From IMG/VR virus record IMGVR_UViG_3300035670_000210, positions 1-62,329 of that record: a stretch of 62,329 nucleotides of DNA; one strand, written 5' to 3'. Each line of letters opens with the position of its first letter. Position 1 is the stretch's first letter. Under the pieces are notes generated by a model that was given only the letters and a program-made list of their open reading frames with translations, was not told the origin of the DNA and made no database searches. Made by a program: the position numbers and the translations under genes. The DNA is from a virus. Its lineage: Duplodnaviria; Caudoviricetes. This document shows positions 1 through 62,329 of the stretch, in pieces.

Positions 1-227
1 AATGTTCGCAAATTGGGCCAAATGAGTTTTATATATCCCAAAACGCGCGGGGGCCTGCATGTTCCAAAATCGAACACAAAAAAGGACGTTTTCCAGGGGT
101 ATATATAAATTACATTATTTTTAGAACATCCGTACATTTCTGCAATTTCAAGCACTTACGTGCGCACCTGTGAGAACATTCAAGAACATCTGCTAGTTTA
201 CCACTTCTAAACACGTCTCACCATCAT

Positions 228-256
228 TTGACATAGTCTACCACTTGTGGTATTCT
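228..256 (+). promoter_or_regulatory. Sigma70-type early promoter P1
   Basis: TTGACA (228-233), 17-bp spacer, TG-extended TATTCT (251-256), upstream of the first early gene. Confidence 0.85.
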
Positions 257-300
257 AGTAGAACAATGAGCCCAAACCAAACCACCAACACCGCAGCACT

Positions 301-319
301 TGTTAGTGCCGCACTAACA
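301..319. repeat. Palindrome copy 1 TGTTAGTG-ccg-CACTAACA
   Basis: Perfect 8-bp inverted arms, just upstream of the RBS of 331..612. Confidence 0.95.
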
Positions 320-330
320 CGGAGATCGAG

Positions 331-612
331 ATGCCTACACTCACCGAACCACGACCACGACCCCTCGCGGGTCTTTCCAAGGCCGACCTTCGGCAACTCG
401 TTGCCACCCACTTTCGCGCTGCAGTTGCACGTGAGGCGCAGGGCAAAGAGTTCATCCTGCGCGCCAAGGCAGGAGTAAAGACGGCACCACGTGCCACGCA
501 CGACGAGTGGCGCAAGACCGAAAGCCATAAGCCCAAGTTCACATCCATGCGGACACCCGGCCATGCCGACCCGCTGACACGCAAGCGCTGGTCATACACC
601 GAGAACAAGTGA
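331..612 (+). CDS. Hypothetical basic early protein
   Basis: GGAG RBS; first ORF after P1. Confidence 0.65.
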   Translation: MPTLTEPRPRPLAGLSKADLRQLVATHFRAAVAREAQGKEFILRAKAGVKTAPRATHDEWRKTESHKPKFTSMRTPGHADPLTRKRWSYTENK

Positions 613-622
613 GGGGAAGATC

Positions 623-826
623 ATGAAGTGGTATATCACTACGCTCAAGCGGGACTTCGCACGGCACGGCTTCGTGTCCACGCCGCTCACTGATGAGCAG
701 CTCACCGCACTCTACAAACAGAACATCAAACTTGAACAAGCCTATGGCATCGGGTGCGATGTCGCCGCGGGCTTCAGCTTCGAGGAAGCTGTTAGTGCCG
801 CCACTAACAGAGGAGAAGCAGCATGA
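623..826 (+). CDS. Hypothetical protein
   Basis: GAGGGG RBS; ATGA overlap with next ORF. Confidence 0.7.
   Translation: MKWYITTLKRDFARHGFVSTPLTDEQLTALYKQNIKLEQAYGIGCDVAAGFSFEEAVSAATNRGEAA
790..809. repeat. Palindrome copy 2 TGTTAGTG-ccgc-CACTAACA
   Basis: Inside the 3' end of 623..826, directly before the RBS of 823..912. Confidence 0.95.
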
Positions 827-912
827 AAGAGTGGATCGAGGATGCAGTCGGCGCGGTGTGCCTGTTCGCCATCGGCTACGGCGTGTTTCTGTTTGGCTAC
901 GGCATGGGCTGA
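823..912 (+). CDS. 29-aa single-TM peptide (MKEWIEDAVGAVCLFAIGYGVFLFGYGMG)
   Basis: AGGAGAA RBS, ATGA coupling, hydrophobic core; below the ORF-track cutoff. Confidence 0.6.
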   Translation: MKEWIEDAVGAVCLFAIGYGVFLFGYGMG

Positions 913-926
913 TGAGGAGGTCTGAC

Positions 927-1133
927 ATGAGCACTTGTTATTGTTTAACCTGCGGTGACACGTTCCCGGCTGCGCGCCGAGCGCTGGGCTACACCACCTG
1001 CCTGTCCTGCGGCGAGGAAGCAGCGATCTCGATGCGCACCTCATGGTGCATCGCACCCATCGCACACAAACAAGGCGCGACACTGATAACGCAGAAGGAA
1101 CAACTGCGTGGACTCAACAAGGTGGAGAGATGA
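927..1133 (+). CDS. DksA/TraR-like C4 zinc-finger protein
   Basis: CLTCGDTFPAARRALGYTTCLSC; GAGGAGG RBS before ATG 927. Confidence 0.7.
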   Translation: MSTCYCLTCGDTFPAARRALGYTTCLSCGEEAAISMRTSWCIAPIAHKQGATLITQKEQLRGLNKVER

Positions 1134-1158
1134 GCGTAGGGGCGCGGCCCCCACAACT

Positions 1159-1187
1159 TTGCCATAGGGCACGTAGTGTGGTATAGT
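1159..1187 (+). promoter_or_regulatory. Sigma70-type early promoter P2
   Basis: TTGCCA (1159-1164), 17 bp, TG-extended TATAGT (1182-1187). Confidence 0.85.
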
Positions 1188-1230
1188 AAGATATACTACC
1201 AGAAGTAAACGCTAACCAAACGCCAACACT

Positions 1231-1250
1231 TGTTAGTGTCGGCACTAACA
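1231..1250. repeat. Palindrome copy 3 TGTTAGTG-tcgg-CACTAACA
   Basis: In the leader between P2 and 1274. Confidence 0.95.
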
Positions 1251-1273
1251 GGGCACAGCCCAAGGAGAACACG

Positions 1274-2188
1274 ATGCCTACTGATTTTAACACCGCCGCT
1301 CACGCGGCTCCCGCCACGCCTTCCACCCCGACGATCTCATCGTCCTCCATGCTGGTCGAGCTGAGCATCAGCACATGGACCGGGCGCAAACTGGACAAGC
1401 GCGCATCCAAGGACATCACCTCGCAGAACTACGCCGTCGATGGTGTAGCCAACGTGAACAAGAAGCTGCTGGGTGACTGCGCCGAACTCATGGCGGTGCA
1501 GAAGTTTACGGCCAACCTGCGAAACGCACACTACGCCATGACAATGCCGTGGTCTGACACGGGCCTGCGCCTGCTGCCTACCTCTCAATACTTCAAATAC
1601 CACCAGCAAATGACGACGCTGCAGGCCGAATACGAACGGCTCGTGGCGCTCTTTCTGAACGCATATGACTGGGAGATTATGGAGGCACAGACTAAACTCG
1701 GCGACCTGTTCATCCGCGACGACTACCCCACGACGGAGAACCTCCACTCAAAATTCAGCTTCCGTCTGACCTACATCCCCCTGCCAGATGCAGGTGACTG
1801 GCGCATCGACATCGGCAACGAGGCCAAGGAGGAACTGCGCGCGCACTATGAGAACTACTACAGCACGCAGCTTGGCCAAGCCATGAACGACGTATGGAAG
1901 CGGACATACGATGCACTGTCCCGCATGTCCGAGCGGCTGGACTATGCCGACCACGAGCAGAAGAAGGTGTTCCGCGACAGCCTCGTCGAGAACGTGGCCG
2001 AGATGATCGAGCTACTGCGTGTATGTAACGTGGCAGGTGATGTGCAGATGACCGCCATGGCCAACAACTTAGAAGAAGCCATGCGGGGTGTGACACCCGA
2101 TGCACTGCGCGACGATGCGTGGCTGCGTCGTGAGACCAAACGCAACGTAGATGCAGCGATCAAGGCGCTGCCAAGCCTAGACCTGTAA
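1274..2188 (+). CDS. DUF3150-like protein (typical neighbour of AAA/vWA modules)
   Basis: AGGAGAAC RBS; LVELSISTWTGRKLDK and TMPWSDTGLRLLP motifs recalled from this phage family; family call by recall. Confidence 0.6.
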   Translation: MPTDFNTAAHAAPATPSTPTISSSSMLVELSISTWTGRKLDKRASKDITSQNYAVDGVANVNKKLLGDCAELMAVQKFTANLRNAHYAMTMPWSDTGLRLLPTSQYFKYHQQMTTLQAEYERLVALFLNAYDWEIMEAQTKLGDLFIRDDYPTTENLHSKFSFRLTYIPLPDAGDWRIDIGNEAKEELRAHYENYYSTQLGQAMNDVWKRTYDALSRMSERLDYADHEQKKVFRDSLVENVAEMIELLRVCNVAGDVQMTAMANNLEEAMRGVTPDALRDDAWLRRETKRNVDAAIKALPSLDL

Positions 2189-2200
2189 ACAAGTTAGCGG

Positions 2201-2219
2201 CGTTAGTGCCGCACTAACA
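2201..2219. repeat. Palindrome copy 4 cGTTAGTG-ccg-CACTAACA
   Basis: Intergenic, directly before the RBS of 2236. Confidence 0.95.
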
Positions 2220-2235
2220 CAAGAGGAGAAATGGA

Positions 2236-2835
2236 ATGACCAGAGTAACAAACGACCTGCGTGGAAGCATGGAGCGCCAGATCATGGCCGGGCTTCCGGT
2301 GATCGACTACGTCAAGCTGATCCACGAGTTGGTGCAGGAGGTCGTGATTGCACACGCCCCGGAGCAGGTGAGGGTGATGTATGCCGACCCCGACATGCGG
2401 GACTATCTGGCAAACTCACAGATTCAAGTGAAGCTGGGGAACAAGCACGTGCCGATGTGGCAGGGGGGCTCAGACGCAGACCACATCAAGGGTCTGACCA
2501 AGGGGATCACCATCAACACGATGGACGACGCGGGGCGTATGCCCGAGGGCAGTATCTATCGCGCCCTGCTGACCAAGCTGAAAGCGAGCGGGCTGGTGGA
2601 CAAGTATTTCACACAGGACGAGTTGCGGGGCAGCGTGCGCAAGCGCCTAAAAGCCAACCTGCAGGCGTCCACCACGTTCAAGCAGCTCTACGCCAACCTC
2701 GAGCCTGAACTGCACCACTACATCCCCAAGGACGAGGTGCGTGCACAGGTGCCTGCCTGTGTTGCTCCCGTGGTGGACGACCTGCGCAAGCTGGGTGCGC
2801 ACCTGCCCGACGTGCCGAAAGCGACGACGGCCTAA
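2236..2835 (+). CDS. Hypothetical protein (possibly Nmad5-like)
   Basis: 199-aa ORF, GAGGAGAA RBS; family call weak. Confidence 0.6.
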   Translation: MTRVTNDLRGSMERQIMAGLPVIDYVKLIHELVQEVVIAHAPEQVRVMYADPDMRDYLANSQIQVKLGNKHVPMWQGGSDADHIKGLTKGITINTMDDAGRMPEGSIYRALLTKLKASGLVDKYFTQDELRGSVRKRLKANLQASTTFKQLYANLEPELHHYIPKDEVRAQVPACVAPVVDDLRKLGAHLPDVPKATTA

Positions 2836-2888
2836 GCGTTAGGCCACAAGACTAACACGACAACCAAAACATCTTACGGAGAACGACC

Positions 2889-3986
2889 ATGAGCACCGCT
2901 CAACAGATGTATCAGCTGAACCTCGACCAGACCGCAACGTTTATAAAGGCCGTGGGCCACAAGCGCACCGTGCTGGTGCAGGGCCACATGGGGACAGGTA
3001 AGTCCTCGCTCCTTCGCACCCTGTCGGCTGCCCTGCCGACCCACACGCCGTGCTACTTCGACTGCACGACCAAGGACTTGGGTGACATCACCCTACCCAA
3101 CATAAAAACAAATCAGGACGACGAGCAGGACTACGTCACCTATGCCACCAACGAGGAGTTGGGTGCGCATCACAAGAAGCCGATCACCCTGATGGTCGAC
3201 GAGTATGGCAAAGCTAACCCCGCCGTGAAGAACTCCCTGCTGCGCCTCATGCTGGAGCGTAAGATCGGTAGCTACGAGCTGCACCCTGACAGCATTATCT
3301 TCGCGACGACCAACCTCGGTGCCGAGGGTGTCGGTGACTTGTTGCCACCTCATGCGCGTAACCGCATCACTGTCATCACGGCGCGCAAGCCGAGTAACAT
3401 GGAGTGGATCGAGTGGGGCATCAACAATGGCGTGGACCACACCCTCTTGGGCTGGTGCAAGGACAACCCACAACTGTTCCTTAGCTTCGAGGACGTGCGT
3501 GATCCCGAGGAGAACCCGTATATCTATCACCCCAAGGCACAGCGCGGGGCCTTCGTCACACCTCGTTCGCTTGAAGCTGCGTCAGACATCCTGAAACAAC
3601 GCCACCTGTTCGACGATCAGACCACCACGGCTGCGCTCATGGGCACTATTGGTGACCGTGCGGCGATGGACCTGATGGCCTTCGTCAAGCTGGCTGACCA
3701 ACTACCATCCCTCGAATCAATCAAGAAAGACCCGCTCAACGCACGTGTGCCGGACAGTGCCGCAGCTGTGTGCATGGTGGTGTATCGGTCACTGGCATCG
3801 CTCGAACGCGACTGGTTGGACGCGTGGCTCGACTACATGGTGCGTCTCGACAAGGAAGCGCAGGGTATGTTCGCCAACGGGGTGCGCGCACCCAAGTATT
3901 CCAAGCAGGCCTTGGTGATGACCAACAAGAAATTCACGGCGTGGGCCATGCAGAACAACTATCTTTTCAGTGCTGATAAGAAGTGA
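2889..3986 (+). CDS. MoxR-like AAA+ ATPase
   Basis: Walker A GHMGTGKS, Walker B LMVDE, sensor FATTN, TPRS motif. Confidence 0.9.
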   Translation: MSTAQQMYQLNLDQTATFIKAVGHKRTVLVQGHMGTGKSSLLRTLSAALPTHTPCYFDCTTKDLGDITLPNIKTNQDDEQDYVTYATNEELGAHHKKPITLMVDEYGKANPAVKNSLLRLMLERKIGSYELHPDSIIFATTNLGAEGVGDLLPPHARNRITVITARKPSNMEWIEWGINNGVDHTLLGWCKDNPQLFLSFEDVRDPEENPYIYHPKAQRGAFVTPRSLEAASDILKQRHLFDDQTTTAALMGTIGDRAAMDLMAFVKLADQLPSLESIKKDPLNARVPDSAAAVCMVVYRSLASLERDWLDAWLDYMVRLDKEAQGMFANGVRAPKYSKQALVMTNKKFTAWAMQNNYLFSADKK

Positions 3987-3997
3987 GGAGAAAGATA

Positions 3998-4294
3998 ATG
4001 GCCAAGTATAAGAACAAGGCGTCGAGAACCAACACCCCTTGGACCGACGCCGATTACGCCAACCTGCGCGCTATGTATGCCGCGGGCATGAGCAAGTGGG
4101 ACATCTCGAAGGAGTTGGACCGCTCCCCCGGTGCAGTCCAAGCGCAGGTATACACGCTGGGGCTCCATAAGATTGTTAGTGACGCACTAACAAGTCAGGA
4201 CGCAACTAATCACGTGAGTAATGTAACTACTACGTCGACATTAAAACGCTGGTGGACACGCCTGTTCGGCGGGTCAGATATGGGAGCACAGTAA
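3998..4294 (+). CDS. GcrA-like HTH protein
   Basis: WTDADYANLRAMYAAGMSKWDISKELDRSPGAVQAQVYTLGL resembles the GcrA N-terminal domain; AGGAGAA RBS before ATG 3998. Confidence 0.7.
   Translation: MAKYKNKASRTNTPWTDADYANLRAMYAAGMSKWDISKELDRSPGAVQAQVYTLGLHKIVSDALTSQDATNHVSNVTTTSTLKRWWTRLFGGSDMGAQ
4174..4192. repeat. Palindrome copy 5 TGTTAGTG-acg-CACTAACA
   Basis: Inside the HTH gene, just after the HTH domain (encodes IVSDALT). Confidence 0.95.
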
Positions 4295-4295
4295 C

Positions 4296-5513
4296 ATGCT
4301 TATGATGGGTAACCTCACACCGGAGCAGCGGGTGCAGAAGGCCGTGATCGACATCATGGCTAACCCCAAATACGTGGCACTTGCAGGTGTGCTGATGATC
4401 GGGTCACGCCGTGTCGAGCCTGACAGTAGCAAGTGTCCGACCGCCTACACTAACGGGCGTGACGAGGTGTATGGCGCGGACTTCATCGCCGACCTCAACG
4501 ACAGGCAGCTGCGGTTCCTTGTGCTGCATGAGGTGTATCACAAGCTGTATCGCCACCTCACCACGTGGAAACACCTCTACGACCAGAACGCACAGCTGGC
4601 CAACATGGCGTGTGACTTCGTCATCAACTGCAAACTGATGGACGACAACCTCGACCTGTTTGCCACCATGGACGGCAAGCTGAAGATGGGCTGCTTCGAT
4701 GCCAAGTATCGTGGCTGGGACAGTGCACAGGTGTTCAACGACCTGAAGAAACAAGCACAACAAAACCCGCAGGGTAACGGCTCAGGACAAGGTGGCCAAG
4801 GTGGCCAAGGCTTCGACGAGCATGGCTGGGACGATGCCGACGACATGACCGCCGAGGAGAAACGCGATCTGGCGCGGGAGATCGACGAGGCCGTGCGTCA
4901 GGGTGCACTGGCTGCAGGTAAGCTGGGCAACGGCATGAGCCGTGACATGGTCGAGCTGCTTCAGCCACAAGTGGACTGGCGTGAGGTGCTGCGTGACTTC
5001 GTGCAAACAACTTGTCAGGGCAACGACTACTCGACGTGGCGACGGCCCAACCGTCGTTACATCGGCGCGGGTGTCTACATGCCGAGCGGGATCAGTGAAC
5101 AGATCGGCGAGATCGTGGTTGCCATCGACACATCAGGCTCCATCGGTGCGCGCGAACTGGGTGTGTTCCTCGCCGAAATCAAATCGGTGGCGGACACCGT
5201 GCACCCCGAGGCCATACGCATCCTGTACTGGGACACGTCAGTGCGTGGCGACGAGCGGTATGAGGGGGCCGAGGTGGACAACATCGTGCAGTCTACCAAG
5301 CCCAAGGGTGGTGGCGGCACCGACGTGCGCTGTGTGCCCGACTACATCGCAGACAAGCAGATCAAGGCACAGTGCGTGATCGTGCTGACCGACGGCTATC
5401 TGTTCGGTGGCTGGGGTCAGTGGCACCACCCCGTGCTGTGGTGTGTGTTGGACAACGAGCGGGCCAGCCCTGACGTGGGCAAGACCGTGCACGTCAAATC
5501 AAGGGGCATGTGA
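4296..5513 (+). CDS. Metallopeptidase-vWA protein (DUF2201-like)
   Basis: HEVYH zincin motif; MIDAS DTSGS, GGGGT, LTDG. Confidence 0.9.
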   Translation: MLMMGNLTPEQRVQKAVIDIMANPKYVALAGVLMIGSRRVEPDSSKCPTAYTNGRDEVYGADFIADLNDRQLRFLVLHEVYHKLYRHLTTWKHLYDQNAQLANMACDFVINCKLMDDNLDLFATMDGKLKMGCFDAKYRGWDSAQVFNDLKKQAQQNPQGNGSGQGGQGGQGFDEHGWDDADDMTAEEKRDLAREIDEAVRQGALAAGKLGNGMSRDMVELLQPQVDWREVLRDFVQTTCQGNDYSTWRRPNRRYIGAGVYMPSGISEQIGEIVVAIDTSGSIGARELGVFLAEIKSVADTVHPEAIRILYWDTSVRGDERYEGAEVDNIVQSTKPKGGGGTDVRCVPDYIADKQIKAQCVIVLTDGYLFGGWGQWHHPVLWCVLDNERASPDVGKTVHVKSRGM

Positions 5514-5833
5514 TGCGACGCAGATATGAACCGTCTTGGGAGGAGCCCGGAGTTGATGGCAACGAGATTCTACTCGCCCATGTCGGGCCCTTGGACGTCT
5601 ACTACGAGGACAACTATCACAATAACGAGGAGAAGTGGATTCTCGTGGTTGGGCCGCGCGAGCGCAAGCTACGCGAACCTTACGCATCCACAACAAACTT
5701 CGACATCTATGTGATTACGGATGGGCGCAGACTAATGCCCAGCGCGTTAAAGCCCGACATCCACGTCGAGCTGGCGGAGATGTGTGAGATTTATGCGCTG
5801 GCTATCAAGCTTGGATACATGGAGGAGCAGTGA
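5513..5833 (+). CDS. Hypothetical protein
   Basis: TGATG coupling at both ends. Confidence 0.7.
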   Translation: MRRRYEPSWEEPGVDGNEILLAHVGPLDVYYEDNYHNNEEKWILVVGPRERKLREPYASTTNFDIYVITDGRRLMPSALKPDIHVELAEMCEIYALAIKLGYMEEQ

Positions 5834-6093
5834 TGCAGGTAAGTAATATGGCGACATCAAAACCAAACAAGCCAGAATACCCCACCGAATACAGTCTGGT
5901 GGAGCTTGTCTACGTCGATGGCACCACGTCGTCGTTCATCGTCAAGGCAGGTTTAGGAATAGGGAGACACTTGGCGGAAGAACTGCGGGACAAGCAGGCA
6001 CTGACCCTACGCAACGACACCGACGTGCTTGTCGTGGTGCGGGAACAACTGCGCAGCTTCACGATGCGCGCAATTACACCGGAGAACAACTGA
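5833..6093 (+). CDS. Hypothetical protein
   Basis: GGAGGAG RBS, TGATG coupling. Confidence 0.7.
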   Translation: MQVSNMATSKPNKPEYPTEYSLVELVYVDGTTSSFIVKAGLGIGRHLAEELRDKQALTLRNDTDVLVVVREQLRSFTMRAITPENN

Positions 6094-6503
6094 TGGGATA
6101 CATGAGTGACGTGGTGATTGCCTTTGCATTCAACAGCAAAGAGCAGATCGACGAGGTGATGGCGATCTATCGCATGCACAAACTTGTGCAGGAGTATGAT
6201 CTGGCCAAGGAGTGGCAGGTCCATGACTGGAATGGTGTATGGGGCCTGACCTACAGCTCAGCTGATGTGAAGTGGTATGAAACGTATGATGATGTGCAGG
6301 GTTTTCAGCACATGGAAAATGTCGTCGTGGACTTCGCAGAAAACCGCAAGGGTTTCGAGTATGCCTATCGCACGCTCAGGATCGGTGAGGACGATGCAGA
6401 CATCGAGGAGAACCACCACGGCCATCAAGAAGATAACAGCGCCCTAGCGGATGAACTCTGGGACCGCATGTCGTTGCGCAGAGAGATCGAAACAACCTTC
6501 TAA
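6093..6503 (+). CDS. Hypothetical phage protein (MGYxSDV...KWY...RIGED type)
   Basis: GGAGAAC RBS; motif pattern recalled from phage early proteins. Confidence 0.75.
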   Translation: MGYMSDVVIAFAFNSKEQIDEVMAIYRMHKLVQEYDLAKEWQVHDWNGVWGLTYSSADVKWYETYDDVQGFQHMENVVVDFAENRKGFEYAYRTLRIGEDDADIEENHHGHQEDNSALADELWDRMSLRREIETTF

Positions 6504-6507
6504 CCGC

Positions 6508-6526
6508 CGTTAGTGCGGCACTAACA
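6508..6526. repeat. Palindrome copy 6 cGTTAGTG-cgg-CACTAACA
   Basis: Intergenic, before the RBS of 6544. Confidence 0.95.
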
Positions 6527-6543
6527 AATCAAGGAGAGAGAAC

Positions 6544-7587
6544 ATGGCACTTACTTACTCTAACTTCAGCACCTTTGCAGAAGTGGTCACATGGTATGAG
6601 CGCACCAAGCCTTTGCGTGGTGAGGCGAACAAGAACAAGAACATCCGACCGCTCGGCGACCGTTCGCGCAAGTGGGAACGCATCGTCAAGATCGACGACA
6701 ACTGCTATGCCCTGTCGGATGGGTATCACTACGGCGATGACATCTTCCGTTGTTGGTATCGCAACGTTGAATATAACCCGACACCCAAGGACATGGCGTT
6801 CTACGCACCGATCGTGTGGCGCAAGCACAAGGACGGCACCGAGACAGTCACACTGCGTAACGGCGCTGGACCGGGGCTTCACACGTCACGGTATCAGTTC
6901 TTGTGGCGACATACCCCAAACGGCCTTGGATTTACCGCAGGTAACCGTGACGGCAAGCAATACATCACGGTCAAGCGTGGCACACCATACGACAAGATAT
7001 TTCTAGCCAAGGGCACCACGGTGCCGCGTCCGGTGTGGGAAGATGTGCAGAACGATTTGGCAAAGATGAAGGGTAACCACGTCCCCCGATGGATTGGCTG
7101 GCAGCGTGTGAAAGACGACGGTGTCGCGCTGACATTCAAGCGCACGGACAAGGGCTGGGAGTTTGCCAGCGGTGGCAAGCCGATTCCTGCGCCACTAAGG
7201 AAGCGCGTGGACCTTGATATCAAGGCCAAGCTGAAGCCGCACATTGACGCGTTCCGTGAATGGCTAGTGGCCATCGGCCCGCTCATCCCCATGCGTGACT
7301 ATCAGTATGAGCGGTCTCTGCGTGATAGCATGCAGGAGTGGATCAAGGAGACGACGGGGCGCAACGTAAACGTCTGGTCTGTCGAGCGCGAGATAAACTA
7401 TTCGCTGGCGCGCAAGATTATTGCCAACCCTGAACACCCCCTGCGCATGCACTTGGCTTACGTTGTTATACGTTACACTGACTTCCTCACACCATGTGAG
7501 GACGAGGACGACGTAAGGATGGCCAAGGCAGCGTTTAATCGCTGGGTCAACAAGCAGCTTGGCTTGATAAAAGAAGTGAAAGGATAA
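6544..7587 (+). CDS. Hypothetical protein (347 aa)
   Basis: Long ORF, AAGGAG RBS. Confidence 0.8.
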   Translation: MALTYSNFSTFAEVVTWYERTKPLRGEANKNKNIRPLGDRSRKWERIVKIDDNCYALSDGYHYGDDIFRCWYRNVEYNPTPKDMAFYAPIVWRKHKDGTETVTLRNGAGPGLHTSRYQFLWRHTPNGLGFTAGNRDGKQYITVKRGTPYDKIFLAKGTTVPRPVWEDVQNDLAKMKGNHVPRWIGWQRVKDDGVALTFKRTDKGWEFASGGKPIPAPLRKRVDLDIKAKLKPHIDAFREWLVAIGPLIPMRDYQYERSLRDSMQEWIKETTGRNVNVWSVEREINYSLARKIIANPEHPLRMHLAYVVIRYTDFLTPCEDEDDVRMAKAAFNRWVNKQLGLIKEVKG

Positions 7588-7591
7588 GAGG

Positions 7592-8458
7592 ATGAACAGG
7601 ATGGAGTTAGCATATGTCTGCCAGCTGCTGGACGAGCACGACAGGCGTGAGCAGCAGGTCAACTGCTCCTTGATGTTGCGTAACCTGCGTCTTCAGGTGG
7701 AAGCAGCGATCCCCGGCTGTCGCACAACTATGCGCAACGACCAGTGGGCGTGGGTTTACATGCCCGAGGATCACATCACTATGGGTGCCGTTGGGTTTGG
7801 TAACCTGAACCAGAACGGGCGAGGTGCCAGCACATACGCTGTGCATGCTCGGAATATCGTGAACGGCAAATACAGCAGCGGCTCTAGGCAGCATAACATG
7901 TTGATGAGTAGCAACCTCAGCGTCGCTGTGAAGAACGCCAAGAAGTTCCTGCGCAGGCTATCGCCGACGGAGTTGGTGCAGCACACGCACTCACACGTTC
8001 GGGACGCCATCAACCATATGCGGACTACGGCACGGGAGGTGATAATGAGGGAGGAGGTGATGCTGTTCGGCTCAAGCCTTCACGCGCGCGAAAAGTCACC
8101 CATCCTGAAAGAGATCAGGCACCTCGTGGACGCGGGGCATAAGTTCTTGGACATATCCATGTCTGAGCAACTCAGTAAGTATTTTTCACTGTGTGACGAG
8201 CACAAGGAATCGCAGCGCCCCTACGACATGCTGTTCGTCTCGATCACGCAGAGCGGGGGTAAGCAGCGGTTCGACGTGGTGCCAGTCGAGCAAGCCGAGA
8301 ACCACTGGCCGAGGATGGGTGACCCGCAGACGCTATACGACGATGTGCCGGAGTATCTGCTTGGTAGGTTGGCGGTCCTGAGCATGGTCGACGTCGGCAC
8401 ATTCGTGCCGGGTGTAGGCTTCAAACACACAGAAGGATTGTTCTATGTGGCTCGCTGA
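7592..8458 (+). CDS. Hypothetical protein (288 aa)
   Basis: Long ORF in operon; C-terminal PEYLLGRLAVLSM...VPGVG resembles the next gene. Confidence 0.8.
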   Translation: MNRMELAYVCQLLDEHDRREQQVNCSLMLRNLRLQVEAAIPGCRTTMRNDQWAWVYMPEDHITMGAVGFGNLNQNGRGASTYAVHARNIVNGKYSSGSRQHNMLMSSNLSVAVKNAKKFLRRLSPTELVQHTHSHVRDAINHMRTTAREVIMREEVMLFGSSLHAREKSPILKEIRHLVDAGHKFLDISMSEQLSKYFSLCDEHKESQRPYDMLFVSITQSGGKQRFDVVPVEQAENHWPRMGDPQTLYDDVPEYLLGRLAVLSMVDVGTFVPGVGFKHTEGLFYVAR

Positions 8459-8828
8459 AAACGATCTGCAGGGGCTAAGGGAGAGACCGTATTTCAAGAT
8501 GCGTGACCTCATTATAGCCAATGGGACTGAGCGCTGCCCCAACCGTCGGGCTTACTGGATAGGCGACCCGCGCGATAAAACTCCACATGATGATAACATA
8601 TACCGTGTGGTAGTAAATAACACCACGGGACACGTTAAGGTGGCATGTATCGGGCTAGAAAGTGTTGACGCGATAGTGGATGGCACCTATGATAGTGTGC
8701 AAGACCTGCCGAACTGGATGCAGGAGAAACTCACGTTGCTCAGTATGCTCAGCCCCATGCCACCTACTGAACCCGTTGCAGGGGTGGGTCGCCGTATCAA
8801 CCCGGATATATACTGGGTGTTTTGTTAG
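8445..8828 (+). CDS. Hypothetical protein; start uncertain
   Basis: LPNWMQEKLTLLSML...VAGVG motif shared with the upstream gene. Confidence 0.7.
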   Translation: MWLAENDLQGLRERPYFKMRDLIIANGTERCPNRRAYWIGDPRDKTPHDDNIYRVVVNNTTGHVKVACIGLESVDAIVDGTYDSVQDLPNWMQEKLTLLSMLSPMPPTEPVAGVGRRINPDIYWVFC

Positions 8829-8841
8829 TGCGACACTAACA
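8823..8841. repeat. Palindrome copy 7 TGTTAGTG-cga-CACTAACA
   Basis: Its TAG is the stop codon of 8445..8828; followed by a GGGGGC-tacg-GCCCCC hairpin. Confidence 0.95.
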
Positions 8842-8892
8842 GGGGGCTACGGCCCCCACCCACAAACCGAAACCAGTTATTGCGAGGACACC

Positions 8893-9195
8893 ATGACACC
8901 GGAAGGCAAAGTCAAACGTGTGGTTACCCAGCAACTCAAGGCTATGGGGGTATACTTCTTTTACCCGGTCACGGGTGGCTATGGTCGTTCCGGGCAGCCG
9001 GACATCGTTGGGTGCTACAAGGGACGGTTCTTCGGTATCGAGTGCAAGGCCAATGGCAACAAGCCGACACCACTGCAATCCCAACACATAGCTGAGATCA
9101 ACAACACAGGGGGCGTCGCGTTTGTTGTCAACGAAGACAACATGAAAGAAGTTAGCCGTATACTCATGGAGGCTGTGCCAAATGGCATTGAGTAA
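8893..9195 (+). CDS. VRR-NUC nuclease / Holliday junction resolvase-like
   Basis: E..GQPDIV..FFGIECK..PTPLQ PD-(D/E)xK pattern; GAGG RBS. Confidence 0.88.
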   Translation: MTPEGKVKRVVTQQLKAMGVYFFYPVTGGYGRSGQPDIVGCYKGRFFGIECKANGNKPTPLQSQHIAEINNTGGVAFVVNEDNMKEVSRILMEAVPNGIE

Positions 9196-9361
9196 AGAGC
9201 ATGAGGCTACGCTTCGACACCTACGGCAGCAAGTGGACGCCGCGCAAGAAGCTCTGTTCAAGGTCAACCGCCCTGCCGATGCGCAAACCAAACTGTTCTA
9301 CGCACGTAACAAGTTGGAGCAGTTTGTCAAACAGCTACGTGCTGCGGGGGTAAACATATGA
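9182..9361 (+). CDS. Hypothetical 59-aa protein
   Basis: GGAGG RBS; fills the operon gap; ATGA overlap. Confidence 0.6.
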   Translation: MALSKEHEATLRHLRQQVDAAQEALFKVNRPADAQTKLFYARNKLEQFVKQLRAAGVNI

Positions 9362-9495
9362 AAACAAAACAAGACTATTTTGATCTGGAGATGTGGTGCC
9401 ACGTGGCACTGGAGATGGCACCGAAGTGGTCGCCCTACCGCCTGCTCTGGAAGTTTGGGGCTTGGTACGCAAGGAGAAAGCAACGTGGGGTATGA
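9358..9495 (+). CDS. Hypothetical 45-aa protein
   Basis: ATGA coupling; fills the operon gap. Confidence 0.45.
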   Translation: MKTKQDYFDLEMWCHVALEMAPKWSPYRLLWKFGAWYARRKQRGV

Positions 9496-10000
9496 TGAGG
9501 AAAAAGTTTGGGCGTATCTGCTAAAGGATCGGCAGGCAACGGCTCATGATGTGGCACTAAACTGCGATGTAACAGAGGCTTATGCGGAGGAGTTGATGAG
9601 CAAGATATCTAGTCCAAACTGGAGAGAAGACGTTAGTGCGCCACTAACAGGAGGCGTGAAGTTCGACGCCGACAAAGCACGATACGACCTGATCCCGCCG
9701 GAGATCGAGGAAGCCATCGCCAAGGTGCTGACATTCGGCGCGGTCAAGTACGGTGAGCGCAACTGGGAACTTGGTATGCGGTGGGGGCGTCCATACGCTG
9801 CACTGCGGCGACACATGACTGCGTGGTGGTCAGGAGAGAACACGGACCCCGAAACGGGGATGCCGCATACATGGCATGCAGCCTGTTGCATTGCCTTCAT
9901 CGTAGCGTTCGAGGCGAGGGGGGCCGGGACAGATGACAGACCAGATACCAAAACAAATACACCCGACATTACGGGAAGCGATCAAGAGCCTGTCGGATGA
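9485..10000 (+). CDS. dATP/dGTP diphosphohydrolase-domain protein (DUF5664-like) with HTH-like N-terminus
   Basis: KFDADKARYDLIP..VLTFGAVKYGERNW..RH..DPETGMPH..HAAC; GTG start after AGGAGAA. Confidence 0.8.
   Translation: MGYDEEKVWAYLLKDRQATAHDVALNCDVTEAYAEELMSKISSPNWREDVSAPLTGGVKFDADKARYDLIPPEIEEAIAKVLTFGAVKYGERNWELGMRWGRPYAALRRHMTAWWSGENTDPETGMPHTWHAACCIAFIVAFEARGAGTDDRPDTKTNTPDITGSDQEPVG
9631..9649. repeat. Palindrome copy 8 cGTTAGTG-cgc-CACTAACA
   Basis: In frame at the domain junction of 9485..10000. Confidence 0.95.
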
Positions 10001-10151
10001 GTGGCAGGTGGTGAAGAAGCGAGATCACTACTTCCTACACCACAACGGGCGTCGCGTTGCCTGTGTCGGCAACAACGCGTCCAAGGTTAGCGATTACCAC
10101 GTCAAGAAAAGCCTGCACGCACTGCAGCGATACACGGAGAGCATGAAATGA
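9933..10151 (+). CDS. Hypothetical protein (dsRBD/HicA-like pattern possible)
   Basis: WQVVKKRDHYFL pattern; overlaps the upstream gene by 68 nt. Confidence 0.55.
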   Translation: MTDQIPKQIHPTLREAIKSLSDEWQVVKKRDHYFLHHNGRRVACVGNNASKVSDYHVKKSLHALQRYTESMK

Positions 10152-10170
10152 TGAACCAAGGAGGAGAAAA

Positions 10171-10389
10171 ATGAAATTCTGGAGAGCAAGAGAAGAAGTC
10201 ATGCCGCACAGAGACGTGCAGGCAGAGGCGGTACTTGGGATCAGCAACGCAGCGCAGGTGCTGCCGCCTAAGAGGTTCATGGATTTGGTTTACTACACCA
10301 TTCTGATGAACCGCCAGATCAGCGTCGAGGACATCGACGCGCTGGCCAATCGGTTGAGCCGGGCGGCTTGGGAACGGGGGCGGAGATGA
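10171..10389 (+). CDS. Hypothetical protein
   Basis: GGAGGAGAA RBS. Confidence 0.7.
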   Translation: MKFWRAREEVMPHRDVQAEAVLGISNAAQVLPPKRFMDLVYYTILMNRQISVEDIDALANRLSRAAWERGRR

Positions 10390-10637
10390 GCAAACAGGTC
10401 AAGATCAAAAGCCTGATCTGGCGCGACGTGACCATCCCAGAAGGCGCAACTGGCGGCCTATGGCTCGTTGCATACAGCATCGTCGGCACATACGAACTGC
10501 ACCGCTTTGACGACAAGGTTGGCGTGTATCTTGGGATGCCCGGCGGCATTGCGTTGGACGAATACGTTGACGTTCTGTCAGCCACCGATGCCGCTCAGGC
10601 GAACTTTGAGAATAAGGTCAGGAGTGTTTTGATATGA
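10386..10637 (+). CDS. Hypothetical protein
   Basis: ATGA coupling at both ends. Confidence 0.7.
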   Translation: MSKQVKIKSLIWRDVTIPEGATGGLWLVAYSIVGTYELHRFDDKVGVYLGMPGGIALDEYVDVLSATDAAQANFENKVRSVLI

Positions 10638-11035
10638 TCGACATGACCAAAAACCGAGCGCCGTATGGCCTGCTGACCGCCGAGGAAAAGGCTGCGCTGC
10701 ATGAGCATGAGAAGGCGGGTGGAGTAGTTGAACACCACTGTGATGGCGTCTGGTTCAAATATGCTCCTTCTTGGCTTTACAACGTGGTCTACCGCACCCT
10801 CCCCCTGCCCCTGACCCAAGACTTGATCGCATGGGAGAAGCTGCCTGATTGGGTTGAGTGGGTGGCGCGGGATGAAGACGGTGAGGTGCTTGGTCACAGC
10901 CTCGAACCAAACATCAGCCGCGACTCAACTTGGCTGGCTCATGGAGAGCGCCGCCGCATCGACGACTTCCCCGGTATCGTGGTGCAGATCGGGACGGTGG
11001 ATTGGAAAGACAGCAAGCAGCGGAGGCCGAGATGA
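10634..11035 (+). CDS. Hypothetical phage protein (WVARDEDG motif)
   Basis: AGGAG RBS; motif common in phage early proteins. Confidence 0.75.
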   Translation: MIDMTKNRAPYGLLTAEEKAALHEHEKAGGVVEHHCDGVWFKYAPSWLYNVVYRTLPLPLTQDLIAWEKLPDWVEWVARDEDGEVLGHSLEPNISRDSTWLAHGERRRIDDFPGIVVQIGTVDWKDSKQRRPR

Positions 11036-11193
11036 CCTACTTCCACCCAGACTACGGCCTGACCGACGACCTGCGCCTAGCCGCCGTCCAAGACGCTGAG
11101 ATCATAGGCGTGAAGCAATCCGCCGCGCTGCACCGCGTCTCGGTGCCGAGCATCTACAAGTGGCGGAAGGTATTTGAGGGAGGAAAGGGATGA
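11032..11193 (+). CDS. Small HTH protein
   Basis: VKQSAALHRVSVPSIYKWRK; GGAGG RBS. Confidence 0.65.
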   Translation: MTYFHPDYGLTDDLRLAAVQDAEIIGVKQSAALHRVSVPSIYKWRKVFEGGKG

Positions 11194-11693
11194 CTGACGA
11201 AGAACTGATGAAGCGGCTGCGAGAAGGTGCGACGTGGGATGACGATGTTGCCGCCGCCGACCGCATCGAAGCCCTGACCGCTGATAGGGTTAAAAATAAT
11301 AAGGATTACTGCGCCTTAATGGAACGGTATGACGCCCTGACCGAGCAACTCGAAGCCGCCCGTGCTGACGCCAAGGAGGCCGAGGCTTATGCGGAGGAGT
11401 TGGAGAAGGAGAGGGACCACTGGCAAGGTGTTGCCGGGCGAGAGGGTGTGTGCATGACTTGCCACGGCCCCAGAGGAGCGCCCGAGCCTTATGGCTGCTC
11501 CGACTGTTTGAACACTGGCTATTGCGGCGAGTGGCACAACCAGATGCAGGAACTGCGGGAGAAGCTGGCGAAGGCGGTGGAGGCGCTGACTGACATCGTA
11601 AAAGACTGCGAAGCGGAATACCCACCCTCGCACGGAGCCATCAAATACTTCTGCCGCGCCACGCTGGCCGAGATTGAGGTAGAGAAGACATGA
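11190..11693 (+). CDS. Hypothetical coiled-coil protein with CxxC..CxxC
   Basis: AADRIEAL motif, CMTC/CSDC. Confidence 0.7.
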   Translation: MTDEELMKRLREGATWDDDVAAADRIEALTADRVKNNKDYCALMERYDALTEQLEAARADAKEAEAYAEELEKERDHWQGVAGREGVCMTCHGPRGAPEPYGCSDCLNTGYCGEWHNQMQELREKLAKAVEALTDIVKDCEAEYPPSHGAIKYFCRATLAEIEVEKT

Positions 11694-11968
11694 CTGACAA
11701 CATCATCAACCTAGACGACCACCGCCCGCACCAGACCAGCTATGTCGCCTGCTTTGAGTGCGGCAAGGATTGGGTGGCAGTGGCACCAGTGGACACCGTC
11801 CACTTCCAATGCCCGGACTGCCTCAAACTGTCTGCGATGATTGTTGAACCTCATAGCGCGGACTTCATCAACGCCTTCACACGTTCAGCGAAGCGCAAAG
11901 AGGACAGACAGAAGCGGACGATGGTGGTGCTGAACGCCGCACGCATGATTGACGAGGGTTTGATATGA
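11690..11968 (+). CDS. Zinc-ribbon protein
   Basis: CFECG..CPDC. Confidence 0.7.
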   Translation: MTDNIINLDDHRPHQTSYVACFECGKDWVAVAPVDTVHFQCPDCLKLSAMIVEPHSADFINAFTRSAKRKEDRQKRTMVVLNAARMIDEGLI

Positions 11969-11977
11969 GAGCCAAAG

Positions 11978-12166
11978 ATGCCCCGTGACGCCAGCAACAG
12001 CCCCGGAGCGAGGGCCCTGAGGCTGGCGGGCTACGTCAAGTTGCCTGCGTGGTGGGTCACGCAGGAGCAGTTAGAGTTGATAGAGTACATGGCTAAACAA
12101 AACAAAGCCGAGATAGACGCAATAAAGGAGAGAGCGAATGCGCCTTGGATCAAAAAGGATTACTAG
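11978..12166 (+). CDS. Hypothetical protein (RHH-like possible)
   Basis: 62-aa ORF in operon. Confidence 0.55.
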   Translation: MPRDASNSPGARALRLAGYVKLPAWWVTQEQLELIEYMAKQNKAEIDAIKERANAPWIKKDY

Positions 12167-12443
12167 AGACATGCTGGAGGCGGCACTGGCCAAGCAGTGG
12201 GACCCGACCACCACGTCACGGCACTATGGGGTGCATCGCACGTCGGTGACGGCTGCCTGCGAGCGCTTCGGTATCTCGCTGCCGATGCACAAGTTCTCAC
12301 CGCAGGCGGTGTCGAGACGCAGCCCTGAGTGGAAGGAAGCCGTTGACGCCATGACGCTTGAGCCGAGGACTAAGGCCGTGTGGTCCGCCAGTCCCGCCGC
12401 TATTGAGCGCGCACTAAAAAACAAGGTCAAGGTACATGGCTAA
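12138..12443 (+). CDS. HTH-like hypothetical protein
   Basis: TSRHYGVHRTSVTAACERFGI; AAGGAG RBS. Confidence 0.6.
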   Translation: MRLGSKRITRDMLEAALAKQWDPTTTSRHYGVHRTSVTAACERFGISLPMHKFSPQAVSRRSPEWKEAVDAMTLEPRTKAVWSASPAAIERALKNKVKVHG

Positions 12444-12882
12444 CCCGTTAGACACACATCGCCTGCAAGAGTGGGCCGTTGAGATGGCGATGCACGTCGC
12501 CAAACTAAGCAAAGACCCAAGCACACAGGTGGGTGCGGTAATCTTCGATCCGAAGCGGCGCGTTGTATCCGCGGGGTATAATGGCTTTGCACGTGGCGTG
12601 GCTGATACCTCTGAGCGACTAGAAAACCGAGACATAAAATACAAGCTCGTTCTCCATGCGGAGAAGAACGCCATTCTGTTTGCAACGGCCTCGCTTGAGG
12701 ACTGCACTATTGTGGTTACCCACCCCTGCTGTGCTCAGTGCGCTGCGCAAGTTATCCAGTCGGGCATAAAACACGTGATATGGCCGAAGCCGACACCGGA
12801 GTTCATGGGGCGGTGGGCTAACGACTACGCGCTCAGCGTGATGCAGTTTAAAGAGGCGGGCGTCGACCTGACCGAACTATAA
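12436..12882 (+). CDS. dCMP deaminase
   Basis: SKDPSTQVGA, GYNG, HAE, PCxxC zinc motif. Confidence 0.92.
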   Translation: MANPLDTHRLQEWAVEMAMHVAKLSKDPSTQVGAVIFDPKRRVVSAGYNGFARGVADTSERLENRDIKYKLVLHAEKNAILFATASLEDCTIVVTHPCCAQCAAQVIQSGIKHVIWPKPTPEFMGRWANDYALSVMQFKEAGVDLTEL

Positions 12883-12899
12883 GAACCTAGGAGAACAAG

Positions 12900-14729
12900 A
12901 TGAACCTGATAACGCTTGATTTTGAGACTTATTACGACCGGGACTATTCTCTGTCGAAGATGACCACAGAGGAATACATACGTGATCCGCAGTTTGAAGT
13001 GGTCGGCGTTAGTGTGAAGGTCGGCACGGGCGAGACCGAGTGGGCCAGTGGCACTATGGGGCAGATAAAGAAGTATCTGCAGCGGTTTGACTGGGTTAAC
13101 AGCATGATGCTGGCACACAATACCATGTTCGACGGGGCGATCCTGTCATGGCACTTTGGTATTCAGCCGAAGGCGCTGGCGGATACTATGCACATGGCTC
13201 GTGCACTGCACGGCGTCGAGGCCTCCGCATCCCTTAAGGCTGTCGCGGAACGCTACGGCGTTGGCGTTAAAGGCACCGAGGTGGTGCGCGCCATGGGTAA
13301 GCGGCGGCTGGACTTTACCGATGAAGAACTCAGCACGTACGGTGACTACTGCATCAACGATGTGGACCTGACCTATAAGCTGTTCAGGCTTATGTCCAAA
13401 GAGTTCCCCGTGAAGGAACTCAAGCTGATCGACCTGACTCTGCGTATGTTTACTGACCCAAAGTTGGAGCTGGACAAGGACCAGCTGGAAGCGCACCTCA
13501 CCGCAGTGCGCGAGCGTAAGGACCAGCTGCTTGTTGAGGCAGGAGTGGACGACAAGGGCGACCTCATGTCAAACCCGAAGTTTGCGCTCATGCTCAACAT
13601 GCTGGGCGTCACTCCGCCCATGAAGGTAAGCCCCACAACGGGTAAGGAGACCTACGCGTTTGCCAAGAACGACGAGGAGTTCAGGGCACTGCTGGAGCAC
13701 GACGATGACCGGGTGCAGGCACTCGTAGCGGCACGGCTGGGCACCAAGTCCACACTAGAAGAAACACGGACGCAGCGGTTCATCGACATCGCCAGCCGGG
13801 GCAAGCTACCTGTCCCGGTGCGTTACTACGCTGCGCATACGGGTCGGTGGGGTGGGGATGACAAGATCAACCTGCAAAACCTACCAAGCCGCGGGCCCAA
13901 TGCTAAGGCGTTGAAGAAGGCGATCGTTGCACCTGAGGGCCACACTATCATCGAGGCTGACTCGGCACAGATCGAAGCGCGGGTGTTAGCATGGCTGGCC
14001 GAGCAGGAAGACCTTGTTAGTGCCTTCACTAACAAAGAAGATGTTTACAAGAAGATGGCGTCTACCATTTACGGCGTAGCTGTGGACGACGTGACCAAGG
14101 ACCAGCGGTTCGTGGGTAAGACCACGATTCTCGGTGCAGGTTACGGCATGGGTGCACCCAAGTTCCAAGCTCAGCTAAAGACGTTTGGGTTTGATATGCC
14201 GCTCGATGAGGCACGGCGGGTCATCAATATCTACCGCGAAGCCAACTGGAACATCAGCAACTTGTGGAAAGAGGCGCAGATCATGCTGCGTTACATGGCA
14301 CAAGGTGATCGGGTTACGTTCGGGCGGTCGGGTGTCATAGGGGTGGACCCCGTTAAGAAGGCACTGATCCTGCCGAGCGACCTGCCGATGTATTACCACG
14401 ACCTGTTTGCGGTCGAGGAGGAGAAGGGCCCGCAGTACTACTACAAGACCCGCGCTGGGGATAACAAAATCTATGGTGGTAAGGTCGTGGAGAACGTGTG
14501 CCAAGCCATCGCACGGTGTATCATTGGTGAGCAGATGTTACGTATTGCCAAAAGATACAAAGTCGTGTTGACTGTGCATGACTCCATCGTATGCTGTGTA
14601 CCCGACGCCGAAACCGATGCGGCCAAGACATACGTGGAAGATTCGATGCGTTGGGTGCCGAGTTGGGCTGAGGGCCTGCCCGTGGACTGCGAAGCAGGAA
14701 CAGCAAAAAGCTACGGAGAATGTGAATGA
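12900..14729 (+). CDS. Family A DNA polymerase with 3'-5' exonuclease
   Basis: Exo DFET/HNTMFD/YCINDV; motif A DSAQIEARVLA, motif B RFVGKTTILGAGYG, motif C VHDS. Confidence 0.95.
   Translation: MNLITLDFETYYDRDYSLSKMTTEEYIRDPQFEVVGVSVKVGTGETEWASGTMGQIKKYLQRFDWVNSMMLAHNTMFDGAILSWHFGIQPKALADTMHMARALHGVEASASLKAVAERYGVGVKGTEVVRAMGKRRLDFTDEELSTYGDYCINDVDLTYKLFRLMSKEFPVKELKLIDLTLRMFTDPKLELDKDQLEAHLTAVRERKDQLLVEAGVDDKGDLMSNPKFALMLNMLGVTPPMKVSPTTGKETYAFAKNDEEFRALLEHDDDRVQALVAARLGTKSTLEETRTQRFIDIASRGKLPVPVRYYAAHTGRWGGDDKINLQNLPSRGPNAKALKKAIVAPEGHTIIEADSAQIEARVLAWLAEQEDLVSAFTNKEDVYKKMASTIYGVAVDDVTKDQRFVGKTTILGAGYGMGAPKFQAQLKTFGFDMPLDEARRVINIYREANWNISNLWKEAQIMLRYMAQGDRVTFGRSGVIGVDPVKKALILPSDLPMYYHDLFAVEEEKGPQYYYKTRAGDNKIYGGKVVENVCQAIARCIIGEQMLRIAKRYKVVLTVHDSIVCCVPDAETDAAKTYVEDSMRWVPSWAEGLPVDCEAGTAKSYGECE
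14015..14034. repeat. Palindrome copy 9 TGTTAGTG-cctt-CACTAACA
   Basis: Inside the polymerase gene just after motif A (LVSAFTNK). Confidence 0.93.
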
Positions 14730-15391
14730 GCGCAGCGCCTTGGTCCTACAGTAAACTCAAAGCCTTCGAGACCTGTCCCAAGCAGTTCTACCATGTGAAC
14801 GTCCTCAAGCAGTTTCCGTTCGAGGAAACCGAAGCGATTCGCTACGGCTCTGAGTTTCACAAAGCTGCCGAGGAGTTCATGCGGGATGACAAGCCGATCC
14901 CGCCGAAGTTCAGCTACGTGACCAAGGCGCTCAACTCACTTAAGGCCAAACCGGGTGAAAAGTTGTGCGAGCGTAAGATGGGACTTACTGAAAACCTAGA
15001 GCCATGTGAGTTCTTTGATAAACAAGTTTGGTTCCGTGGTATCGCCGACCTTATCATCCTCGATGGAGACCTTGCGTGGATTATAGACTACAAGACGGGT
15101 AAGTCGTCCAAGTATGCCGACAAGGGTCAGCTAGAGCTCATGGCCCTGACCGTGTTCGCACACTTCCCGCGGGTCAAACGCATCCGTGCAGGGCTACTGT
15201 TTGTGGTGGCAAATGACATGGTGAAGGCGAGCTACACCGACTTCGACAAAGAAGAACTCTGGAAGAAGTGGCTAGCAAAACACGCTGCCATGAAGAAGGC
15301 TTTTGATGTAGAAGTATGGAATCCGAGGCCAAGCGGTTTGTGCCGCAAACACTGCCCGGTATTAGAGTGCCCACACAACGGAGCAAATTGA
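14726..15391 (+). CDS. Cas4-like PD-(D/E)xK exonuclease
   Basis: SYS..CPKQF, GIADL, IIDYKTGK, C-terminal Cys cluster. Confidence 0.88.
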   Translation: MSAAPWSYSKLKAFETCPKQFYHVNVLKQFPFEETEAIRYGSEFHKAAEEFMRDDKPIPPKFSYVTKALNSLKAKPGEKLCERKMGLTENLEPCEFFDKQVWFRGIADLIILDGDLAWIIDYKTGKSSKYADKGQLELMALTVFAHFPRVKRIRAGLLFVVANDMVKASYTDFDKEELWKKWLAKHAAMKKAFDVEVWNPRPSGLCRKHCPVLECPHNGAN

Positions 15392-15654
15392 TGCCATACG
15401 TGAACAAGCCACGCCCGTACAAGAAAGAGTACGAGCAACAGAAAGCGCGAGGCGAACACGAAGACCGCATGGAGCGGCAGCGGGCTCGCCGCAAGTTCGA
15501 TAGCGAGAACGGTAAGTCCAAGCGCGAGGGTAAAGACATCGCACACAACAAGCCCCTGTCTAAAGGCGGCACCAATAAGGACGGGTATACCCTCCAATCC
15601 CCAAGCAAGAACAGGGCAGCTGGCGGTGCAATCAGTAGCCCCAAGAAACGTTAG
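15391..15654 (+). CDS. HNH-type protein (T7 gp7.7-like)
   Basis: GKDIAHNKPLSKGGTN..SKNR. Confidence 0.75.
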   Translation: MPYVNKPRPYKKEYEQQKARGEHEDRMERQRARRKFDSENGKSKREGKDIAHNKPLSKGGTNKDGYTLQSPSKNRAAGGAISSPKKR

Positions 15655-15667
15655 TGCCACACTAACA
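15649..15667. repeat. Palindrome copy 10 cGTTAGTG-cca-CACTAACA
   Basis: Its TAG is the stop of 15391..15654; directly before the helicase RBS. Confidence 0.95.
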
Positions 15668-15678
15668 CTGGAGAGAAC

Positions 15679-17214
15679 ATGAAGATCATCAATGGTAAGG
15701 CGCTCCTGCTCAGGCTGCGCAATCCAAACCGCGTCACTGAAACAATCCCTAAGAGTAAGGTGACAGGTCCGCACGAAGTCGCTGTCCGGTGGGGTGTTGA
15801 TGAGGTGCAGACTCTGCACAGTCTCGGAGTTAAGGCACCGTCGCCGATCTCTGGGCGATATGACTGGCCCGGTCGATACAGGCCAATGGGGCACCAGAAA
15901 ACGACTGCTGAGTTTCTCACAATACACAAGAAGTCATTTTGCTTTAACGAGCAGGGGACCGGCAAGACCGCCTCTGCTATCTGGGCCGCGGACTTCCTGA
16001 TGAAACAAGGCAAGGTGCGTAGAGCGCTGATTATCTGCCCGCTCTCAATTATGGACTCAGCGTGGCGTGCAGACTTGTTCGAGGTGGCTATGCACCGAAC
16101 CGTGGATGTAGCCCACGGCGACGCTAAGAAGCGCAAAAAGATCATCGAGGGCGGCGCGGAGTTCGTCGTAATTAACTTTGACGGTGTCGAGATCGTCGAG
16201 GAAGAGATACGCAACGGTAAGTTTGACCTTATCATCGTAGACGAGGCGACGCACTACAAGAACGCACAGAGTAAACGTTGGAAGTGCTTGAACCGGCTCG
16301 TGACTGACGACACGTGGTTGTGGATGATGACGGGTACACCCGCCGCGCAGTCCCCGCTCGATGCCTTCGGCCTAGCTAAGCTGGTAAATCCTAGCGCAGT
16401 GCCGCGGTTCTTCGGGTCGTTTCGCGACCAAGTGATGATGAAGCTCACGCAGTTCAAGTGGATAGCCAAGCCGAATGCAACGGAGACGGTGTACAATGCA
16501 CTGCAGCCAGCGATCAGATTCACCAAGGATCAGTGCTTGGACCTGCCAGATATGACTTACGTAAAGCGGGCAGTCGAACTGACCCGCCAGCAGAAAAAGT
16601 ATTACACCGAGCTAAAAAACAAGCTCGTCATGGAAGCCGCGGGTGAGGAAGTGACCGCAGCCAACGCAGCCATCGTTATGAACAAGCTGCTGCAAATCAG
16701 CGCCGGGGCGGTCTACACCGACGACGGAGCCACGTTGGAGTTCGATATCAAGAATCGGTACAACGTGCTGAAAGAAGTCATCGACGAGAGCAGCCAGAAG
16801 GTGCTGGTGTTTGTCCCATTCAAGCACACCATTGACGTTCTGGTGGGGAAGCTACGCGGCGACGGGTTTACTACCGAAGTGATTCGCGGCGACGTACCAG
16901 CAATGAAGCGGACAGAGATATTTAAACGCTTCCAAGAGACCCCTGACCCCAAGATATTGGTGATCCAGCCTCAGTCGGCAGCACATGGTGTGACTTTAAC
17001 AGCGGCCAATACTGTCGTATGGTGGGGGCCTACTTCGTCTCTGGAGACCTATGCACAGGCAAATGCACGGGTGCACCGATCGGGGCAGAAGCATCCATGT
17101 ACAGTCGTGCAGCTGCAAGGTTCTGCTGTAGAAAAACACGTGTACGCGCTGCTAGATAACAGAATTGACGTACACACAAAAATAATCGACTTGTACAAGC
17201 AGATACTTGACTAG
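15679..17214 (+). CDS. SNF2-family superfamily II helicase
   Basis: QGTGKT, IVDEATH, TGTP, QANARVHRSGQ. Confidence 0.93.
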   Translation: MKIINGKALLLRLRNPNRVTETIPKSKVTGPHEVAVRWGVDEVQTLHSLGVKAPSPISGRYDWPGRYRPMGHQKTTAEFLTIHKKSFCFNEQGTGKTASAIWAADFLMKQGKVRRALIICPLSIMDSAWRADLFEVAMHRTVDVAHGDAKKRKKIIEGGAEFVVINFDGVEIVEEEIRNGKFDLIIVDEATHYKNAQSKRWKCLNRLVTDDTWLWMMTGTPAAQSPLDAFGLAKLVNPSAVPRFFGSFRDQVMMKLTQFKWIAKPNATETVYNALQPAIRFTKDQCLDLPDMTYVKRAVELTRQQKKYYTELKNKLVMEAAGEEVTAANAAIVMNKLLQISAGAVYTDDGATLEFDIKNRYNVLKEVIDESSQKVLVFVPFKHTIDVLVGKLRGDGFTTEVIRGDVPAMKRTEIFKRFQETPDPKILVIQPQSAAHGVTLTAANTVVWWGPTSSLETYAQANARVHRSGQKHPCTVVQLQGSAVEKHVYALLDNRIDVHTKIIDLYKQILD

Positions 17215-17235
17215 CATAAGACTAGATAGTATCTA
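17207..17235 (+). promoter_or_regulatory. Possible promoter P3
   Basis: TTGACT-17bp-TATCTA (imperfect -10), flanked by inverted repeat AGATACT/AGTATCT. Confidence 0.4.
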
Positions 17236-17260
17236 AGAGGTCCAGCTAAAGGAGAACACC

Positions 17261-17659
17261 ATGAGCGATACCGCTGTATCGGTCGAAAAGCTGACGCGCG
17301 TATATATAAAAATCAGAGACGCGCGCGCAGAGCTAGCGGCCAACTTCAAGAAAGAGGACGACGACCTCAAAACGAAGCAGGACAAAATCAAACGTGCCCT
17401 GCTCGACCACTGCAAAGAACACAACGTCGAAAGTGTTCGCACATCGGAAGGTCTGTTCTACCGTAGTGTGAAGCAACGCTACTGGACGAGCGACTGGGAC
17501 TCCATGAACAAATTCATCCTCGACAATGAGGTGCCGGAGTTCTTCGAAAAGCGTCTGAACCAGACGGTCGTCAAACAATTCCTTGAAGAAAACCCCGATG
17601 CCGTACCACCGGGTCTGAATGTGGACTCGGAGTACACAATTTCTGTGAGGAAGAAATGA
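17261..17659 (+). CDS. Conserved phage replication-module protein
   Basis: AGGAGAAC RBS; N-terminal coiled coil, C-terminal PPGLN. Confidence 0.8.
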   Translation: MSDTAVSVEKLTRVYIKIRDARAELAANFKKEDDDLKTKQDKIKRALLDHCKEHNVESVRTSEGLFYRSVKQRYWTSDWDSMNKFILDNEVPEFFEKRLNQTVVKQFLEENPDAVPPGLNVDSEYTISVRKK

Positions 17660-17958
17660 CGGAGACCAAAGAGAAGAGCCCGTTTGCAACCATCGAGAGC
17701 CTTGCACAGTACTTCTGTGTCTCGGTCTCCACTATCCGTGCGTGGGTACGGCAGGGGCACATCCCCGAGAACACGTACATCAAGGTCGGATACACCTACC
17801 GCTTCAACCGCGAGGCCGTGCAGCAAGCGCTAATGGCTATGCAGAAGGAAGAAGAGCCTCGTGACGCTGGGGTAGGTGTCGTAGGGGCCGCTGCGGTAGC
17901 AACCGTGGCGGATGAAAATCAACTCGAATTTAACTTCGATACCGACGAAGACGCGTAA
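17656..17958 (+). CDS. MerR/excisionase-like HTH protein
   Basis: IESLAQYFCVSVSTIRAWVRQGHIP..YRFN. Confidence 0.85.
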   Translation: MTETKEKSPFATIESLAQYFCVSVSTIRAWVRQGHIPENTYIKVGYTYRFNREAVQQALMAMQKEEEPRDAGVGVVGAAAVATVADENQLEFNFDTDEDA

Positions 17959-17967
17959 GGAGAGAGC

Positions 17968-18201
17968 ATGACAAAGGGCGAATACCGCGTAGGTATCAAC
18001 TTTAACCCGTCGAACAATGACATGGTTGGGCAGATCAAGCGCAAGGCAGCTGACCTGATTGACCTGATCGAGACGGTTACCACCGACGGCGAGACGGACC
18101 AGTACGTAGAGGTCTCGCGCCTCAAGGCGCTGGCGCAGACCGCGATCGAAGAAGCCGCGATGTGGGCTGTCAAAGCCGCAACCAAACCACCCGTAGCGTA
18201 A
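17968..18201 (+). CDS. Acb2/Tad1-like helical-hairpin protein (candidate nucleotide-signal sponge)
   Basis: C-terminal RLKALAQTAIEEAAMWAVKAAT resembles the R..(S/A)LA.T.LEEA.MW pattern of sponge hairpins; by recall. Confidence 0.55.
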   Translation: MTKGEYRVGINFNPSNNDMVGQIKRKAADLIDLIETVTTDGETDQYVEVSRLKALAQTAIEEAAMWAVKAATKPPVA

Positions 18202-18212
18202 GGAGAACGCAC

Positions 18213-19127
18213 ATGAGTGATCTAGAACTCTTTAAGGGCAATAGCCTTGTCAATAGTGACCTGTTTAAGTCGCTGCTGCAGACCAACGACAACCTCGCTG
18301 GTGGTGGTGGGTCTATGCGCCGCATCAGCTTCAAGGGTTCGCGCTTTCGTGAGCTCGTGGGTGGTGAACAAGTTAACGTAAACAGCAGCGGCTCGCTGAA
18401 TGTTGTCGTGCTTGATGCTGCCAAGGTATCCCGCACCTACTATGCGGGTACCTACGATTCGGAAAACCCGGCACCGCCCATGTGCTGGTCACTGGATACT
18501 CAAGCCCCTGCACCGGAAGTTCCCAACGATCAGCGCCAAGCCTCTCGCTGTGCTGACTGCCCGATGAACGTGCGTGGCTCTGGCCAAGGCGATACTCGTG
18601 CCTGCCGTTTCTCGCAGCGCATCGCGGTTGCCTTGGAGAACAGCTACGACAAAGTGTATCAAGTCCAGCTGTCGGCCACCTCGGTGTTTGGTGAAGCCAA
18701 AAACGGTAACATGCCCATGCAGGCGTACGCCCGCTACCTGAAGGCTCACAACGCACCGATCCAAGCTGTCGTCACCACGCTGCACTTTGACGAGGACAGC
18801 GATGTGCCGAAGCTCTTCTTTAAGGCGGCGCGTCCGCTGGTTGAGAGCGAGTTGAAGGAAGTTCTCGCACTACGTGAGCACGAGGATGTCACCCGCGCAC
18901 TGACCATGACAGTGTCGCAGGCGGACGGCGTAAAGGCAGAGAAGAAAGCCGAACCGAAGAAGGCTGAGCCCAAGAAGGCTGAGCCGAAGAAGTCGAACAA
19001 CGTCCTTGCAGATGAGGACGAAGGTGATGCCGTAGAAGAGCCGAAGAAGGTCTCAAAGAAAGAGGAAGTTAAAGCCTCGGATGATGACCTTGGTGATCTT
19101 GTCGACGCGTGGGACGACGACCAGTAA
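18213..19127 (+). CDS. Putative ssDNA-binding/annealing protein
   Basis: Replication-module position, CADCP..C zinc site, KKAEP linker, acidic C-terminal tail LVDAWDDDQ. Confidence 0.65.
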   Translation: MSDLELFKGNSLVNSDLFKSLLQTNDNLAGGGGSMRRISFKGSRFRELVGGEQVNVNSSGSLNVVVLDAAKVSRTYYAGTYDSENPAPPMCWSLDTQAPAPEVPNDQRQASRCADCPMNVRGSGQGDTRACRFSQRIAVALENSYDKVYQVQLSATSVFGEAKNGNMPMQAYARYLKAHNAPIQAVVTTLHFDEDSDVPKLFFKAARPLVESELKEVLALREHEDVTRALTMTVSQADGVKAEKKAEPKKAEPKKAEPKKSNNVLADEDEGDAVEEPKKVSKKEEVKASDDDLGDLVDAWDDDQ

Positions 19128-19135
19128 TCATCACT

Positions 19136-19172
19136 GGGCCGTGGCTACATAGTGGTCACGGCCCTCTCTTCT
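19136..19172 (+). terminator. Hairpin/terminator-like element
   Basis: 13-bp stem GGGCCGTGGCTAC-ata-GTGGTCACGGCCC (with G-U pairs) followed by a pyrimidine tract. Confidence 0.6.
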
Positions 19173-19185
19173 GTGGGCACGGGCG

Positions 19186-22008
19186 ATGGAAACAAAAAGA
19201 TTTTTGCAGAGCGTACTGGCCCATGAAGGCTGGTACTGTGTTCTAGCAATACATGCGGAAACAGGGCGGCGTAAGCAGAAGTTCTACAACTCGCTGGACC
19301 ACCTGATGGATGCTAACACGGCGTTCGATCAGGATGGATACAACGCGTATTACGCTGTTGGCACATTTCAGACTGACGAATCTCGCGAAGCCGACAATGT
19401 CGCGCGCAAGCGAGCGTTCTACCTCGACCTCGACTGCGAACCAGACAACCCGAAGAAGTTCCCTGACCAGCCAACCGCGCTGCAGGAGCTGCGTCGGTTC
19501 TGCAAGGTAATGCAGCTACCTAAGCCGATCACGGTGGACTCGGGACGGGGTGTGCACGTCTACTGGCCGCTAGACGAGGATGTCACGCTGGCTGAATGGA
19601 CGCCTGTAGCTGAACGTCTTAAGGCTAAGTGCAAGGAGCACGGCTTCAAAGCCGACCCCGCCGTGACGTCTGATGCAGCGCGCATCCTGCGCATGCCGGG
19701 CACCCATAACCACAAGGACAACCCACCTAAGCTCGTTAGGGTTTTAGGGGTGGACCCAGTGCGGCCCGTGGCCTTCGACAAGTTTGCGGAGCTGATGGGT
19801 GATGACCCAATACCAGTTCCCAAGAAGTTTACGCCTGTCAGCGGCAGCAACGCCGTGATGGATGCGCTTATGGGGAACCGTGAGCACTACTTCAAAGACA
19901 TCATGCTGAAGACGGCCAAGGGTAAAGGCTGCATGCAGCTAGCCTATATCTATCGAAATCAGGAGACTATGTCGGAGCCCCTGTGGCGGGCAGGGCTGTC
20001 GATCGCCAAGCACTGTGTCGACGCCGACAGTGCAGCGACTAAGATTTCTCAGCGGCACCCAGAGTTCACGCCAGACGATATGTTTGACAAGATGGACCGC
20101 ATTAAGGGCCCATACCTCTGCACGACGTTTGATGAATATAACGAGGGGGTGTGTAGCGGCTGTCCGCTGTGGGGTAAAATCAAGTCACCCATCGTTCTCG
20201 GCTCACGGACCCGTGAGGCTACCGCAGAAGACAACGTCGTCGAGGTCGCACCGAGCCCCAAAGCCGAACCCGCTGCGCAGCCGCAAGTCTATGTCATCCC
20301 GACATACCCAAAGCCCTACTTCCGCGGAGCCAACGGGGGCATCTATATAAGGACCGAGGATGCTGATGGGGATGTCATTGATAAGTGCATATACCACAAT
20401 GACTTATACGTTGTGCGCCGCGTGACAGACGGGGACGAGGATGCACTGGTGTTCCGACTGCACCTACCGCGGGATGGGGTGCGTGAGTTTACCGTACCGC
20501 AGGTCTCGATCACGTCTAAGGACGAGTTCCGGAAAGCTATTGGCTCGAAGGGCGTCACGGCATTTGGTAAAAATCTGGAGGAGCTTATGGCCTACACTAT
20601 CCGCTGGATTGAAGAGCTGCAGCACCAAGGCGCAGCCGACATTGCTCGCACACAGTTTGGCTGGTCTGACGACCAGTGTGGCTCGTTCATCCTTGGCGAC
20701 AGAGAAATCTTCGCCAATCACATAGACTTCAACCCTGCATCTATTAAGACCGCCGGACTGTTCGACGCTATGACCCCACGGGGCACACTGAGTGGGTGGA
20801 TAGAAAACGCTGAGTTCTTTAACAAACCGGGCATGGAGCTGTACCAATTCGCGCTATGCGCTAGTTTCGGCAGCGTGCTCATGCACTCTTCGCCGATGAG
20901 CGGCGCACTGCTTCACATGTTCAGCAAAGACTCTGGTCTTGGTAAGACGACCGCCATGATGATGGCGCTGACCATATGGGGTAGGCCGATGGGGCTACTG
21001 CTGAAAGAGCGGGACACGATGAATCACCGCATGAACCGTGCGGAAGTATACAAGAACATCCTGTTCGCCACCGACGAGATTACCAACATGCGCCCGCTGG
21101 CTGCGTCTGATATGACCTATGCCATCACCGAGGGTATGCAGCGTGGTCGTATGGAAGGCGGTGCCAACCAAGAGCGCGTCCGCGGTTTTGAGTGGAAGTT
21201 TCTAGCGCTGTCCACTGGCAACATGAGCCTCGTTGAGAAGATCACTTTGGCCAAAGCTGCGCCGAAAGCAGAGGCACAGCGGGTGCTGGAAGCGCGCGTG
21301 GACAAGTTCTTTGATGGTAGTGGCGACAAGGCCATGACCGACGAGTTCTCAAACAACGTGCCACTGCACTACGGACATGCCGGAGTTGTGTTCGTCCAGC
21401 ATTATATGCGCAACATGGCGTCGATCCGTGCATTGGAGGACAAGGTTCGCAAGGCCGTAGACGAGAAGTGTAACTTGGGTTCATCGAACCGCTTCTGGTC
21501 TGAATACGTTACGAAGGCTATGACGGCAGCGATCGTGGCCAGCAAAATCGGCCTTGTAAACTACGACACGAAACGCATGTTCAAGTTCGTGATTGACTTA
21601 GTGAAGTACAACCAAGGCGTCACTGAGGACATGACAACCTCTTCAAGCCAGATACTCGCAGACTTCTTTGCCGAGCATAACGGTAACATCCTAGTCATTA
21701 AGAGTAACGGCGTAGTTAACGGTATAGAGTCGCTGATTATTCCGGAGATGAACCCACGCACGAAGCTCGTGGCGCGGTACGAGTCAGATACGAAGAAGGC
21801 ATTTGTGCTACTCAAGCCGTTCAAGCGGTGGTGTCTGGAGCAGCAGATTGACTACTCATCCTGTGTTGCGGACCTCGTGAAGAACAAGGGTGCCACCAAG
21901 CGCAAGATGCGCATCAGCAAAGGTACTAATCTGCGGCTACCGCCGGTTGACGTTATCGAAGTAGATTTTGAGCTGGATGTGGGTGAGGGCGATGAAGCCG
22001 ATACCTAA
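19186..22008 (+). CDS. AEP/RepB-type primase fused to DUF927-type helicase
   Basis: YLDLD, SGRGVHVYW, RILRMPGT; Cys cluster; Walker A SGLGKTT, Walker B ATDE. Confidence 0.88.
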   Translation: METKRFLQSVLAHEGWYCVLAIHAETGRRKQKFYNSLDHLMDANTAFDQDGYNAYYAVGTFQTDESREADNVARKRAFYLDLDCEPDNPKKFPDQPTALQELRRFCKVMQLPKPITVDSGRGVHVYWPLDEDVTLAEWTPVAERLKAKCKEHGFKADPAVTSDAARILRMPGTHNHKDNPPKLVRVLGVDPVRPVAFDKFAELMGDDPIPVPKKFTPVSGSNAVMDALMGNREHYFKDIMLKTAKGKGCMQLAYIYRNQETMSEPLWRAGLSIAKHCVDADSAATKISQRHPEFTPDDMFDKMDRIKGPYLCTTFDEYNEGVCSGCPLWGKIKSPIVLGSRTREATAEDNVVEVAPSPKAEPAAQPQVYVIPTYPKPYFRGANGGIYIRTEDADGDVIDKCIYHNDLYVVRRVTDGDEDALVFRLHLPRDGVREFTVPQVSITSKDEFRKAIGSKGVTAFGKNLEELMAYTIRWIEELQHQGAADIARTQFGWSDDQCGSFILGDREIFANHIDFNPASIKTAGLFDAMTPRGTLSGWIENAEFFNKPGMELYQFALCASFGSVLMHSSPMSGALLHMFSKDSGLGKTTAMMMALTIWGRPMGLLLKERDTMNHRMNRAEVYKNILFATDEITNMRPLAASDMTYAITEGMQRGRMEGGANQERVRGFEWKFLALSTGNMSLVEKITLAKAAPKAEAQRVLEARVDKFFDGSGDKAMTDEFSNNVPLHYGHAGVVFVQHYMRNMASIRALEDKVRKAVDEKCNLGSSNRFWSEYVTKAMTAAIVASKIGLVNYDTKRMFKFVIDLVKYNQGVTEDMTTSSSQILADFFAEHNGNILVIKSNGVVNGIESLIIPEMNPRTKLVARYESDTKKAFVLLKPFKRWCLEQQIDYSSCVADLVKNKGATKRKMRISKGTNLRLPPVDVIEVDFELDVGEGDEADT

Positions 22009-22216
22009 GCTGGATGATTTGCACCCGGATGGGGTGCGCGTGGTAGTAAACTGGGATGCCATGAGCGTCGGGATGTCAGTATTTATACCCTGCATAAACA
22101 CCGAGATGGCGGAGAAGCAACTGGCTAAGATATCTGAGCGTAGGAAGATATCACTGCAGGTTCAGGAGCGGATAGAGGATGGACGATTTGGGCTACGCGT
22201 CTGGCGTACACTATGA
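21992..22216 (+). CDS. Hypothetical protein (last gene of the + arm)
   Basis: GMSVFIPC..GLRVWR motif; GAGGG RBS. Confidence 0.7.
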   Translation: MKPIPKLDDLHPDGVRVVVNWDAMSVGMSVFIPCINTEMAEKQLAKISERRKISLQVQERIEDGRFGLRVWRTL

Positions 22217-22223
22217 TACAGTG

Positions 22224-22302
22224 CGCGCACTCATGGGAATACCGAAGGGTTTTTCATGTTCTCCTCCCTGTTACTATACCCCGCCTCACGGCGGGGTTTT
22301 TT
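22224..22302 (+). ncRNA. Candidate anti-SD small RNA
   Basis: Possible TTGGGC-18-TATGAT promoter, 5' hairpin, exposed UUCUCCUCCC, intrinsic terminator. Confidence 0.45.
22278..22302 (+). terminator. Rho-independent terminator at the arm convergence
   Basis: ACCCCGCC-tcac-GGCGGGGT followed by a T run. Confidence 0.9.
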
Positions 22303-22303
22303 C

Positions 22304-25300
22304 TTAGTCGAACAGTTGGAAGCCTTGGTTCCATTCCTCGCGGCTCTCCCTTTGCGCGCGCTCCATGTTCGGGCTGATAGTGATGCCGTTGTACATGCTC
22401 CGTGTGGTTTCCAAGTGCTGCCGCATCGAGCGACGGAGGGAATCGGCGTCGATACGGGCCGTGGGGTGCCGCTTATTGAACTCCCGAATACGCTCCAGCA
22501 TGCTACGCCGCTCGTCGCTGTCCCCCATACGAGTAGCCACGTAATAACGACGTAGCAGGTTAGTGCGTGTGGTGTTTACCGCGCGGTCGACGTTCTTAGT
22601 CTGCTGATTCATCTCTTGGGTGCGGGTGTATTCTGCAGGTGCAAAGCCGACAAACTTTGCGGCCAGCTGTCCAAAGGACAGGTCGTCCATGATTGGGTCA
22701 CCGCGCCGAGTGACAATACCATCGTCGTTCGGGAACCGGAACGCAGCCTGATAGGCGTTGCGAACACCAGCAGGCAGCATAGCTTCTACACCACGTTCAA
22801 CTTCACCGTTCATTATATCTTTGAATCCGCGATTGTAGGAGGAGATAACACTCCATGCCGGACCGCCCAGATAGTGAAACACGTCCTCCTCAAGCGACGC
22901 ATCGTGGTTGAAGCGGTTGGCTTGGAAGATGAGCCCCGACAAGCCGATACGGCTGGACATGTCCACCCCGAGCAGTGCAGTGAGTGGGCCCTTGTAGAAA
23001 CCCTCACCGATCGCCTTGCGTACAACGGTTTCGACGTCGTCCTCTTCGTCATCGAAGAAGAAAAAGTCGATCAGCTGCATAAGCTCCCGTGCCAGCGGCA
23101 TACCAACAACACCCGCCAGCACAAACGACGTACCCATGACTCCAGCAAACTGCCGCATAGCTTCGTTGCGGGCAACTTTATCTCCAGCGTGGTGTGCATC
23201 CAGTGCGTCACGTATGGTTTTGAACATGGAGTAGTACATCTGGATGCCATAGGTCTTATACATGAGCGCCACGCGCCCAATACCCTGTTGGCTAAACCGC
23301 GGGGCGGTCTCCAGCACCGAGCCACCGTTGGTCATCTGCGTGTTGTAGAGCGCGCGTTCGGCAGCTTTTGTCCGCATTTCTGCAGCGGACAAGGTAGGCT
23401 CATCCTTCTTGAGGCGTGCAAGCTCAAGCTGGTACGCCGAGATAGCTGTGACTTGCCGGTTAAAGACTTCGACGTTGTGGAACATGAACGCCGATGCCGC
23501 CGACACGGTATCAATTACACCGCGCTCACGCCCAGAGCTGTCAATGCCGAGATTGTCGGCGAACAGGGAGCGGTTCAGCTGCCCGCGTGCGGCCATCATC
23601 TCCACAAGTGGTTTGAGTTCCTCAAGCTGTGCCCGCAACTCGGGCTCAAGGTCCAAGTCCTTCCGCAGCACGTAGTCACCATTGCCGTCCAGCTCGAAGT
23701 AGTTATCGACGCTAGGCATTGCGCGGACCTTGATGTTCCGTTCGTCGCCATAGGGTGCAACCATGTCACTCTTGCGATTAAACCCACTGCTGGTGACCAG
23801 CTTGGAGGCGTTCATAATTGCACGCCCAGTAGCACCGTAGCCATGACGTCCGGCAAACATGGGGTATACAAACATGGGCAGCTGGGACAGGTTGACCAGC
23901 GCCGAGGATACGTTGAAGCCGATGGTGAAGACGAACGCCGCACGGTTGGCGTTCTGTGCGAGGGAGTCGCCCGGTGGATTACGTGCAAAGTCTGCCCGGG
24001 CTTCAAGCTCGTCGAGGATATACTTGTTCTCCTCCGTCAACCGAGGCCGATTGTCTTCAGCAATTTTATCCTGCAGATCACGCAGCTTCGCGCTGTACCG
24101 CAGCCGCTCCACCTGCCGACCAAGATCGAACGCCTTGGTCTTAAGCGCGAAGATTGCATCTTCTTGGTAACCCGCCGTGCCCTTGCGCCGTTGCAGTGAC
24201 TTGGCAAACGACGTCTCTGGTAGGGCCTCCACGAACAGGCGCATGATCTCAGCCTGCACATTGTCGGGCACCTTGTTAGCCCGCAAGACTTGAAGGGTCT
24301 GACCTACGAACGAGCTTGGCGGCGCTTTGGAATAGTTGGCGTTGTTGACGTTGACGAACTTTTCGAGGTTCTTGACCGTCTTGTCCGCTTTGAGGTCGTC
24401 CATTGCACGGTCGCGTTCGGCCATGGTCTCAAAGGCTTCGACGGTGAACTCTCCGTTGGCAACATACGACACCCAATAATTGCCAGAACGTGTTAGTGGG
24501 AAGTACGGCTCGATTGTACCAGTCGAAAACAGGCGCGCGTATACTTCGTTCTTCAGTTTTTTACGTGCCGCTTCGTCAGTAATTGTCTCGTCAATCTTGC
24601 CGTAGATGACATCCCGCATGCGCTCGTACTGCTTTTTGTACGTGTCGCGCATCTGCGTGTAGACCTTATCTCCACCAGTAGCGGACAGAGCCCGCCAGTC
24701 AGCGCGCATGGCCTTCCACGCCTTAACTTTTTCAGGATCACTTGCGTAGGCCGACACGGGTTTGGTTGGGTCGACCTGTTCAACGGTGCTCTTATAGACC
24801 ACACGGTTCAGTGCGTCGATCTGGTCTTGGTGGGCGCGTACCCAATTAGACACCGACTTTAGAACACCCTCAACTTCTTGGTCTGATTTGTTGATGGCAC
24901 CGCGCTGCTCTTCCATGAGCTTGTGCAGGTCCATTGCACCTGTGATTCCGTTGCGTTGCGCCACGTCAGCGACGGCCTGCGAGGGATAAAACCCAAGTAG
25001 AGCCCGCTTAGCCGCGTCAGGGGCAGTGCCTTTCAGGAACTCACGGGTTTGATCCGCGAAGCGCTGCGCAAACTTCTCAGTAATCGGTTTAGACTGTTTC
25101 TGCACATTGCTGAACGCTTTTGCGACCCGTTTACCTGCGGCGCGAGGTGACAGCATGAAGATTTCACCTGTACCGATGTTTCTCGGCGCGGGTGCAAGAA
25201 TATTGTCGATGATGCTGCTGGTCTCCTCCAACGCCGACTCGATCGGCTTAACGGGTTTGCCAATCAAGGTACGTAGGAAGTTTGACACCGCGGCTTTGAT

Positions 25301-28300
25301 CTTAGCGAACGGCGTGAGGGGCTCACCGTTGACCCGCAGCCCAGACAGCATACGCTGGAACTTGGGGTTGGAGAAGGATTCAGCCACAAACTCCGCAAGA
25401 CTCTCGTAGCCATACGCAGTCGGCATGTGCTCGCGAGTTTCGTCAAAGATTTTCTGCAGCTTACGGGTCAGCGGATGGCCCTTGTTGGCGAGCGTCGCAA
25501 CAGTCGCTGCGTGGGTCATCTCGTGCAGGAGCACGTGGGTATTGAGGCCCGCACCATCCAGAATCTGGATTGTGTTAGTTCCCGAGTCAAACCTGCCGAA
25601 GGCACCGCGATCTAGGGACTTAACAACTTCAACCTTGGTATCACCGACGACCCTAGCCAGCTTCTCTGCAACAGCCACAACTTCAGGGTCGTTGCTCGTC
25701 GCTGCCAGCACACGGAGCGCTGCACCGAGGTCACCATTACGCAGGAGACCAGACACCACGCTAGACAGCGGTAGGCGCGACGGGGGCACCGACAGGTTAA
25801 ACAAGCTGCCACTGGCCATGAGGCCACGCACCATCGGATCAGACTCGTCAATGCCGAGTTTCTCCAGCACATCCGCGAGGCGTTTATTGTCGGCATCGCT
25901 CGTCGGGTCAAACCCACCCTCAAACGCTTTTTCAAGCTCACGACGCTTAGCTACAAGGTCGGTGGACTCGAAGGCTTCGACCGCCTGCATGGCGTTCTTC
26001 GATTCAACAGTTTTGCCTGCAATCCACCGCTTAGTGGCTTCAGACATGTTTTTGCTCGCCCAGTCGAGGACGACCTGCGCTGCGTTCTTACCACGTGCAG
26101 GGATTTTACCGTCCTTGGTCGCACCAAAGAACTCGGATTCCCCGTCAGTCATGTCCTCTGTACGCCGGAAGTTCGGAGTCTGCGCGACTACGTCGTCGAT
26201 GGCGTCCTGCAACCCGAGCGCCGGATCAGGGTATGCACCGAGGTACTTCTTGAGCGCACCGACCGAGGCTTTGTTTTCCTTGGTCGATTTCTTGTTAAGT
26301 TCTTGCAGGATGGATGTCTTGTCGCCAACCGTCAGCGGGCTCGTGATCGACAGTCCGAGCTCTTTGACAAACCGCTTAGCCGGTGCAGAGACGTTAGCCT
26401 CGTACCAATCAGCCAACTGCTTGGTGACTTGGTCGCCGCTGACCTTGGGGGCAGACGTCGCCGAAATCTTTTCACGGGGGGCAAGCGCACGAGACGTCGG
26501 GCCCACACGCTCTTCGCGTATCGGCTGTAGGGTCTGGCGATCAATGACCGGGCGCTGTCCAAGAGTCGGCATTACTGCGCGGCGCGTGACGCCTTCTTCG
26601 CCTTCTTCTAGTGCTGGACGCTGTGTTCCTGTTGACTCTTCAGCACGAATAGCGCGCGCGACACGTTCTCCCAGTCCTCTGGGCTTAGGTGTTGCAGGTG
26701 CTCCGGCACCGCCACCTCTACCTCTGCCCCCTGCGCCGACCTCCACGCCGCGTCCACCACCACGAACGCTTGCTCCAGCTCCTTGCTGGTCAGGTGCTGC
26801 AGTGCCATCTGTAACCCCCCGTGTGGTCTCTGAGAAAAGCTCAAGTTGTTGAGGTGTGCCCTGCTGCGTAGCAAGTGCTGGCTGAGATGTGGAGCGTGCA
26901 GGTGCTTGTTGCGAAGCTGGCTGTGCAACTGCTCGGCGCGCTCCACGAGGTGCAAAGAGGTCAGGTTGTTCTTCGGGAACCCCCTCAAGGCGGCGGCTGA
27001 TGCCCAGCTCTGCAGTTTGAGAAGTGCGTGGCTGATTTGCAAAAGAAGTAAGGATTTCACGCGTTGTGGGGTCATTCAGGTCCTTCCCGCGGAGGCGGTT
27101 CCGAATACCGGACTTAGGCGGAATACCCATCTCGTCGAGCATCTCATCGGTAACAACTTCCGGTGCCGCAGTGGGTTCGGCTTCCTGTGTAGGGGCCTGC
27201 TGAACTCTACGACGTACTCCGGGCAAACCAAGCTGCTCAGGCTCACGCGGGGCCCGCTCCGGAATACGCGACTCCATCTCTTGCAGTTGTGTAGCTTCCG
27301 GCGGCAACTCAATCGGCTCCGCCACAGTGGACACTGCATCGGGACGCTCCGCGCGCTGCACGTTTACTGCACGTTGGATGGTCTGAAGTTCGGCTTCCGT
27401 GGCCTTAGCTTTATCGTTCTTATACCCTGCACGTGCCAGTGCATCCTCGTACAAACGAGACACGCGGTTGTAGTTACGGCTGGGGGTCTTCTCGATAACG
27501 TCTTGCAGGATACGACGCCGACCCTGTTCGGTGGCTTGCTGACGCTGCGTTTCCTGCTGCCCGGCGATAGTTTCAAGGTCGGACTCGGCACGCAGTGCCG
27601 CCCGCTGCCCCTGCTGCGCACCTTCTGCGGCTTCAATAGCGGCGAGCTGGTCGACGATGTCGGCGTCTTCTTGTGCAGCCCGCTGGCGCTGGTCAGCCAT
27701 CTCGACGAGATCACCCATAGCAGCGGGCTGCTCGGGGGTGACGGTCTCCGCGGCTTCCTCGACGTCCATAAACTGATCGGGCCGACGCAGTTCCTCGGGT
27801 CCCAGCCGACGGCGCTCTTGTTCTTGCTGAAGCGCAAACAAGTCGGGCTGTTCAAACGCAGCTACGTCGCCACGCTCTGCGGCCCGCAGGCCCTCACGCT
27901 CACGGGCTGCTGCCTGCGCTTCCTGCTCGTTACGGGCGATATCTGCACTGACAGCGCTCTGCCCTGCACGGGCTGCCTGCACTGCTGAGGCGAGACGTGC
28001 CGGAGTCTCTATTTGAAGGGGCGCAGCCGCCTCTTCTTCCATCTCGCCGCGTGCGCGTTCAGCCAAGGCTGAACCACGCCGACCCATCTCCTCAGCGACT
28101 ACACTCTCAAGCTCAGGCAGCGGGACTTGCGTTTGGTCAACAAGCCGCTGCATCTCCTCAAGAGATACGCCGCCTCGCTCGTCGATAGCTTGTCCGATCG
28201 CTGCACGTGCCTGCCCTGCACGCTGGTCAGTAATAAGCCCCGCGATACCCTCCGGTGCGGGCAGTGCAAGCGGTTCTGGTTCCGCTTCGGGTGCCGGGGC

Positions 28301-29218
28301 ACCGGCGCTCGGTGCCCTACGACCTGCAAACAAGTCAACGAGCACCTGAATAGTGGCACCGGCTCCGCCTCCGAAGGCAGCTGCTTCACCTGCACCTTCG
28401 AGGATGGCTTGGTCGACGTTGTAACCACGCTCGATAAGGTTCTGTGCGATACCTGCGGCGGCTTCCTGTGCAGCTTCTTCACCGCCAGTGCGTAGCGCAC
28501 TGACAATGCGTTGCCGGAACCCCTGCACAACTTCTTCGCCGAGATCGCCCGTTAGCTTACCCAAAACACGCCGAAGTGGCAGTGCTTCTGTTGCACCTAC
28601 GGCGGCACCGAAACGCGTAGCACGATTACGCTCTTCTTGCGTAGCCCCGGCTGCACGGGCACGTTCACTTGCTTCGCCAGCACCAGCACCGACACCGAGC
28701 GTGCCTGCAGTGAGGAGCCCCGCGATACCAGCACCTGCAGCGCCAATCCCCGCAGCGCCAGCACCATAAGCAGCCGCAGCACCAGCACCGATGAACCCTG
28801 CAATAGAGCCGAAAGTAGAGCCAATTTTGTAGGTAAGGTCTTCTTCATCCCCGAAGCTGGGGCGTAACGCGCTAGCCGCACCTTGGATGCGCTGACGCGC
28901 AGCGAGTTCTTCCTCCTCGTCGAGCAGTGTAGCTGCACCGAGAGCGGCGGTTTCGCCGATACCGACAACACCAGACGCAAAGCCCCCCGTCAGATCGCCG
29001 AAGAACCCCGTTTCTTCTTCTGGCGGTGGGGGCCGCTGCGCTTCCAATTCGGTGAGCCGCGCCTGACGCTCCTCGGTGCGCGCGGCACGGCGCTCACGCA
29101 TCCCCTGCACGGCCATCTGTTGATTGGCGCGCTGTACAATTTCTGCCTGTGACGCGTTTTCAGGAGCTTCTACTTGGATCGTCGAGCCATCCCGAAGCGT
29201 GAGATTATACCGCGCCAT
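22304..29218 (-). CDS. 2304-aa polyvalent ejected virion protein (zincin metallopeptidase + PLxRFG-like domain)
   Basis: HEMTH..EFVAE zincin motif; YFPLTRSGNY; Gly/Ala hydrophobic N-terminal region; last gene of the structural arm. Confidence 0.8.
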   Translation of the reverse strand: MARYNLTLRDGSTIQVEAPENASQAEIVQRANQQMAVQGMRERRAARTEERQARLTELEAQRPPPPEEETGFFGDLTGGFASGVVGIGETAALGAATLLDEEEELAARQRIQGAASALRPSFGDEEDLTYKIGSTFGSIAGFIGAGAAAAYGAGAAGIGAAGAGIAGLLTAGTLGVGAGAGEASERARAAGATQEERNRATRFGAAVGATEALPLRRVLGKLTGDLGEEVVQGFRQRIVSALRTGGEEAAQEAAAGIAQNLIERGYNVDQAILEGAGEAAAFGGGAGATIQVLVDLFAGRRAPSAGAPAPEAEPEPLALPAPEGIAGLITDQRAGQARAAIGQAIDERGGVSLEEMQRLVDQTQVPLPELESVVAEEMGRRGSALAERARGEMEEEAAAPLQIETPARLASAVQAARAGQSAVSADIARNEQEAQAAAREREGLRAAERGDVAAFEQPDLFALQQEQERRRLGPEELRRPDQFMDVEEAAETVTPEQPAAMGDLVEMADQRQRAAQEDADIVDQLAAIEAAEGAQQGQRAALRAESDLETIAGQQETQRQQATEQGRRRILQDVIEKTPSRNYNRVSRLYEDALARAGYKNDKAKATEAELQTIQRAVNVQRAERPDAVSTVAEPIELPPEATQLQEMESRIPERAPREPEQLGLPGVRRRVQQAPTQEAEPTAAPEVVTDEMLDEMGIPPKSGIRNRLRGKDLNDPTTREILTSFANQPRTSQTAELGISRRLEGVPEEQPDLFAPRGARRAVAQPASQQAPARSTSQPALATQQGTPQQLELFSETTRGVTDGTAAPDQQGAGASVRGGGRGVEVGAGGRGRGGGAGAPATPKPRGLGERVARAIRAEESTGTQRPALEEGEEGVTRRAVMPTLGQRPVIDRQTLQPIREERVGPTSRALAPREKISATSAPKVSGDQVTKQLADWYEANVSAPAKRFVKELGLSITSPLTVGDKTSILQELNKKSTKENKASVGALKKYLGAYPDPALGLQDAIDDVVAQTPNFRRTEDMTDGESEFFGATKDGKIPARGKNAAQVVLDWASKNMSEATKRWIAGKTVESKNAMQAVEAFESTDLVAKRRELEKAFEGGFDPTSDADNKRLADVLEKLGIDESDPMVRGLMASGSLFNLSVPPSRLPLSSVVSGLLRNGDLGAALRVLAATSNDPEVVAVAEKLARVVGDTKVEVVKSLDRGAFGRFDSGTNTIQILDGAGLNTHVLLHEMTHAATVATLANKGHPLTRKLQKIFDETREHMPTAYGYESLAEFVAESFSNPKFQRMLSGLRVNGEPLTPFAKIKAAVSNFLRTLIGKPVKPIESALEETSSIIDNILAPAPRNIGTGEIFMLSPRAAGKRVAKAFSNVQKQSKPITEKFAQRFADQTREFLKGTAPDAAKRALLGFYPSQAVADVAQRNGITGAMDLHKLMEEQRGAINKSDQEVEGVLKSVSNWVRAHQDQIDALNRVVYKSTVEQVDPTKPVSAYASDPEKVKAWKAMRADWRALSATGGDKVYTQMRDTYKKQYERMRDVIYGKIDETITDEAARKKLKNEVYARLFSTGTIEPYFPLTRSGNYWVSYVANGEFTVEAFETMAERDRAMDDLKADKTVKNLEKFVNVNNANYSKAPPSSFVGQTLQVLRANKVPDNVQAEIMRLFVEALPETSFAKSLQRRKGTAGYQEDAIFALKTKAFDLGRQVERLRYSAKLRDLQDKIAEDNRPRLTEENKYILDELEARADFARNPPGDSLAQNANRAAFVFTIGFNVSSALVNLSQLPMFVYPMFAGRHGYGATGRAIMNASKLVTSSGFNRKSDMVAPYGDERNIKVRAMPSVDNYFELDGNGDYVLRKDLDLEPELRAQLEELKPLVEMMAARGQLNRSLFADNLGIDSSGRERGVIDTVSAASAFMFHNVEVFNRQVTAISAYQLELARLKKDEPTLSAAEMRTKAAERALYNTQMTNGGSVLETAPRFSQQGIGRVALMYKTYGIQMYYSMFKTIRDALDAHHAGDKVARNEAMRQFAGVMGTSFVLAGVVGMPLARELMQLIDFFFFDDEEDDVETVVRKAIGEGFYKGPLTALLGVDMSSRIGLSGLIFQANRFNHDASLEEDVFHYLGGPAWSVISSYNRGFKDIMNGEVERGVEAMLPAGVRNAYQAAFRFPNDDGIVTRRGDPIMDDLSFGQLAAKFVGFAPAEYTRTQEMNQQTKNVDRAVNTTRTNLLRRYYVATRMGDSDERRSMLERIREFNKRHPTARIDADSLRRSMRQHLETTRSMYNGITISPNMERAQRESREEWNQGFQLFD

Positions 29219-29224
29219 GTGCTA

Positions 29225-30952
29225 TTATTCCTCGTCGATCTGCTCGATACCCGCGACATCTTCCAATGACAGCATAGTAGCGTTTGTACCAGTAAACGAG
29301 AGCAATTCCGCAGCAAGAAGATCGCGCGCCTCGACACCACCCATATCGTCGAAAATTTGTTCCGCACGGATAGCTACACGGGCTTCTTCGGCAGCGATAG
29401 CGGCTTCAATGCGCGCAATCTCGTCCTCGTCCGTAGTTAGAACCAGCTCGTCCTGCAGCCCGGGTAGCTGAGAGTTGTCAACCACAAACTGCCTAACCGC
29501 GGTTTCTTGATCCTGTATCCGGTCAAGCGCTAGTGACACCGCCCCAAAGGCACGAGTATCGTTCTCTGCGGCGGCCAGCGCGTTTGTTGCTTCGTTGCGT
29601 GCGGCTTCAATCTCTAACTCACGCTCGTCCAGCCCAAACTGCTTGTCGTCTTTCAGCCGGGTATAATCCAGCTCTGCACGCCGAATTTCAGCACTGAGCT
29701 CAGCACTGCGCAGAGATGCCGCTGCAGATAGGGCGGCACGCTGGTTAGCCATAGCCTCCGAGTACATAGCCTGCCCAAGACGCAAACCACCCTCAGCAAG
29801 CGCAGTGTCGAGAGTCATGCCGCGCTCAGCCATCTCGAAGACGTCTTTCAGGCGTTCGCGACGTTCAGACTTCTGCGAGCGCCGCAAGTTAAGCGATGCA
29901 AGCGTACCACCTGCCATGGTCGAACCGAAGTTCGTTGTGTTGGCGGTGCCTGCCAAGAACGCCTTGAGCTGATCCCGACGCTCTTCGCGTGGATCATACA
30001 TCTCAGCATCGAGGGCACGCATCTCGGATTCCATATCGGTATACCGCTGCGCTTTCTCTTCCCGGCCAGTGTACTCGTCCGCGATATCAAAGCCACGGAA
30101 CATAGCGCCTTCTGCACCACCAGCTCCACCACTGCGGCTAGCGCTACCTCCTCCGGTCACTGCATCAGCGCCACTACCACCCGCAAGTGCGTCAATGCCT
30201 GCCCCACCAGAAATAGCTTCTGCCGGGGGTGTAGCCGCTGGGGGCTCTGCTTGCGCGCTAAGCAAGGTCGCTACACCGCCGGGCGCTGGTTGTGCACTGC
30301 TCGACATCGAGCCCTGCCCCATAATACCTGTGGCACCAAGAGGCGCAGTTGTGCGCTCTTCTTGGTCGCTGATACGGGCGATGGGTGCGGCGGTCTCGAC
30401 CGGACGCGGGCCAGACTTACGCGAAGTAGCGATACGCTCTGCGATTTGCTCATCTGTTATAGGTGCGCCACCGCGGGCTTCGATAGCTTCACGAACGGCG
30501 TCAATTTCCTCTTGGGTTACTCCGCCTACGTAACCACCGGGCTGAAATGACACGATCCCCCCACCCGCCATGCGAGGCATGGGTTGACCTTGAGGTGCAG
30601 GCTGTGGCGCAGCGGGACGCTGGTTGGTAAGTGCTCCAAGCCCTTGCTGGGCTACCTGCTGCATGTTCTGCTGTTGCTGCGCCTGACGTTGCTGCAAGAC
30701 GCCCTGCGTCTGCTGCATCATCTCTTGTTTCGTCATACCGAGAAGCTCAGCTTCGCGCTGTTGTTTGATAGTCTGAGGCTGTTGCTGCATCTGCAGCTGC
30801 ATGTCGCGCGCAGCGGCTTCTTTCTCGGACTTGAGCTTTTGCAGTGCAAGGAGGTCCACCAGCTGTTGGTTCTGCTGGTACCGCTGCATGAGTTGCTGCG
30901 GGTTGCCCCGATAGGCGTCTACTTTACGCTGGATTTCTTGGTCGATTGCCAT
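29225..30952 (-). CDS. Internal virion/ejection protein
   Basis: Gln-rich helical protein in the ejection cluster; MAGGGIVSFQPGG. Confidence 0.7.
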   Translation of the reverse strand: MAIDQEIQRKVDAYRGNPQQLMQRYQQNQQLVDLLALQKLKSEKEAAARDMQLQMQQQPQTIKQQREAELLGMTKQEMMQQTQGVLQQRQAQQQQNMQQVAQQGLGALTNQRPAAPQPAPQGQPMPRMAGGGIVSFQPGGYVGGVTQEEIDAVREAIEARGGAPITDEQIAERIATSRKSGPRPVETAAPIARISDQEERTTAPLGATGIMGQGSMSSSAQPAPGGVATLLSAQAEPPAATPPAEAISGGAGIDALAGGSGADAVTGGGSASRSGGAGGAEGAMFRGFDIADEYTGREEKAQRYTDMESEMRALDAEMYDPREERRDQLKAFLAGTANTTNFGSTMAGGTLASLNLRRSQKSERRERLKDVFEMAERGMTLDTALAEGGLRLGQAMYSEAMANQRAALSAAASLRSAELSAEIRRAELDYTRLKDDKQFGLDERELEIEAARNEATNALAAAENDTRAFGAVSLALDRIQDQETAVRQFVVDNSQLPGLQDELVLTTDEDEIARIEAAIAAEEARVAIRAEQIFDDMGGVEARDLLAAELLSFTGTNATMLSLEDVAGIEQIDEE

Positions 30953-30963
30953 CGTAGACCCCC

Positions 30964-31833
30964 TTAAGAAGTTGTGCCTGCTGCCGCGGTATTTGTGCCG
31001 CCACCGCCAGTAAGTAGGTCAAACAGTTCTTGAATACCACCAGCACCAGACAGCACCTGCGACAACTGGCTAGGCTGCATATACGAGTAAGATTGCGCTG
31101 CGATTGGAAGCCCCTGCAGGAGAGACTGCATGTACTGCACCTGTTTGTATGGGAAGTCCCGCTCTTCCTCAAACTGTAGTTTATCAGCAGTGATCCCAGC
31201 TTGCTCAATCCCACGCTCGATACCACCAAGCTCGGCTTGTTTGGTAAGCCCAGCAAGGCCGTACGTATTGGCTGCGGTTTGGGCTTCCAGCCCCCGCCCC
31301 TGCTCGGTGTTAAACTGCGCCATGGCCTTGTCGTAGGCGTTTGCGTATCCGGTACCCGTGATACCCGCGAGGTTTGTGAGTAGGTTACGGTTGAGCTCCG
31401 ACTCCATAATAGCCTGCCGAGAGCCACCAAACGCACCGGCCTGAGTCAAGCGCCCCGCGTCTTGGAGTCTCTGGATTTCTCCTTGCCGACGCGCCTCATC
31501 GATCTGCGGCTGTAGCGCAGCCATCAGATACGGGTTCATGTATTGTGAGGCGGTTTCCGCCGTAAAGGTCTGCGGTACAAACGCACCCATCTGATCCGTC
31601 GGGATAGACAGCCCTGCGATACCCTGAAACGCCGCGGTTTCAGCGGCGCTTGGACCAGCTGTGAGTGGTCCGGTGTACGCCTGATATGGCGCGGCTCCGA
31701 GCGCCTGCCCCTTGCCGAGCATGTCTGTGACGTACTGTCCTGCCCAGTTAGATAGGGAGGATTCCGTGCCAGTCTGTTGACCCGCAAGTGGATCAGTAAC
31801 AGTAGTGCCGGTCGCGGTGCTTTCGGTGGCCAT
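30964..31833 (-). CDS. Internal virion/DNA transfer protein (P22 gp7-like position)
   Basis: YMNPY, GAFGGSRQA motifs; Gly-rich C-terminus. Confidence 0.72.
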   Translation of the reverse strand: MATESTATGTTVTDPLAGQQTGTESSLSNWAGQYVTDMLGKGQALGAAPYQAYTGPLTAGPSAAETAAFQGIAGLSIPTDQMGAFVPQTFTAETASQYMNPYLMAALQPQIDEARRQGEIQRLQDAGRLTQAGAFGGSRQAIMESELNRNLLTNLAGITGTGYANAYDKAMAQFNTEQGRGLEAQTAANTYGLAGLTKQAELGGIERGIEQAGITADKLQFEEERDFPYKQVQYMQSLLQGLPIAAQSYSYMQPSQLSQVLSGAGGIQELFDLLTGGGGTNTAAAGTTS

Positions 31834-31841
31834 GACTTACC

Positions 31842-32612
31842 TCACGTCGGCATGAAGGTGGCAGGGTTGATCTGCTTACCTTGTTTCGTTGTACCCGTGC
31901 GTTCCTGCCGCACCCGATCCATCATTCCGTATAGCTGTTTTGCACCGGCGTCAGAATTGCCGTTGCCAAGGTGGCTAACAACATCTGCCGGAATAACAAA
32001 CTCACCATCACTTAAGGCCGCGGGCTGCCGTCCGTCGATTTGCGCAGGGACTTGGTCAGCCATACCATCAGTCGGACCTCCGAGATAGTACCCTTTACCG
32101 GGCAGCGAAGCGAGCCCGCCAGCAGCGTAGCGCGGAGTGAACCCCGCTAGTCCCTCTAGAGACTCCATAACTGGGCGGTCCTCAATAACCCGTGCAGGTG
32201 CACGGGGGGCGGTTGCGGTGCGATCACGACTTAGTTGCGTCGGAGGCGGCGGTGCTGGGCGAGATTGCCGCAATGGATTGGCCACATTAAGCGCCGCGAG
32301 ACCTTGAGCCTGCTCTCGCAGGGCAGGCATGGCGCTTTCAGCTTCTTTAGTAGTAAACGCAGTGTCGGAGAAATACCTCTGGCCACCACTCCCGGGACGC
32401 CGGTCAGCGTCAACGGCTCCCGGCACCTCAGCACGTTCGAACGTGTAGCTTGGTATCTTACCTTGATAGCCCGTGGGCGGAGCCGAGCCACCAAAGAACC
32501 CGGAGTCGGATTTGTTGAGTGCATAGCTGGCACCAAGGGAAAGAAGCGCGCCGAAATCGACGTTGCTGGCTATGTTGGTAAGTGCGTCTACCGTATCCCC
32601 AAAAAAGCTCAT
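31842..32612 (-). CDS. Internal virion protein with tape-measure-like GPTDG..D..PA..LSDGEFVIP motif
   Basis: YAAGG followed by GPTDGMADQVPA..LSDGEFVIPADVV. Confidence 0.72.
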   Translation of the reverse strand: MSFFGDTVDALTNIASNVDFGALLSLGASYALNKSDSGFFGGSAPPTGYQGKIPSYTFERAEVPGAVDADRRPGSGGQRYFSDTAFTTKEAESAMPALREQAQGLAALNVANPLRQSRPAPPPPTQLSRDRTATAPRAPARVIEDRPVMESLEGLAGFTPRYAAGGLASLPGKGYYLGGPTDGMADQVPAQIDGRQPAALSDGEFVIPADVVSHLGNGNSDAGAKQLYGMMDRVRQERTGTTKQGKQINPATFMPT

Positions 32613-35600
32613 TTTAGCTCTCCGATTATGCGTAACAACTTATCAGTTGTACCCTCTACTTGTCCACCCTTAGCGTAGGGACTGGGGAATAGCGAAGACT
32701 GCTGCGGCGTAGCGAAGATACTCTGGAAGTCGTAGAGATAGTTAATCCGCATGGGGTCGGGCGTGCGCACGTCTACACGCTGTCCGGCAACGTCTTGTTG
32801 TTGCCGTACAAAGTCCCCAAAGGCCCTACGACGCGCTGCCTCGTCTTGAGCGGACATCTGTGTCTGCAGCTGGGTAGCGAGCTCAGTTTGGTTCTGAATC
32901 TGCGCTTCAATCTGCTTCTGTGTCTCCGCTTCGGCAGCGAGTTGTGCGGCGAGATTCTGCTCCTGCTGTGCGTAAATCCCCGTAGCAGGTCCAAAGATGG
33001 ACCCCGGTGCGAACGTAACGTCGGTACCTGCAAGAGCTTGCTCAAGCAGGGCAAAGTCGTCCTGAGTAATTTGGCCGTCACCCGTCACGTCGTATTGACG
33101 CTGACTCATGGATAGGTCGGTGATGACTTCTTGCTGTGCGATAAGATCGGCGACAAAATCGACATCCACCTGCGTGACGTCCCGTGCGGGCTTGCCGACT
33201 AGGTCTGCAACAAACTGCAGGTCACCGGTGAACTGCGTACCGAGGCGCTCTTCTGCTGCACCTATTTCTGTTAGCAGTTCTTCTTCGGTCAGCCCGATCT
33301 GCTCTAGCAGGCTTTCTTCTGTGAGGCCAAGCTCCGTAGCCAGATCACCAATAGCAGTGGAAAGCGCCTCGTCGCGCTTAATGCCTGCGGTTTCTAGTTC
33401 GTCTACGCGATCAAGAATCGACGCTTCTACGTCAGTAAGTGTCTCCTTAACACCCGCGACGTCTTCTTTGACATCCGCGACGTCTTCTTTAACGTCTGAG
33501 AGATCGGACGCAACGTTGTCAATTTCTTCTAGCAGGCGCGTTTCAGTTAGACCGAGTTCTTCTAAGAGGGCTTCTTTGGTTGTGTTTAGGTTACCTGCGA
33601 CCTTCTCGATCGCGGCTTTAAGTGCTTCATCCCTAGTCGCACCGGCTTCTAGCTCCGCATATATCCCCGTTGCAGGCTTAGACTCGTCCGCCTCTGTATT
33701 GGGGTCGTCCTCAACTCCGGGAGACCCGAGTATTTGTTTAATTACGTTGAACGTAGCCGTTGGCAGATAATCCCGGACTTCCCCAAGGCGTTTTTCTTCA
33801 TCGAACTGCCCGACAAACCTATCAACGTCCTCCTGCGACACGTCTACAAGTCCCAGCGCTTCATAAGCTGCGCGGATTTCCCCAGCGTCCACGTAGCGGG
33901 GGTCTACGTAGGCATCAATTTCAGCCCGCTGTGTAACTTGGAAGTTTGCGTCGTTTGCCTGCCCTACAAACCGTTTGATTTCTTCTTTTGTAGGGTTGTA
34001 GCCTATGGCGCTAAGAAACTCTTTTGCCTCTGCTTCTGTAACCTGCCGAGGATTCACATACGCGCCGATAGCGCTTGTCTGTGCTTCTTCGGTTTTGGAC
34101 GCCACAAACTGTGCGATTTCTTTGGTGGTTGCCGCATACCCCGTATTAGCAAAGAACTGTGTGGCCTCCGCCAGTGTGGTGGCGAGCGGATCATACTCTG
34201 CACGAGCTGTGGTAAGCGTTTTGCGCTCAAACGTATCGGACGCACTTTGACCGATGTAAGTCTGTGCAAGTGCCTCAGTTAGCGTCAAACCTTCTTCGGC
34301 TGCGATAGCCTGCAGTTCGTCGCGCGTTACCTGCCGGGGGTCGACATACTTAGAGATCACTTCCTTCTGGGTGGTCTCTTTAACTTGCGCAACAAATGCC
34401 GTAACTTGCGCATCTGTGGGGGTATACCCTAGCTCTTCGAAGAACTTACGCGCCTCTTCTTTGGTAACCTGCCGCGGATTAACGTAGGTTTCTACACGGG
34501 TAGGTGCGGTACCCTCAAATTTTTCATCGCCCTGACCAACAAAATCTTTGATCTCTTGGGCAGTCGGTTTGTAGCCGAGGTTTGCGAAAAACTGCGTGGC
34601 TTCAGCAGTTGTAACTTGCCGGGGGTCTACGTACGCTTCTAGCTCTTTAAGGACGTCGGCCTCTTTACCCTCGCGCACGAACTGCGCGATTTGCGCGTCC
34701 GATGGTTTGAATCCCTGCGCAGTAAACGCGGCAGTCGCTTCTTGTTTGGTAACCGCCTGCGGGTCATACTTTTGCTGGATTGAATACAGCGCGGCTTGCG
34801 TGGCATTGGGGTTGTCGGTCTGCGTGACCATATCCTGCGCTTGTGCATCGGTGAGCTTTACACCCTCCGCAGCGGCGGCGGCCTTCACTTCTTCGATATC
34901 GACGTAGCGCTGGTCCACGTAGGTATTAATGTACGTCGTAACATTTTGTCCTGTGGCGTTCAGCACCCCGTTCAGGATATCGGCGTTAGTAACCCGAAAG
35001 TCTGGGTGCGCCGAGAACGCACGGGAGACGTCTCCGTTACTGTGGTATTTAGTGTTTACGGTGCTGAGCAGGTTATTCTGTGCCACCTTGTCAGTCAGAC
35101 CCAGATTTGTCAGCGCGGTTATTGCGGCCTGTGGGTTAGACCCGCCTCTTGCGATCGCGTTACGCACCGCGGCGTTTGTGCGGATAAGTGCGTCTGCGGT
35201 AGCGTATCCGGTGTATATACCGCCCGCCGTACCGGACCCAGCGACAGCGCCGAGAGTGGCTGCTTGCAATACCGATCCAAGAACGTCGCGGTCTGGGTCA
35301 ATCTGTGCCAGCACCGTCTCGGTAAACAGCGTCGGAAGTCCCTCTTCGATAGACTCCTGCACGCCTTCTTTCCAAGTCACACTGGCCCCCTCGGTCACAC
35401 GCCGAGTCAGTAGGTCAAAGGCTTTTGCGGTATCCCCGGAGTCAGTACGCGCTAGGATAGATTTTTCAAACGCGTTACCGTCCATGACTCCCATGCTAAT
35501 AAGCGTTGTCGTAACACCAACCATACCCGCAGAGATGGCCACATCCCGCGCGTAAGCCTCGGCCTCGGCCTCGGACATGCCAGACTGTCTTGCAGTCGTA

Positions 35601-38341
35601 AACGCAGAGTCATACGCAGAGCCTGCCGCACCCCCAAAAGATTCGGCTAGGTCTAGCGTAGCCGCAGTGCCGAGTGTCGCCCGCCGGGATAGGTCTTTTG
35701 CGACTTGTTCACCAGCAGTGCTGAGCAGGCGTTTGGTCACATTCCCGGTGCCACCACTGACCAGAAGAACCGGAATCTCTTGCAGGATTTCTTTACCGAT
35801 AATCTCGGCGAGAAACTGTACAGGAGCTTCTTGGAAGCCTCCCCACACAGATGCCACTTTTTCCCAGCCTTCACCCTCCGCCATACGCGTGTTCATACGC
35901 GTAACGGCGGCTTTCCACTCGGGGGTTTTCATGTCGCCGCCGAGAGCTAGCATGTCCCGGGCAAACGCACCTAGTGGGGTGCTGGCAGGGTTAATGTTAG
36001 CCAGCAAGACCATGTTATTGAACGTGTCGAGTAGTTCCCCACCCGCCTCTAGCGCAATGCCCGCAGTGTTCATAATACCGGGAGACGTTTTAGCGTACTC
36101 TACTACGTTCCGCGCGAACTCGGATACCGCCTGCCCAACCTGCGTGTCAATAATAGCCCCAGCAGCTTTGCTTAGGCCCCCAACCGCTTGGATAAACAGC
36201 GATGGGTCAGTTTCCTGCAAGTCGGTCAGATTCTGAGCCTTGGTGATATCTAGCTGAAGGCCCCCAACACGGGTCCCAGTTACGGCATCTACAAGCACGT
36301 AGGACCCATCAAGCTGAGTACCTTGCTCTACGTAGACTCTCTTTACCAGACGGTTAGATTCTGCGTCCCAGTATGGAGTATTTAGTTCTAAGCGACCCCA
36401 TTCAAGAAGCCCCTCGTTGTTAACAGTCAGACGAGCAGCGCCGGTAGCGATGTCTTGGTCCGTGATGCCAGTTTGACGACCAATAGTTTCTGCGGTCTGG
36501 ACGCGAGGCTTAGTCAATCCGGTGATGTCGTCTTGGGTTAGGTACTCCCCAACCATACCCGGCTTAAGTCCGGCTCGTTTTAGCGCGTCGTTGATCGCAG
36601 GTGTGATGGTCGTTACGCCAGCTACGTAATCCTGTGCGGCAACCCGGTCTGCGAGCGCCTTATTAGTGAGCAAATTATTTGCAAGCGTCTGTGTTGGAGC
36701 ATCGCGAAGTGCTTGAAGCGTGGGGTATTGTTTGTCGATGTTGGCCAAGAACGCTGCGCGCTCACCTTTAGTCATGTCGGCGAGTGACAAACCCGCACGC
36801 TCAAGTACAGAGTTGACGACCCTTTGCCGATACGCACCATATTCTTCGTTGTATGCGGCAAGATTGGTAGGTAGCCCCTGCTCCTTACCAGTGCTCAGCC
36901 AGTGTAGGTACGCATCTTCGTCTTTACCTAGTCCGGCAATTTTCCGATACTCTGCCTCGTTAAAGTTAGGGTCCATGAACTTAACGAACGTGCGGTCAAG
37001 TTCGTTGTACACAGGCTTCAGGTCTTCTGCGATGCGGTCCGAAGCGACCGAAAGATCGTCGACCAAATCATCGTACGTCTTTGACTCTTTTTCAAACTGC
37101 GCCTCAAAGTTGGCGACCTGTTGTTCGTAGAGGTCTAGGTTCGGCTTAAGTGTTTTCTCGTACTCTTTGTTAAACGCCGTGACATGCGTGTTAAAGGCTT
37201 TCACCGCAGCATCGAGCTTTTCAGCGTTTGCTTGGCTCTCGTTTGCTTGAAAGTTCTTGAGCGCACGTTCATAGTCCGTACGTAGAGCTTCTTGCTTTGT
37301 TACCCCGTCGTTAATCTTCTTTACAGTGGCGTTGTACTTATCAACTGCGCCCGAGTGCGACTTCACAACTCCGTCCATCTTCTCAGCTTGAGCTTGGGCG
37401 CGCTGGTAATCCCCGGTAATCTTGTCGATCGAGTTGTTGACCGCATCACCAAATTTGCTGTTATCGAGCCACTTAACGAACTCTTTTTCACCGTACTGGC
37501 TGAGCTGACTCAAAATAACGTCTGGTACGTTACCTCCGCTAAAAGCGGTTGCCGCGGTGCGCTGAATGCCAAGCGTGAGCGCGCTGAGCTGGTTGTCAGT
37601 AAGCTTCTGTGCGAGTCCGAGATTCTCTCCGAGGAAGGTATTTACGGTTTTCGTCACGCCCTCACTGGTAAGCAGCGCGTTCCAGATCAAGTCGGGTGTA
37701 AGCTCTTGACCCGTAAGCGCCGCGGATAGCCCAGAAGTAATCACGTTGCGTGCCACCGGCGGCAATTTTGAGAACGCACCTTCTGTATTAGTCTCCAACC
37801 AGCCAGCCGCCGCGCTAATGCCGCCAGATATGCCCCCTTGAATAAACGCTTTTACTGGGTCCTGCCCCATAACAAGTGCGACCGTCGCGCGACCTGCACC
37901 GGAACCTGCCGCCGAACTAACAAGCTGCGTAGCAAACGCGGACGCTCCCGCATTTACCATCGTTTGAGAGGCTAGTTCACCAGCAAGGTTTCCGACCTTA
38001 CCGCCGACGTAGGAGATAGCTGCTGACTTTAAGGCGTCACCAAACGAACCACCGTTTGCAAGCGTTGTAGCGCCGTCAATGAGCGGAATTGCCCACGCGT
38101 TACCCGTAAGTAGCGCCGCGGCTTTCGTTACAAACTGGCCAATGTCCGATGTAAGGACGCGTTTTACCGCCTTACCAACTGGCTTCACAATGTTATCGTA
38201 CACCCAGTCAGCTGCACCCGTCTTGTGCGATACAATAGCAGCCCCCACGCCCACCAGCGCTGCGGTGGCGATACTTGCACCGGCGGTTACGGCGACTGCA
38301 GCACCAGCTGCACCAAAGAAGATCGGGACAAGAACCGCCAT
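32609..38341 (-). CDS. 1910-aa ejected/internal virion protein with hydrophobic N-terminus and internal repeats
   Basis: N-terminal TM-like segment, coiled coil, 8 YVDPRQVT-type repeats, EF-hand/dockerin-like loop. Confidence 0.78.
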   Translation of the reverse strand: MAVLVPIFFGAAGAAVAVTAGASIATAALVGVGAAIVSHKTGAADWVYDNIVKPVGKAVKRVLTSDIGQFVTKAAALLTGNAWAIPLIDGATTLANGGSFGDALKSAAISYVGGKVGNLAGELASQTMVNAGASAFATQLVSSAAGSGAGRATVALVMGQDPVKAFIQGGISGGISAAAGWLETNTEGAFSKLPPVARNVITSGLSAALTGQELTPDLIWNALLTSEGVTKTVNTFLGENLGLAQKLTDNQLSALTLGIQRTAATAFSGGNVPDVILSQLSQYGEKEFVKWLDNSKFGDAVNNSIDKITGDYQRAQAQAEKMDGVVKSHSGAVDKYNATVKKINDGVTKQEALRTDYERALKNFQANESQANAEKLDAAVKAFNTHVTAFNKEYEKTLKPNLDLYEQQVANFEAQFEKESKTYDDLVDDLSVASDRIAEDLKPVYNELDRTFVKFMDPNFNEAEYRKIAGLGKDEDAYLHWLSTGKEQGLPTNLAAYNEEYGAYRQRVVNSVLERAGLSLADMTKGERAAFLANIDKQYPTLQALRDAPTQTLANNLLTNKALADRVAAQDYVAGVTTITPAINDALKRAGLKPGMVGEYLTQDDITGLTKPRVQTAETIGRQTGITDQDIATGAARLTVNNEGLLEWGRLELNTPYWDAESNRLVKRVYVEQGTQLDGSYVLVDAVTGTRVGGLQLDITKAQNLTDLQETDPSLFIQAVGGLSKAAGAIIDTQVGQAVSEFARNVVEYAKTSPGIMNTAGIALEAGGELLDTFNNMVLLANINPASTPLGAFARDMLALGGDMKTPEWKAAVTRMNTRMAEGEGWEKVASVWGGFQEAPVQFLAEIIGKEILQEIPVLLVSGGTGNVTKRLLSTAGEQVAKDLSRRATLGTAATLDLAESFGGAAGSAYDSAFTTARQSGMSEAEAEAYARDVAISAGMVGVTTTLISMGVMDGNAFEKSILARTDSGDTAKAFDLLTRRVTEGASVTWKEGVQESIEEGLPTLFTETVLAQIDPDRDVLGSVLQAATLGAVAGSGTAGGIYTGYATADALIRTNAAVRNAIARGGSNPQAAITALTNLGLTDKVAQNNLLSTVNTKYHSNGDVSRAFSAHPDFRVTNADILNGVLNATGQNVTTYINTYVDQRYVDIEEVKAAAAAEGVKLTDAQAQDMVTQTDNPNATQAALYSIQQKYDPQAVTKQEATAAFTAQGFKPSDAQIAQFVREGKEADVLKELEAYVDPRQVTTAEATQFFANLGYKPTAQEIKDFVGQGDEKFEGTAPTRVETYVNPRQVTKEEARKFFEELGYTPTDAQVTAFVAQVKETTQKEVISKYVDPRQVTRDELQAIAAEEGLTLTEALAQTYIGQSASDTFERKTLTTARAEYDPLATTLAEATQFFANTGYAATTKEIAQFVASKTEEAQTSAIGAYVNPRQVTEAEAKEFLSAIGYNPTKEEIKRFVGQANDANFQVTQRAEIDAYVDPRYVDAGEIRAAYEALGLVDVSQEDVDRFVGQFDEEKRLGEVRDYLPTATFNVIKQILGSPGVEDDPNTEADESKPATGIYAELEAGATRDEALKAAIEKVAGNLNTTKEALLEELGLTETRLLEEIDNVASDLSDVKEDVADVKEDVAGVKETLTDVEASILDRVDELETAGIKRDEALSTAIGDLATELGLTEESLLEQIGLTEEELLTEIGAAEERLGTQFTGDLQFVADLVGKPARDVTQVDVDFVADLIAQQEVITDLSMSQRQYDVTGDGQITQDDFALLEQALAGTDVTFAPGSIFGPATGIYAQQEQNLAAQLAAEAETQKQIEAQIQNQTELATQLQTQMSAQDEAARRRAFGDFVRQQQDVAGQRVDVRTPDPMRINYLYDFQSIFATPQQSSLFPSPYAKGGQVEGTTDKLLRIIGELK

Positions 38342-38814
38342 TAAACCCTCCAGAACTCTTTTAGGGAGTCATCCCCGATGTAGATGTACGCGCGGTATCC
38401 GCCGTTATCGAGCTGAACAACGTCGACTTCGGTGTCAGTGTCCTTTGTTTTATTATACCAAAACTGGAACGCAGACAAATACTCCTGCGCGTTGAAGTCT
38501 GTACGGTAGTAACGAATACCCTTGTTTTGTAGGTACGCCAGATATTTGAGTCCGCTGCGGACAAAATTCTGAGCGGTGTCGATGTTGAGGGCCCGACCCT
38601 CCATCACGTTCTCGTGCTCACCTTCGCCAATGTGCCCGATAAACACAGTATTCCCGATCTGTACCTGATCGGTGCTTGGCATAGCGAGTTCTTCAGCGAC
38701 AGCCGCAAGTACGTTCTGCAGCGGATATCCGGTATCGTTGAGGTCTTGGGCAAACCGCATGATTACTTCGGGCGCAGAAAGAAACTGCTTTTTGCTGTCC
38801 ACTACAGTTGCCAT
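38341..38814 (-). CDS. Putative GNAT-fold acyltransferase (T7 gp13/P22 gp14-like position)
   Basis: Apparent alpha-alpha-beta-beta-beta-alpha-G-beta pattern; stop/start overlaps on both sides; fold is inferred. Confidence 0.5.
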   Translation of the reverse strand: MATVVDSKKQFLSAPEVIMRFAQDLNDTGYPLQNVLAAVAEELAMPSTDQVQIGNTVFIGHIGEGEHENVMEGRALNIDTAQNFVRSGLKYLAYLQNKGIRYYRTDFNAQEYLSAFQFWYNKTKDTDTEVDVVQLDNGGYRAYIYIGDDSLKEFWRV

Positions 38815-39095
38815 CAAACAAACTCCAACAGGTTTTCCACGGACTCAGGTTCTTGTGTTTTGTGTTTGTCCACGTAGTCACGCAGGTCTGCGATTGTAAA
38901 TTTACCCGAGTTGTCGAACTGCGCGTTACGAGGTATACCGTACGCATCGGTCAAAACCGCTACGACCATTACCATATCTAAGCTGTCAATTCCGAGCTCA
39001 TCTGGAGAGTCAGCATAGTCTTTAGCATCTGCACCGCTTACCTTGCGAGATGCGGTGGCTCCGACTACGGCGTTAAAGGCGACTAGGAAGTCCAT
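38814..39095 (-). CDS. Acyl carrier protein-like (93 aa)
   Basis: ELGIDSLDMVMVVAVL..AYGI..TIADLRDYV: phosphopantetheine DSL motif, acidic; ATG 39095. Confidence 0.85.
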   Translation of the reverse strand: MDFLVAFNAVVGATASRKVSGADAKDYADSPDELGIDSLDMVMVVAVLTDAYGIPRNAQFDNSGKFTIADLRDYVDKHKTQEPESVENLLEFV

Positions 39096-39102
39096 AAATT
39101 CC

Positions 39103-39720
39103 CTACAAGTTGCTGGAGAAGCTGACAGCGACAACAGCCGCTGGGATACCCGGATGCGGTGCAGTGGCTGCGGTGGACTGGAGCGATAGTGCTGTACTGC
39201 TAGTTGCCCAATACATTTCGATGTACTGCCCAGCGGTAAGATCAATCGAGAAGTTCCAGTGGGTTGTTTGAGCCCCACTACCTTTGATAGACGTAGCTTG
39301 CCCACCATACGGCACGTCAGCACCGTTTTTGTTGATCCATGTCCACAACGTCACTGTGGACGCGTCGGAGTGCTCCGTCTGCAGAGTAACCTGAAAGCTA
39401 TATATCCCGGCGGCGGTGACAGTGATACGGGTATCGCTTACAACACTTACTCCACTGCCGAGGTATGTGATTTCAAACTCGACGGGATACCCCGTGTTTG
39501 CTACGGCAGCTGTCTGGTCTGTGGTGCTGTAAAACAGCCCTTGCGGCATGTAGAGAAATCTACCGCCGTTATTGACACTAAGTAACGTGTTTAACAGGCT
39601 GGTAATCCGGGTGAAAAACAGACGCAGCACGTTGCTGTTCTGGTCCATAAAAGGCCGATCGTACTGTTCCGGTGCGAGCGGTAGGGCGGGGGGCTCGGCT
39701 TTTTGAATTTCGTTCGCCAC
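39103..39720 (-). CDS. Tail-associated protein (C-terminal beta-sandwich)
   Basis: GTG start overlapping the upstream TAG; PPALPLAP N-terminus; GIYSFQ. Confidence 0.7.
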   Translation of the reverse strand: MANEIQKAEPPALPLAPEQYDRPFMDQNSNVLRLFFTRITSLLNTLLSVNNGGRFLYMPQGLFYSTTDQTAAVANTGYPVEFEITYLGSGVSVVSDTRITVTAAGIYSFQVTLQTEHSDASTVTLWTWINKNGADVPYGGQATSIKGSGAQTTHWNFSIDLTAGQYIEMYWATSSTALSLQSTAATAPHPGIPAAVVAVSFSSNL

Positions 39721-41564
39721 TACCGCCTCCCATCCGGGCGGATATCGATGCGTGGTGTGCCAAGCTGCCACTGCACCCCCACCGCGGTCGACTCGATCTT
39801 AATAGCCAACTGCCGTCCGCGCACACGTGTATATACCTGACCTGTATACTGTTCGATGGGTACTACGGAAGTCCGCGTGACCGTAGCAACGTTTGTCCCA
39901 CCCTCAGACGCCGGGGTGTTATACCCCGAACCGGAGTTTGCCAGCGGCAGCAGTGTCATTGTCACGCTAGGGTTATTAGCAGTGGACCCGTCGAAGCGAA
40001 GATCAGGCAGCATGCGCCATATGAATGAGAAGCGGTCCCCTTCCCCCAAAGCAAACTGCGTTGACGCGATGTACGCGTGAATCGGGAGCGTGGTGTCGCC
40101 TTCGTTGTTGTCGAGGCCATCTTCATGATCGACAAGGTTGTTAGAATACGTGGCCGCAAGCGGGTGATCCCGCAGGCCCGAATCCAACCATGCCGAACGC
40201 CCGAGTTCACCGTAGTACCAGACATCTTCTAAGTAGTTATAGACTACATAGCGATCGTTCTGCGTGGCACTGGATGAACAATAGAACCACCAAATCTCAT
40301 GGAAGGCTTCATTGGTTCCAGAGCACACCTGCTCATACTGCTGGTGGTTGAAGTCGTCGAAGATAAACTTGCGGAGGTCACAGCGCAAAGGTTGCGTGCG
40401 CCCGTCATATTTGTAGAACTTATCGTTACCCATCCAATAAGCTACGCCGTTGGCGTATGCCACTGCGTTCTGAGATGCGATGGAGATGTTCTCCCCCACG
40501 AGCTGCGCGCCCCAAACAACCGGAGCACCCTGATATTGCAGGGAGTAGAGGGCAGCGTCTGTCCACACCAAGATTTCTTGGCGCGACTGGGCCGCGGTAA
40601 TGATTTCACTGCCCCGAGATAGCCGCAGGCTACCCGCTTGGTTTGTCGCAGCGGGGGTCCAAAGCGTAGCGTTTTCTTGGTCGGACCAGCGGATCAGCAT
40701 CGGGTCCTGTGTCGCGCTACCAATCTCGTTACAACCCATACAGAAGACGAACCTACTTACGTCGGATATTGTAATAAAGTTTTGTACCGTGGGGACGTTA
40801 GACGCTCCGCCGAGCGAGGACAGCAATACGCCGCGCGTAGCTAGGCCACTGGTCGCATCCCAGTAATAGACCGCACCGCCGCGCGGGCCGAATACTAGGT
40901 CCTCACCAAAGTTGTTTTGGCTCCACAAGCGCAGCGAGTCTGTAGAGGATGCACCAATACCCCAAGTGCCGGAACTCCACGTAGATGCACCCCAGCCGGT
41001 CAACGGCACGGTAAAAGCCGGTCCAGTATTGATCTGATAGGCTGCAGTGACAGACCCACCGCCGGTGGTGCTCGATGACGCCGGTGTGCCAACGTCGATG
41101 GTGTAAGTTGCGGCACCGATAAGCGTGAGTTGATATTCCCCACTGGGTGTGACGCCCCCAACGGCAGTAGCACCACTAAACGTGACGAAGTCTCCATCAA
41201 GATAGCCGCCAGCTGCATCGGTAACTTCTACGATCGACGAGCCCGCGGTGGTCTCAAACGGGTTGGTAAGGCTTACTGTCGCGCGAAGTGGGGTGATATC
41301 GCTATATGATCCGCCTTGCTCGATATAGAACTTCAGATTGGTGCCTACACCAATCAAGTTCTGGCTACCCAGCGTGATCCAGTTCCATAAAGAGCGGCAC
41401 ACCCCAAGGTAGGTGGTCCCAGAAATACGCTGCCAACCGCCGATCTTCTCTGGCAGGCCTTGGCGGAACCGCACATTGTCGCCCTCGTACCAACGGCCCT
41501 CGTTGGTATAGCTGGTGTTTTCGCGGTTAATTCCCGGTTGGAAGCGTATGTTCTGTAGCGGCAT
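39720..41564 (-). CDS. Tail nozzle/packaged-DNA stabilisation protein (P22 gp10-like)
   Basis: NVRFRQGLPEKIGGW, IRWSDQE, beta-propeller-like composition, position. Confidence 0.75.
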   Translation of the reverse strand: MPLQNIRFQPGINRENTSYTNEGRWYEGDNVRFRQGLPEKIGGWQRISGTTYLGVCRSLWNWITLGSQNLIGVGTNLKFYIEQGGSYSDITPLRATVSLTNPFETTAGSSIVEVTDAAGGYLDGDFVTFSGATAVGGVTPSGEYQLTLIGAATYTIDVGTPASSSTTGGGSVTAAYQINTGPAFTVPLTGWGASTWSSGTWGIGASSTDSLRLWSQNNFGEDLVFGPRGGAVYYWDATSGLATRGVLLSSLGGASNVPTVQNFITISDVSRFVFCMGCNEIGSATQDPMLIRWSDQENATLWTPAATNQAGSLRLSRGSEIITAAQSRQEILVWTDAALYSLQYQGAPVVWGAQLVGENISIASQNAVAYANGVAYWMGNDKFYKYDGRTQPLRCDLRKFIFDDFNHQQYEQVCSGTNEAFHEIWWFYCSSSATQNDRYVVYNYLEDVWYYGELGRSAWLDSGLRDHPLAATYSNNLVDHEDGLDNNEGDTTLPIHAYIASTQFALGEGDRFSFIWRMLPDLRFDGSTANNPSVTMTLLPLANSGSGYNTPASEGGTNVATVTRTSVVPIEQYTGQVYTRVRGRQLAIKIESTAVGVQWQLGTPRIDIRPDGRR

Positions 41565-41572
41565 ATCTTACC

Positions 41573-41782
41573 TCACATGGAACCCCCAAATAGGGGCAGC
41601 GTCGTCACTTGGATAGAGACACTCTGCTTTAGATTCAGCGGTTCGCCACAGTCAGAGCAAGCATCTGCGGATATCTCGGTTTCGTCTAGATCATATCCAC
41701 AATGAGCGCAAACTTGTTCAACAGTGTGTGCAGGCTCTATTACACCATCACCTAAGTCACGTGGTTTATTTTCTACACGCAT
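41573..41782 (-). CDS. Small zinc-ribbon protein
   Basis: CAHCG..CSDCG. Confidence 0.7.
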   Translation of the reverse strand: MRVENKPRDLGDGVIEPAHTVEQVCAHCGYDLDETEISADACSDCGEPLNLKQSVSIQVTTLPLFGGSM

Positions 41783-41790
41783 CGGGTCTC

Positions 41791-42639
41791 CTATTTCATC
41801 AACGCCGCAAGAGTTTTAGGGCCAGCCACGCCGTCGGCAGTCAGACCGTTTGCAGCCTGCCACTTCTTGAGCGCAGCCTCGGTGCCGGGGCCGAAGTCAC
41901 CGTCGGCTGTTAGGCCGAGTTTAGCCTGCATCTTTTTGACGGCCTCACCCTTCGAACCACGGCGTAGGGTCTCAGACACAGCTGCCGTTACGGGGGCAGC
42001 GGCGTCGATCTTACCACCCAAAGCAGCCATAGCTTTGGCATAGCGCGCCTGACGATCCGCTAGGCCGATGTTGCCCCCGTTGATCTTCTTCGTGAGTGCA
42101 GCCACGTCACCAGTGTCGGCAATCGGGTTCAGCTTGTTGGTGTTCCAGAACCACAGTGCCGATGCCAACGCACCTTCCTTGGTTTCTACCCACACGGCAG
42201 CTTCTTCCGCTGTCAGGTCGTAGTCCTTGGCGAAGCGAGTGTAGTTATCCCGGCCAGTGAGCTGCTTCAGCCCACGGCCACGAAAGCGCCAGCCGTCACC
42301 AGGCTGCACGTTGCCCAGCTTGGATGTGCGGAACTCGTCCATGTAGACGTAGTTGGCGATCTTCTCAGGGTTCTTGGCATACTCGGCGGCGTTGCGCTTG
42401 CCGGGGCCGAAGTAGCGCGGGAACACCTTGTTCAGCGTTTCCTCGCGGTAGTTGAGGTTCTCGGACATGGCGTTGAAGTCCATCGACTCGTGAGCGCACT
42501 GCGAGATGAACCCGGCGATGCGCTGGTCAGTCGTGATGTCGTACTTCGGCAGTGCTTTGTTCAGCTCCTCGCACCAAGCCTCGACCTCCTTATTGGTGGG
42601 GATCATCGCGCGCAGCTGGTCTACGGTAATTAGGCTCAT
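41791..42639 (-). CDS. Endolysin: GH19 chitinase-like domain + peptidoglycan-binding domain
   Basis: QCAHES, ENLNY, FRGRGLKQLTGRDNY, INGG; C-terminal LRRGSKG..DGDFGPGT..DGVAGPKT. Confidence 0.93.
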   Translation of the reverse strand: MSLITVDQLRAMIPTNKEVEAWCEELNKALPKYDITTDQRIAGFISQCAHESMDFNAMSENLNYREETLNKVFPRYFGPGKRNAAEYAKNPEKIANYVYMDEFRTSKLGNVQPGDGWRFRGRGLKQLTGRDNYTRFAKDYDLTAEEAAVWVETKEGALASALWFWNTNKLNPIADTGDVAALTKKINGGNIGLADRQARYAKAMAALGGKIDAAAPVTAAVSETLRRGSKGEAVKKMQAKLGLTADGDFGPGTEAALKKWQAANGLTADGVAGPKTLAALMK

Positions 42640-42649
42640 CGTCTATCTC

Positions 42650-43057
42650 CTATTCGCACCAAGACTGCTTGGCGTCACCTTTGTATGGACGGGCTAGGCC
42701 CGCGGAAATCAGGCTTTGGGCTAGGCTCTGATGGTCTAGATAGACCTCACCCAGCACCCGGCCACCGTACTTGTCCCACTTGAGGATCACGACATCGACT
42801 TCGAGGGCGTTGGCGACCGCGTCTTTTGTAAAGGCGCTGGCCTTCTTGGCCAAGGCGGCCTCGGCATCACACTGTGCGCGAGGTGCTTTCTCTGGGGTGT
42901 CGATGCCAATCACCCGGATTGAGAGCTTGGGCGGGAGGGGCGACGGGAGAAAATCCACCGCAATCTCCACCGTATCGCCGTCGATGATCCTAGTGATCTC
43001 GTAGGGCGTAGAAAACGCAGGGGTTGCTGACAAGAGCAGGGCAACGAACCACCTCAT
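42650..43057 (-). CDS. SNase/thermonuclease-family protein with signal peptide
   Basis: IIDGDT, RVIGIDTPE, DKYGGR; MRWFVALLLSATPAFS leader. Confidence 0.88.
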   Translation of the reverse strand: MRWFVALLLSATPAFSTPYEITRIIDGDTVEIAVDFLPSPLPPKLSIRVIGIDTPEKAPRAQCDAEAALAKKASAFTKDAVANALEVDVVILKWDKYGGRVLGEVYLDHQSLAQSLISAGLARPYKGDAKQSWCE

Positions 43058-43281
43058 TTCTTGGGTCTCTTGGTCGGCACCTTCTTGGTGAGCTCACCAA
43101 GAACAGCCTCTTTCGCCATGTCCGTGCCCATGCCGCCGAGCAGGTCGCCGACGTTTCCAGTGGCGGCAACCTTGATGGCGTTCTCCACCGGGTCAGGCAG
43201 GTTCACCTTGTCCAGCACTGCGTCCACGGCTCTCTCTTTCAGCTTGCGGCCAATGAGCATTCCAACCATGCGTCCAATCAT
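43054..43281 (-). CDS. Hypothetical protein
   Basis: AGGAG RBS, ATGA couplings. Confidence 0.7.
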   Translation of the reverse strand: MIGRMVGMLIGRKLKERAVDAVLDKVNLPDPVENAIKVAATGNVGDLLGGMGTDMAKEAVLGELTKKVPTKRPKK

Positions 43282-43559
43282 TCGGTGTACTCCTGTGTTG
43301 GCGGCTCGTCATTGCCACCCTTGTTGCGGTTGTTGCCTGCCGCCATCACGCCGCCGAGAGCGCCGACGATGAACGAGGCGATGGGCGTCAGCAGTTCAAA
43401 GAACTTGCGGTCATTTTCGCTCGACTCTCCAAGAGGCTGGGTCACGAAGACAAGGCTGTAGAGGATGGTGAAGATGGTGCCAGCCAAGATCACCACCAAG
43501 GCGCACCCGATGAAGTAGCGCAGCTTGGCTTCCATGATTTCTGGATCGTTCTTGCTCAT
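43278..43559 (-). CDS. Two-TM membrane protein (holin candidate)
   Basis: Two hydrophobic helices; near the endolysin. Confidence 0.65.
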   Translation of the reverse strand: MSKNDPEIMEAKLRYFIGCALVVILAGTIFTILYSLVFVTQPLGESSENDRKFFELLTPIASFIVGALGGVMAAGNNRNKGGNDEPPTQEYTE

Positions 43560-43744
43560 TCTGAGGCTCCTGTCAGATCGGTCGCACAGTTCTTTGTGCG
43601 AAGGCAAATAGGGGGTTGGCACTCAACCGCAGACCAATTGGCTGGGTCTTGGCAGGGATAGCGATAAAACCCGTCACCAGACAGGTAGAAGATCGCGGCG
43701 ATAGCGACGGCAAAGCCGCCCCAGACAAAGTACTCGGTCTTCAT
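43556..43744 (-). CDS. Membrane-anchored Cys-rich small protein
   Basis: N-terminal TM, YRYPCQDPANW..ECQPPIC..C. Confidence 0.7.
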   Translation of the reverse strand: MKTEYFVWGGFAVAIAAIFYLSGDGFYRYPCQDPANWSAVECQPPICLRTKNCATDLTGASE

Positions 43745-44172
43745 TGCATCGGGTTCCTTATCAGATCGTCCATAGCTTTCCACAGGTCCTCGATCTCTGC
43801 ATCGTACGATTGCAGCTTGCCGTCGATGCCGGACGTGACGCCCTCGGCTTTCTCCACCTTAGACCGCAGGTCCATCAACTCTTTCTGCTGCTCAAGGATC
43901 GTCCCCATCTGGGTCGAGATTGCCGACAGCTTCGGTGCAAGGCCGCGCACATCGTTGTCTTGGATTGCTTGCTCAAGGGTTTGCACCCGGCTGACCACAT
44001 CCAGAACTTCGGCAACGCTTTCCTCCACGCCCCAGAACCGATTGACCACATCGTAGCCATAGTAAATCGTGCCGCTGATACCAGACAGGACGGGCAGGGC
44101 GGCGGCGAACCACCAGCCCTTTACGTCAAAGCCCGCGATCCGCAGGCCAGTGGTTTCAGCTTCTTCGCTCAC
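43741..44172 (-). CDS. TM + coiled-coil protein (i-spanin-like architecture)
   Basis: TM near the N-terminus followed by heptad repeats; GTG start. Confidence 0.65.
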   Translation of the reverse strand: MSEEAETTGLRIAGFDVKGWWFAAALPVLSGISGTIYYGYDVVNRFWGVEESVAEVLDVVSRVQTLEQAIQDNDVRGLAPKLSAISTQMGTILEQQKELMDLRSKVEKAEGVTSGIDGKLQSYDAEIEDLWKAMDDLIRNPMQ

Positions 44173-44918
44173 GAGCCGTAACCCGCAGCGTACACGTCGG
44201 CCAGCGTCACAGTGTCAGCACCAAGCAGCCCTTGCAGGCCGATGCCGAAGACGTTGGCTGCGGTGATGTTCATGATGTCAGACGTGGGCGAGTAAGTCAC
44301 AGTCGCGCCGTAGAGGCTCGTGCCGCTGTTGGCCGCGTAGGCATCCACCGTCCCGGTCATGGTCGCATTGCGCGAGGCAGCCAAGAAAGCGCCAGCGTCG
44401 CGGGCGTAGGACTGCACAGCGCCGAGAGCGTTGTTGTAGTTGTTCACATCGGCGGCGCTGATGGTCATGTCATTGTTGGTTAGGACAGCCTGCACGGCCA
44501 TCTGTTCCTGCACCGTGTCGGCGTTGGCGGCCATATTGGCGACGGCCTGCACCTCCATCAAAACCGCAGTTGCGGCAACGAGTTGATCGACAGCCGTATC
44601 GAGATTTGCCATTGCTGCGGTGTGTTGATCCTGAAACAAAATCTCGGCGTTGTAGTACGTCGCGTCGATCACCCCCTGAATGTCTGAGTTGTAATCAAGA
44701 CGCATCTGCTCGGTAACGGCGGCGTCCTGCATGACGCCGGGTTCAAGGATGTCGCCGTTGCTGGCGCTGTAGGTCGCACCAGCCGTCAGGCTCTGAGCCG
44801 CGTTCAGTTGGTTAAGGATTGTCTGGGCCGACCCCTGTAGGTCCGTCATCGTCGGATCGGCGTGAGCGGCGGAAACGCTCAGACAGAGTAGGGCCGCTGC
44901 TTGTTTCAGGTATGACAT
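44169..44918 (-). CDS. Secreted helical protein
   Basis: Signal peptide MSYLKQAAALLCLSVSAAHA. Confidence 0.72.
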   Translation of the reverse strand: MSYLKQAAALLCLSVSAAHADPTMTDLQGSAQTILNQLNAAQSLTAGATYSASNGDILEPGVMQDAAVTEQMRLDYNSDIQGVIDATYYNAEILFQDQHTAAMANLDTAVDQLVAATAVLMEVQAVANMAANADTVQEQMAVQAVLTNNDMTISAADVNNYNNALGAVQSYARDAGAFLAASRNATMTGTVDAYAANSGTSLYGATVTYSPTSDIMNITAANVFGIGLQGLLGADTVTLADVYAAGYGS

Positions 44919-45525
44919 CGGGCAGTTCCTCTCCAATGCGAAGGAAGGTGTCCCAGAAGGACCGATCTTGGGCGTATCCTACCACATAGGTATGCGGGTT
45001 GTCACGCATAGCCAGATAGCCCTCGCGGCCCACCAGCAGCTTGCCCGTCTCAATCGAATAGATCGGGCAGGGTGTGCTGGCCAGCGCCATAGCTTTGTAG
45101 ACGTTGGCGTTGTCGCACATGACGGAAATGCCGCTGACCTGTAGGCCCAGCCCGCCAGCTTCCTGCGGGGTGCCGAGCAGCCTTGCGTCCTTGCGGCGGT
45201 TGCACTCAGGGTCTTGCTCCATGCTGCCCTCGGCGCGGCCAAAGATGCTGATTTGGAAAGCCTGCTGCTTCGGGATCAGGCAACTATCATTGCCGCCGCC
45301 GCCCATGACTGTCGGTGCTGCGGCTGTCGGCACGGGCGTAGAGAACGGAGATGAGCCAGCGCCGTTGTAGTTCCGCGTCTCACTGGTCGAGACGTTGTTG
45401 CTGTCGATGGTGGAGTTGGTGTTGCCGGAGTTGGTGTTCAGGTCGCCCGTGACTTGGGCGCTGGCTGCTGTCGTCAGTAGACAGAGCAGAGCGCACCCAT
45501 AACGTCCCGCGTATCGCCAGAGCAT
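44812..45525 (-). CDS. Secreted Cys-containing protein
   Basis: Signal peptide ending ASA-Q; DSC..ECNR..VMC..TPCP; start uncertain. Confidence 0.7.
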   Translation of the reverse strand: MLWRYAGRYGCALLCLLTTAASAQVTGDLNTNSGNTNSTIDSNNVSTSETRNYNGAGSSPFSTPVPTAAAPTVMGGGGNDSCLIPKQQAFQISIFGRAEGSMEQDPECNRRKDARLLGTPQEAGGLGLQVSGISVMCDNANVYKAMALASTPCPIYSIETGKLLVGREGYLAMRDNPHTYVVGYAQDRSFWDTFLRIGEELPDVIPETSSGPTLSERFRRSRRSDDDGPTGVGPDNP

Positions 45526-45689
45526 AGCAGCTCGTTGGCCGCATCGCCGTGCGCCATGTAGTAAAGCGTCTCTGCGTTCTGGCGGATTTCGCACTGGCGG
45601 TCACCTTTCGGGCAGGCCGTCGTGTAGGCCACGGACGATACAGTAACAGGGCCGCAGCCAGCGACCAAGAGGACGAGTGCTAGTCTCAT
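45474..45689 (-). CDS. Lipoprotein
   Basis: Lipobox MRLALVLLVAG-C. Confidence 0.7.
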   Translation of the reverse strand: MRLALVLLVAGCGPVTVSSVAYTTACPKGDRQCEIRQNAETLYYMAHGDAANELLCSGDTRDVMGALCSVY

Positions 45690-45928
45690 CGGCTAAGGCT
45701 CCGCATCAGTTCGTCGATCTTCTTGTCGAGGTTGTCCAGCCGAGAGATGACCCGATTCATGTCGGTGTGCATGTCGGCCCGCGTGACGTAGTCACGGGCT
45801 ACTTCCTCGCGTGTGCGGTTCAGCAGGATTTGCAGCCGCTTGACCTCTTCGACGTGGTTTTTCAGCACCCAGCCGATCAGGCCGAGTGCTGCGCTAAGAC
45901 CGAGGCTCCAGAGCATTTCGGTGGTCAT
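45686..45928 (-). CDS. Single-TM coiled-coil protein
   Basis: N-terminal TM; TREEVARDYV..RLDNLDKKID. Confidence 0.75.
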   Translation of the reverse strand: MTTEMLWSLGLSAALGLIGWVLKNHVEEVKRLQILLNRTREEVARDYVTRADMHTDMNRVISRLDNLDKKIDELMRSLSR

Positions 45929-45929
45929 T

Positions 45930-46232
45930 TTACCACGGCGTCCCGGTCAGGGTGACAGGTGCCTTCTGGGCTTCGATCTGCTGCAACAGGCTGGCCTCTG
46001 CGGCGGCTTTGTCCACGGAACCCCAGACCCATGCCAGCACGTCGGCTTCGGTAAGGGTGTCGTAGGGCTTGAAGCCCGCTGCGGTGGCGTCAGGAGTGAA
46101 GCCTGCGGAGCTGTATGCGGAGGCGCTGTAGTCCCCGTCAACGGCAGAGACAGTCCAGTGGGCGGTCGTCACGCCACCATCAGCGGCATTGCGGTCGAGT
46201 TGGGAAATCTTCCAAGTAATAGTCGCGGTCAT
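45930..46232 (-). CDS. Tail-fibre-associated protein
   Basis: F.PYDTLTEADVLAWV, C-terminal PW; follows the fibre gene. Confidence 0.75.
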   Translation of the reverse strand: MTATITWKISQLDRNAADGGVTTAHWTVSAVDGDYSASAYSSAGFTPDATAAGFKPYDTLTEADVLAWVWGSVDKAAAEASLLQQIEAQKAPVTLTGTPW

Positions 46233-46441
46233 TCTGTTTCTCCTTGTGCCAGCGAGGCGGTGAGCATGTTGACGAAGGCATCACGGCCAACCTGAAGCTG
46301 GTCAAGGTTGAACCGTGTCGAACCGATCTTGCGGTCCAGATCAGCAACGTGATTGATAAGCATCTTCTGCTCGTCCGTCAGTTGGTCTTCGGTGTAGTCT
46401 TTGTCGTTGATCGTGATGACGTTTGGTTTTTTCTCGGCCAT
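46229..46441 (-). CDS. Tail-fibre chaperone-like small protein
   Basis: ITINDKDY..LTDEQ coiled coil; GGAGG RBS. Confidence 0.7.
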   Translation of the reverse strand: MAEKKPNVITINDKDYTEDQLTDEQKMLINHVADLDRKIGSTRFNLDQLQVGRDAFVNMLTASLAQGETE

Positions 46442-46472
46442 CGTGATCCTCCTTTCGGGGTTATGGGTTAAG

Positions 46473-48740
46473 TTAGCAAGCCATCAACACGCACGGGACA
46501 GCGTAGGAGCCGTCAGCGTAGGTGTGAGACACATGGGTTGACGTGACCTTGGCGATGGTCTTGGAGCGCACAATGTCGTCGCCCTGAGGTTTAGCCGTGC
46601 CGTCGCCTGCGGACATCAGGAGATCGCCGCGCTGGACCGTGGTGCCCGCACCAATGCGGATCACCATGTCGCCCGTCATGGCAAGCAGGATGTCGTTGTA
46701 GCCATCGTCGGTGCTGTCCCAAGCCACGAACACCCCAGCCACGTTGGCATCCCCCTCGACTGCGCTGACCTGAACGCAGTTAAGCTGTTCGTTGTCCTCG
46801 TTGTCCCAGTTGGACATCTGGTCAAGGTTCGACATGACCGTGCCTTTGAGAAGTTCAGGACGCGAGTTGTCTGGGAATTGCGCCCAGCGGGAGAGGTGGC
46901 CACCGTTGTAGCTGACGGTCGTGCCGGATACTGAGATGGTGCCTTCCGAAGTCCCGCCCTGCCGGAGATCGACAAGAGTGCCATCGTTTGTCTGGCGCAT
47001 GACGTTAAGGGGCGTATTGCTGGCTCGCAAAAAACTTGCGGCACCATTGGCCGTTATGGAACCACCCGTGTCGGTTGTGCTGGTGGTGCTAAGTTCAGTT
47101 GCCCCTACAAAAAAGTTCCCGCTGCTGTCGATGCGGGCGCGTTCTGCATAGGTCGCAGACCCAGTTCTCTGATGGAAAACAAGATGGTTGTCATAGTTCG
47201 AAGATGTCGAAACGGAAGCAATCGACCAAAAGCCAGTAACACCACCTGCGTTTTGGCTCAGTAGCTTTAAGGCGCTATACGACCCTTCGGTGTCACTAGT
47301 GTTTCCAATTGTTAACGATGCGGCATAATCAGTGTCTGTCGCAGACGAGTAAACACTTGAGTTGGAAAAGGATACCTCAAGAGGAGAGCCGGGAGAATTC
47401 GTCCCAATCCCCACGTTGCCTGATGCGTCGATACGCATACGTTCTGCGGCTGCGGTCACGTCATAGAAGCGGAAGACACCGTTGTTGTTTCCAACGCGCC
47501 ACTCATTGCCTGTCGTGTCTGTGTATTGAATGTCTGGAATGGTGCCAGACAGATGCAGCATTTGAGCAGGCGAACTCGTCCCAATCCCTACGTTGCCCGA
47601 ACTATCCACCCGAAGCCGCTCAACCCCAGCAGTCTCCACCGTTACGGTATCAGCCGCAGGGAAACGAATGGAGGTGTTGGTGTCGCCGGAGTGGACGATC
47701 TTGTCGGGGATAGTGATGTCAGCCGTGAACGTAGCCCCGCCGTCCTTCAGCAGGACGCCGTCAACAGTAACACCGGACGTAGCCGTCTGCTCGTTGATCG
47801 TGTTGGTGATGACTTGGCCTTGGGACGTTATGTTGCCCGTAGCCGTAACGGTGGTGAACGCACCGGTAGAGGGCGTAGCCGAGCCAATAGCCACGTTGTC
47901 CGCGGTGCCGCCATTGATGTCCGCCGTGGTTAGCACCGCGGAGTTGATCGTCATGACGCCGGTGGAGTTCGCAATAGTCGCCGCAGTGGTACCGTCATTG
48001 GCGTTGAGGTTAGTGACCTGCGCCGTGGGTGTGGTGACCGAAGTGGTAACAATAATAGCTGCAGGCAAACCAACAGTCAGCGTCTGACCAGAAGCCGCGG
48101 TTTCGATCTCATTGGCCGTTCCCGCGATCGTAAAAGTCTGACTATCAAGATCAACTGCACCGGTGCCACTACCCCCGGCAAAATCCAAATCTTGCGCGGT
48201 AACTTGGCTGTCCACGTAGGCCTTGATCGACTGCTGTGTAGCCAAAGCTGTCGCGCTGTCAGACGCCATGTTGTCTTCGTCGAGAATCGTGTTGACCTGC
48301 ACACCGGTGCCGACCTTCAGCGTGGTCATGCTGGTGACGGCTTCTACGACGTTTGTACCATCACAGAACACGAACTTAGCCTGCCCGTTCTGCACGGCGA
48401 CGCCAGTACCTGCGGAGGTTCTAATCGTGATGATCTGACCGGTAGAGTTCTTACACAGGTAAATCTTAGGTTGTGTCGGGCAGATGACCGTGCCAGCACC
48501 GGTAAGCGCCGCGCCGCTATCCGTAAACTCAAGCATTGCACAGCGCGATTCCGACGTGAGGCCGTTTGCTGTGGTGAGAGTATGTGAGTTTGTGGTCCAC
48601 GTATTGATGACCGCGCGGCCCGCGATAGCCTCTTCGACCATCGACGTGATGTTTTCGTTTACGACGTCACCCCATGTGCCGCTGAGTTCGCCCTGTGTCG
48701 GCAACGCCAACTTAAGGATCGTTGTATATTGCGTAGCCAT
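46473..48740 (-). CDS. Tail fibre/spike protein
   Basis: N-terminal GELSGTWG; repeated ERxRIDxSGNVGIGT units; C-terminal chaperone-like domain. Confidence 0.88.
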   Translation of the reverse strand: MATQYTTILKLALPTQGELSGTWGDVVNENITSMVEEAIAGRAVINTWTTNSHTLTTANGLTSESRCAMLEFTDSGAALTGAGTVICPTQPKIYLCKNSTGQIITIRTSAGTGVAVQNGQAKFVFCDGTNVVEAVTSMTTLKVGTGVQVNTILDEDNMASDSATALATQQSIKAYVDSQVTAQDLDFAGGSGTGAVDLDSQTFTIAGTANEIETAASGQTLTVGLPAAIIVTTSVTTPTAQVTNLNANDGTTAATIANSTGVMTINSAVLTTADINGGTADNVAIGSATPSTGAFTTVTATGNITSQGQVITNTINEQTATSGVTVDGVLLKDGGATFTADITIPDKIVHSGDTNTSIRFPAADTVTVETAGVERLRVDSSGNVGIGTSSPAQMLHLSGTIPDIQYTDTTGNEWRVGNNNGVFRFYDVTAAAERMRIDASGNVGIGTNSPGSPLEVSFSNSSVYSSATDTDYAASLTIGNTSDTEGSYSALKLLSQNAGGVTGFWSIASVSTSSNYDNHLVFHQRTGSATYAERARIDSSGNFFVGATELSTTSTTDTGGSITANGAASFLRASNTPLNVMRQTNDGTLVDLRQGGTSEGTISVSGTTVSYNGGHLSRWAQFPDNSRPELLKGTVMSNLDQMSNWDNEDNEQLNCVQVSAVEGDANVAGVFVAWDSTDDGYNDILLAMTGDMVIRIGAGTTVQRGDLLMSAGDGTAKPQGDDIVRSKTIAKVTSTHVSHTYADGSYAVPCVLMAC

Positions 48741-48748
48741 CTAGCACC

Positions 48749-49711
48749 TCATGCCGCTATATCTGCCCAGTCGGGCGACTGTGTTTCAGGTACGCTATTC
48801 CAGTTTGGAGCTTGCGCATCGATGATGCCGTTCCAGTTCGGAGATTGCGCACTAGGCGAAGCCCCCCATCCGGGGTTTTGAGTGTCGTGTATATCCTGCC
48901 AATCCGGGTTCTGGTTGTCGTCAACCTGCCCCCAAACTAACGGAACTCCGGCTGTGCCGGTTGCTACGATGCCTACAGCGTAGACGGTCGCGTTTGCCTT
49001 GGGTGTGACTGTACCAAGAACCGCGGTGCCAGACAATCCTATAACTTGTACTGTCGCGCCGAGAGAGAAAGCAACTGTGCCCAATGCAGTCGTAGCAGCG
49101 AGTCCGCTTGGAGATACATTCGCGTCAGAGCTTGTAGCGACTACGCCGAGTTGCGTGGTGCCTTGGACTCCGGCAGGGGAGACATTGGCGGTGCCGGTAA
49201 CAACAACGCTCCCGACCCCGCCAGTAGCGGCAATTCCGCTTGGATAGGCATTTGCGTCCGCGCTTGTTGTAACCACTCCAAGTTGCGCTGTACCTTGCAC
49301 ACCGGTTGGGTATACGTTGGCTTCCGCAACAACCGCAACAGTGCCAACTGCGCCGGTGGCCTCTAACCCACTCGGGTAGATATTTGCGCCCGCGGTGGCG
49401 ATTACAGAACCAAGTTCTGCGCTGCCTTCTACACTAGTTACCGCTACGTTTGCTGCGGCAGATATCGCTACGATACCCACAGCGCCTGTGGCTTCGACCC
49501 CTGTCGGGGATACATTAGCCTCGGCTATGACACTAACTGTGCCGACCCCACCCGTAGCGGATAGCCCGCTCGGGAAGACATTGGCGTTTGCAACAACGGT
49601 TACTGTACCAACAGCACCCGTTGCGAACGGCATTTGTACGTCGCCACCCCACGCTGTATCGCCCCAACCACCGGACGACCAGCCTCTATAGGTGACAAGC
49701 ACACTCGCCAT
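48749..49711 (-). CDS. Repetitive Val/Gly/Ala-rich tail protein
   Basis: About 26-aa repeats ANVxPxGxxATGxVGxV; C-terminal QxPxW repeats. Confidence 0.8.
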   Translation of the reverse strand: MASVLVTYRGWSSGGWGDTAWGGDVQMPFATGAVGTVTVVANANVFPSGLSATGGVGTVSVIAEANVSPTGVEATGAVGIVAISAAANVAVTSVEGSAELGSVIATAGANIYPSGLEATGAVGTVAVVAEANVYPTGVQGTAQLGVVTTSADANAYPSGIAATGGVGSVVVTGTANVSPAGVQGTTQLGVVATSSDANVSPSGLAATTALGTVAFSLGATVQVIGLSGTAVLGTVTPKANATVYAVGIVATGTAGVPLVWGQVDDNQNPDWQDIHDTQNPGWGASPSAQSPNWNGIIDAQAPNWNSVPETQSPDWADIAA

Positions 49712-49720
49712 TTATGCCAC

Positions 49721-50152
49721 CTAGGCGATGCGCAGGATAGCGTTCGAGGCGTCTGCTGTCGGGAACTGGATGGTGAAATCACCTGCGGTCGAGGTCTTAT
49801 CCGAACCAAAGTCCAGAACCGCCACCGCGGGGTCTCCCCCACCACTCTTGTAGATTAACGCACCCCGTGCGGTGATCGTAGCCGCAGCCCAAGTCGTGTC
49901 TGCGAAATCAAGGAACGCTGTGGTACCCGACGTCGTCGGGTTTGTAGAGATCGTCAGCGTATTACCGCCAGCGGTGTACCCTGTCCCCGAAGCTTCGTTA
50001 GTTGCACTGTACGCAGTCGTAGCTGCACTAAGCGTAGCGCTCGATGTGTAAAGTGCGATCTTGAATGTTTGTGCCGTATCCGAGCTGAAGTCCATCTCGC
50101 CGTCGAGAAGGGCCTTTTTGAAGGACGTGCACATTGCCTGTGTGATGGCCAT
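49721..50152 (-). CDS. Virion structural (tail) protein
   Basis: MCTSFK..FKIALYT..GYTAGG..VLDFGSDK motif typical of this phage group. Confidence 0.8.
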   Translation of the reverse strand: MAITQAMCTSFKKALLDGEMDFSSDTAQTFKIALYTSSATLSAATTAYSATNEASGTGYTAGGNTLTISTNPTTSGTTAFLDFADTTWAAATITARGALIYKSGGGDPAVAVLDFGSDKTSTAGDFTIQFPTADASNAILRIA

Positions 50153-50162
50153 CGGTGTCTCC

Positions 50163-50792
50163 TTAGCTTACTGGGTTGCGTACCTGACCGGAACGGTAGG
50201 CATCTTGACGCAATTTTCCGTCTCCGAGGTTCTTAAGCAGACCAATAGCAAGCACGTACATTTGGTTGTACGTGTTAACCATATCCTGCTCACCCTTCAT
50301 GAAGCGTATAGCCTCAACGAGTGAACCATTTAGCAATGCTGAGTCAAACTCATCTCCTAGCCACGTCGTACCTGCCGTAACGATGGACTCTGGGTAATAC
50401 CCGTAATGCAGCTCCATTCCATAAGCAGCATCCGGGGTTGGACCAAGAATAAACGAGTTATCGTCAAAGTATGCGTAGTGTTTCGGAAAGCCCGTAGGGG
50501 ACGATCCGGGATACGCCTCGCGGATAAAGTTTACATCCTTATTGAGGAGGTACGTATAGTTCCCGGACCCATCAATGGCGGCAAGGCTGTAGCTGTACAG
50601 AAAGTCTGAGGGGGTAGACAGGTATTTAATCCCCGAAGTCAGGTTACCTGTCACGTTCTTCCGCAGCGCAGGAATCTGCACTGAGTTGTAGATTTTCTGC
50701 TCAGCCTGCTGAACGAACATAGCGAGCTGATCTTCTGTGAAGGAGTTTTCACAGATGTCTTCAATGTTGGCTTTCAGCTCGGTGTAGTTCAT
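50163..50792 (-). CDS. Head-tail adaptor-like protein
   Basis: MNYTEL..AEQKI, PKHYA, LGPTPD; position. Confidence 0.75.
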   Translation of the reverse strand: MNYTELKANIEDICENSFTEDQLAMFVQQAEQKIYNSVQIPALRKNVTGNLTSGIKYLSTPSDFLYSYSLAAIDGSGNYTYLLNKDVNFIREAYPGSSPTGFPKHYAYFDDNSFILGPTPDAAYGMELHYGYYPESIVTAGTTWLGDEFDSALLNGSLVEAIRFMKGEQDMVNTYNQMYVLAIGLLKNLGDGKLRQDAYRSGQVRNPVS

Positions 50793-50795
50793 GTG

Positions 50796-50984
50796 TTAAC
50801 CCATAGGCCCCCGAGCCATGGTGCCTTTAGTAGCAGCACCAGTCCCACGAATTTTTGTGCCCCCAGCTTGTTTGGTAGGCTTTTGCATGCCCCCAGCTTT
50901 CTTAGCGGGTTTCCGCATCTTCTTGGATGCGTTTTCGACCTTGCCACCAGACATCATCTTCTTGGTTCCACAGTTGCTAGGCAT
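50796..50984 (-). CDS. Small basic protein
   Basis: Lys-rich; MMSGGKV, RGTGAATKG; AGGAG RBS. Confidence 0.75.
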   Translation of the reverse strand: MPSNCGTKKMMSGGKVENASKKMRKPAKKAGGMQKPTKQAGGTKIRGTGAATKGTMARGPMG

Positions 50985-50995
50985 GTTCGTATCTC

Positions 50996-51307
50996 CTACG
51001 AAGTTATTACAGTGACCTGCCCAATAAATCCAGTACCTACTACCGGACGCATTGGTAGGATAATCGCGCGACTCTCAGCGTATTCGGCACTGTCTGGCCG
51101 TGGGTTACGCAGAGCTTGTGGGTCATCGACTGGAAACTCTCCCAGACGAAGCTGTGGGTGGTCTGGGTCCCAACAAGTTGGGCAAGACAATACGTTGGTT
51201 TTACGTCCTTTTACGAACGTCGTGTGCAGTTTGCGTAAGGGGTATTGGAACCCACATACGTCGCATATACCGATCGCTTTTTGTCCCGAAGCGAAGCGAT
51301 TAGTCAT
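50996..51307 (-). CDS. Zinc-binding protein
   Basis: CDVCG..CPTCWDPDHPQL..DPQALRNPRPD. Confidence 0.8.
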   Translation of the reverse strand: MTNRFASGQKAIGICDVCGFQYPLRKLHTTFVKGRKTNVLSCPTCWDPDHPQLRLGEFPVDDPQALRNPRPDSAEYAESRAIILPMRPVVGTGFIGQVTVITS

Positions 51308-51987
51308 CTAATCATCCTCACGCTGGGGACAAACCGGGCAGGTGCCTTTTCCCGATCCTCTTCTGCGGCGAGTCGGAACTGATCTTCATACTCCGCTTTT
51401 AGGAGCGGGATACGCTGTGCGAGCTCGGGTGATTTCATAGCGATATGGTACGCCAGCCCCGCGACCAGACATGGAAGGAAGCGAAAGTTCATATCCGCGG
51501 TCTGAACACCAGCACCGGCGTCTTGAACCCGTCGCATGCGCCAGTAAACGAGCGTGTATTCGTTGGAGTCCGGCACAGGCCATACGTTTATCCGCGGAGC
51601 ATCCCGCAGACGCTCAATCCACACTTGGATAGGCCGACCCGTATTTGTTTTGTTAGGGATAGTGGAGTAGGTGCTCACGCTGATACGCGAGAGGTTGATG
51701 TCCTGTTGCGTACTACCTGACCCGGTACGGATAACCTGCTCCAGCAAATCAATGGTGTCCGCAGGGAGCGTGTATTGCCTTACACCCTGCGTAAGAGCCT
51801 GTGTGCCCTCATCAATCGTCCACATATTGATGCCGCGGTTTTGCCACTCGATCGTCATCAAATTCATGGACCGCCGCGCAGTGCGCAGGTCGTAACCAGA
51901 ACGCATCTCCCGGCCCGCACGCTCCCATGCTTCCTCGGCGATCTCCGTGAAGTCCATGTTAAACGCTGTGGTTCCAGAAGTGGTCAC
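51304..51987 (-). CDS. Head-tail connector/tail tubular protein-like
   Basis: TSGT..EEAWERAG..TARRSMNL..WQNRG; GTG start. Confidence 0.75.
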   Translation of the reverse strand: MTTSGTTAFNMDFTEIAEEAWERAGREMRSGYDLRTARRSMNLMTIEWQNRGINMWTIDEGTQALTQGVRQYTLPADTIDLLEQVIRTGSGSTQQDINLSRISVSTYSTIPNKTNTGRPIQVWIERLRDAPRINVWPVPDSNEYTLVYWRMRRVQDAGAGVQTADMNFRFLPCLVAGLAYHIAMKSPELAQRIPLLKAEYEDQFRLAAEEDREKAPARFVPSVRMIR

Positions 51988-52262
51988 TTGCTGCCTCGTT
52001 TTGCTGGCGACACCCGGCGTGGACTACCCGCGGGTTGTCCTAGCCGTTTCTTTTCGGCGATCTTCTTGCTCTTTTCTGACGAGCTCATCTCGCTACTGGT
52101 TTTAGGGGTCTTGCTAGACACGCGTTTACTGGGTCTACAGTAGGGCGTGCCACGACTCTCCCCTTCTTGGCGTCCGCAAGACTTTCCAGTACGCACGTCC
52201 TTCCAGTCCTCTTGGAACCAGCGTTTTAGTGCCGCACCCTTTTCTGTCTTGCGAACAGCCAT
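51984..52262 (-). CDS. Small basic protein (LKRWFQEDWKDV..CGR..CRP)
   Basis: TAATG coupling; DUF5872-like C-terminal half by recall. Confidence 0.75.
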   Translation of the reverse strand: MAVRKTEKGAALKRWFQEDWKDVRTGKSCGRQEGESRGTPYCRPSKRVSSKTPKTSSEMSSSEKSKKIAEKKRLGQPAGSPRRVSPAKRGSK

Positions 52263-52420
52263 TACTTTTTCCCCTTGTTGCCCCAGCTCTTAGCGCCAAC
52301 CTTACGGCATTTAGCGATTGCCCCCGAAGCATAGGCGGACGGGAAGACCTTATAGCGAGATTTTACCTTGCTATAGCAGGCATCCTTCACCGCCCCACCT
52401 TTTTTGTAATGCGCACGCAT
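52262..52420 (-). CDS. 52-aa basic protein (MRAHYKKGGAVKDACYSKVKSRYKVFPSAYASG...)
   Basis: Not in the ORF track; TAATG overlaps at both ends; PSAYASG motif. Confidence 0.8.
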   Translation of the reverse strand: MRAHYKKGGAVKDACYSKVKSRYKVFPSAYASGAIAKCRKVGAKSWGNKGKK

Positions 52421-52980
52421 TACATCATTTTACAGGCTTTGCCGCCACGGGCTTTACCGTAACCGCGGACTTTACCACCGGCCTTCATCTTACCGACCCC
52501 GTCAGCCGCAAAAGAAGGGACTTTCTTACCGTCTTTTTCGACCATCTTAAGCTGGCCACCGGCCTTCATCTTGTGTGCGGAGTCTTTCATCATAGTGCCG
52601 TCAGGCATTTTGTGCATGCCGACTTTACCACCCATTTTCATACCCGATCCCGGGCCGAGAGTGCGCATATCGTATGCGTCCCGTTCAGCAGCGCGGTTGC
52701 TGCGCCCGACTGCGGTGTCCACCGACATGTCCGTCTCCATGTCCGCTTCCATGTCTTCCGGGCGACGACGTGCGCGGATAGAGCGCTTCGGTGCAGAGGC
52801 GCTGCCCATCATGTCTTTCGGACGCATGCGGGGACGGATTGACGTGGTCGGGCCACCCTCTTGGTATTTCTTCATCATTTCTTCTCCTACGTTTTGAGGG
52901 ACCCCCACCTTCTTGGCGAATTTGGGGTTGTTTGCGACAGCTGCCATAAAGCGGCGTTGTTTTTCCGACTTCGGTGGCAT
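52420..52980 (-). CDS. Basic Met/Lys-rich protein with repeated MKxGG motifs
   Basis: TGATG coupling; SEKQRRFMAAVANNP N-terminus. Confidence 0.8.
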   Translation of the reverse strand: MPPKSEKQRRFMAAVANNPKFAKKVGVPQNVGEEMMKKYQEGGPTTSIRPRMRPKDMMGSASAPKRSIRARRRPEDMEADMETDMSVDTAVGRSNRAAERDAYDMRTLGPGSGMKMGGKVGMHKMPDGTMMKDSAHKMKAGGQLKMVEKDGKKVPSFAADGVGKMKAGGKVRGYGKARGGKACKMM

Positions 52981-53240
52981 CAGCAATTCCACGCCCGAAG
53001 GCTCTTATTGATCCGGGAATTGGGGTCATTGGCAGTCTTCGACGAGGTATTCTTCGCCTTCATCCCTTTCATACGGGCGCAAAAAGATGCCCTACGACCT
53101 TTGTCTTCCTTAGACTTCGGATTTGGCGCAGGGGGTTTTAGGTTCATCCCTTGCTTTTTGGCGGACGCGCGCCCTTTGGCGTTCAATCCGCCTTCGGGGT
53201 TTTTGCCTTCTTTGCGCTGCCATGCAGGGGATTTTGCCAT
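52980..53240 (-). CDS. Small basic protein (DUF6321-like)
   Basis: GGLNAKGRAS..RRASFCARM..LRAWNC. Confidence 0.8.
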   Translation of the reverse strand: MAKSPAWQRKEGKNPEGGLNAKGRASAKKQGMNLKPPAPNPKSKEDKGRRASFCARMKGMKAKNTSSKTANDPNSRINKSLRAWNC

Positions 53241-53244
53241 GATA

Positions 53245-53520
53245 TCACCCGTAGAAAAACGTAACCGACGATACGTTGGTCAGGTCCAAGTAGACATCCG
53301 TCTCAAATAGGATGCCCTCGCCCGGAATAACGATATCGTACGCGTCGGCCAAGGCGGGGGTTGCTACATCGAGCTTAGTCACACCCGACGAACCACCATC
53401 TTTCAACACGATACTGCCTGCAGTGGCAGTCGCTAGATAGGTGACGTGCCGGATGCGCTGCCGCCCAGCATAGACCGTACCATCAGCGGTAAGCGTCACA
53501 CTGCGGACATCTGTGGTCAT
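53245..53520 (-). CDS. Hypothetical virion protein
   Basis: IPGEGILF..VTFFYG C-terminus typical of this group. Confidence 0.75.
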   Translation of the reverse strand: MTTDVRSVTLTADGTVYAGRQRIRHVTYLATATAGSIVLKDGGSSGVTKLDVATPALADAYDIVIPGEGILFETDVYLDLTNVSSVTFFYG

Positions 53521-53618
53521 TGTTCAGCATCCTTCGAAGGGGCGGGCTTTTTAACCGGCTTGGGGGGCTGGCGCGCTGCAAGCTCTTCTTCGCTCGCGGG
53601 TTCCCATTTAATAGTCAT
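53517..53618 (-). CDS. 33-aa peptide (MTIKWEPASEEELAARQPPKPVKKPAPSKDAEQ)
   Basis: GAGGTG RBS; ATGA overlap with the next gene. Confidence 0.55.
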   Translation of the reverse strand: MTIKWEPASEEELAARQPPKPVKKPAPSKDAEQ

Positions 53619-53626
53619 GAGTCACC

Positions 53627-53911
53627 TCACGAAGCGGAGATGGTAGCGAGCGTATCCACGCGAAGCCAGTTAGTTCCATTCGAGAACGCCATGACTGGCG
53701 AACCCGCCGCACCGTTGGAAACGTAAATGACCGTACCAGCGCCAGCCGTGGAAGCCGAAGGGGCCCCTGCAACTGTGTATGACGGGAGTTTGATTGCGCC
53801 GGTGACGTCGCCGGTGATGTTGCCGGTGACGTCGCCGGTGATGTTGCCGGTGACGTTGCCGCTGAAGCCGTTGTTCGAGACGACTGGACCGCTAAAGGTC
53901 GTAGTACCCAT
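53627..53911 (-). CDS. Small virion (head fibre/decoration-like) protein
   Basis: MGTTTFSGPV start; GNVTGNITGDVT repeats encoded by a 12-bp tandem repeat at about 53799-53861. Confidence 0.8.
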   Translation of the reverse strand: MGTTTFSGPVVSNNGFSGNVTGNITGDVTGNITGDVTGAIKLPSYTVAGAPSASTAGAGTVIYVSNGAAGSPVMAFSNGTNWLRVDTLATISAS

Positions 53912-53916
53912 GTGTA

Positions 53917-53962
53917 TCTCCTGTCGTGGGTCAAGTCAGCCACACCGCGTGACTGTCAGGGA
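53917..53962 (-). ncRNA. Candidate structured cis-regulatory RNA downstream of the capsid gene
   Basis: UCCCUG pairs with CAGGAGA (SD), enclosing an 8-bp hairpin CAGUCACG-cgg-UGUGGCUG. Confidence 0.5.
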
Positions 53963-53983
53963 TAGTGGTAGATTACAGCATAA

Positions 53984-54019
53984 CAAAACAAAAAGAAAGG
54001 GGAGACCGAAGTCTCCCCT
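53984..54019 (-). terminator. Rho-independent terminator after the MCP
   Basis: GGGGAGAC-UUCG-GUCUCCCC followed by a U-rich tract on the - strand. Confidence 0.92.
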
Positions 54020-54040
54020 CCCCTAGCGTTGCCTGTACGC

Positions 54041-54949
54041 TTACGCGCCCGGCGAGCCGAAGATACCCAGCGGGTCCGAGACACCGAACGAATAACGCTC
54101 ACGTGCCTTGTAGCGCGAGTTACCCGTATCGAAGTCTGCGTCCATAGACGTCGACATCGGTGCACGGACGAAGTGCTTCAGACCGTTGGGAACGTCCGTC
54201 ATCAGGAACCAAGCGTTGGTGTCCGTCAGATAGTGGTTCACGGTGTAGCCTTCGGGGATCGACCCGTTCGAGCGCAGAGCGTTCAAGTCGTTATCGGCGG
54301 TGCCGACACGGCCTTCGGTCTCGAGCAGGCGGGTAGCAACGAACTGCAGCGCAGGTGGGATAACCAACTTGCGAGGCTTGGCTGCGATGAGCAGACCACG
54401 TTCGTCAGTCCAACCAGCGATCTGGATGACTGCAGCTTCAAGCGAGGTCTCGTTGAGGTCTGCAGCAACCGAGGGACGGTTGGAGTTAGAGCCACCCGAG
54501 ATCAACGGGTGAGCGGTCGAGCACAGCGTAACGCCGTCACCGTAGGTGGTGCCAGCAGAGAACGCGGTGTTCAGGATCGCCGCTGCCTTCACCTGCTTGG
54601 TGTAGGCCATAGCACGAGCCAGCGATTTGGTATAACGCGACGACAGCGAGTCGTACAGGTTATCCTCAATAGCTTCTTCAGTGATGGAGAAGCCCATTGC
54701 GATGGTTTCGTGCGTGTAGCGAGCGGTCCATGCTTCCTGCGCGTTATCATACGAAATGGCGGAGCCTTCGTTCTTAACCGGCGCAGCTGAGAAGCCCGAT
54801 AGCTTCGTTTCCTCTTCGAATGAGCGCTCAGAAGTCTCAGTTTCGAAGATTTCGGCGTGCTCTTCACCGTACTTGGCGTACTCCATCCCGAACAGAGCGT
54901 TCAGACCGGGGAGGAGTTCTTTGAGTAGCTGGGCGCGTGAAATAGCCAT
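54041..54949 (-). CDS. Major capsid protein
   Basis: MAISRAQLLKELLPGLNALFG..KARERYSFG; follows the scaffold; strong terminator. Confidence 0.92.
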   Translation of the reverse strand: MAISRAQLLKELLPGLNALFGMEYAKYGEEHAEIFETETSERSFEEETKLSGFSAAPVKNEGSAISYDNAQEAWTARYTHETIAMGFSITEEAIEDNLYDSLSSRYTKSLARAMAYTKQVKAAAILNTAFSAGTTYGDGVTLCSTAHPLISGGSNSNRPSVAADLNETSLEAAVIQIAGWTDERGLLIAAKPRKLVIPPALQFVATRLLETEGRVGTADNDLNALRSNGSIPEGYTVNHYLTDTNAWFLMTDVPNGLKHFVRAPMSTSMDADFDTGNSRYKARERYSFGVSDPLGIFGSPGA

Positions 54950-54962
54950 GTTACATCACTCC

Positions 54963-55562
54963 TTATACGCCAGTTGCGTTCTGATACTGGTGCATGCCCC
55001 AGTTCCACTTAACGATCAGCTCGACGTAGGTGTCGGCTGCGGTAGCAGTATCCGGCACAACGTCAATAACGCGAATCGGCAAAGTGTTCGTGGTTGCTGC
55101 GGAGCCCGAAAGTACAGCGACTTTCGAATTACCAGTGGTGGTTGAGCCAGCGTTCTGGACCAGCGACATGTTATTACCAACAACAGTGCGGCCCACACCT
55201 GCGACCACAGTCGTGCCAGACACGACGGCGACCTTAAACAGCTGGTCCGGGTCATCTGCAACGTAGGCGACGATATCGCTCGCTACAGTGTTAGCGGGGT
55301 AGTACTGGCTGTACAGCTCGTAACCCAGATTCGGGTCCGTGTACTTGCAGCCAAGGAAAACTCCGACGGGGGTCGCAGTGGTAGTGCCGGTGTCTTTCTC
55401 CAGCGTACCGTCGCTTACAAGCTTAACAACGTCGCCATTCAGCAAGTTCGTTGCATAGCCCGAAGCAATCGGAATCTGGCGAGTAGCACCTGCAAACACC
55501 TGACCACCGATCAGATTGATCGGCTTCAGCCCGTAGGGGGCGTCAACGGTAGGATATGCCAT
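54963..55562 (-). CDS. Capsid cement/decoration-like protein
   Basis: APYGLKP..GVFLGC..DDPD; immediately upstream of the MCP. Confidence 0.7.
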   Translation of the reverse strand: MAYPTVDAPYGLKPINLIGGQVFAGATRQIPIASGYATNLLNGDVVKLVSDGTLEKDTGTTTATPVGVFLGCKYTDPNLGYELYSQYYPANTVASDIVAYVADDPDQLFKVAVVSGTTVVAGVGRTVVGNNMSLVQNAGSTTTGNSKVAVLSGSAATTNTLPIRVIDVVPDTATAADTYVELIVKWNWGMHQYQNATGV

Positions 55563-55574
55563 CTCTAGCTCCTG

Positions 55575-56024
55575 TTAGGTTCCATTACCAAAGGTGACCC
55601 GTGTTTTACGCTCGTTAAAGAGCGGCATACGTGGGTCGTTCTCGCGCATGAAGTTGCTATCCACTGATTGCATCTGGGACTTGGTTTGAGCGGTGTAGTA
55701 TTCGGTACGCTCGTCAACCAACTCTTTCGGTGCTTTGCAGAGCATCAACCCACCGATCACCACGTTGTCCGCAAACCGTTCGTTTTCAACGGTGACCATG
55801 GTAATCTCGGGATGATCCGCCGCTTTCACGGGTTCCCAACCTTCACGCAGTTTCGAGGAAAGGTTTGTAGCGTCGACTTGCCCCTGCGTGCTTACACGGA
55901 CCCAGTGATAGTCGTAGCCAGCTTCTGGATTTGGCGATGGAAGAACTTCCGGGCGCTGCCAACTCCGCTTGCGTACGGCCTTTTCACGGGTATCAAGCTC
56001 GCGATTGATGCGATTCTCAGCCAT
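55575..56024 (-). CDS. Conserved head-module protein
   Basis: WVRVS..REGWEPV..GGLMLCK. Confidence 0.75.
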   Translation of the reverse strand: MAENRINRELDTREKAVRKRSWQRPEVLPSPNPEAGYDYHWVRVSTQGQVDATNLSSKLREGWEPVKAADHPEITMVTVENERFADNVVIGGLMLCKAPKELVDERTEYYTAQTKSQMQSVDSNFMRENDPRMPLFNERKTRVTFGNGT

Positions 56025-57024
56025 TCTGTTTCCTCATGTCTATTGCAACCTGTCTGGCGTATTGTTCAGGGGTAAGCCCCAACCTCTTCGCGATATTGAC
56101 CTGTGTTTTGGTCAGGGTCACCTTGTTTGGCGCAGTGCTGCGCGTTGCAGGTGCCACGACCGAGGCCTTACGCTTCGGTTCTGGAGTCCGCTGTTTCGTG
56201 CTCTCGAACTGATCCGGGAACACTTGGCGCATACGAGCATCAATGCGCTCGTAGTAGGCATCACTCTGAGGGCTTACACCCTCTTTGACGAGCTTATTGT
56301 GCAACCCCAGCGCAAAGCTCGTCATCTCATCATCGGTCTGGAACCACGGATTTTGGTTTTTCCAATCCATGGCCCGCTGATCGACTTGTGGTGCCGGGGC
56401 GGGTTCTGCCTTAACTTGTACAGGTGTTTCGTTCTCCTGTAAAGTTGGTACTCTAAGGTTGTTTACCTTTTCGAGTTTAAGCCTAGCGGTCGTTAGCTTT
56501 TCCTGTGCTTCAAGCACGGCGCTTGAGTCACCGGATTCATAGGCGGTTCTATACTCCGTCTTGGCGCTCTCCATATCGGCAGCCGCACTGCGTTTGGCCT
56601 GCTCGATAAGCGCCGCTTGACTCTTGGTGCTAGACGTCTTCAGCTTCTTGTTTTCTTCAAACAACTGCTGTGCGAGGCGCTCAAGCTCTTGCTTCTCCCG
56701 CAAGGCCGCTTCCTTAGCACGGCGCTCGTCGTGATAGCCCTTGCTAAAGTGCTTGATACGTTTCCGAACTTTATCGGAATACTCCTCAAGCTCCTCGTCG
56801 GTGACCTCTTCGGGTGGATCAGATGACTTACGCCCCCTATCCGCGGGAGGAGTGTCGTCCACAACGTCGACTTCCACGTCGTCTTCGACTTCTACGGTCA
56901 CCTCATCTTTCTTCTCTGCCTTGCCCGGTTTCTTCATGGGCTCCGCGGAGGAAGACTCGATTTCAATCTCCATCTTGTCGTCTTCGTCGTTCGGGAACTC
57001 AAACTCCACTTTCTGAAACGGCAT
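56017..57024 (-). CDS. Putative capsid scaffolding protein
   Basis: Acidic N-terminus, coiled coil, C-terminal LTKTQVNIAKRLGLTPEQYA. Confidence 0.75.
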   Translation of the reverse strand: MPFQKVEFEFPNDEDDKMEIEIESSSAEPMKKPGKAEKKDEVTVEVEDDVEVDVVDDTPPADRGRKSSDPPEEVTDEELEEYSDKVRKRIKHFSKGYHDERRAKEAALREKQELERLAQQLFEENKKLKTSSTKSQAALIEQAKRSAAADMESAKTEYRTAYESGDSSAVLEAQEKLTTARLKLEKVNNLRVPTLQENETPVQVKAEPAPAPQVDQRAMDWKNQNPWFQTDDEMTSFALGLHNKLVKEGVSPQSDAYYERIDARMRQVFPDQFESTKQRTPEPKRKASVVAPATRSTAPNKVTLTKTQVNIAKRLGLTPEQYARQVAIDMRKQNG

Positions 57025-57035
57025 GTCTTATCTCC

Positions 57036-57410
57036 CTATGCACGCTGAATGCCGCGGGGGTCGGCGACCACCGCTTCGATCGAGTCATCGTTCATAAGCC
57101 GGTACTCCGTGTCGCCCATGCGGAAACGTGTACCAGAGTTCATGCGGAACATGACGTAGTCACCCTGCTTGCACCACGGACCAGTGGGGAACCGGTCAGG
57201 GTCTGAGTAGGCTTGATCGCCCACATCGACGACAAGGCCGATGATAGACATGATGTGTTCCCGGTCCCGCTCCTTGTCGGTGCGGATAATCTGGGTGCCC
57301 TCGTAGGTCTCAGAGACTTGCGGGAGCGCGATAAGCAGGCGGTAGCCCACTGGCTTGGGCAGTTGTGCCTCAAACTCTTGTTCGCTGATCTTAACTGCGG
57401 CTTCAGTCAT
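57036..57410 (-). CDS. groES: GroES/Cpn10-like co-chaperonin
   Basis: PVGYRLLI, GLVVDVG, GDYVMF, YRLMNDDSIEAVV. Confidence 0.85.
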   Translation of the reverse strand: MTEAAVKISEQEFEAQLPKPVGYRLLIALPQVSETYEGTQIIRTDKERDREHIMSIIGLVVDVGDQAYSDPDRFPTGPWCKQGDYVMFRMNSGTRFRMGDTEYRLMNDDSIEAVVADPRGIQRA

Positions 57411-57600
57411 CATCGTTGTCCATATAGTTACGCGAGAGGTCTTCAATGTAAGACTTGCTGGCTTCGAGACCCCGAATTAAGCCAACAACTTCTCTGTACC
57501 CGGCGTAGTCCTTGGGGGACCCCCCGGTCAGAAACTGGGTTGCAGACGAGATTTGCTCGTCGATCTTATCTGTAAGCACGTCAAAGACGGTCTTTGCCAT
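57403..57600 (-). CDS. Hypothetical protein between portal and GroES
   Basis: DYAGYREVVGLIRGL. Confidence 0.75.
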   Translation of the reverse strand: MAKTVFDVLTDKIDEQISSATQFLTGGSPKDYAGYREVVGLIRGLEASKSYIEDLSRNYMDNDDD

Positions 57601-57603
57601 GAG

Positions 57604-60087
57604 TTATTTACCCTCTTTTGGCTTGTTTTGTTGTGACTGCATGAGCTTGGCGACCTCGATTGCGGTCTTGTCCTGCGCCTCCCGGCGCGCGCGACTCATC
57701 TCGACACCCTTGACTTCGGCGTCGATAGCCAACCCCGTCTTCTCCACCTTGAGCTCCTCAGCTTTCAGCATGGCGTCAGTCATGCTCTTAGCCGTCTGGA
57801 GCTTCAGCTGTTGCTGCTTGATCTGAGCATCAACCTGATCTTTTGCCGTTTTACGCTGAACTTCAGCCTGCTTGACCTGCAGCTCAGCCTGCTGGAGCTG
57901 GAACAGCGGGTCTTGCTGCTGTTGTTGCGCTTGCTGCTGTGCAGCCTGCTGCTGGTGAGCCTGCGTGAGCTGGCGACCGGCGTCGGCCACGAGGCGAGAC
58001 AACTGGACCTCGACTTCCTGTGGCAGTTCCGAGTTTGGATCGGGTAGCGGGGCCCCGAGCTTCTCCTCGATCTGCTGGCGGTACTGGAACCCGAGATGCT
58101 CCGCGATGTGTGCCTGCAACGAGGCCATAATCTGTTGCGCCTGCGGGTTCTGGCCGATCATCTGTGCGATCATCGGGTCCTGCATAAACGACATGTGTGT
58201 CGCGATATGCGCTTGATGGTCTTGGTAGATAAATGCCTTCATCGGCTTGCCGATCAGCGCGTCCATGTTTTCGCTGACAGGGTCCGTCGGCTTCGCATCG
58301 GCTTTTGTTGGTACAATCTTGTCCGCGTTCTTAATACCCAGCACGTCCATCATCTCGCGGTGGAGGACCGGCAGGTTGTAAATCTGCGGTGCCTGCTGCG
58401 ACATCTGGAGAACAGCCTGATACTGGACCACACGCTGCGCCATGGTTGAACTGTTAGGATCGCTGACCGGAATCACGTCCACCATGGTGTAGTCGGCCTT
58501 GCGGGCACCAACTTCTCCACGCGCGGGCTGATATGCGTACTCCTCCGGAGCGTGCTCGGCGATAATCGCCTTGAGCATCTTGAACTCCTGCTTCATCGCG
58601 TAGTGCACACGCGACTGCACAGCCGCCATGGGCTTCAGAGTGCGCTCCAGCAGGGCCAGCGTAGTCCCAACCGGGGCATTTGCCGACATATCTGAGATGT
58701 TCAAGTCACTGATAGCCCCAAGGCGACGGCCTTCCTGCGTGATCCGATCAAGCAGGGCGAGCAGAGTCTGGGACGGCTCCTTATAGGGGAGCGGCATGAT
58801 ATTGTCGCGGATAGACCCCGACGGCACGTCCACGTCCTTGAACTCGCCCGGCTCGATGGGCGAGTCGTCACCCTTGATACGCAGTCCGCGCGTTTTTAGT
58901 CCGCCCGGCAGGTTAGACAGGGTGCCCGCATCCACCAACTGGCGAATCAGCGACGTTCCCGCACGCGAGTAACCACCAATAATATGAATCAAACCAAGAC
59001 CATAGAACCCGAATCCCGGCACGTAGGGGTAATGCACGAAGAACTGATTCTTCAACGGGATTTCGGCGTCTTCTTCGTAGTTCCTATAGACTGCAAGGAC
59101 CTCCCCCGACCCCCGCTCGATCGTAACGACGTAAGGTTTTGGTAGCTCGTCCTCGTCGTCCACGCCCGGTATGCACATCTCGACGTGGCACTCGTAGAGT
59201 GCGTAGCGATTGTCGTCCGTCAGGCTGAACCCGCCGTCCTCAGCCTTCTTCTCCTCAATATCGGAGTGATATGGGACCGGCTCACCAAGCTCAATATCGC
59301 GGTAGAACCCCGCGGCCTGCAGCTTCTTCATCTCGTTCTTGGTTTTACGCATCACGTGGGTCACACGCTCCGCCGTCTCGATGTGGCTCGCGCTGTAAGG
59401 CACGATAACATCTTCTGCGGGTAGGTAGACCGACACCTGCCGCCCAAGATTGGGGTCAAAATACACTTTTTTGAACGCAGAGCCCGCCAGACCCAAGCTA
59501 TAGAGCATCCGCTCGTGCTCCGACCGGTACTCGACCATCCGCTCGGTGATTTCGTAGTTCATATCGGCCTTAACGCGCTCCGCGGCCTCTAGTTTCTCCT
59601 TTGTCTCGTCCCCAAGCACCTTCACCTTGACCGGCCCCGCGGCTGGGAAGGTCTCAGACATTGTCTCGGCTTGGAACCGGATGGCCGCTTCGGCTAGAAT
59701 TGTCGAATAGACCCCGCAAGCGCCCTCCCAAGGCTGAGTACGCTCCTCATACTTGAATCCCAGCACGTCCAGACCGTTGACGTAGGTGTCTACCCACTCC
59801 TTCCGGCTGTTCATATCGGCCTCGATGAGCCCTGCAAGGTCGCTTGAGAGCCCCCGCAGGTCACCTTCATCCATAAAATCCGCTAGGTTTGCGTCAAAAT
59901 CGGCCTCGTCGGCGGGTTTTGCGTCCGGGAACAGGGTAATCTCCATGCTCCCGTCGTCCAAGATGACCGCTTCGGGGTCGATGATCTCGATCTCAAGCGC
60001 AGATTCACCCTCTTCGCCCTCCATCTCATCTTCGATCTCGTCGTCGAGCCCCATCGGGGCGCTGTAGAGTCCTTTTTCGATAGCCAT
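57604..60087 (-). CDS. Portal protein (P22-like, long Gln-rich C-terminal barrel)
   Basis: 827 aa following TerL; GSAFKKVYFD, GFYGLGL. Confidence 0.88.
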   Translation of the reverse strand: MAIEKGLYSAPMGLDDEIEDEMEGEEGESALEIEIIDPEAVILDDGSMEITLFPDAKPADEADFDANLADFMDEGDLRGLSSDLAGLIEADMNSRKEWVDTYVNGLDVLGFKYEERTQPWEGACGVYSTILAEAAIRFQAETMSETFPAAGPVKVKVLGDETKEKLEAAERVKADMNYEITERMVEYRSEHERMLYSLGLAGSAFKKVYFDPNLGRQVSVYLPAEDVIVPYSASHIETAERVTHVMRKTKNEMKKLQAAGFYRDIELGEPVPYHSDIEEKKAEDGGFSLTDDNRYALYECHVEMCIPGVDDEDELPKPYVVTIERGSGEVLAVYRNYEEDAEIPLKNQFFVHYPYVPGFGFYGLGLIHIIGGYSRAGTSLIRQLVDAGTLSNLPGGLKTRGLRIKGDDSPIEPGEFKDVDVPSGSIRDNIMPLPYKEPSQTLLALLDRITQEGRRLGAISDLNISDMSANAPVGTTLALLERTLKPMAAVQSRVHYAMKQEFKMLKAIIAEHAPEEYAYQPARGEVGARKADYTMVDVIPVSDPNSSTMAQRVVQYQAVLQMSQQAPQIYNLPVLHREMMDVLGIKNADKIVPTKADAKPTDPVSENMDALIGKPMKAFIYQDHQAHIATHMSFMQDPMIAQMIGQNPQAQQIMASLQAHIAEHLGFQYRQQIEEKLGAPLPDPNSELPQEVEVQLSRLVADAGRQLTQAHQQQAAQQQAQQQQQDPLFQLQQAELQVKQAEVQRKTAKDQVDAQIKQQQLKLQTAKSMTDAMLKAEELKVEKTGLAIDAEVKGVEMSRARREAQDKTAIEVAKLMQSQQNKPKEGK

Positions 60088-60098
60088 TGTCTTATCCC

Positions 60099-61649
60099 TC
60101 AGTAGAAGCCGCCCCGGCGTTGCTTGAAGTATCTCTGCTCATCCTGCTCGTCAGTCGGCAAGCGGATAAATCCCCCGCTGCGGAACCGCATCAGGGCCAT
60201 CACGGTGGAGTCCACCAAGTCATCATGCGACATAAACGGAAACCCAGCGATCTCCTCGACCACCTCCTCCGCCCAACGCGTCTGTGGAACCCAACATATC
60301 CCCGATGCGACGATATCGGCAACGCTGTTGAGACGAGCCAGCTTGTCGCCTGACCCCCGGTGCGGTGTAAACTCCTGCACGGGCAACCCCATACGCCGCA
60401 TCTCCTGATAGAGCGCGGTCCCTGCGCTCTTCTTTTCCACAATAAACGAGTCCGGCTCCCACTCCTTATACTCGTCCATCGCCAGCTGCTTAAGCTCAGG
60501 GAACTCCATACGTTGTTTTATGCTATTTAACAATATGATGTTGTGTGCGTTAGTCTCTTCGTTGAAGAACACACCCCAAGTTGTTAGGGCAGTATAGTCC
60601 GCACGGTTGTGTTTTTCCGCGGCGGCGTCGAGTGACATGATTATATACTCGCACGTGGGCGGGTCGTCGTGCGCCCACTCCTGCCACCACTCGCGCTTGA
60701 TAAGTGCGGCCTCTTCGGCGGTGGGTTGCTGTTGATACTGTGCGTTCCACTGAAACACCGGCATGGAGGCCTTGGTGCGCTCCAGCGCCGCCAGATCGAA
60801 GAACTCCGGCCAAAGCGGCTTTTGTATAATCTTGTTTGTTTTGGAGTCTTGTACGTCCAAAACTGCGGGGAACTCTACTACTTCATACTGATCGGCTTTG
60901 TCGTTCTTTGCCATGTCACGAGTTACACGGCCTGTCAGGTCGTCAAGATGCCAGCGAGTCTGCACGATAGCCACGCGACCACCCGGCATCAGACGGGTCC
61001 GGGCACCGAATGTGAACCACTCGTACGCCCGTTCAAACACATCGAAGTTGCCGTTCAGCACGTCCTGTTCCGAGTGTGGGTCGTCAACAAGCAGCAGATC
61101 AGCACCGCGGCCCGCGATGGAGCTACCGATACCGCAGGCAAAATACTCGCCCTTCATGTTTGTGTTCCACCGCCCCGCGGACTTGCTATCTATAGCAAGT
61201 GAGACTGTCGGGAACACCGCACGATACTCATCGGTGGCGATGAGGTTACGCACCTTCCGTCCGAAGTCTACAGCGAGGTCCGTGGTGTGAGACACCATCA
61301 TCACCTTCTTGTCCGGATTTCTCCCGAGGAACCACGCAGGGTAGAATATTGAGACGAGCTGCGATTTACCGTGGCGCGGGGGCATGTTCACGCAAATACG
61401 ATCCTTGTCTCCGCGCTCAATGGCCATGAGCATGCTGGCAAGTATGCGGTGGTGCCGCCCCACGAGATAGTTGGGGTCCATCTTTTTACAGAAAGCTAGC
61501 AGGTCGTCGTACGCATCCTGATTTGTTTTGCGGTTGGCTAGCTCGTCGACCATCTTGTCGACCTCCGCCAGCTCCTCGGGCGTAAGTCCGTCTAAGTTCT
61601 CAAGGAGTGCTTCAATCTCGGCATCGCCGAGGTCCAGCATCTTAGTCAT
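60099..61649 (-). CDS. terL: Terminase large subunit
   Basis: MPPRHGKS, LLVDDP, QTRWH, nuclease SLDAA and HDDLVDS. Confidence 0.95.
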   Translation of the reverse strand: MTKMLDLGDAEIEALLENLDGLTPEELAEVDKMVDELANRKTNQDAYDDLLAFCKKMDPNYLVGRHHRILASMLMAIERGDKDRICVNMPPRHGKSQLVSIFYPAWFLGRNPDKKVMMVSHTTDLAVDFGRKVRNLIATDEYRAVFPTVSLAIDSKSAGRWNTNMKGEYFACGIGSSIAGRGADLLLVDDPHSEQDVLNGNFDVFERAYEWFTFGARTRLMPGGRVAIVQTRWHLDDLTGRVTRDMAKNDKADQYEVVEFPAVLDVQDSKTNKIIQKPLWPEFFDLAALERTKASMPVFQWNAQYQQQPTAEEAALIKREWWQEWAHDDPPTCEYIIMSLDAAAEKHNRADYTALTTWGVFFNEETNAHNIILLNSIKQRMEFPELKQLAMDEYKEWEPDSFIVEKKSAGTALYQEMRRMGLPVQEFTPHRGSGDKLARLNSVADIVASGICWVPQTRWAEEVVEEIAGFPFMSHDDLVDSTVMALMRFRSGGFIRLPTDEQDEQRYFKQRRGGFY

Positions 61650-62238
61650 CGCTCACCCCGAGCTCCGCGTCCACGTCGATTGCGTCGCCGTCTATAATGA
61701 TGGCGTCCTCTACGTATTCCTCTTTTGCTTCCGTTAGCTTCTGCAGCTTCCTCCGCAGCTTTTCTTTCAGGTCATCCGTCGTCTGATGCGTTATTGTCAC
61801 CTCACTCTTCTCAGTAAAGAGCCCAACGTCTGACATCTTACCAAGCAGCTCCAGCGCCTTGATACGCACCCTTGGGTCTGGGTTCTCTGTCTCTAGAATC
61901 AGTTTGTTGGTGACGAGGTGACGGACCGTCAGGGCCGAGTCCACCACCTGCCGACCGAACTCATCGAGGATTCTGTGCGTCTCTTTAATGACGGCGGGGG
62001 TGAGTTGCGCAGTGCGAGCGGTTGTGGTGGCCTTGGACGTTTTTTCTGGGTTTTGGGCGTAGGCTATCGCCAGTGCAGCTGCAGTGTCCCTGTCTTCCTC
62101 TGAGGCGTCAGCCTCCATGCCGTGAGATGTTAGCAGCTCAATGGTCAACGCGCAGGCAGCTGCGCGGTCCTTTAGGTCCAGTTTAGGTGCACATTTGTTA
62201 AGTGGCACCCCGGATTCGGGTGTGAGCTGTAGTGTCAT
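61642..62238 (-). CDS. Putative terminase small subunit
   Basis: RIKALELLGKMSDVGLF motif; overlaps the terL start. Confidence 0.7.
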   Translation of the reverse strand: MTLQLTPESGVPLNKCAPKLDLKDRAAACALTIELLTSHGMEADASEEDRDTAAALAIAYAQNPEKTSKATTTARTAQLTPAVIKETHRILDEFGRQVVDSALTVRHLVTNKLILETENPDPRVRIKALELLGKMSDVGLFTEKSEVTITHQTTDDLKEKLRRKLQKLTEAKEEYVEDAIIIDGDAIDVDAELGVSDD

Positions 62239-62269
62239 GGTACATCGCAGGCTGAGGGCCGATAACGCA

Positions 62270-62298
62270 AGTGTAGATGTTTAGGTATGATTTCGCAA
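62270..62298 (-). promoter_or_regulatory. Sigma70-type promoter for the packaging/structural arm
   Basis: On the - strand: TTGCGA-17bp-TACACT, about 30 nt upstream of ATG 62238. Confidence 0.75.
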
Positions 62299-62329
62299 GA
62301 CTCCGTCGCGTAGCGATATTTTTGCACCC

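Follow-up and report, generated by a model that had tools for sequence, protein, structure and literature searches.

The 87-nt gap at the junction of the two converging gene arms of this phage probably specifies, as judged from sequence comparisons, a plus-strand RNA that is directed against ribosome-binding sites, be it an sRNA of its own or an RNA derived from the 3' UTR of the early transcript. The gap combines a 5' hairpin, a CU-rich tract and an intrinsic terminator, this anatomy is conserved among relatives, the complementarity of the tract is biased towards early genes, and the tract co-varies with the ribosome sites. As the tract matches the ribosome sites of replication genes and changes together with them, the RNA probably controls the translation of these genes. 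An sRNA had also been the interpretation of the original prediction, and this is partly borne out, namely by conservation, early bias and co-variation, but not with respect to the promoter that had been assigned to it or to its supposed role at the early-to-late switch.

The window, i.e. the whole stretch of DNA that was analysed, is an IMG/VR record of a complete virus of 62,329 bp. Plus-strand genes form one arm from the left end to position 22216, and minus-strand genes form the other arm from 62238 down to 22304, the final product of which has 2304 aa. The plus-strand arm is the early one and encodes a family-A DNA polymerase (12900), a helicase (15679) and a primase-helicase (19186-22008), and further a PD-(D/E)XK nuclease, an AAA ATPase and a dATP/dGTP diphosphohydrolase-like protein. 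The plus-strand ORF 21968..22216 ends with the TGA at 22214-22216 and the minus-strand ORF 22304..29218 with the TAA at 22304-22306, and the gap between the converging arms therefore comprises 22217-22303. Directly upstream of it lies the last early gene (21992..22216, plus strand, 74 aa), which is conserved in 15 aligned lineages; Pfam and PHROG searches with its product gave no match, and Foldseek found no match in the PDB at E <= 0.001 for its AlphaFold2 model (pLDDT 86.8). A DNA search with positions 21000-24000 against deposited phages had no match. The closest isolates by protein comparison are Rhizobium phage RHph_TM3_14A and the Pseudomonas phages KPP25 and Rollin, with 25-37% identity. 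In RHph_TM3_14A the junction lacks a CU tract and is occupied by a plain bidirectional terminator, in Rollin there is no gap at the junction, and the covariance model of the element that is described below (R1) matched neither of the two. Scans of genome contigs for a host gave no result, and the only hint at a host group, which may be the Alphaproteobacteria, comes from the Rhizobium phage relatives and from a weak GcrA-like match of 19.6 bits that is below the cut-off. In the early arm, lineage-specific palindromes are found just 5' of several ribosome sites.

Folding of the plus strand of the gap yields the 5' hairpin, a largely unpaired region that begins with UUCUCCUCCCUG, and the terminator (MFE -29.5 kcal/mol, z = -2.85, with equally good folds in 3 of 200 shuffles), which reproduces the fold that had been claimed originally. 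The hairpin, CAUGGGAAUACC-GAAG-GGUUUUUCAUG, is located at 22232..22258, and each relative has a hairpin of its own at the same place. The CU-rich tract AUGUUCUCCUCCCUGUUACUAU at 22256..22277 (plus strand) is mostly single-stranded from 22259 on, with an unpaired probability of 0.67 in the window and of 0.45-0.99 in the lineages, and it is this tract that is proposed to be the seed against early ribosome-binding sites. The intrinsic terminator consists of a stem-loop at 22278-22297 and a T run at 22298-22303, with TTTTTT directly 3' of the stem, and it is the single terminator that the scan lists in 21500-23000, on the plus strand. When the window was scanned for perfect stems with an adjoining T run, the junction stood out as the only terminator-like site that is preceded by a long run of C and U (11 nt), as the other ten sites have at most 8 nt. 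The T run is confined to the plus strand in all lineages that have a gap, and, judging from the way intrinsic terminators work, a plus-strand RNA that carries the tract should therefore be made whenever the last early gene is transcribed.

Relatives were collected with a primase search, which gave 23 loci in two bands of ~90% and ~69% identity, with a profile search, which added lineages of 33-43% primase identity, and with a metagenome scan, which added one lineage (L098) at 65%. The layout is kept in 15 of the 16 gap-bearing lineages defined by the primase, down to about 41-43% primase identity, and always includes TGA as the stop codon with TA right behind it, a hairpin that differs between the lineages, a CU tract with UCUCC and, 6-13 nt further on, a GC-rich terminator, the T run of which is on the plus strand; UCUCC itself is present in 15 of the 16. 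L059 is a weak case for the layout, and in L062 and L063 the genes overlap without any gap and the stop codon is TAG. In the terminator, compensatory changes occur at 2 of 7 pairs. One could argue that this is an ordinary terminator region without function that resembles an anti-Shine-Dalgarno sequence by chance, as any sequence with CCUCC pairs with Shine-Dalgarno sites, but this is extremely improbable, since the element is conserved at 41% primase identity where the flanking gap sequence cannot be aligned anymore, and since chance explains neither the early/late bias nor the advantage of cognate over non-cognate pairs that are given below.

Many more lineages were reached by a scan of IMG/VR for the pattern of the layout, which gave at least 120 stretches, at least 60 of which passed a strict terminator filter, with at least 51 distinct further sequences. 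In this set, the constancy of TGATA, GTTCTCC and the terminator is a matter of ascertainment. Nearly all elements among the pattern-scan matches listed are preceded by the C-terminus of the same small protein of 74 aa, so that these matches are true homologues. The hairpin of the pattern-found elements is often of the type GACAG...CUGUC and directly abuts GUUCUCC. Across 47 relatives, the 5 basal pairs of the hairpin are formed in 87.6% of the cells, as compared to 31-53% when the arms are slid, and 18 cells are altered on both sides, a number that is reached in 0 of 500 shuffles. RNAalifold on the diverse set recovered only the terminator, and the 5' hairpin could be aligned just within the larger GACAG...CUGUC group. 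The covariance model R1 was built from 47 pattern-scan relatives with the window left out, and its base pairs are those of the terminator only. In the window it matches the whole element at 22214..22303 (plus strand) in full length with 29.9 bits (E about 3e-7), and this is its sole match on either strand. R1 also recovers elements with tracts unlike the search pattern (L070 with 40.8, L020 with 40.2, L053 with 33.8 and L051 with 32.7 bits). The conservation of the CU tract, by which the original prediction was to be judged, is found in the primase-defined lineages as well as by the model.

The complement of the tract recurs at starts of early genes. GAGAACATGAA is present in the window at 15673 on the plus strand, which is the helicase start, and in the gap on the minus strand, and nowhere else; AGGAGAACA is found at 1263, 12889 and 17250 on the plus strand and at 24033 on the minus strand, GGAGGAGAA at 10160 and 14417 (plus) and 24035 (minus), and GAGAACATG at 6538 and 15673 (plus). 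The complementary matches listed originally are therefore real, but the coordinates given for them (1274, 12900, 17261, 10171 and 6544) are those of the start codons, and the motifs lie 6-11 nt upstream. The matches at 14417 and at 24033/24035 are inside genes and were absent from that list.

For a comparison of early and late genes, gene starts were taken from a crude caller of our own that favours Shine-Dalgarno sites, and starts with a recognisable Shine-Dalgarno sequence were kept. A perfect complement of at least 8 nt to the window tract occurs at 12 of 32 early sites and at 0 of 33 late sites (Fisher p = 5.6e-5). Three relatives gave 11/35 early versus 1/14 late (G001), 6/29 versus 0/23 (G005) and 7/25 versus 0/11 (G008), and pooling these with the window results in 36/121 early versus 1/81 late sites (p = 1.5e-8). 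The same tendency is seen in 42 further loci, where a complement of at least 8 nt is found at 60 of 196 early and 4 of 38 late sites, and GGAGAAC at 58 of 196 early and 0 of 38 late sites. A generic 16S-tail control did not discriminate, as early and late sites scored alike. The early-gene bias in pairing that had been expected of a regulator of this kind is thus seen. The tract of the window matches 12 early sites, and any real early site shares 8 nt with at most 6 others; the tract exceeds the real sites in number of matches also in G008 and G009, its lead is smaller or absent in G005 and G007, and in G005 the number of matches of the tract is equalled by 7 of 29 real sites. Few early sites match in G007 (1/17) and in L098 (2/18).

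The most consistent match is that of the helicase. Its ribosome-binding site GGAGAGAACAUGAAG (15668..15684, plus strand) has an 11-nt match at 15673-15683 and is the best conserved predicted target. Further predicted targets on the plus strand are AGGAGAACA at 17250..17258 before gene 17261 (132 aa), where 8 of 11 genomes reach a match of 7 nt or more, AGGAGAAC at 18201..18208 before gene 18213 (304 aa), where 8 of 9 genomes do so, and AGGAGAACA at 1263..1271 before the DUF3150-like gene 1274, where this applies to all 5 of the 5 genomes that have the gene. AGGAGAACA at 12889..12897 before the DNA polymerase gene is a predicted target in part of the family, as 7 nt are reached in 5 of 11 genomes. 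Six conserved genes, namely 8445, 14726, 15391, 17656, the primase gene and the small last gene, stay below 7 nt throughout the 9-11 genomes compared. Early genes as a whole had been thought to be the targets, and what holds of this is a subset of the replication module that is matched consistently (helicase, 17261, 18213, 1274 and polymerase), but not all early genes.

Tract and sites do not stay constant but change together. Across 11 genomes the tract occurs as GUUCUCC, UCUCUCC, UUUCUCC or UAUCUCC, and the ribosome site of the helicase changes along with it, as exemplified by GGAGAAAGAUAA in G006, GAAGGAGAGAC in G003 and GGAGAUAA in G007. Also the triplet that follows GGAG in early sites tracks the tract, with AAC going along with GUUCUCC, AGA with UCUCUCC (11/35 sites in G001 and 5/14 in G003) and AAA with UUUCUCC (4/17 in G006). 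The helicase site matches the tract of its own genome with 11, 12, 8, 8, 8, 7, 11, 5, 9, 8 and 10 nt in the 11 genomes, so that 10 of them reach 7 nt and 9 reach 8 nt, and this involves five different sequences; the 5-nt match belongs to G001, where the ribosome site of the helicase is weak and the protein contains an intein-like insert. In a twelfth lineage, 10 nt match the helicase site via a second copy of the motif. The mean match to the helicase site is 8.82 nt for cognate and 6.71 nt for non-cognate pairs, a difference that was reached in 0 of 10,000 permutations, in which the relatedness of the genomes is ignored, and cognate pairs are superior also at 17261 (p = 0.0018) and 18213 (p = 0.005) in permutations that likewise ignore relatedness. 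The covariation in relatives that had been proposed as a check is thus found in trans, between tract and ribosome sites. Full-length duplexfold energies were set aside, as long bulged structures were obtained for targets and non-targets alike.

A cis-acting role of the tract as an element of the 3' UTR, without any pairing in trans, would leave both this co-variation and the early-only complementarity unexplained. Such an element might be bound by an RNA-binding protein or an RNase of the host, or it might aid termination or the stability of the 3' end, and for this speaks that the tract lies directly before the terminator in every lineage and that CU-rich 3' UTRs can bind proteins; with the tract following the lineage-specific sites of the helicase and other early genes, this explanation is nevertheless quite unlikely. 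At the level of DNA, inverted copies of a protein-binding sequence might be placed at the starts of early genes and where the two arms meet. The palindromes of the early arm, which are lineage-specific and just upstream of several ribosome sites, make sequence-specific binders of DNA or RNA plausible, but the common sequence keeps a fixed Shine-Dalgarno spacing from the start codons, the orientation at the junction is inverted in 11 of 11 genomes, and the junction copy sits within an RNA layout of hairpin, seed and terminator, which renders a DNA site highly improbable.

More has to be said about the minus strand, because the reverse complement of the tract is a textbook strong ribosome site that is 4 nt away from an ATG in the window. 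This ribosome-site-like sequence, GGGAGGAGAACAUG, comes after the late operon and might function as the site of a tiny ORF, as a standby or decoy for ribosomes, or as a decoy for a protein that binds to the ribosome sites of early genes. The mini-ORF MKNPSVFP, the 8-codon alternative in the original prediction, indeed exists in the sequence, but it is not conserved: on the minus strand, ATG, GTG and TTG are all missing at the distance of a ribosome site in 8 of 17 lineages, and where ORFs are present they have from 1 to 59 or more codons and encode unrelated peptides, for which reasons the mini-ORF is rejected as a coding gene. The idea that the minus strand is another "palindrome + ribosome site" module of the early type was dropped because of the lack of conservation in the spacer that separates the tract from the terminator. 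On the minus strand the hairpin lacks a U run and may be passed by late transcription, but the element lies beyond this strong hairpin there. In 14 of 46 relatives there are extra CCUCC-like motifs in the loop of the hairpin or of the terminator, and these plus-strand loops, including that of a terminator that functions on the plus strand only, are not explained by a role of the minus strand; a protein decoy would moreover require an unknown protein that co-evolves at many sites. In the hairpin, G.U cells outnumber A.C cells by 23 to 12, which is a weak preference for the plus strand (p = 0.045, with cells that are not independent), and the fold energy of the 5' part did not differ between the strands (p = 0.25), in a calculation in which some regions were cut short. 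In favour of the minus strand is that the tract complement contains more G than the early sites, as is reflected in the wobble test with 46 tract/site pairs, in which allowing G.U adds 0.39 nt to the helix and allowing the mirror A.C adds 1.39 nt. As G.U adds less than its mirror, there is no wobble signature of RNA pairing, and G.U tolerance at variable positions of the intermolecular helix, which is a generic feature of sRNAs, was not seen in these pairs. The tract is more C-rich than needed, which means that it is nearer to a perfect anti-Shine-Dalgarno sequence. Taken on its own, a functional minus strand is an unlikely explanation of the element.

If the RNA of the plus strand is functional, it could arise in two ways. 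The promoter TTGGGC-18-TATGAT of the original prediction is present as a sequence, but the scan lists no plus-strand promoter there and the -10 is not conserved, being TGTGAT, CATGAT or CCTGAT in relatives with G or C as the second base in most. Another candidate is TGATACAGT at 22214..22222 (plus strand), which comprises the TGA that ends the last early gene and the following TA...T, and which is possibly an extended -10 (TGnTAnnnT). All of 20 gap sequences that were found via the primase, independent of the motif, have TGATA, and T9 is kept in at least 90% of them; the TGA doubles as the stop codon, the 5' hairpin of relatives begins about 7 nt past the extended -10 hexamer, and the two best early promoters of the window also have the TG. 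An own extended -10 promoter that overlaps the stop codon would fit these sequences, and an origin from the 3' UTR is equally possible.

The element would then be a regulatory plus-strand RNA of about 75-90 nt with the 5' hairpin, an exposed CU-rich seed (AUGUUCUCCUCCC) and the intrinsic terminator, formed as the 3' end of the early transcript and maybe also from the extended -10 promoter (TGATACAGT). The RNA would accumulate, and its seed would pair in vivo with the Shine-Dalgarno region, the spacer and the start codon in some of the early mRNAs of the phage itself, first of all that of the helicase, followed by 17261, 18213, 1274 and the polymerase. By blocking the entry of ribosomes, such a pairing would exert negative feedback on the replication genes, with both the sign and the timing of the regulation being putative. 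The element has several features of generic trans-acting sRNAs, namely a U-tailed intrinsic terminator, a conserved accessible seed, and complementarity that is kept by changes on both sides. That a whole family of uncultured, probably virulent phages has an RNA that base-pairs with the ribosome sites of its own replication genes and co-evolves with them has about an even chance of being correct; no lysogeny genes were seen among the phage genes examined. The CCUCC core might mask Shine-Dalgarno sites of the host, too.

In phage T4, a class of early mRNAs is shut down post-transcriptionally via its Shine-Dalgarno or initiation regions by the endoribonuclease RegB and the repressor RegA. These are proteins, whereas the effector proposed here is a base-pairing RNA, which could be the counterpart of RegA/RegB and serve as a timer or as a copy-number feedback on the synthesis of helicase and polymerase. 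Also bacterial sRNAs such as CpxQ, SroC and DapZ are derived from 3' UTRs, share the terminator with the upstream mRNA, and may be generated by processing or from an internal promoter; they act on other operons of the cell, whereas the candidate targets of the phage RNA are in the same early arm. Among phage RNAs, the c4 antisense RNA of P1 and P7 comes nearest, which is cut from the operon transcript, pairs with a downstream ribosome-binding region and thereby blocks translation (PMC12197685). Both RNAs are encoded by phages and pair, in our case putatively, with ribosome sites of the same operon, but c4 is upstream of a single target (ant) and belongs to the immunity system of temperate phages, whereas the element described here is at the 3' end of the operon and has many candidate targets in the replication module. 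According to the same review, known phage sRNAs mostly stem from temperate phages and have a single phage gene or genes of the host as targets (PMC12197685). Literature searches gave no phage RNA that is described to pair with numerous early ribosome sites of its own phage. Small RNAs of PAK_P3 were considered as a precedent for the targeting of ribosome sites and discarded, as RBS and Shine have 0 occurrences in the text of the paper (PMC4933390).

If the proposed mechanism is true, it would be a simple, RNA-only way for phages to control the translation of a class of genes, and it would account for the unusual, extended flavour of the ribosome sites of early genes in this family. It would furthermore provide natural orthogonal pairs of RNAs and ribosome sites, of the GUUCUCC, UCUCUCC and UUUCUCC types, and constitute a new RNA motif that is absent from Rfam 15 at gathering score.

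In an Rfam search of the window, only Mu-gpT-DE reaches the gathering score, and the best matches below threshold on the plus strand of the window are to CU-rich sRNAs. The window scores 26.3 bits against RF00519 (gathering 41, E = 0.0014 in a 301-nt search), 21.4 bits against RF02278 (gathering 50) and 22.3 bits against RF02837 (gathering 49.5). These families, MmgR/alpha-r8 (RF00519, suhB), the Betaproteobacteria toxic sRNA and anti-hemB, likewise have a CU-rich single-stranded motif that is followed by a terminator. The cuckoo/alpha-r14 family (RF02344) is characterized by an unpaired CU-rich anti-Shine-Dalgarno motif, CCUCCUCCC, which is the sole conserved sequence, with very variable stems, and by 2-4 adjacent hairpins with CCUCCUCCC in each loop (PMC4615179). 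Cuckoo RNAs are chromosomal, whereas the element is a phage gene that has one hairpin with the loop GAAG plus a terminator, the motif in the linker, and GUUCUCC as core, and RF02344 gave no match in the window at 22100-22400 with E <= 10. As the defining features of cuckoo and MmgR are lacking and the Rfam thresholds are not reached, the element is not a member of these families, and membership in the cuckoo, AbcR or MmgR family is not supported, but it would work like the alphaproteobacterial CU-rich anti-Shine-Dalgarno sRNAs (cuckoo/alpha-r14, MmgR). Some likeness to cuckoo is nonetheless apparent in the sequences: the window has UCUCCUCCC, which is 8/9 of the motif, the L003 clade has the exact 9-mer, and L051 and L123 have CCUCC(C) in loops, with L051 scoring 37.8 bits against RF02344, for which the gathering score is 58.8.

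The palindrome GTTAGTGCNGCACTAAC recurs in the early arm, and a scan of the window with up to three mismatches gave seven matches, as compared to 0.2 expected, all of which are confined to this arm (302-318, 2202-2218, 4175-4191, 6509-6525, 8824-8840, 9632-9648, and 15650-15666, + strand). Looser copies lie near 797, 1238, and 14022. Several palindrome copies are positioned directly upstream of ribosome sites, including that of the helicase gene, and the same places are occupied by other palindromes in related phages, namely by ATATCACGC..GCGTGATAT in G001 and by ..GCCCGAAA in G002. The early-arm palindromes could be operator sites, or they could be RNA processing hairpins. Where the early arm begins, two intergenic sigma-70-like promoters with near-consensus sequences and TG-extended -10 elements are predicted on the + strand, TTGACA-17-TATTCT at 228-256 and TTGCCA-17-TATAGT at 1159-1187.

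Among the other early-arm genes, the one at 9596-10000 (+) encodes a protein with a dATP/dGTP diphosphohydrolase N-terminal domain (PF18909, 1.4e-34), which may point to modified DNA bases. A weak GcrA-like match at 3998-4294 (+) falls short of the cut-off (19.6 against 26.9 bits) and hints faintly at a host among the Alphaproteobacteria. The gene at 21992-22216 (+), always upstream of the RNA element at the arm junction, encodes a conserved 74-aa protein that belongs to no known family. Its AlphaFold2 model is confident (pLDDT 86.8) and predicts a small strand-helix-strand-strand fold, for which Foldseek returned only insignificant matches, Alba-like and R3H domains among them (E at least 0.35).

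The helicase orthologue of the related phage G001, encoded in the early arm at 18933-21359 of the oriented sequence, has 808 aa versus 511 and contains an intein-like insert, and the polymerase match in the related genome G003 comes in two pieces about 1 kb apart. The related locus L098 (FLOH01000041.1, 96830-119658), with a primase identity of 65% and a complete RNA element, is found within a metagenome contig of 444 kb and could represent a prophage or a chimeric assembly, among other possibilities.

The late arm carries on its - strand a Mu-gpT-DE RNA (Rfam RF03012; 53909-53961; 63.3 bits, gathering score 49), which adjoins a strong terminator-like hairpin at 54022-53995.
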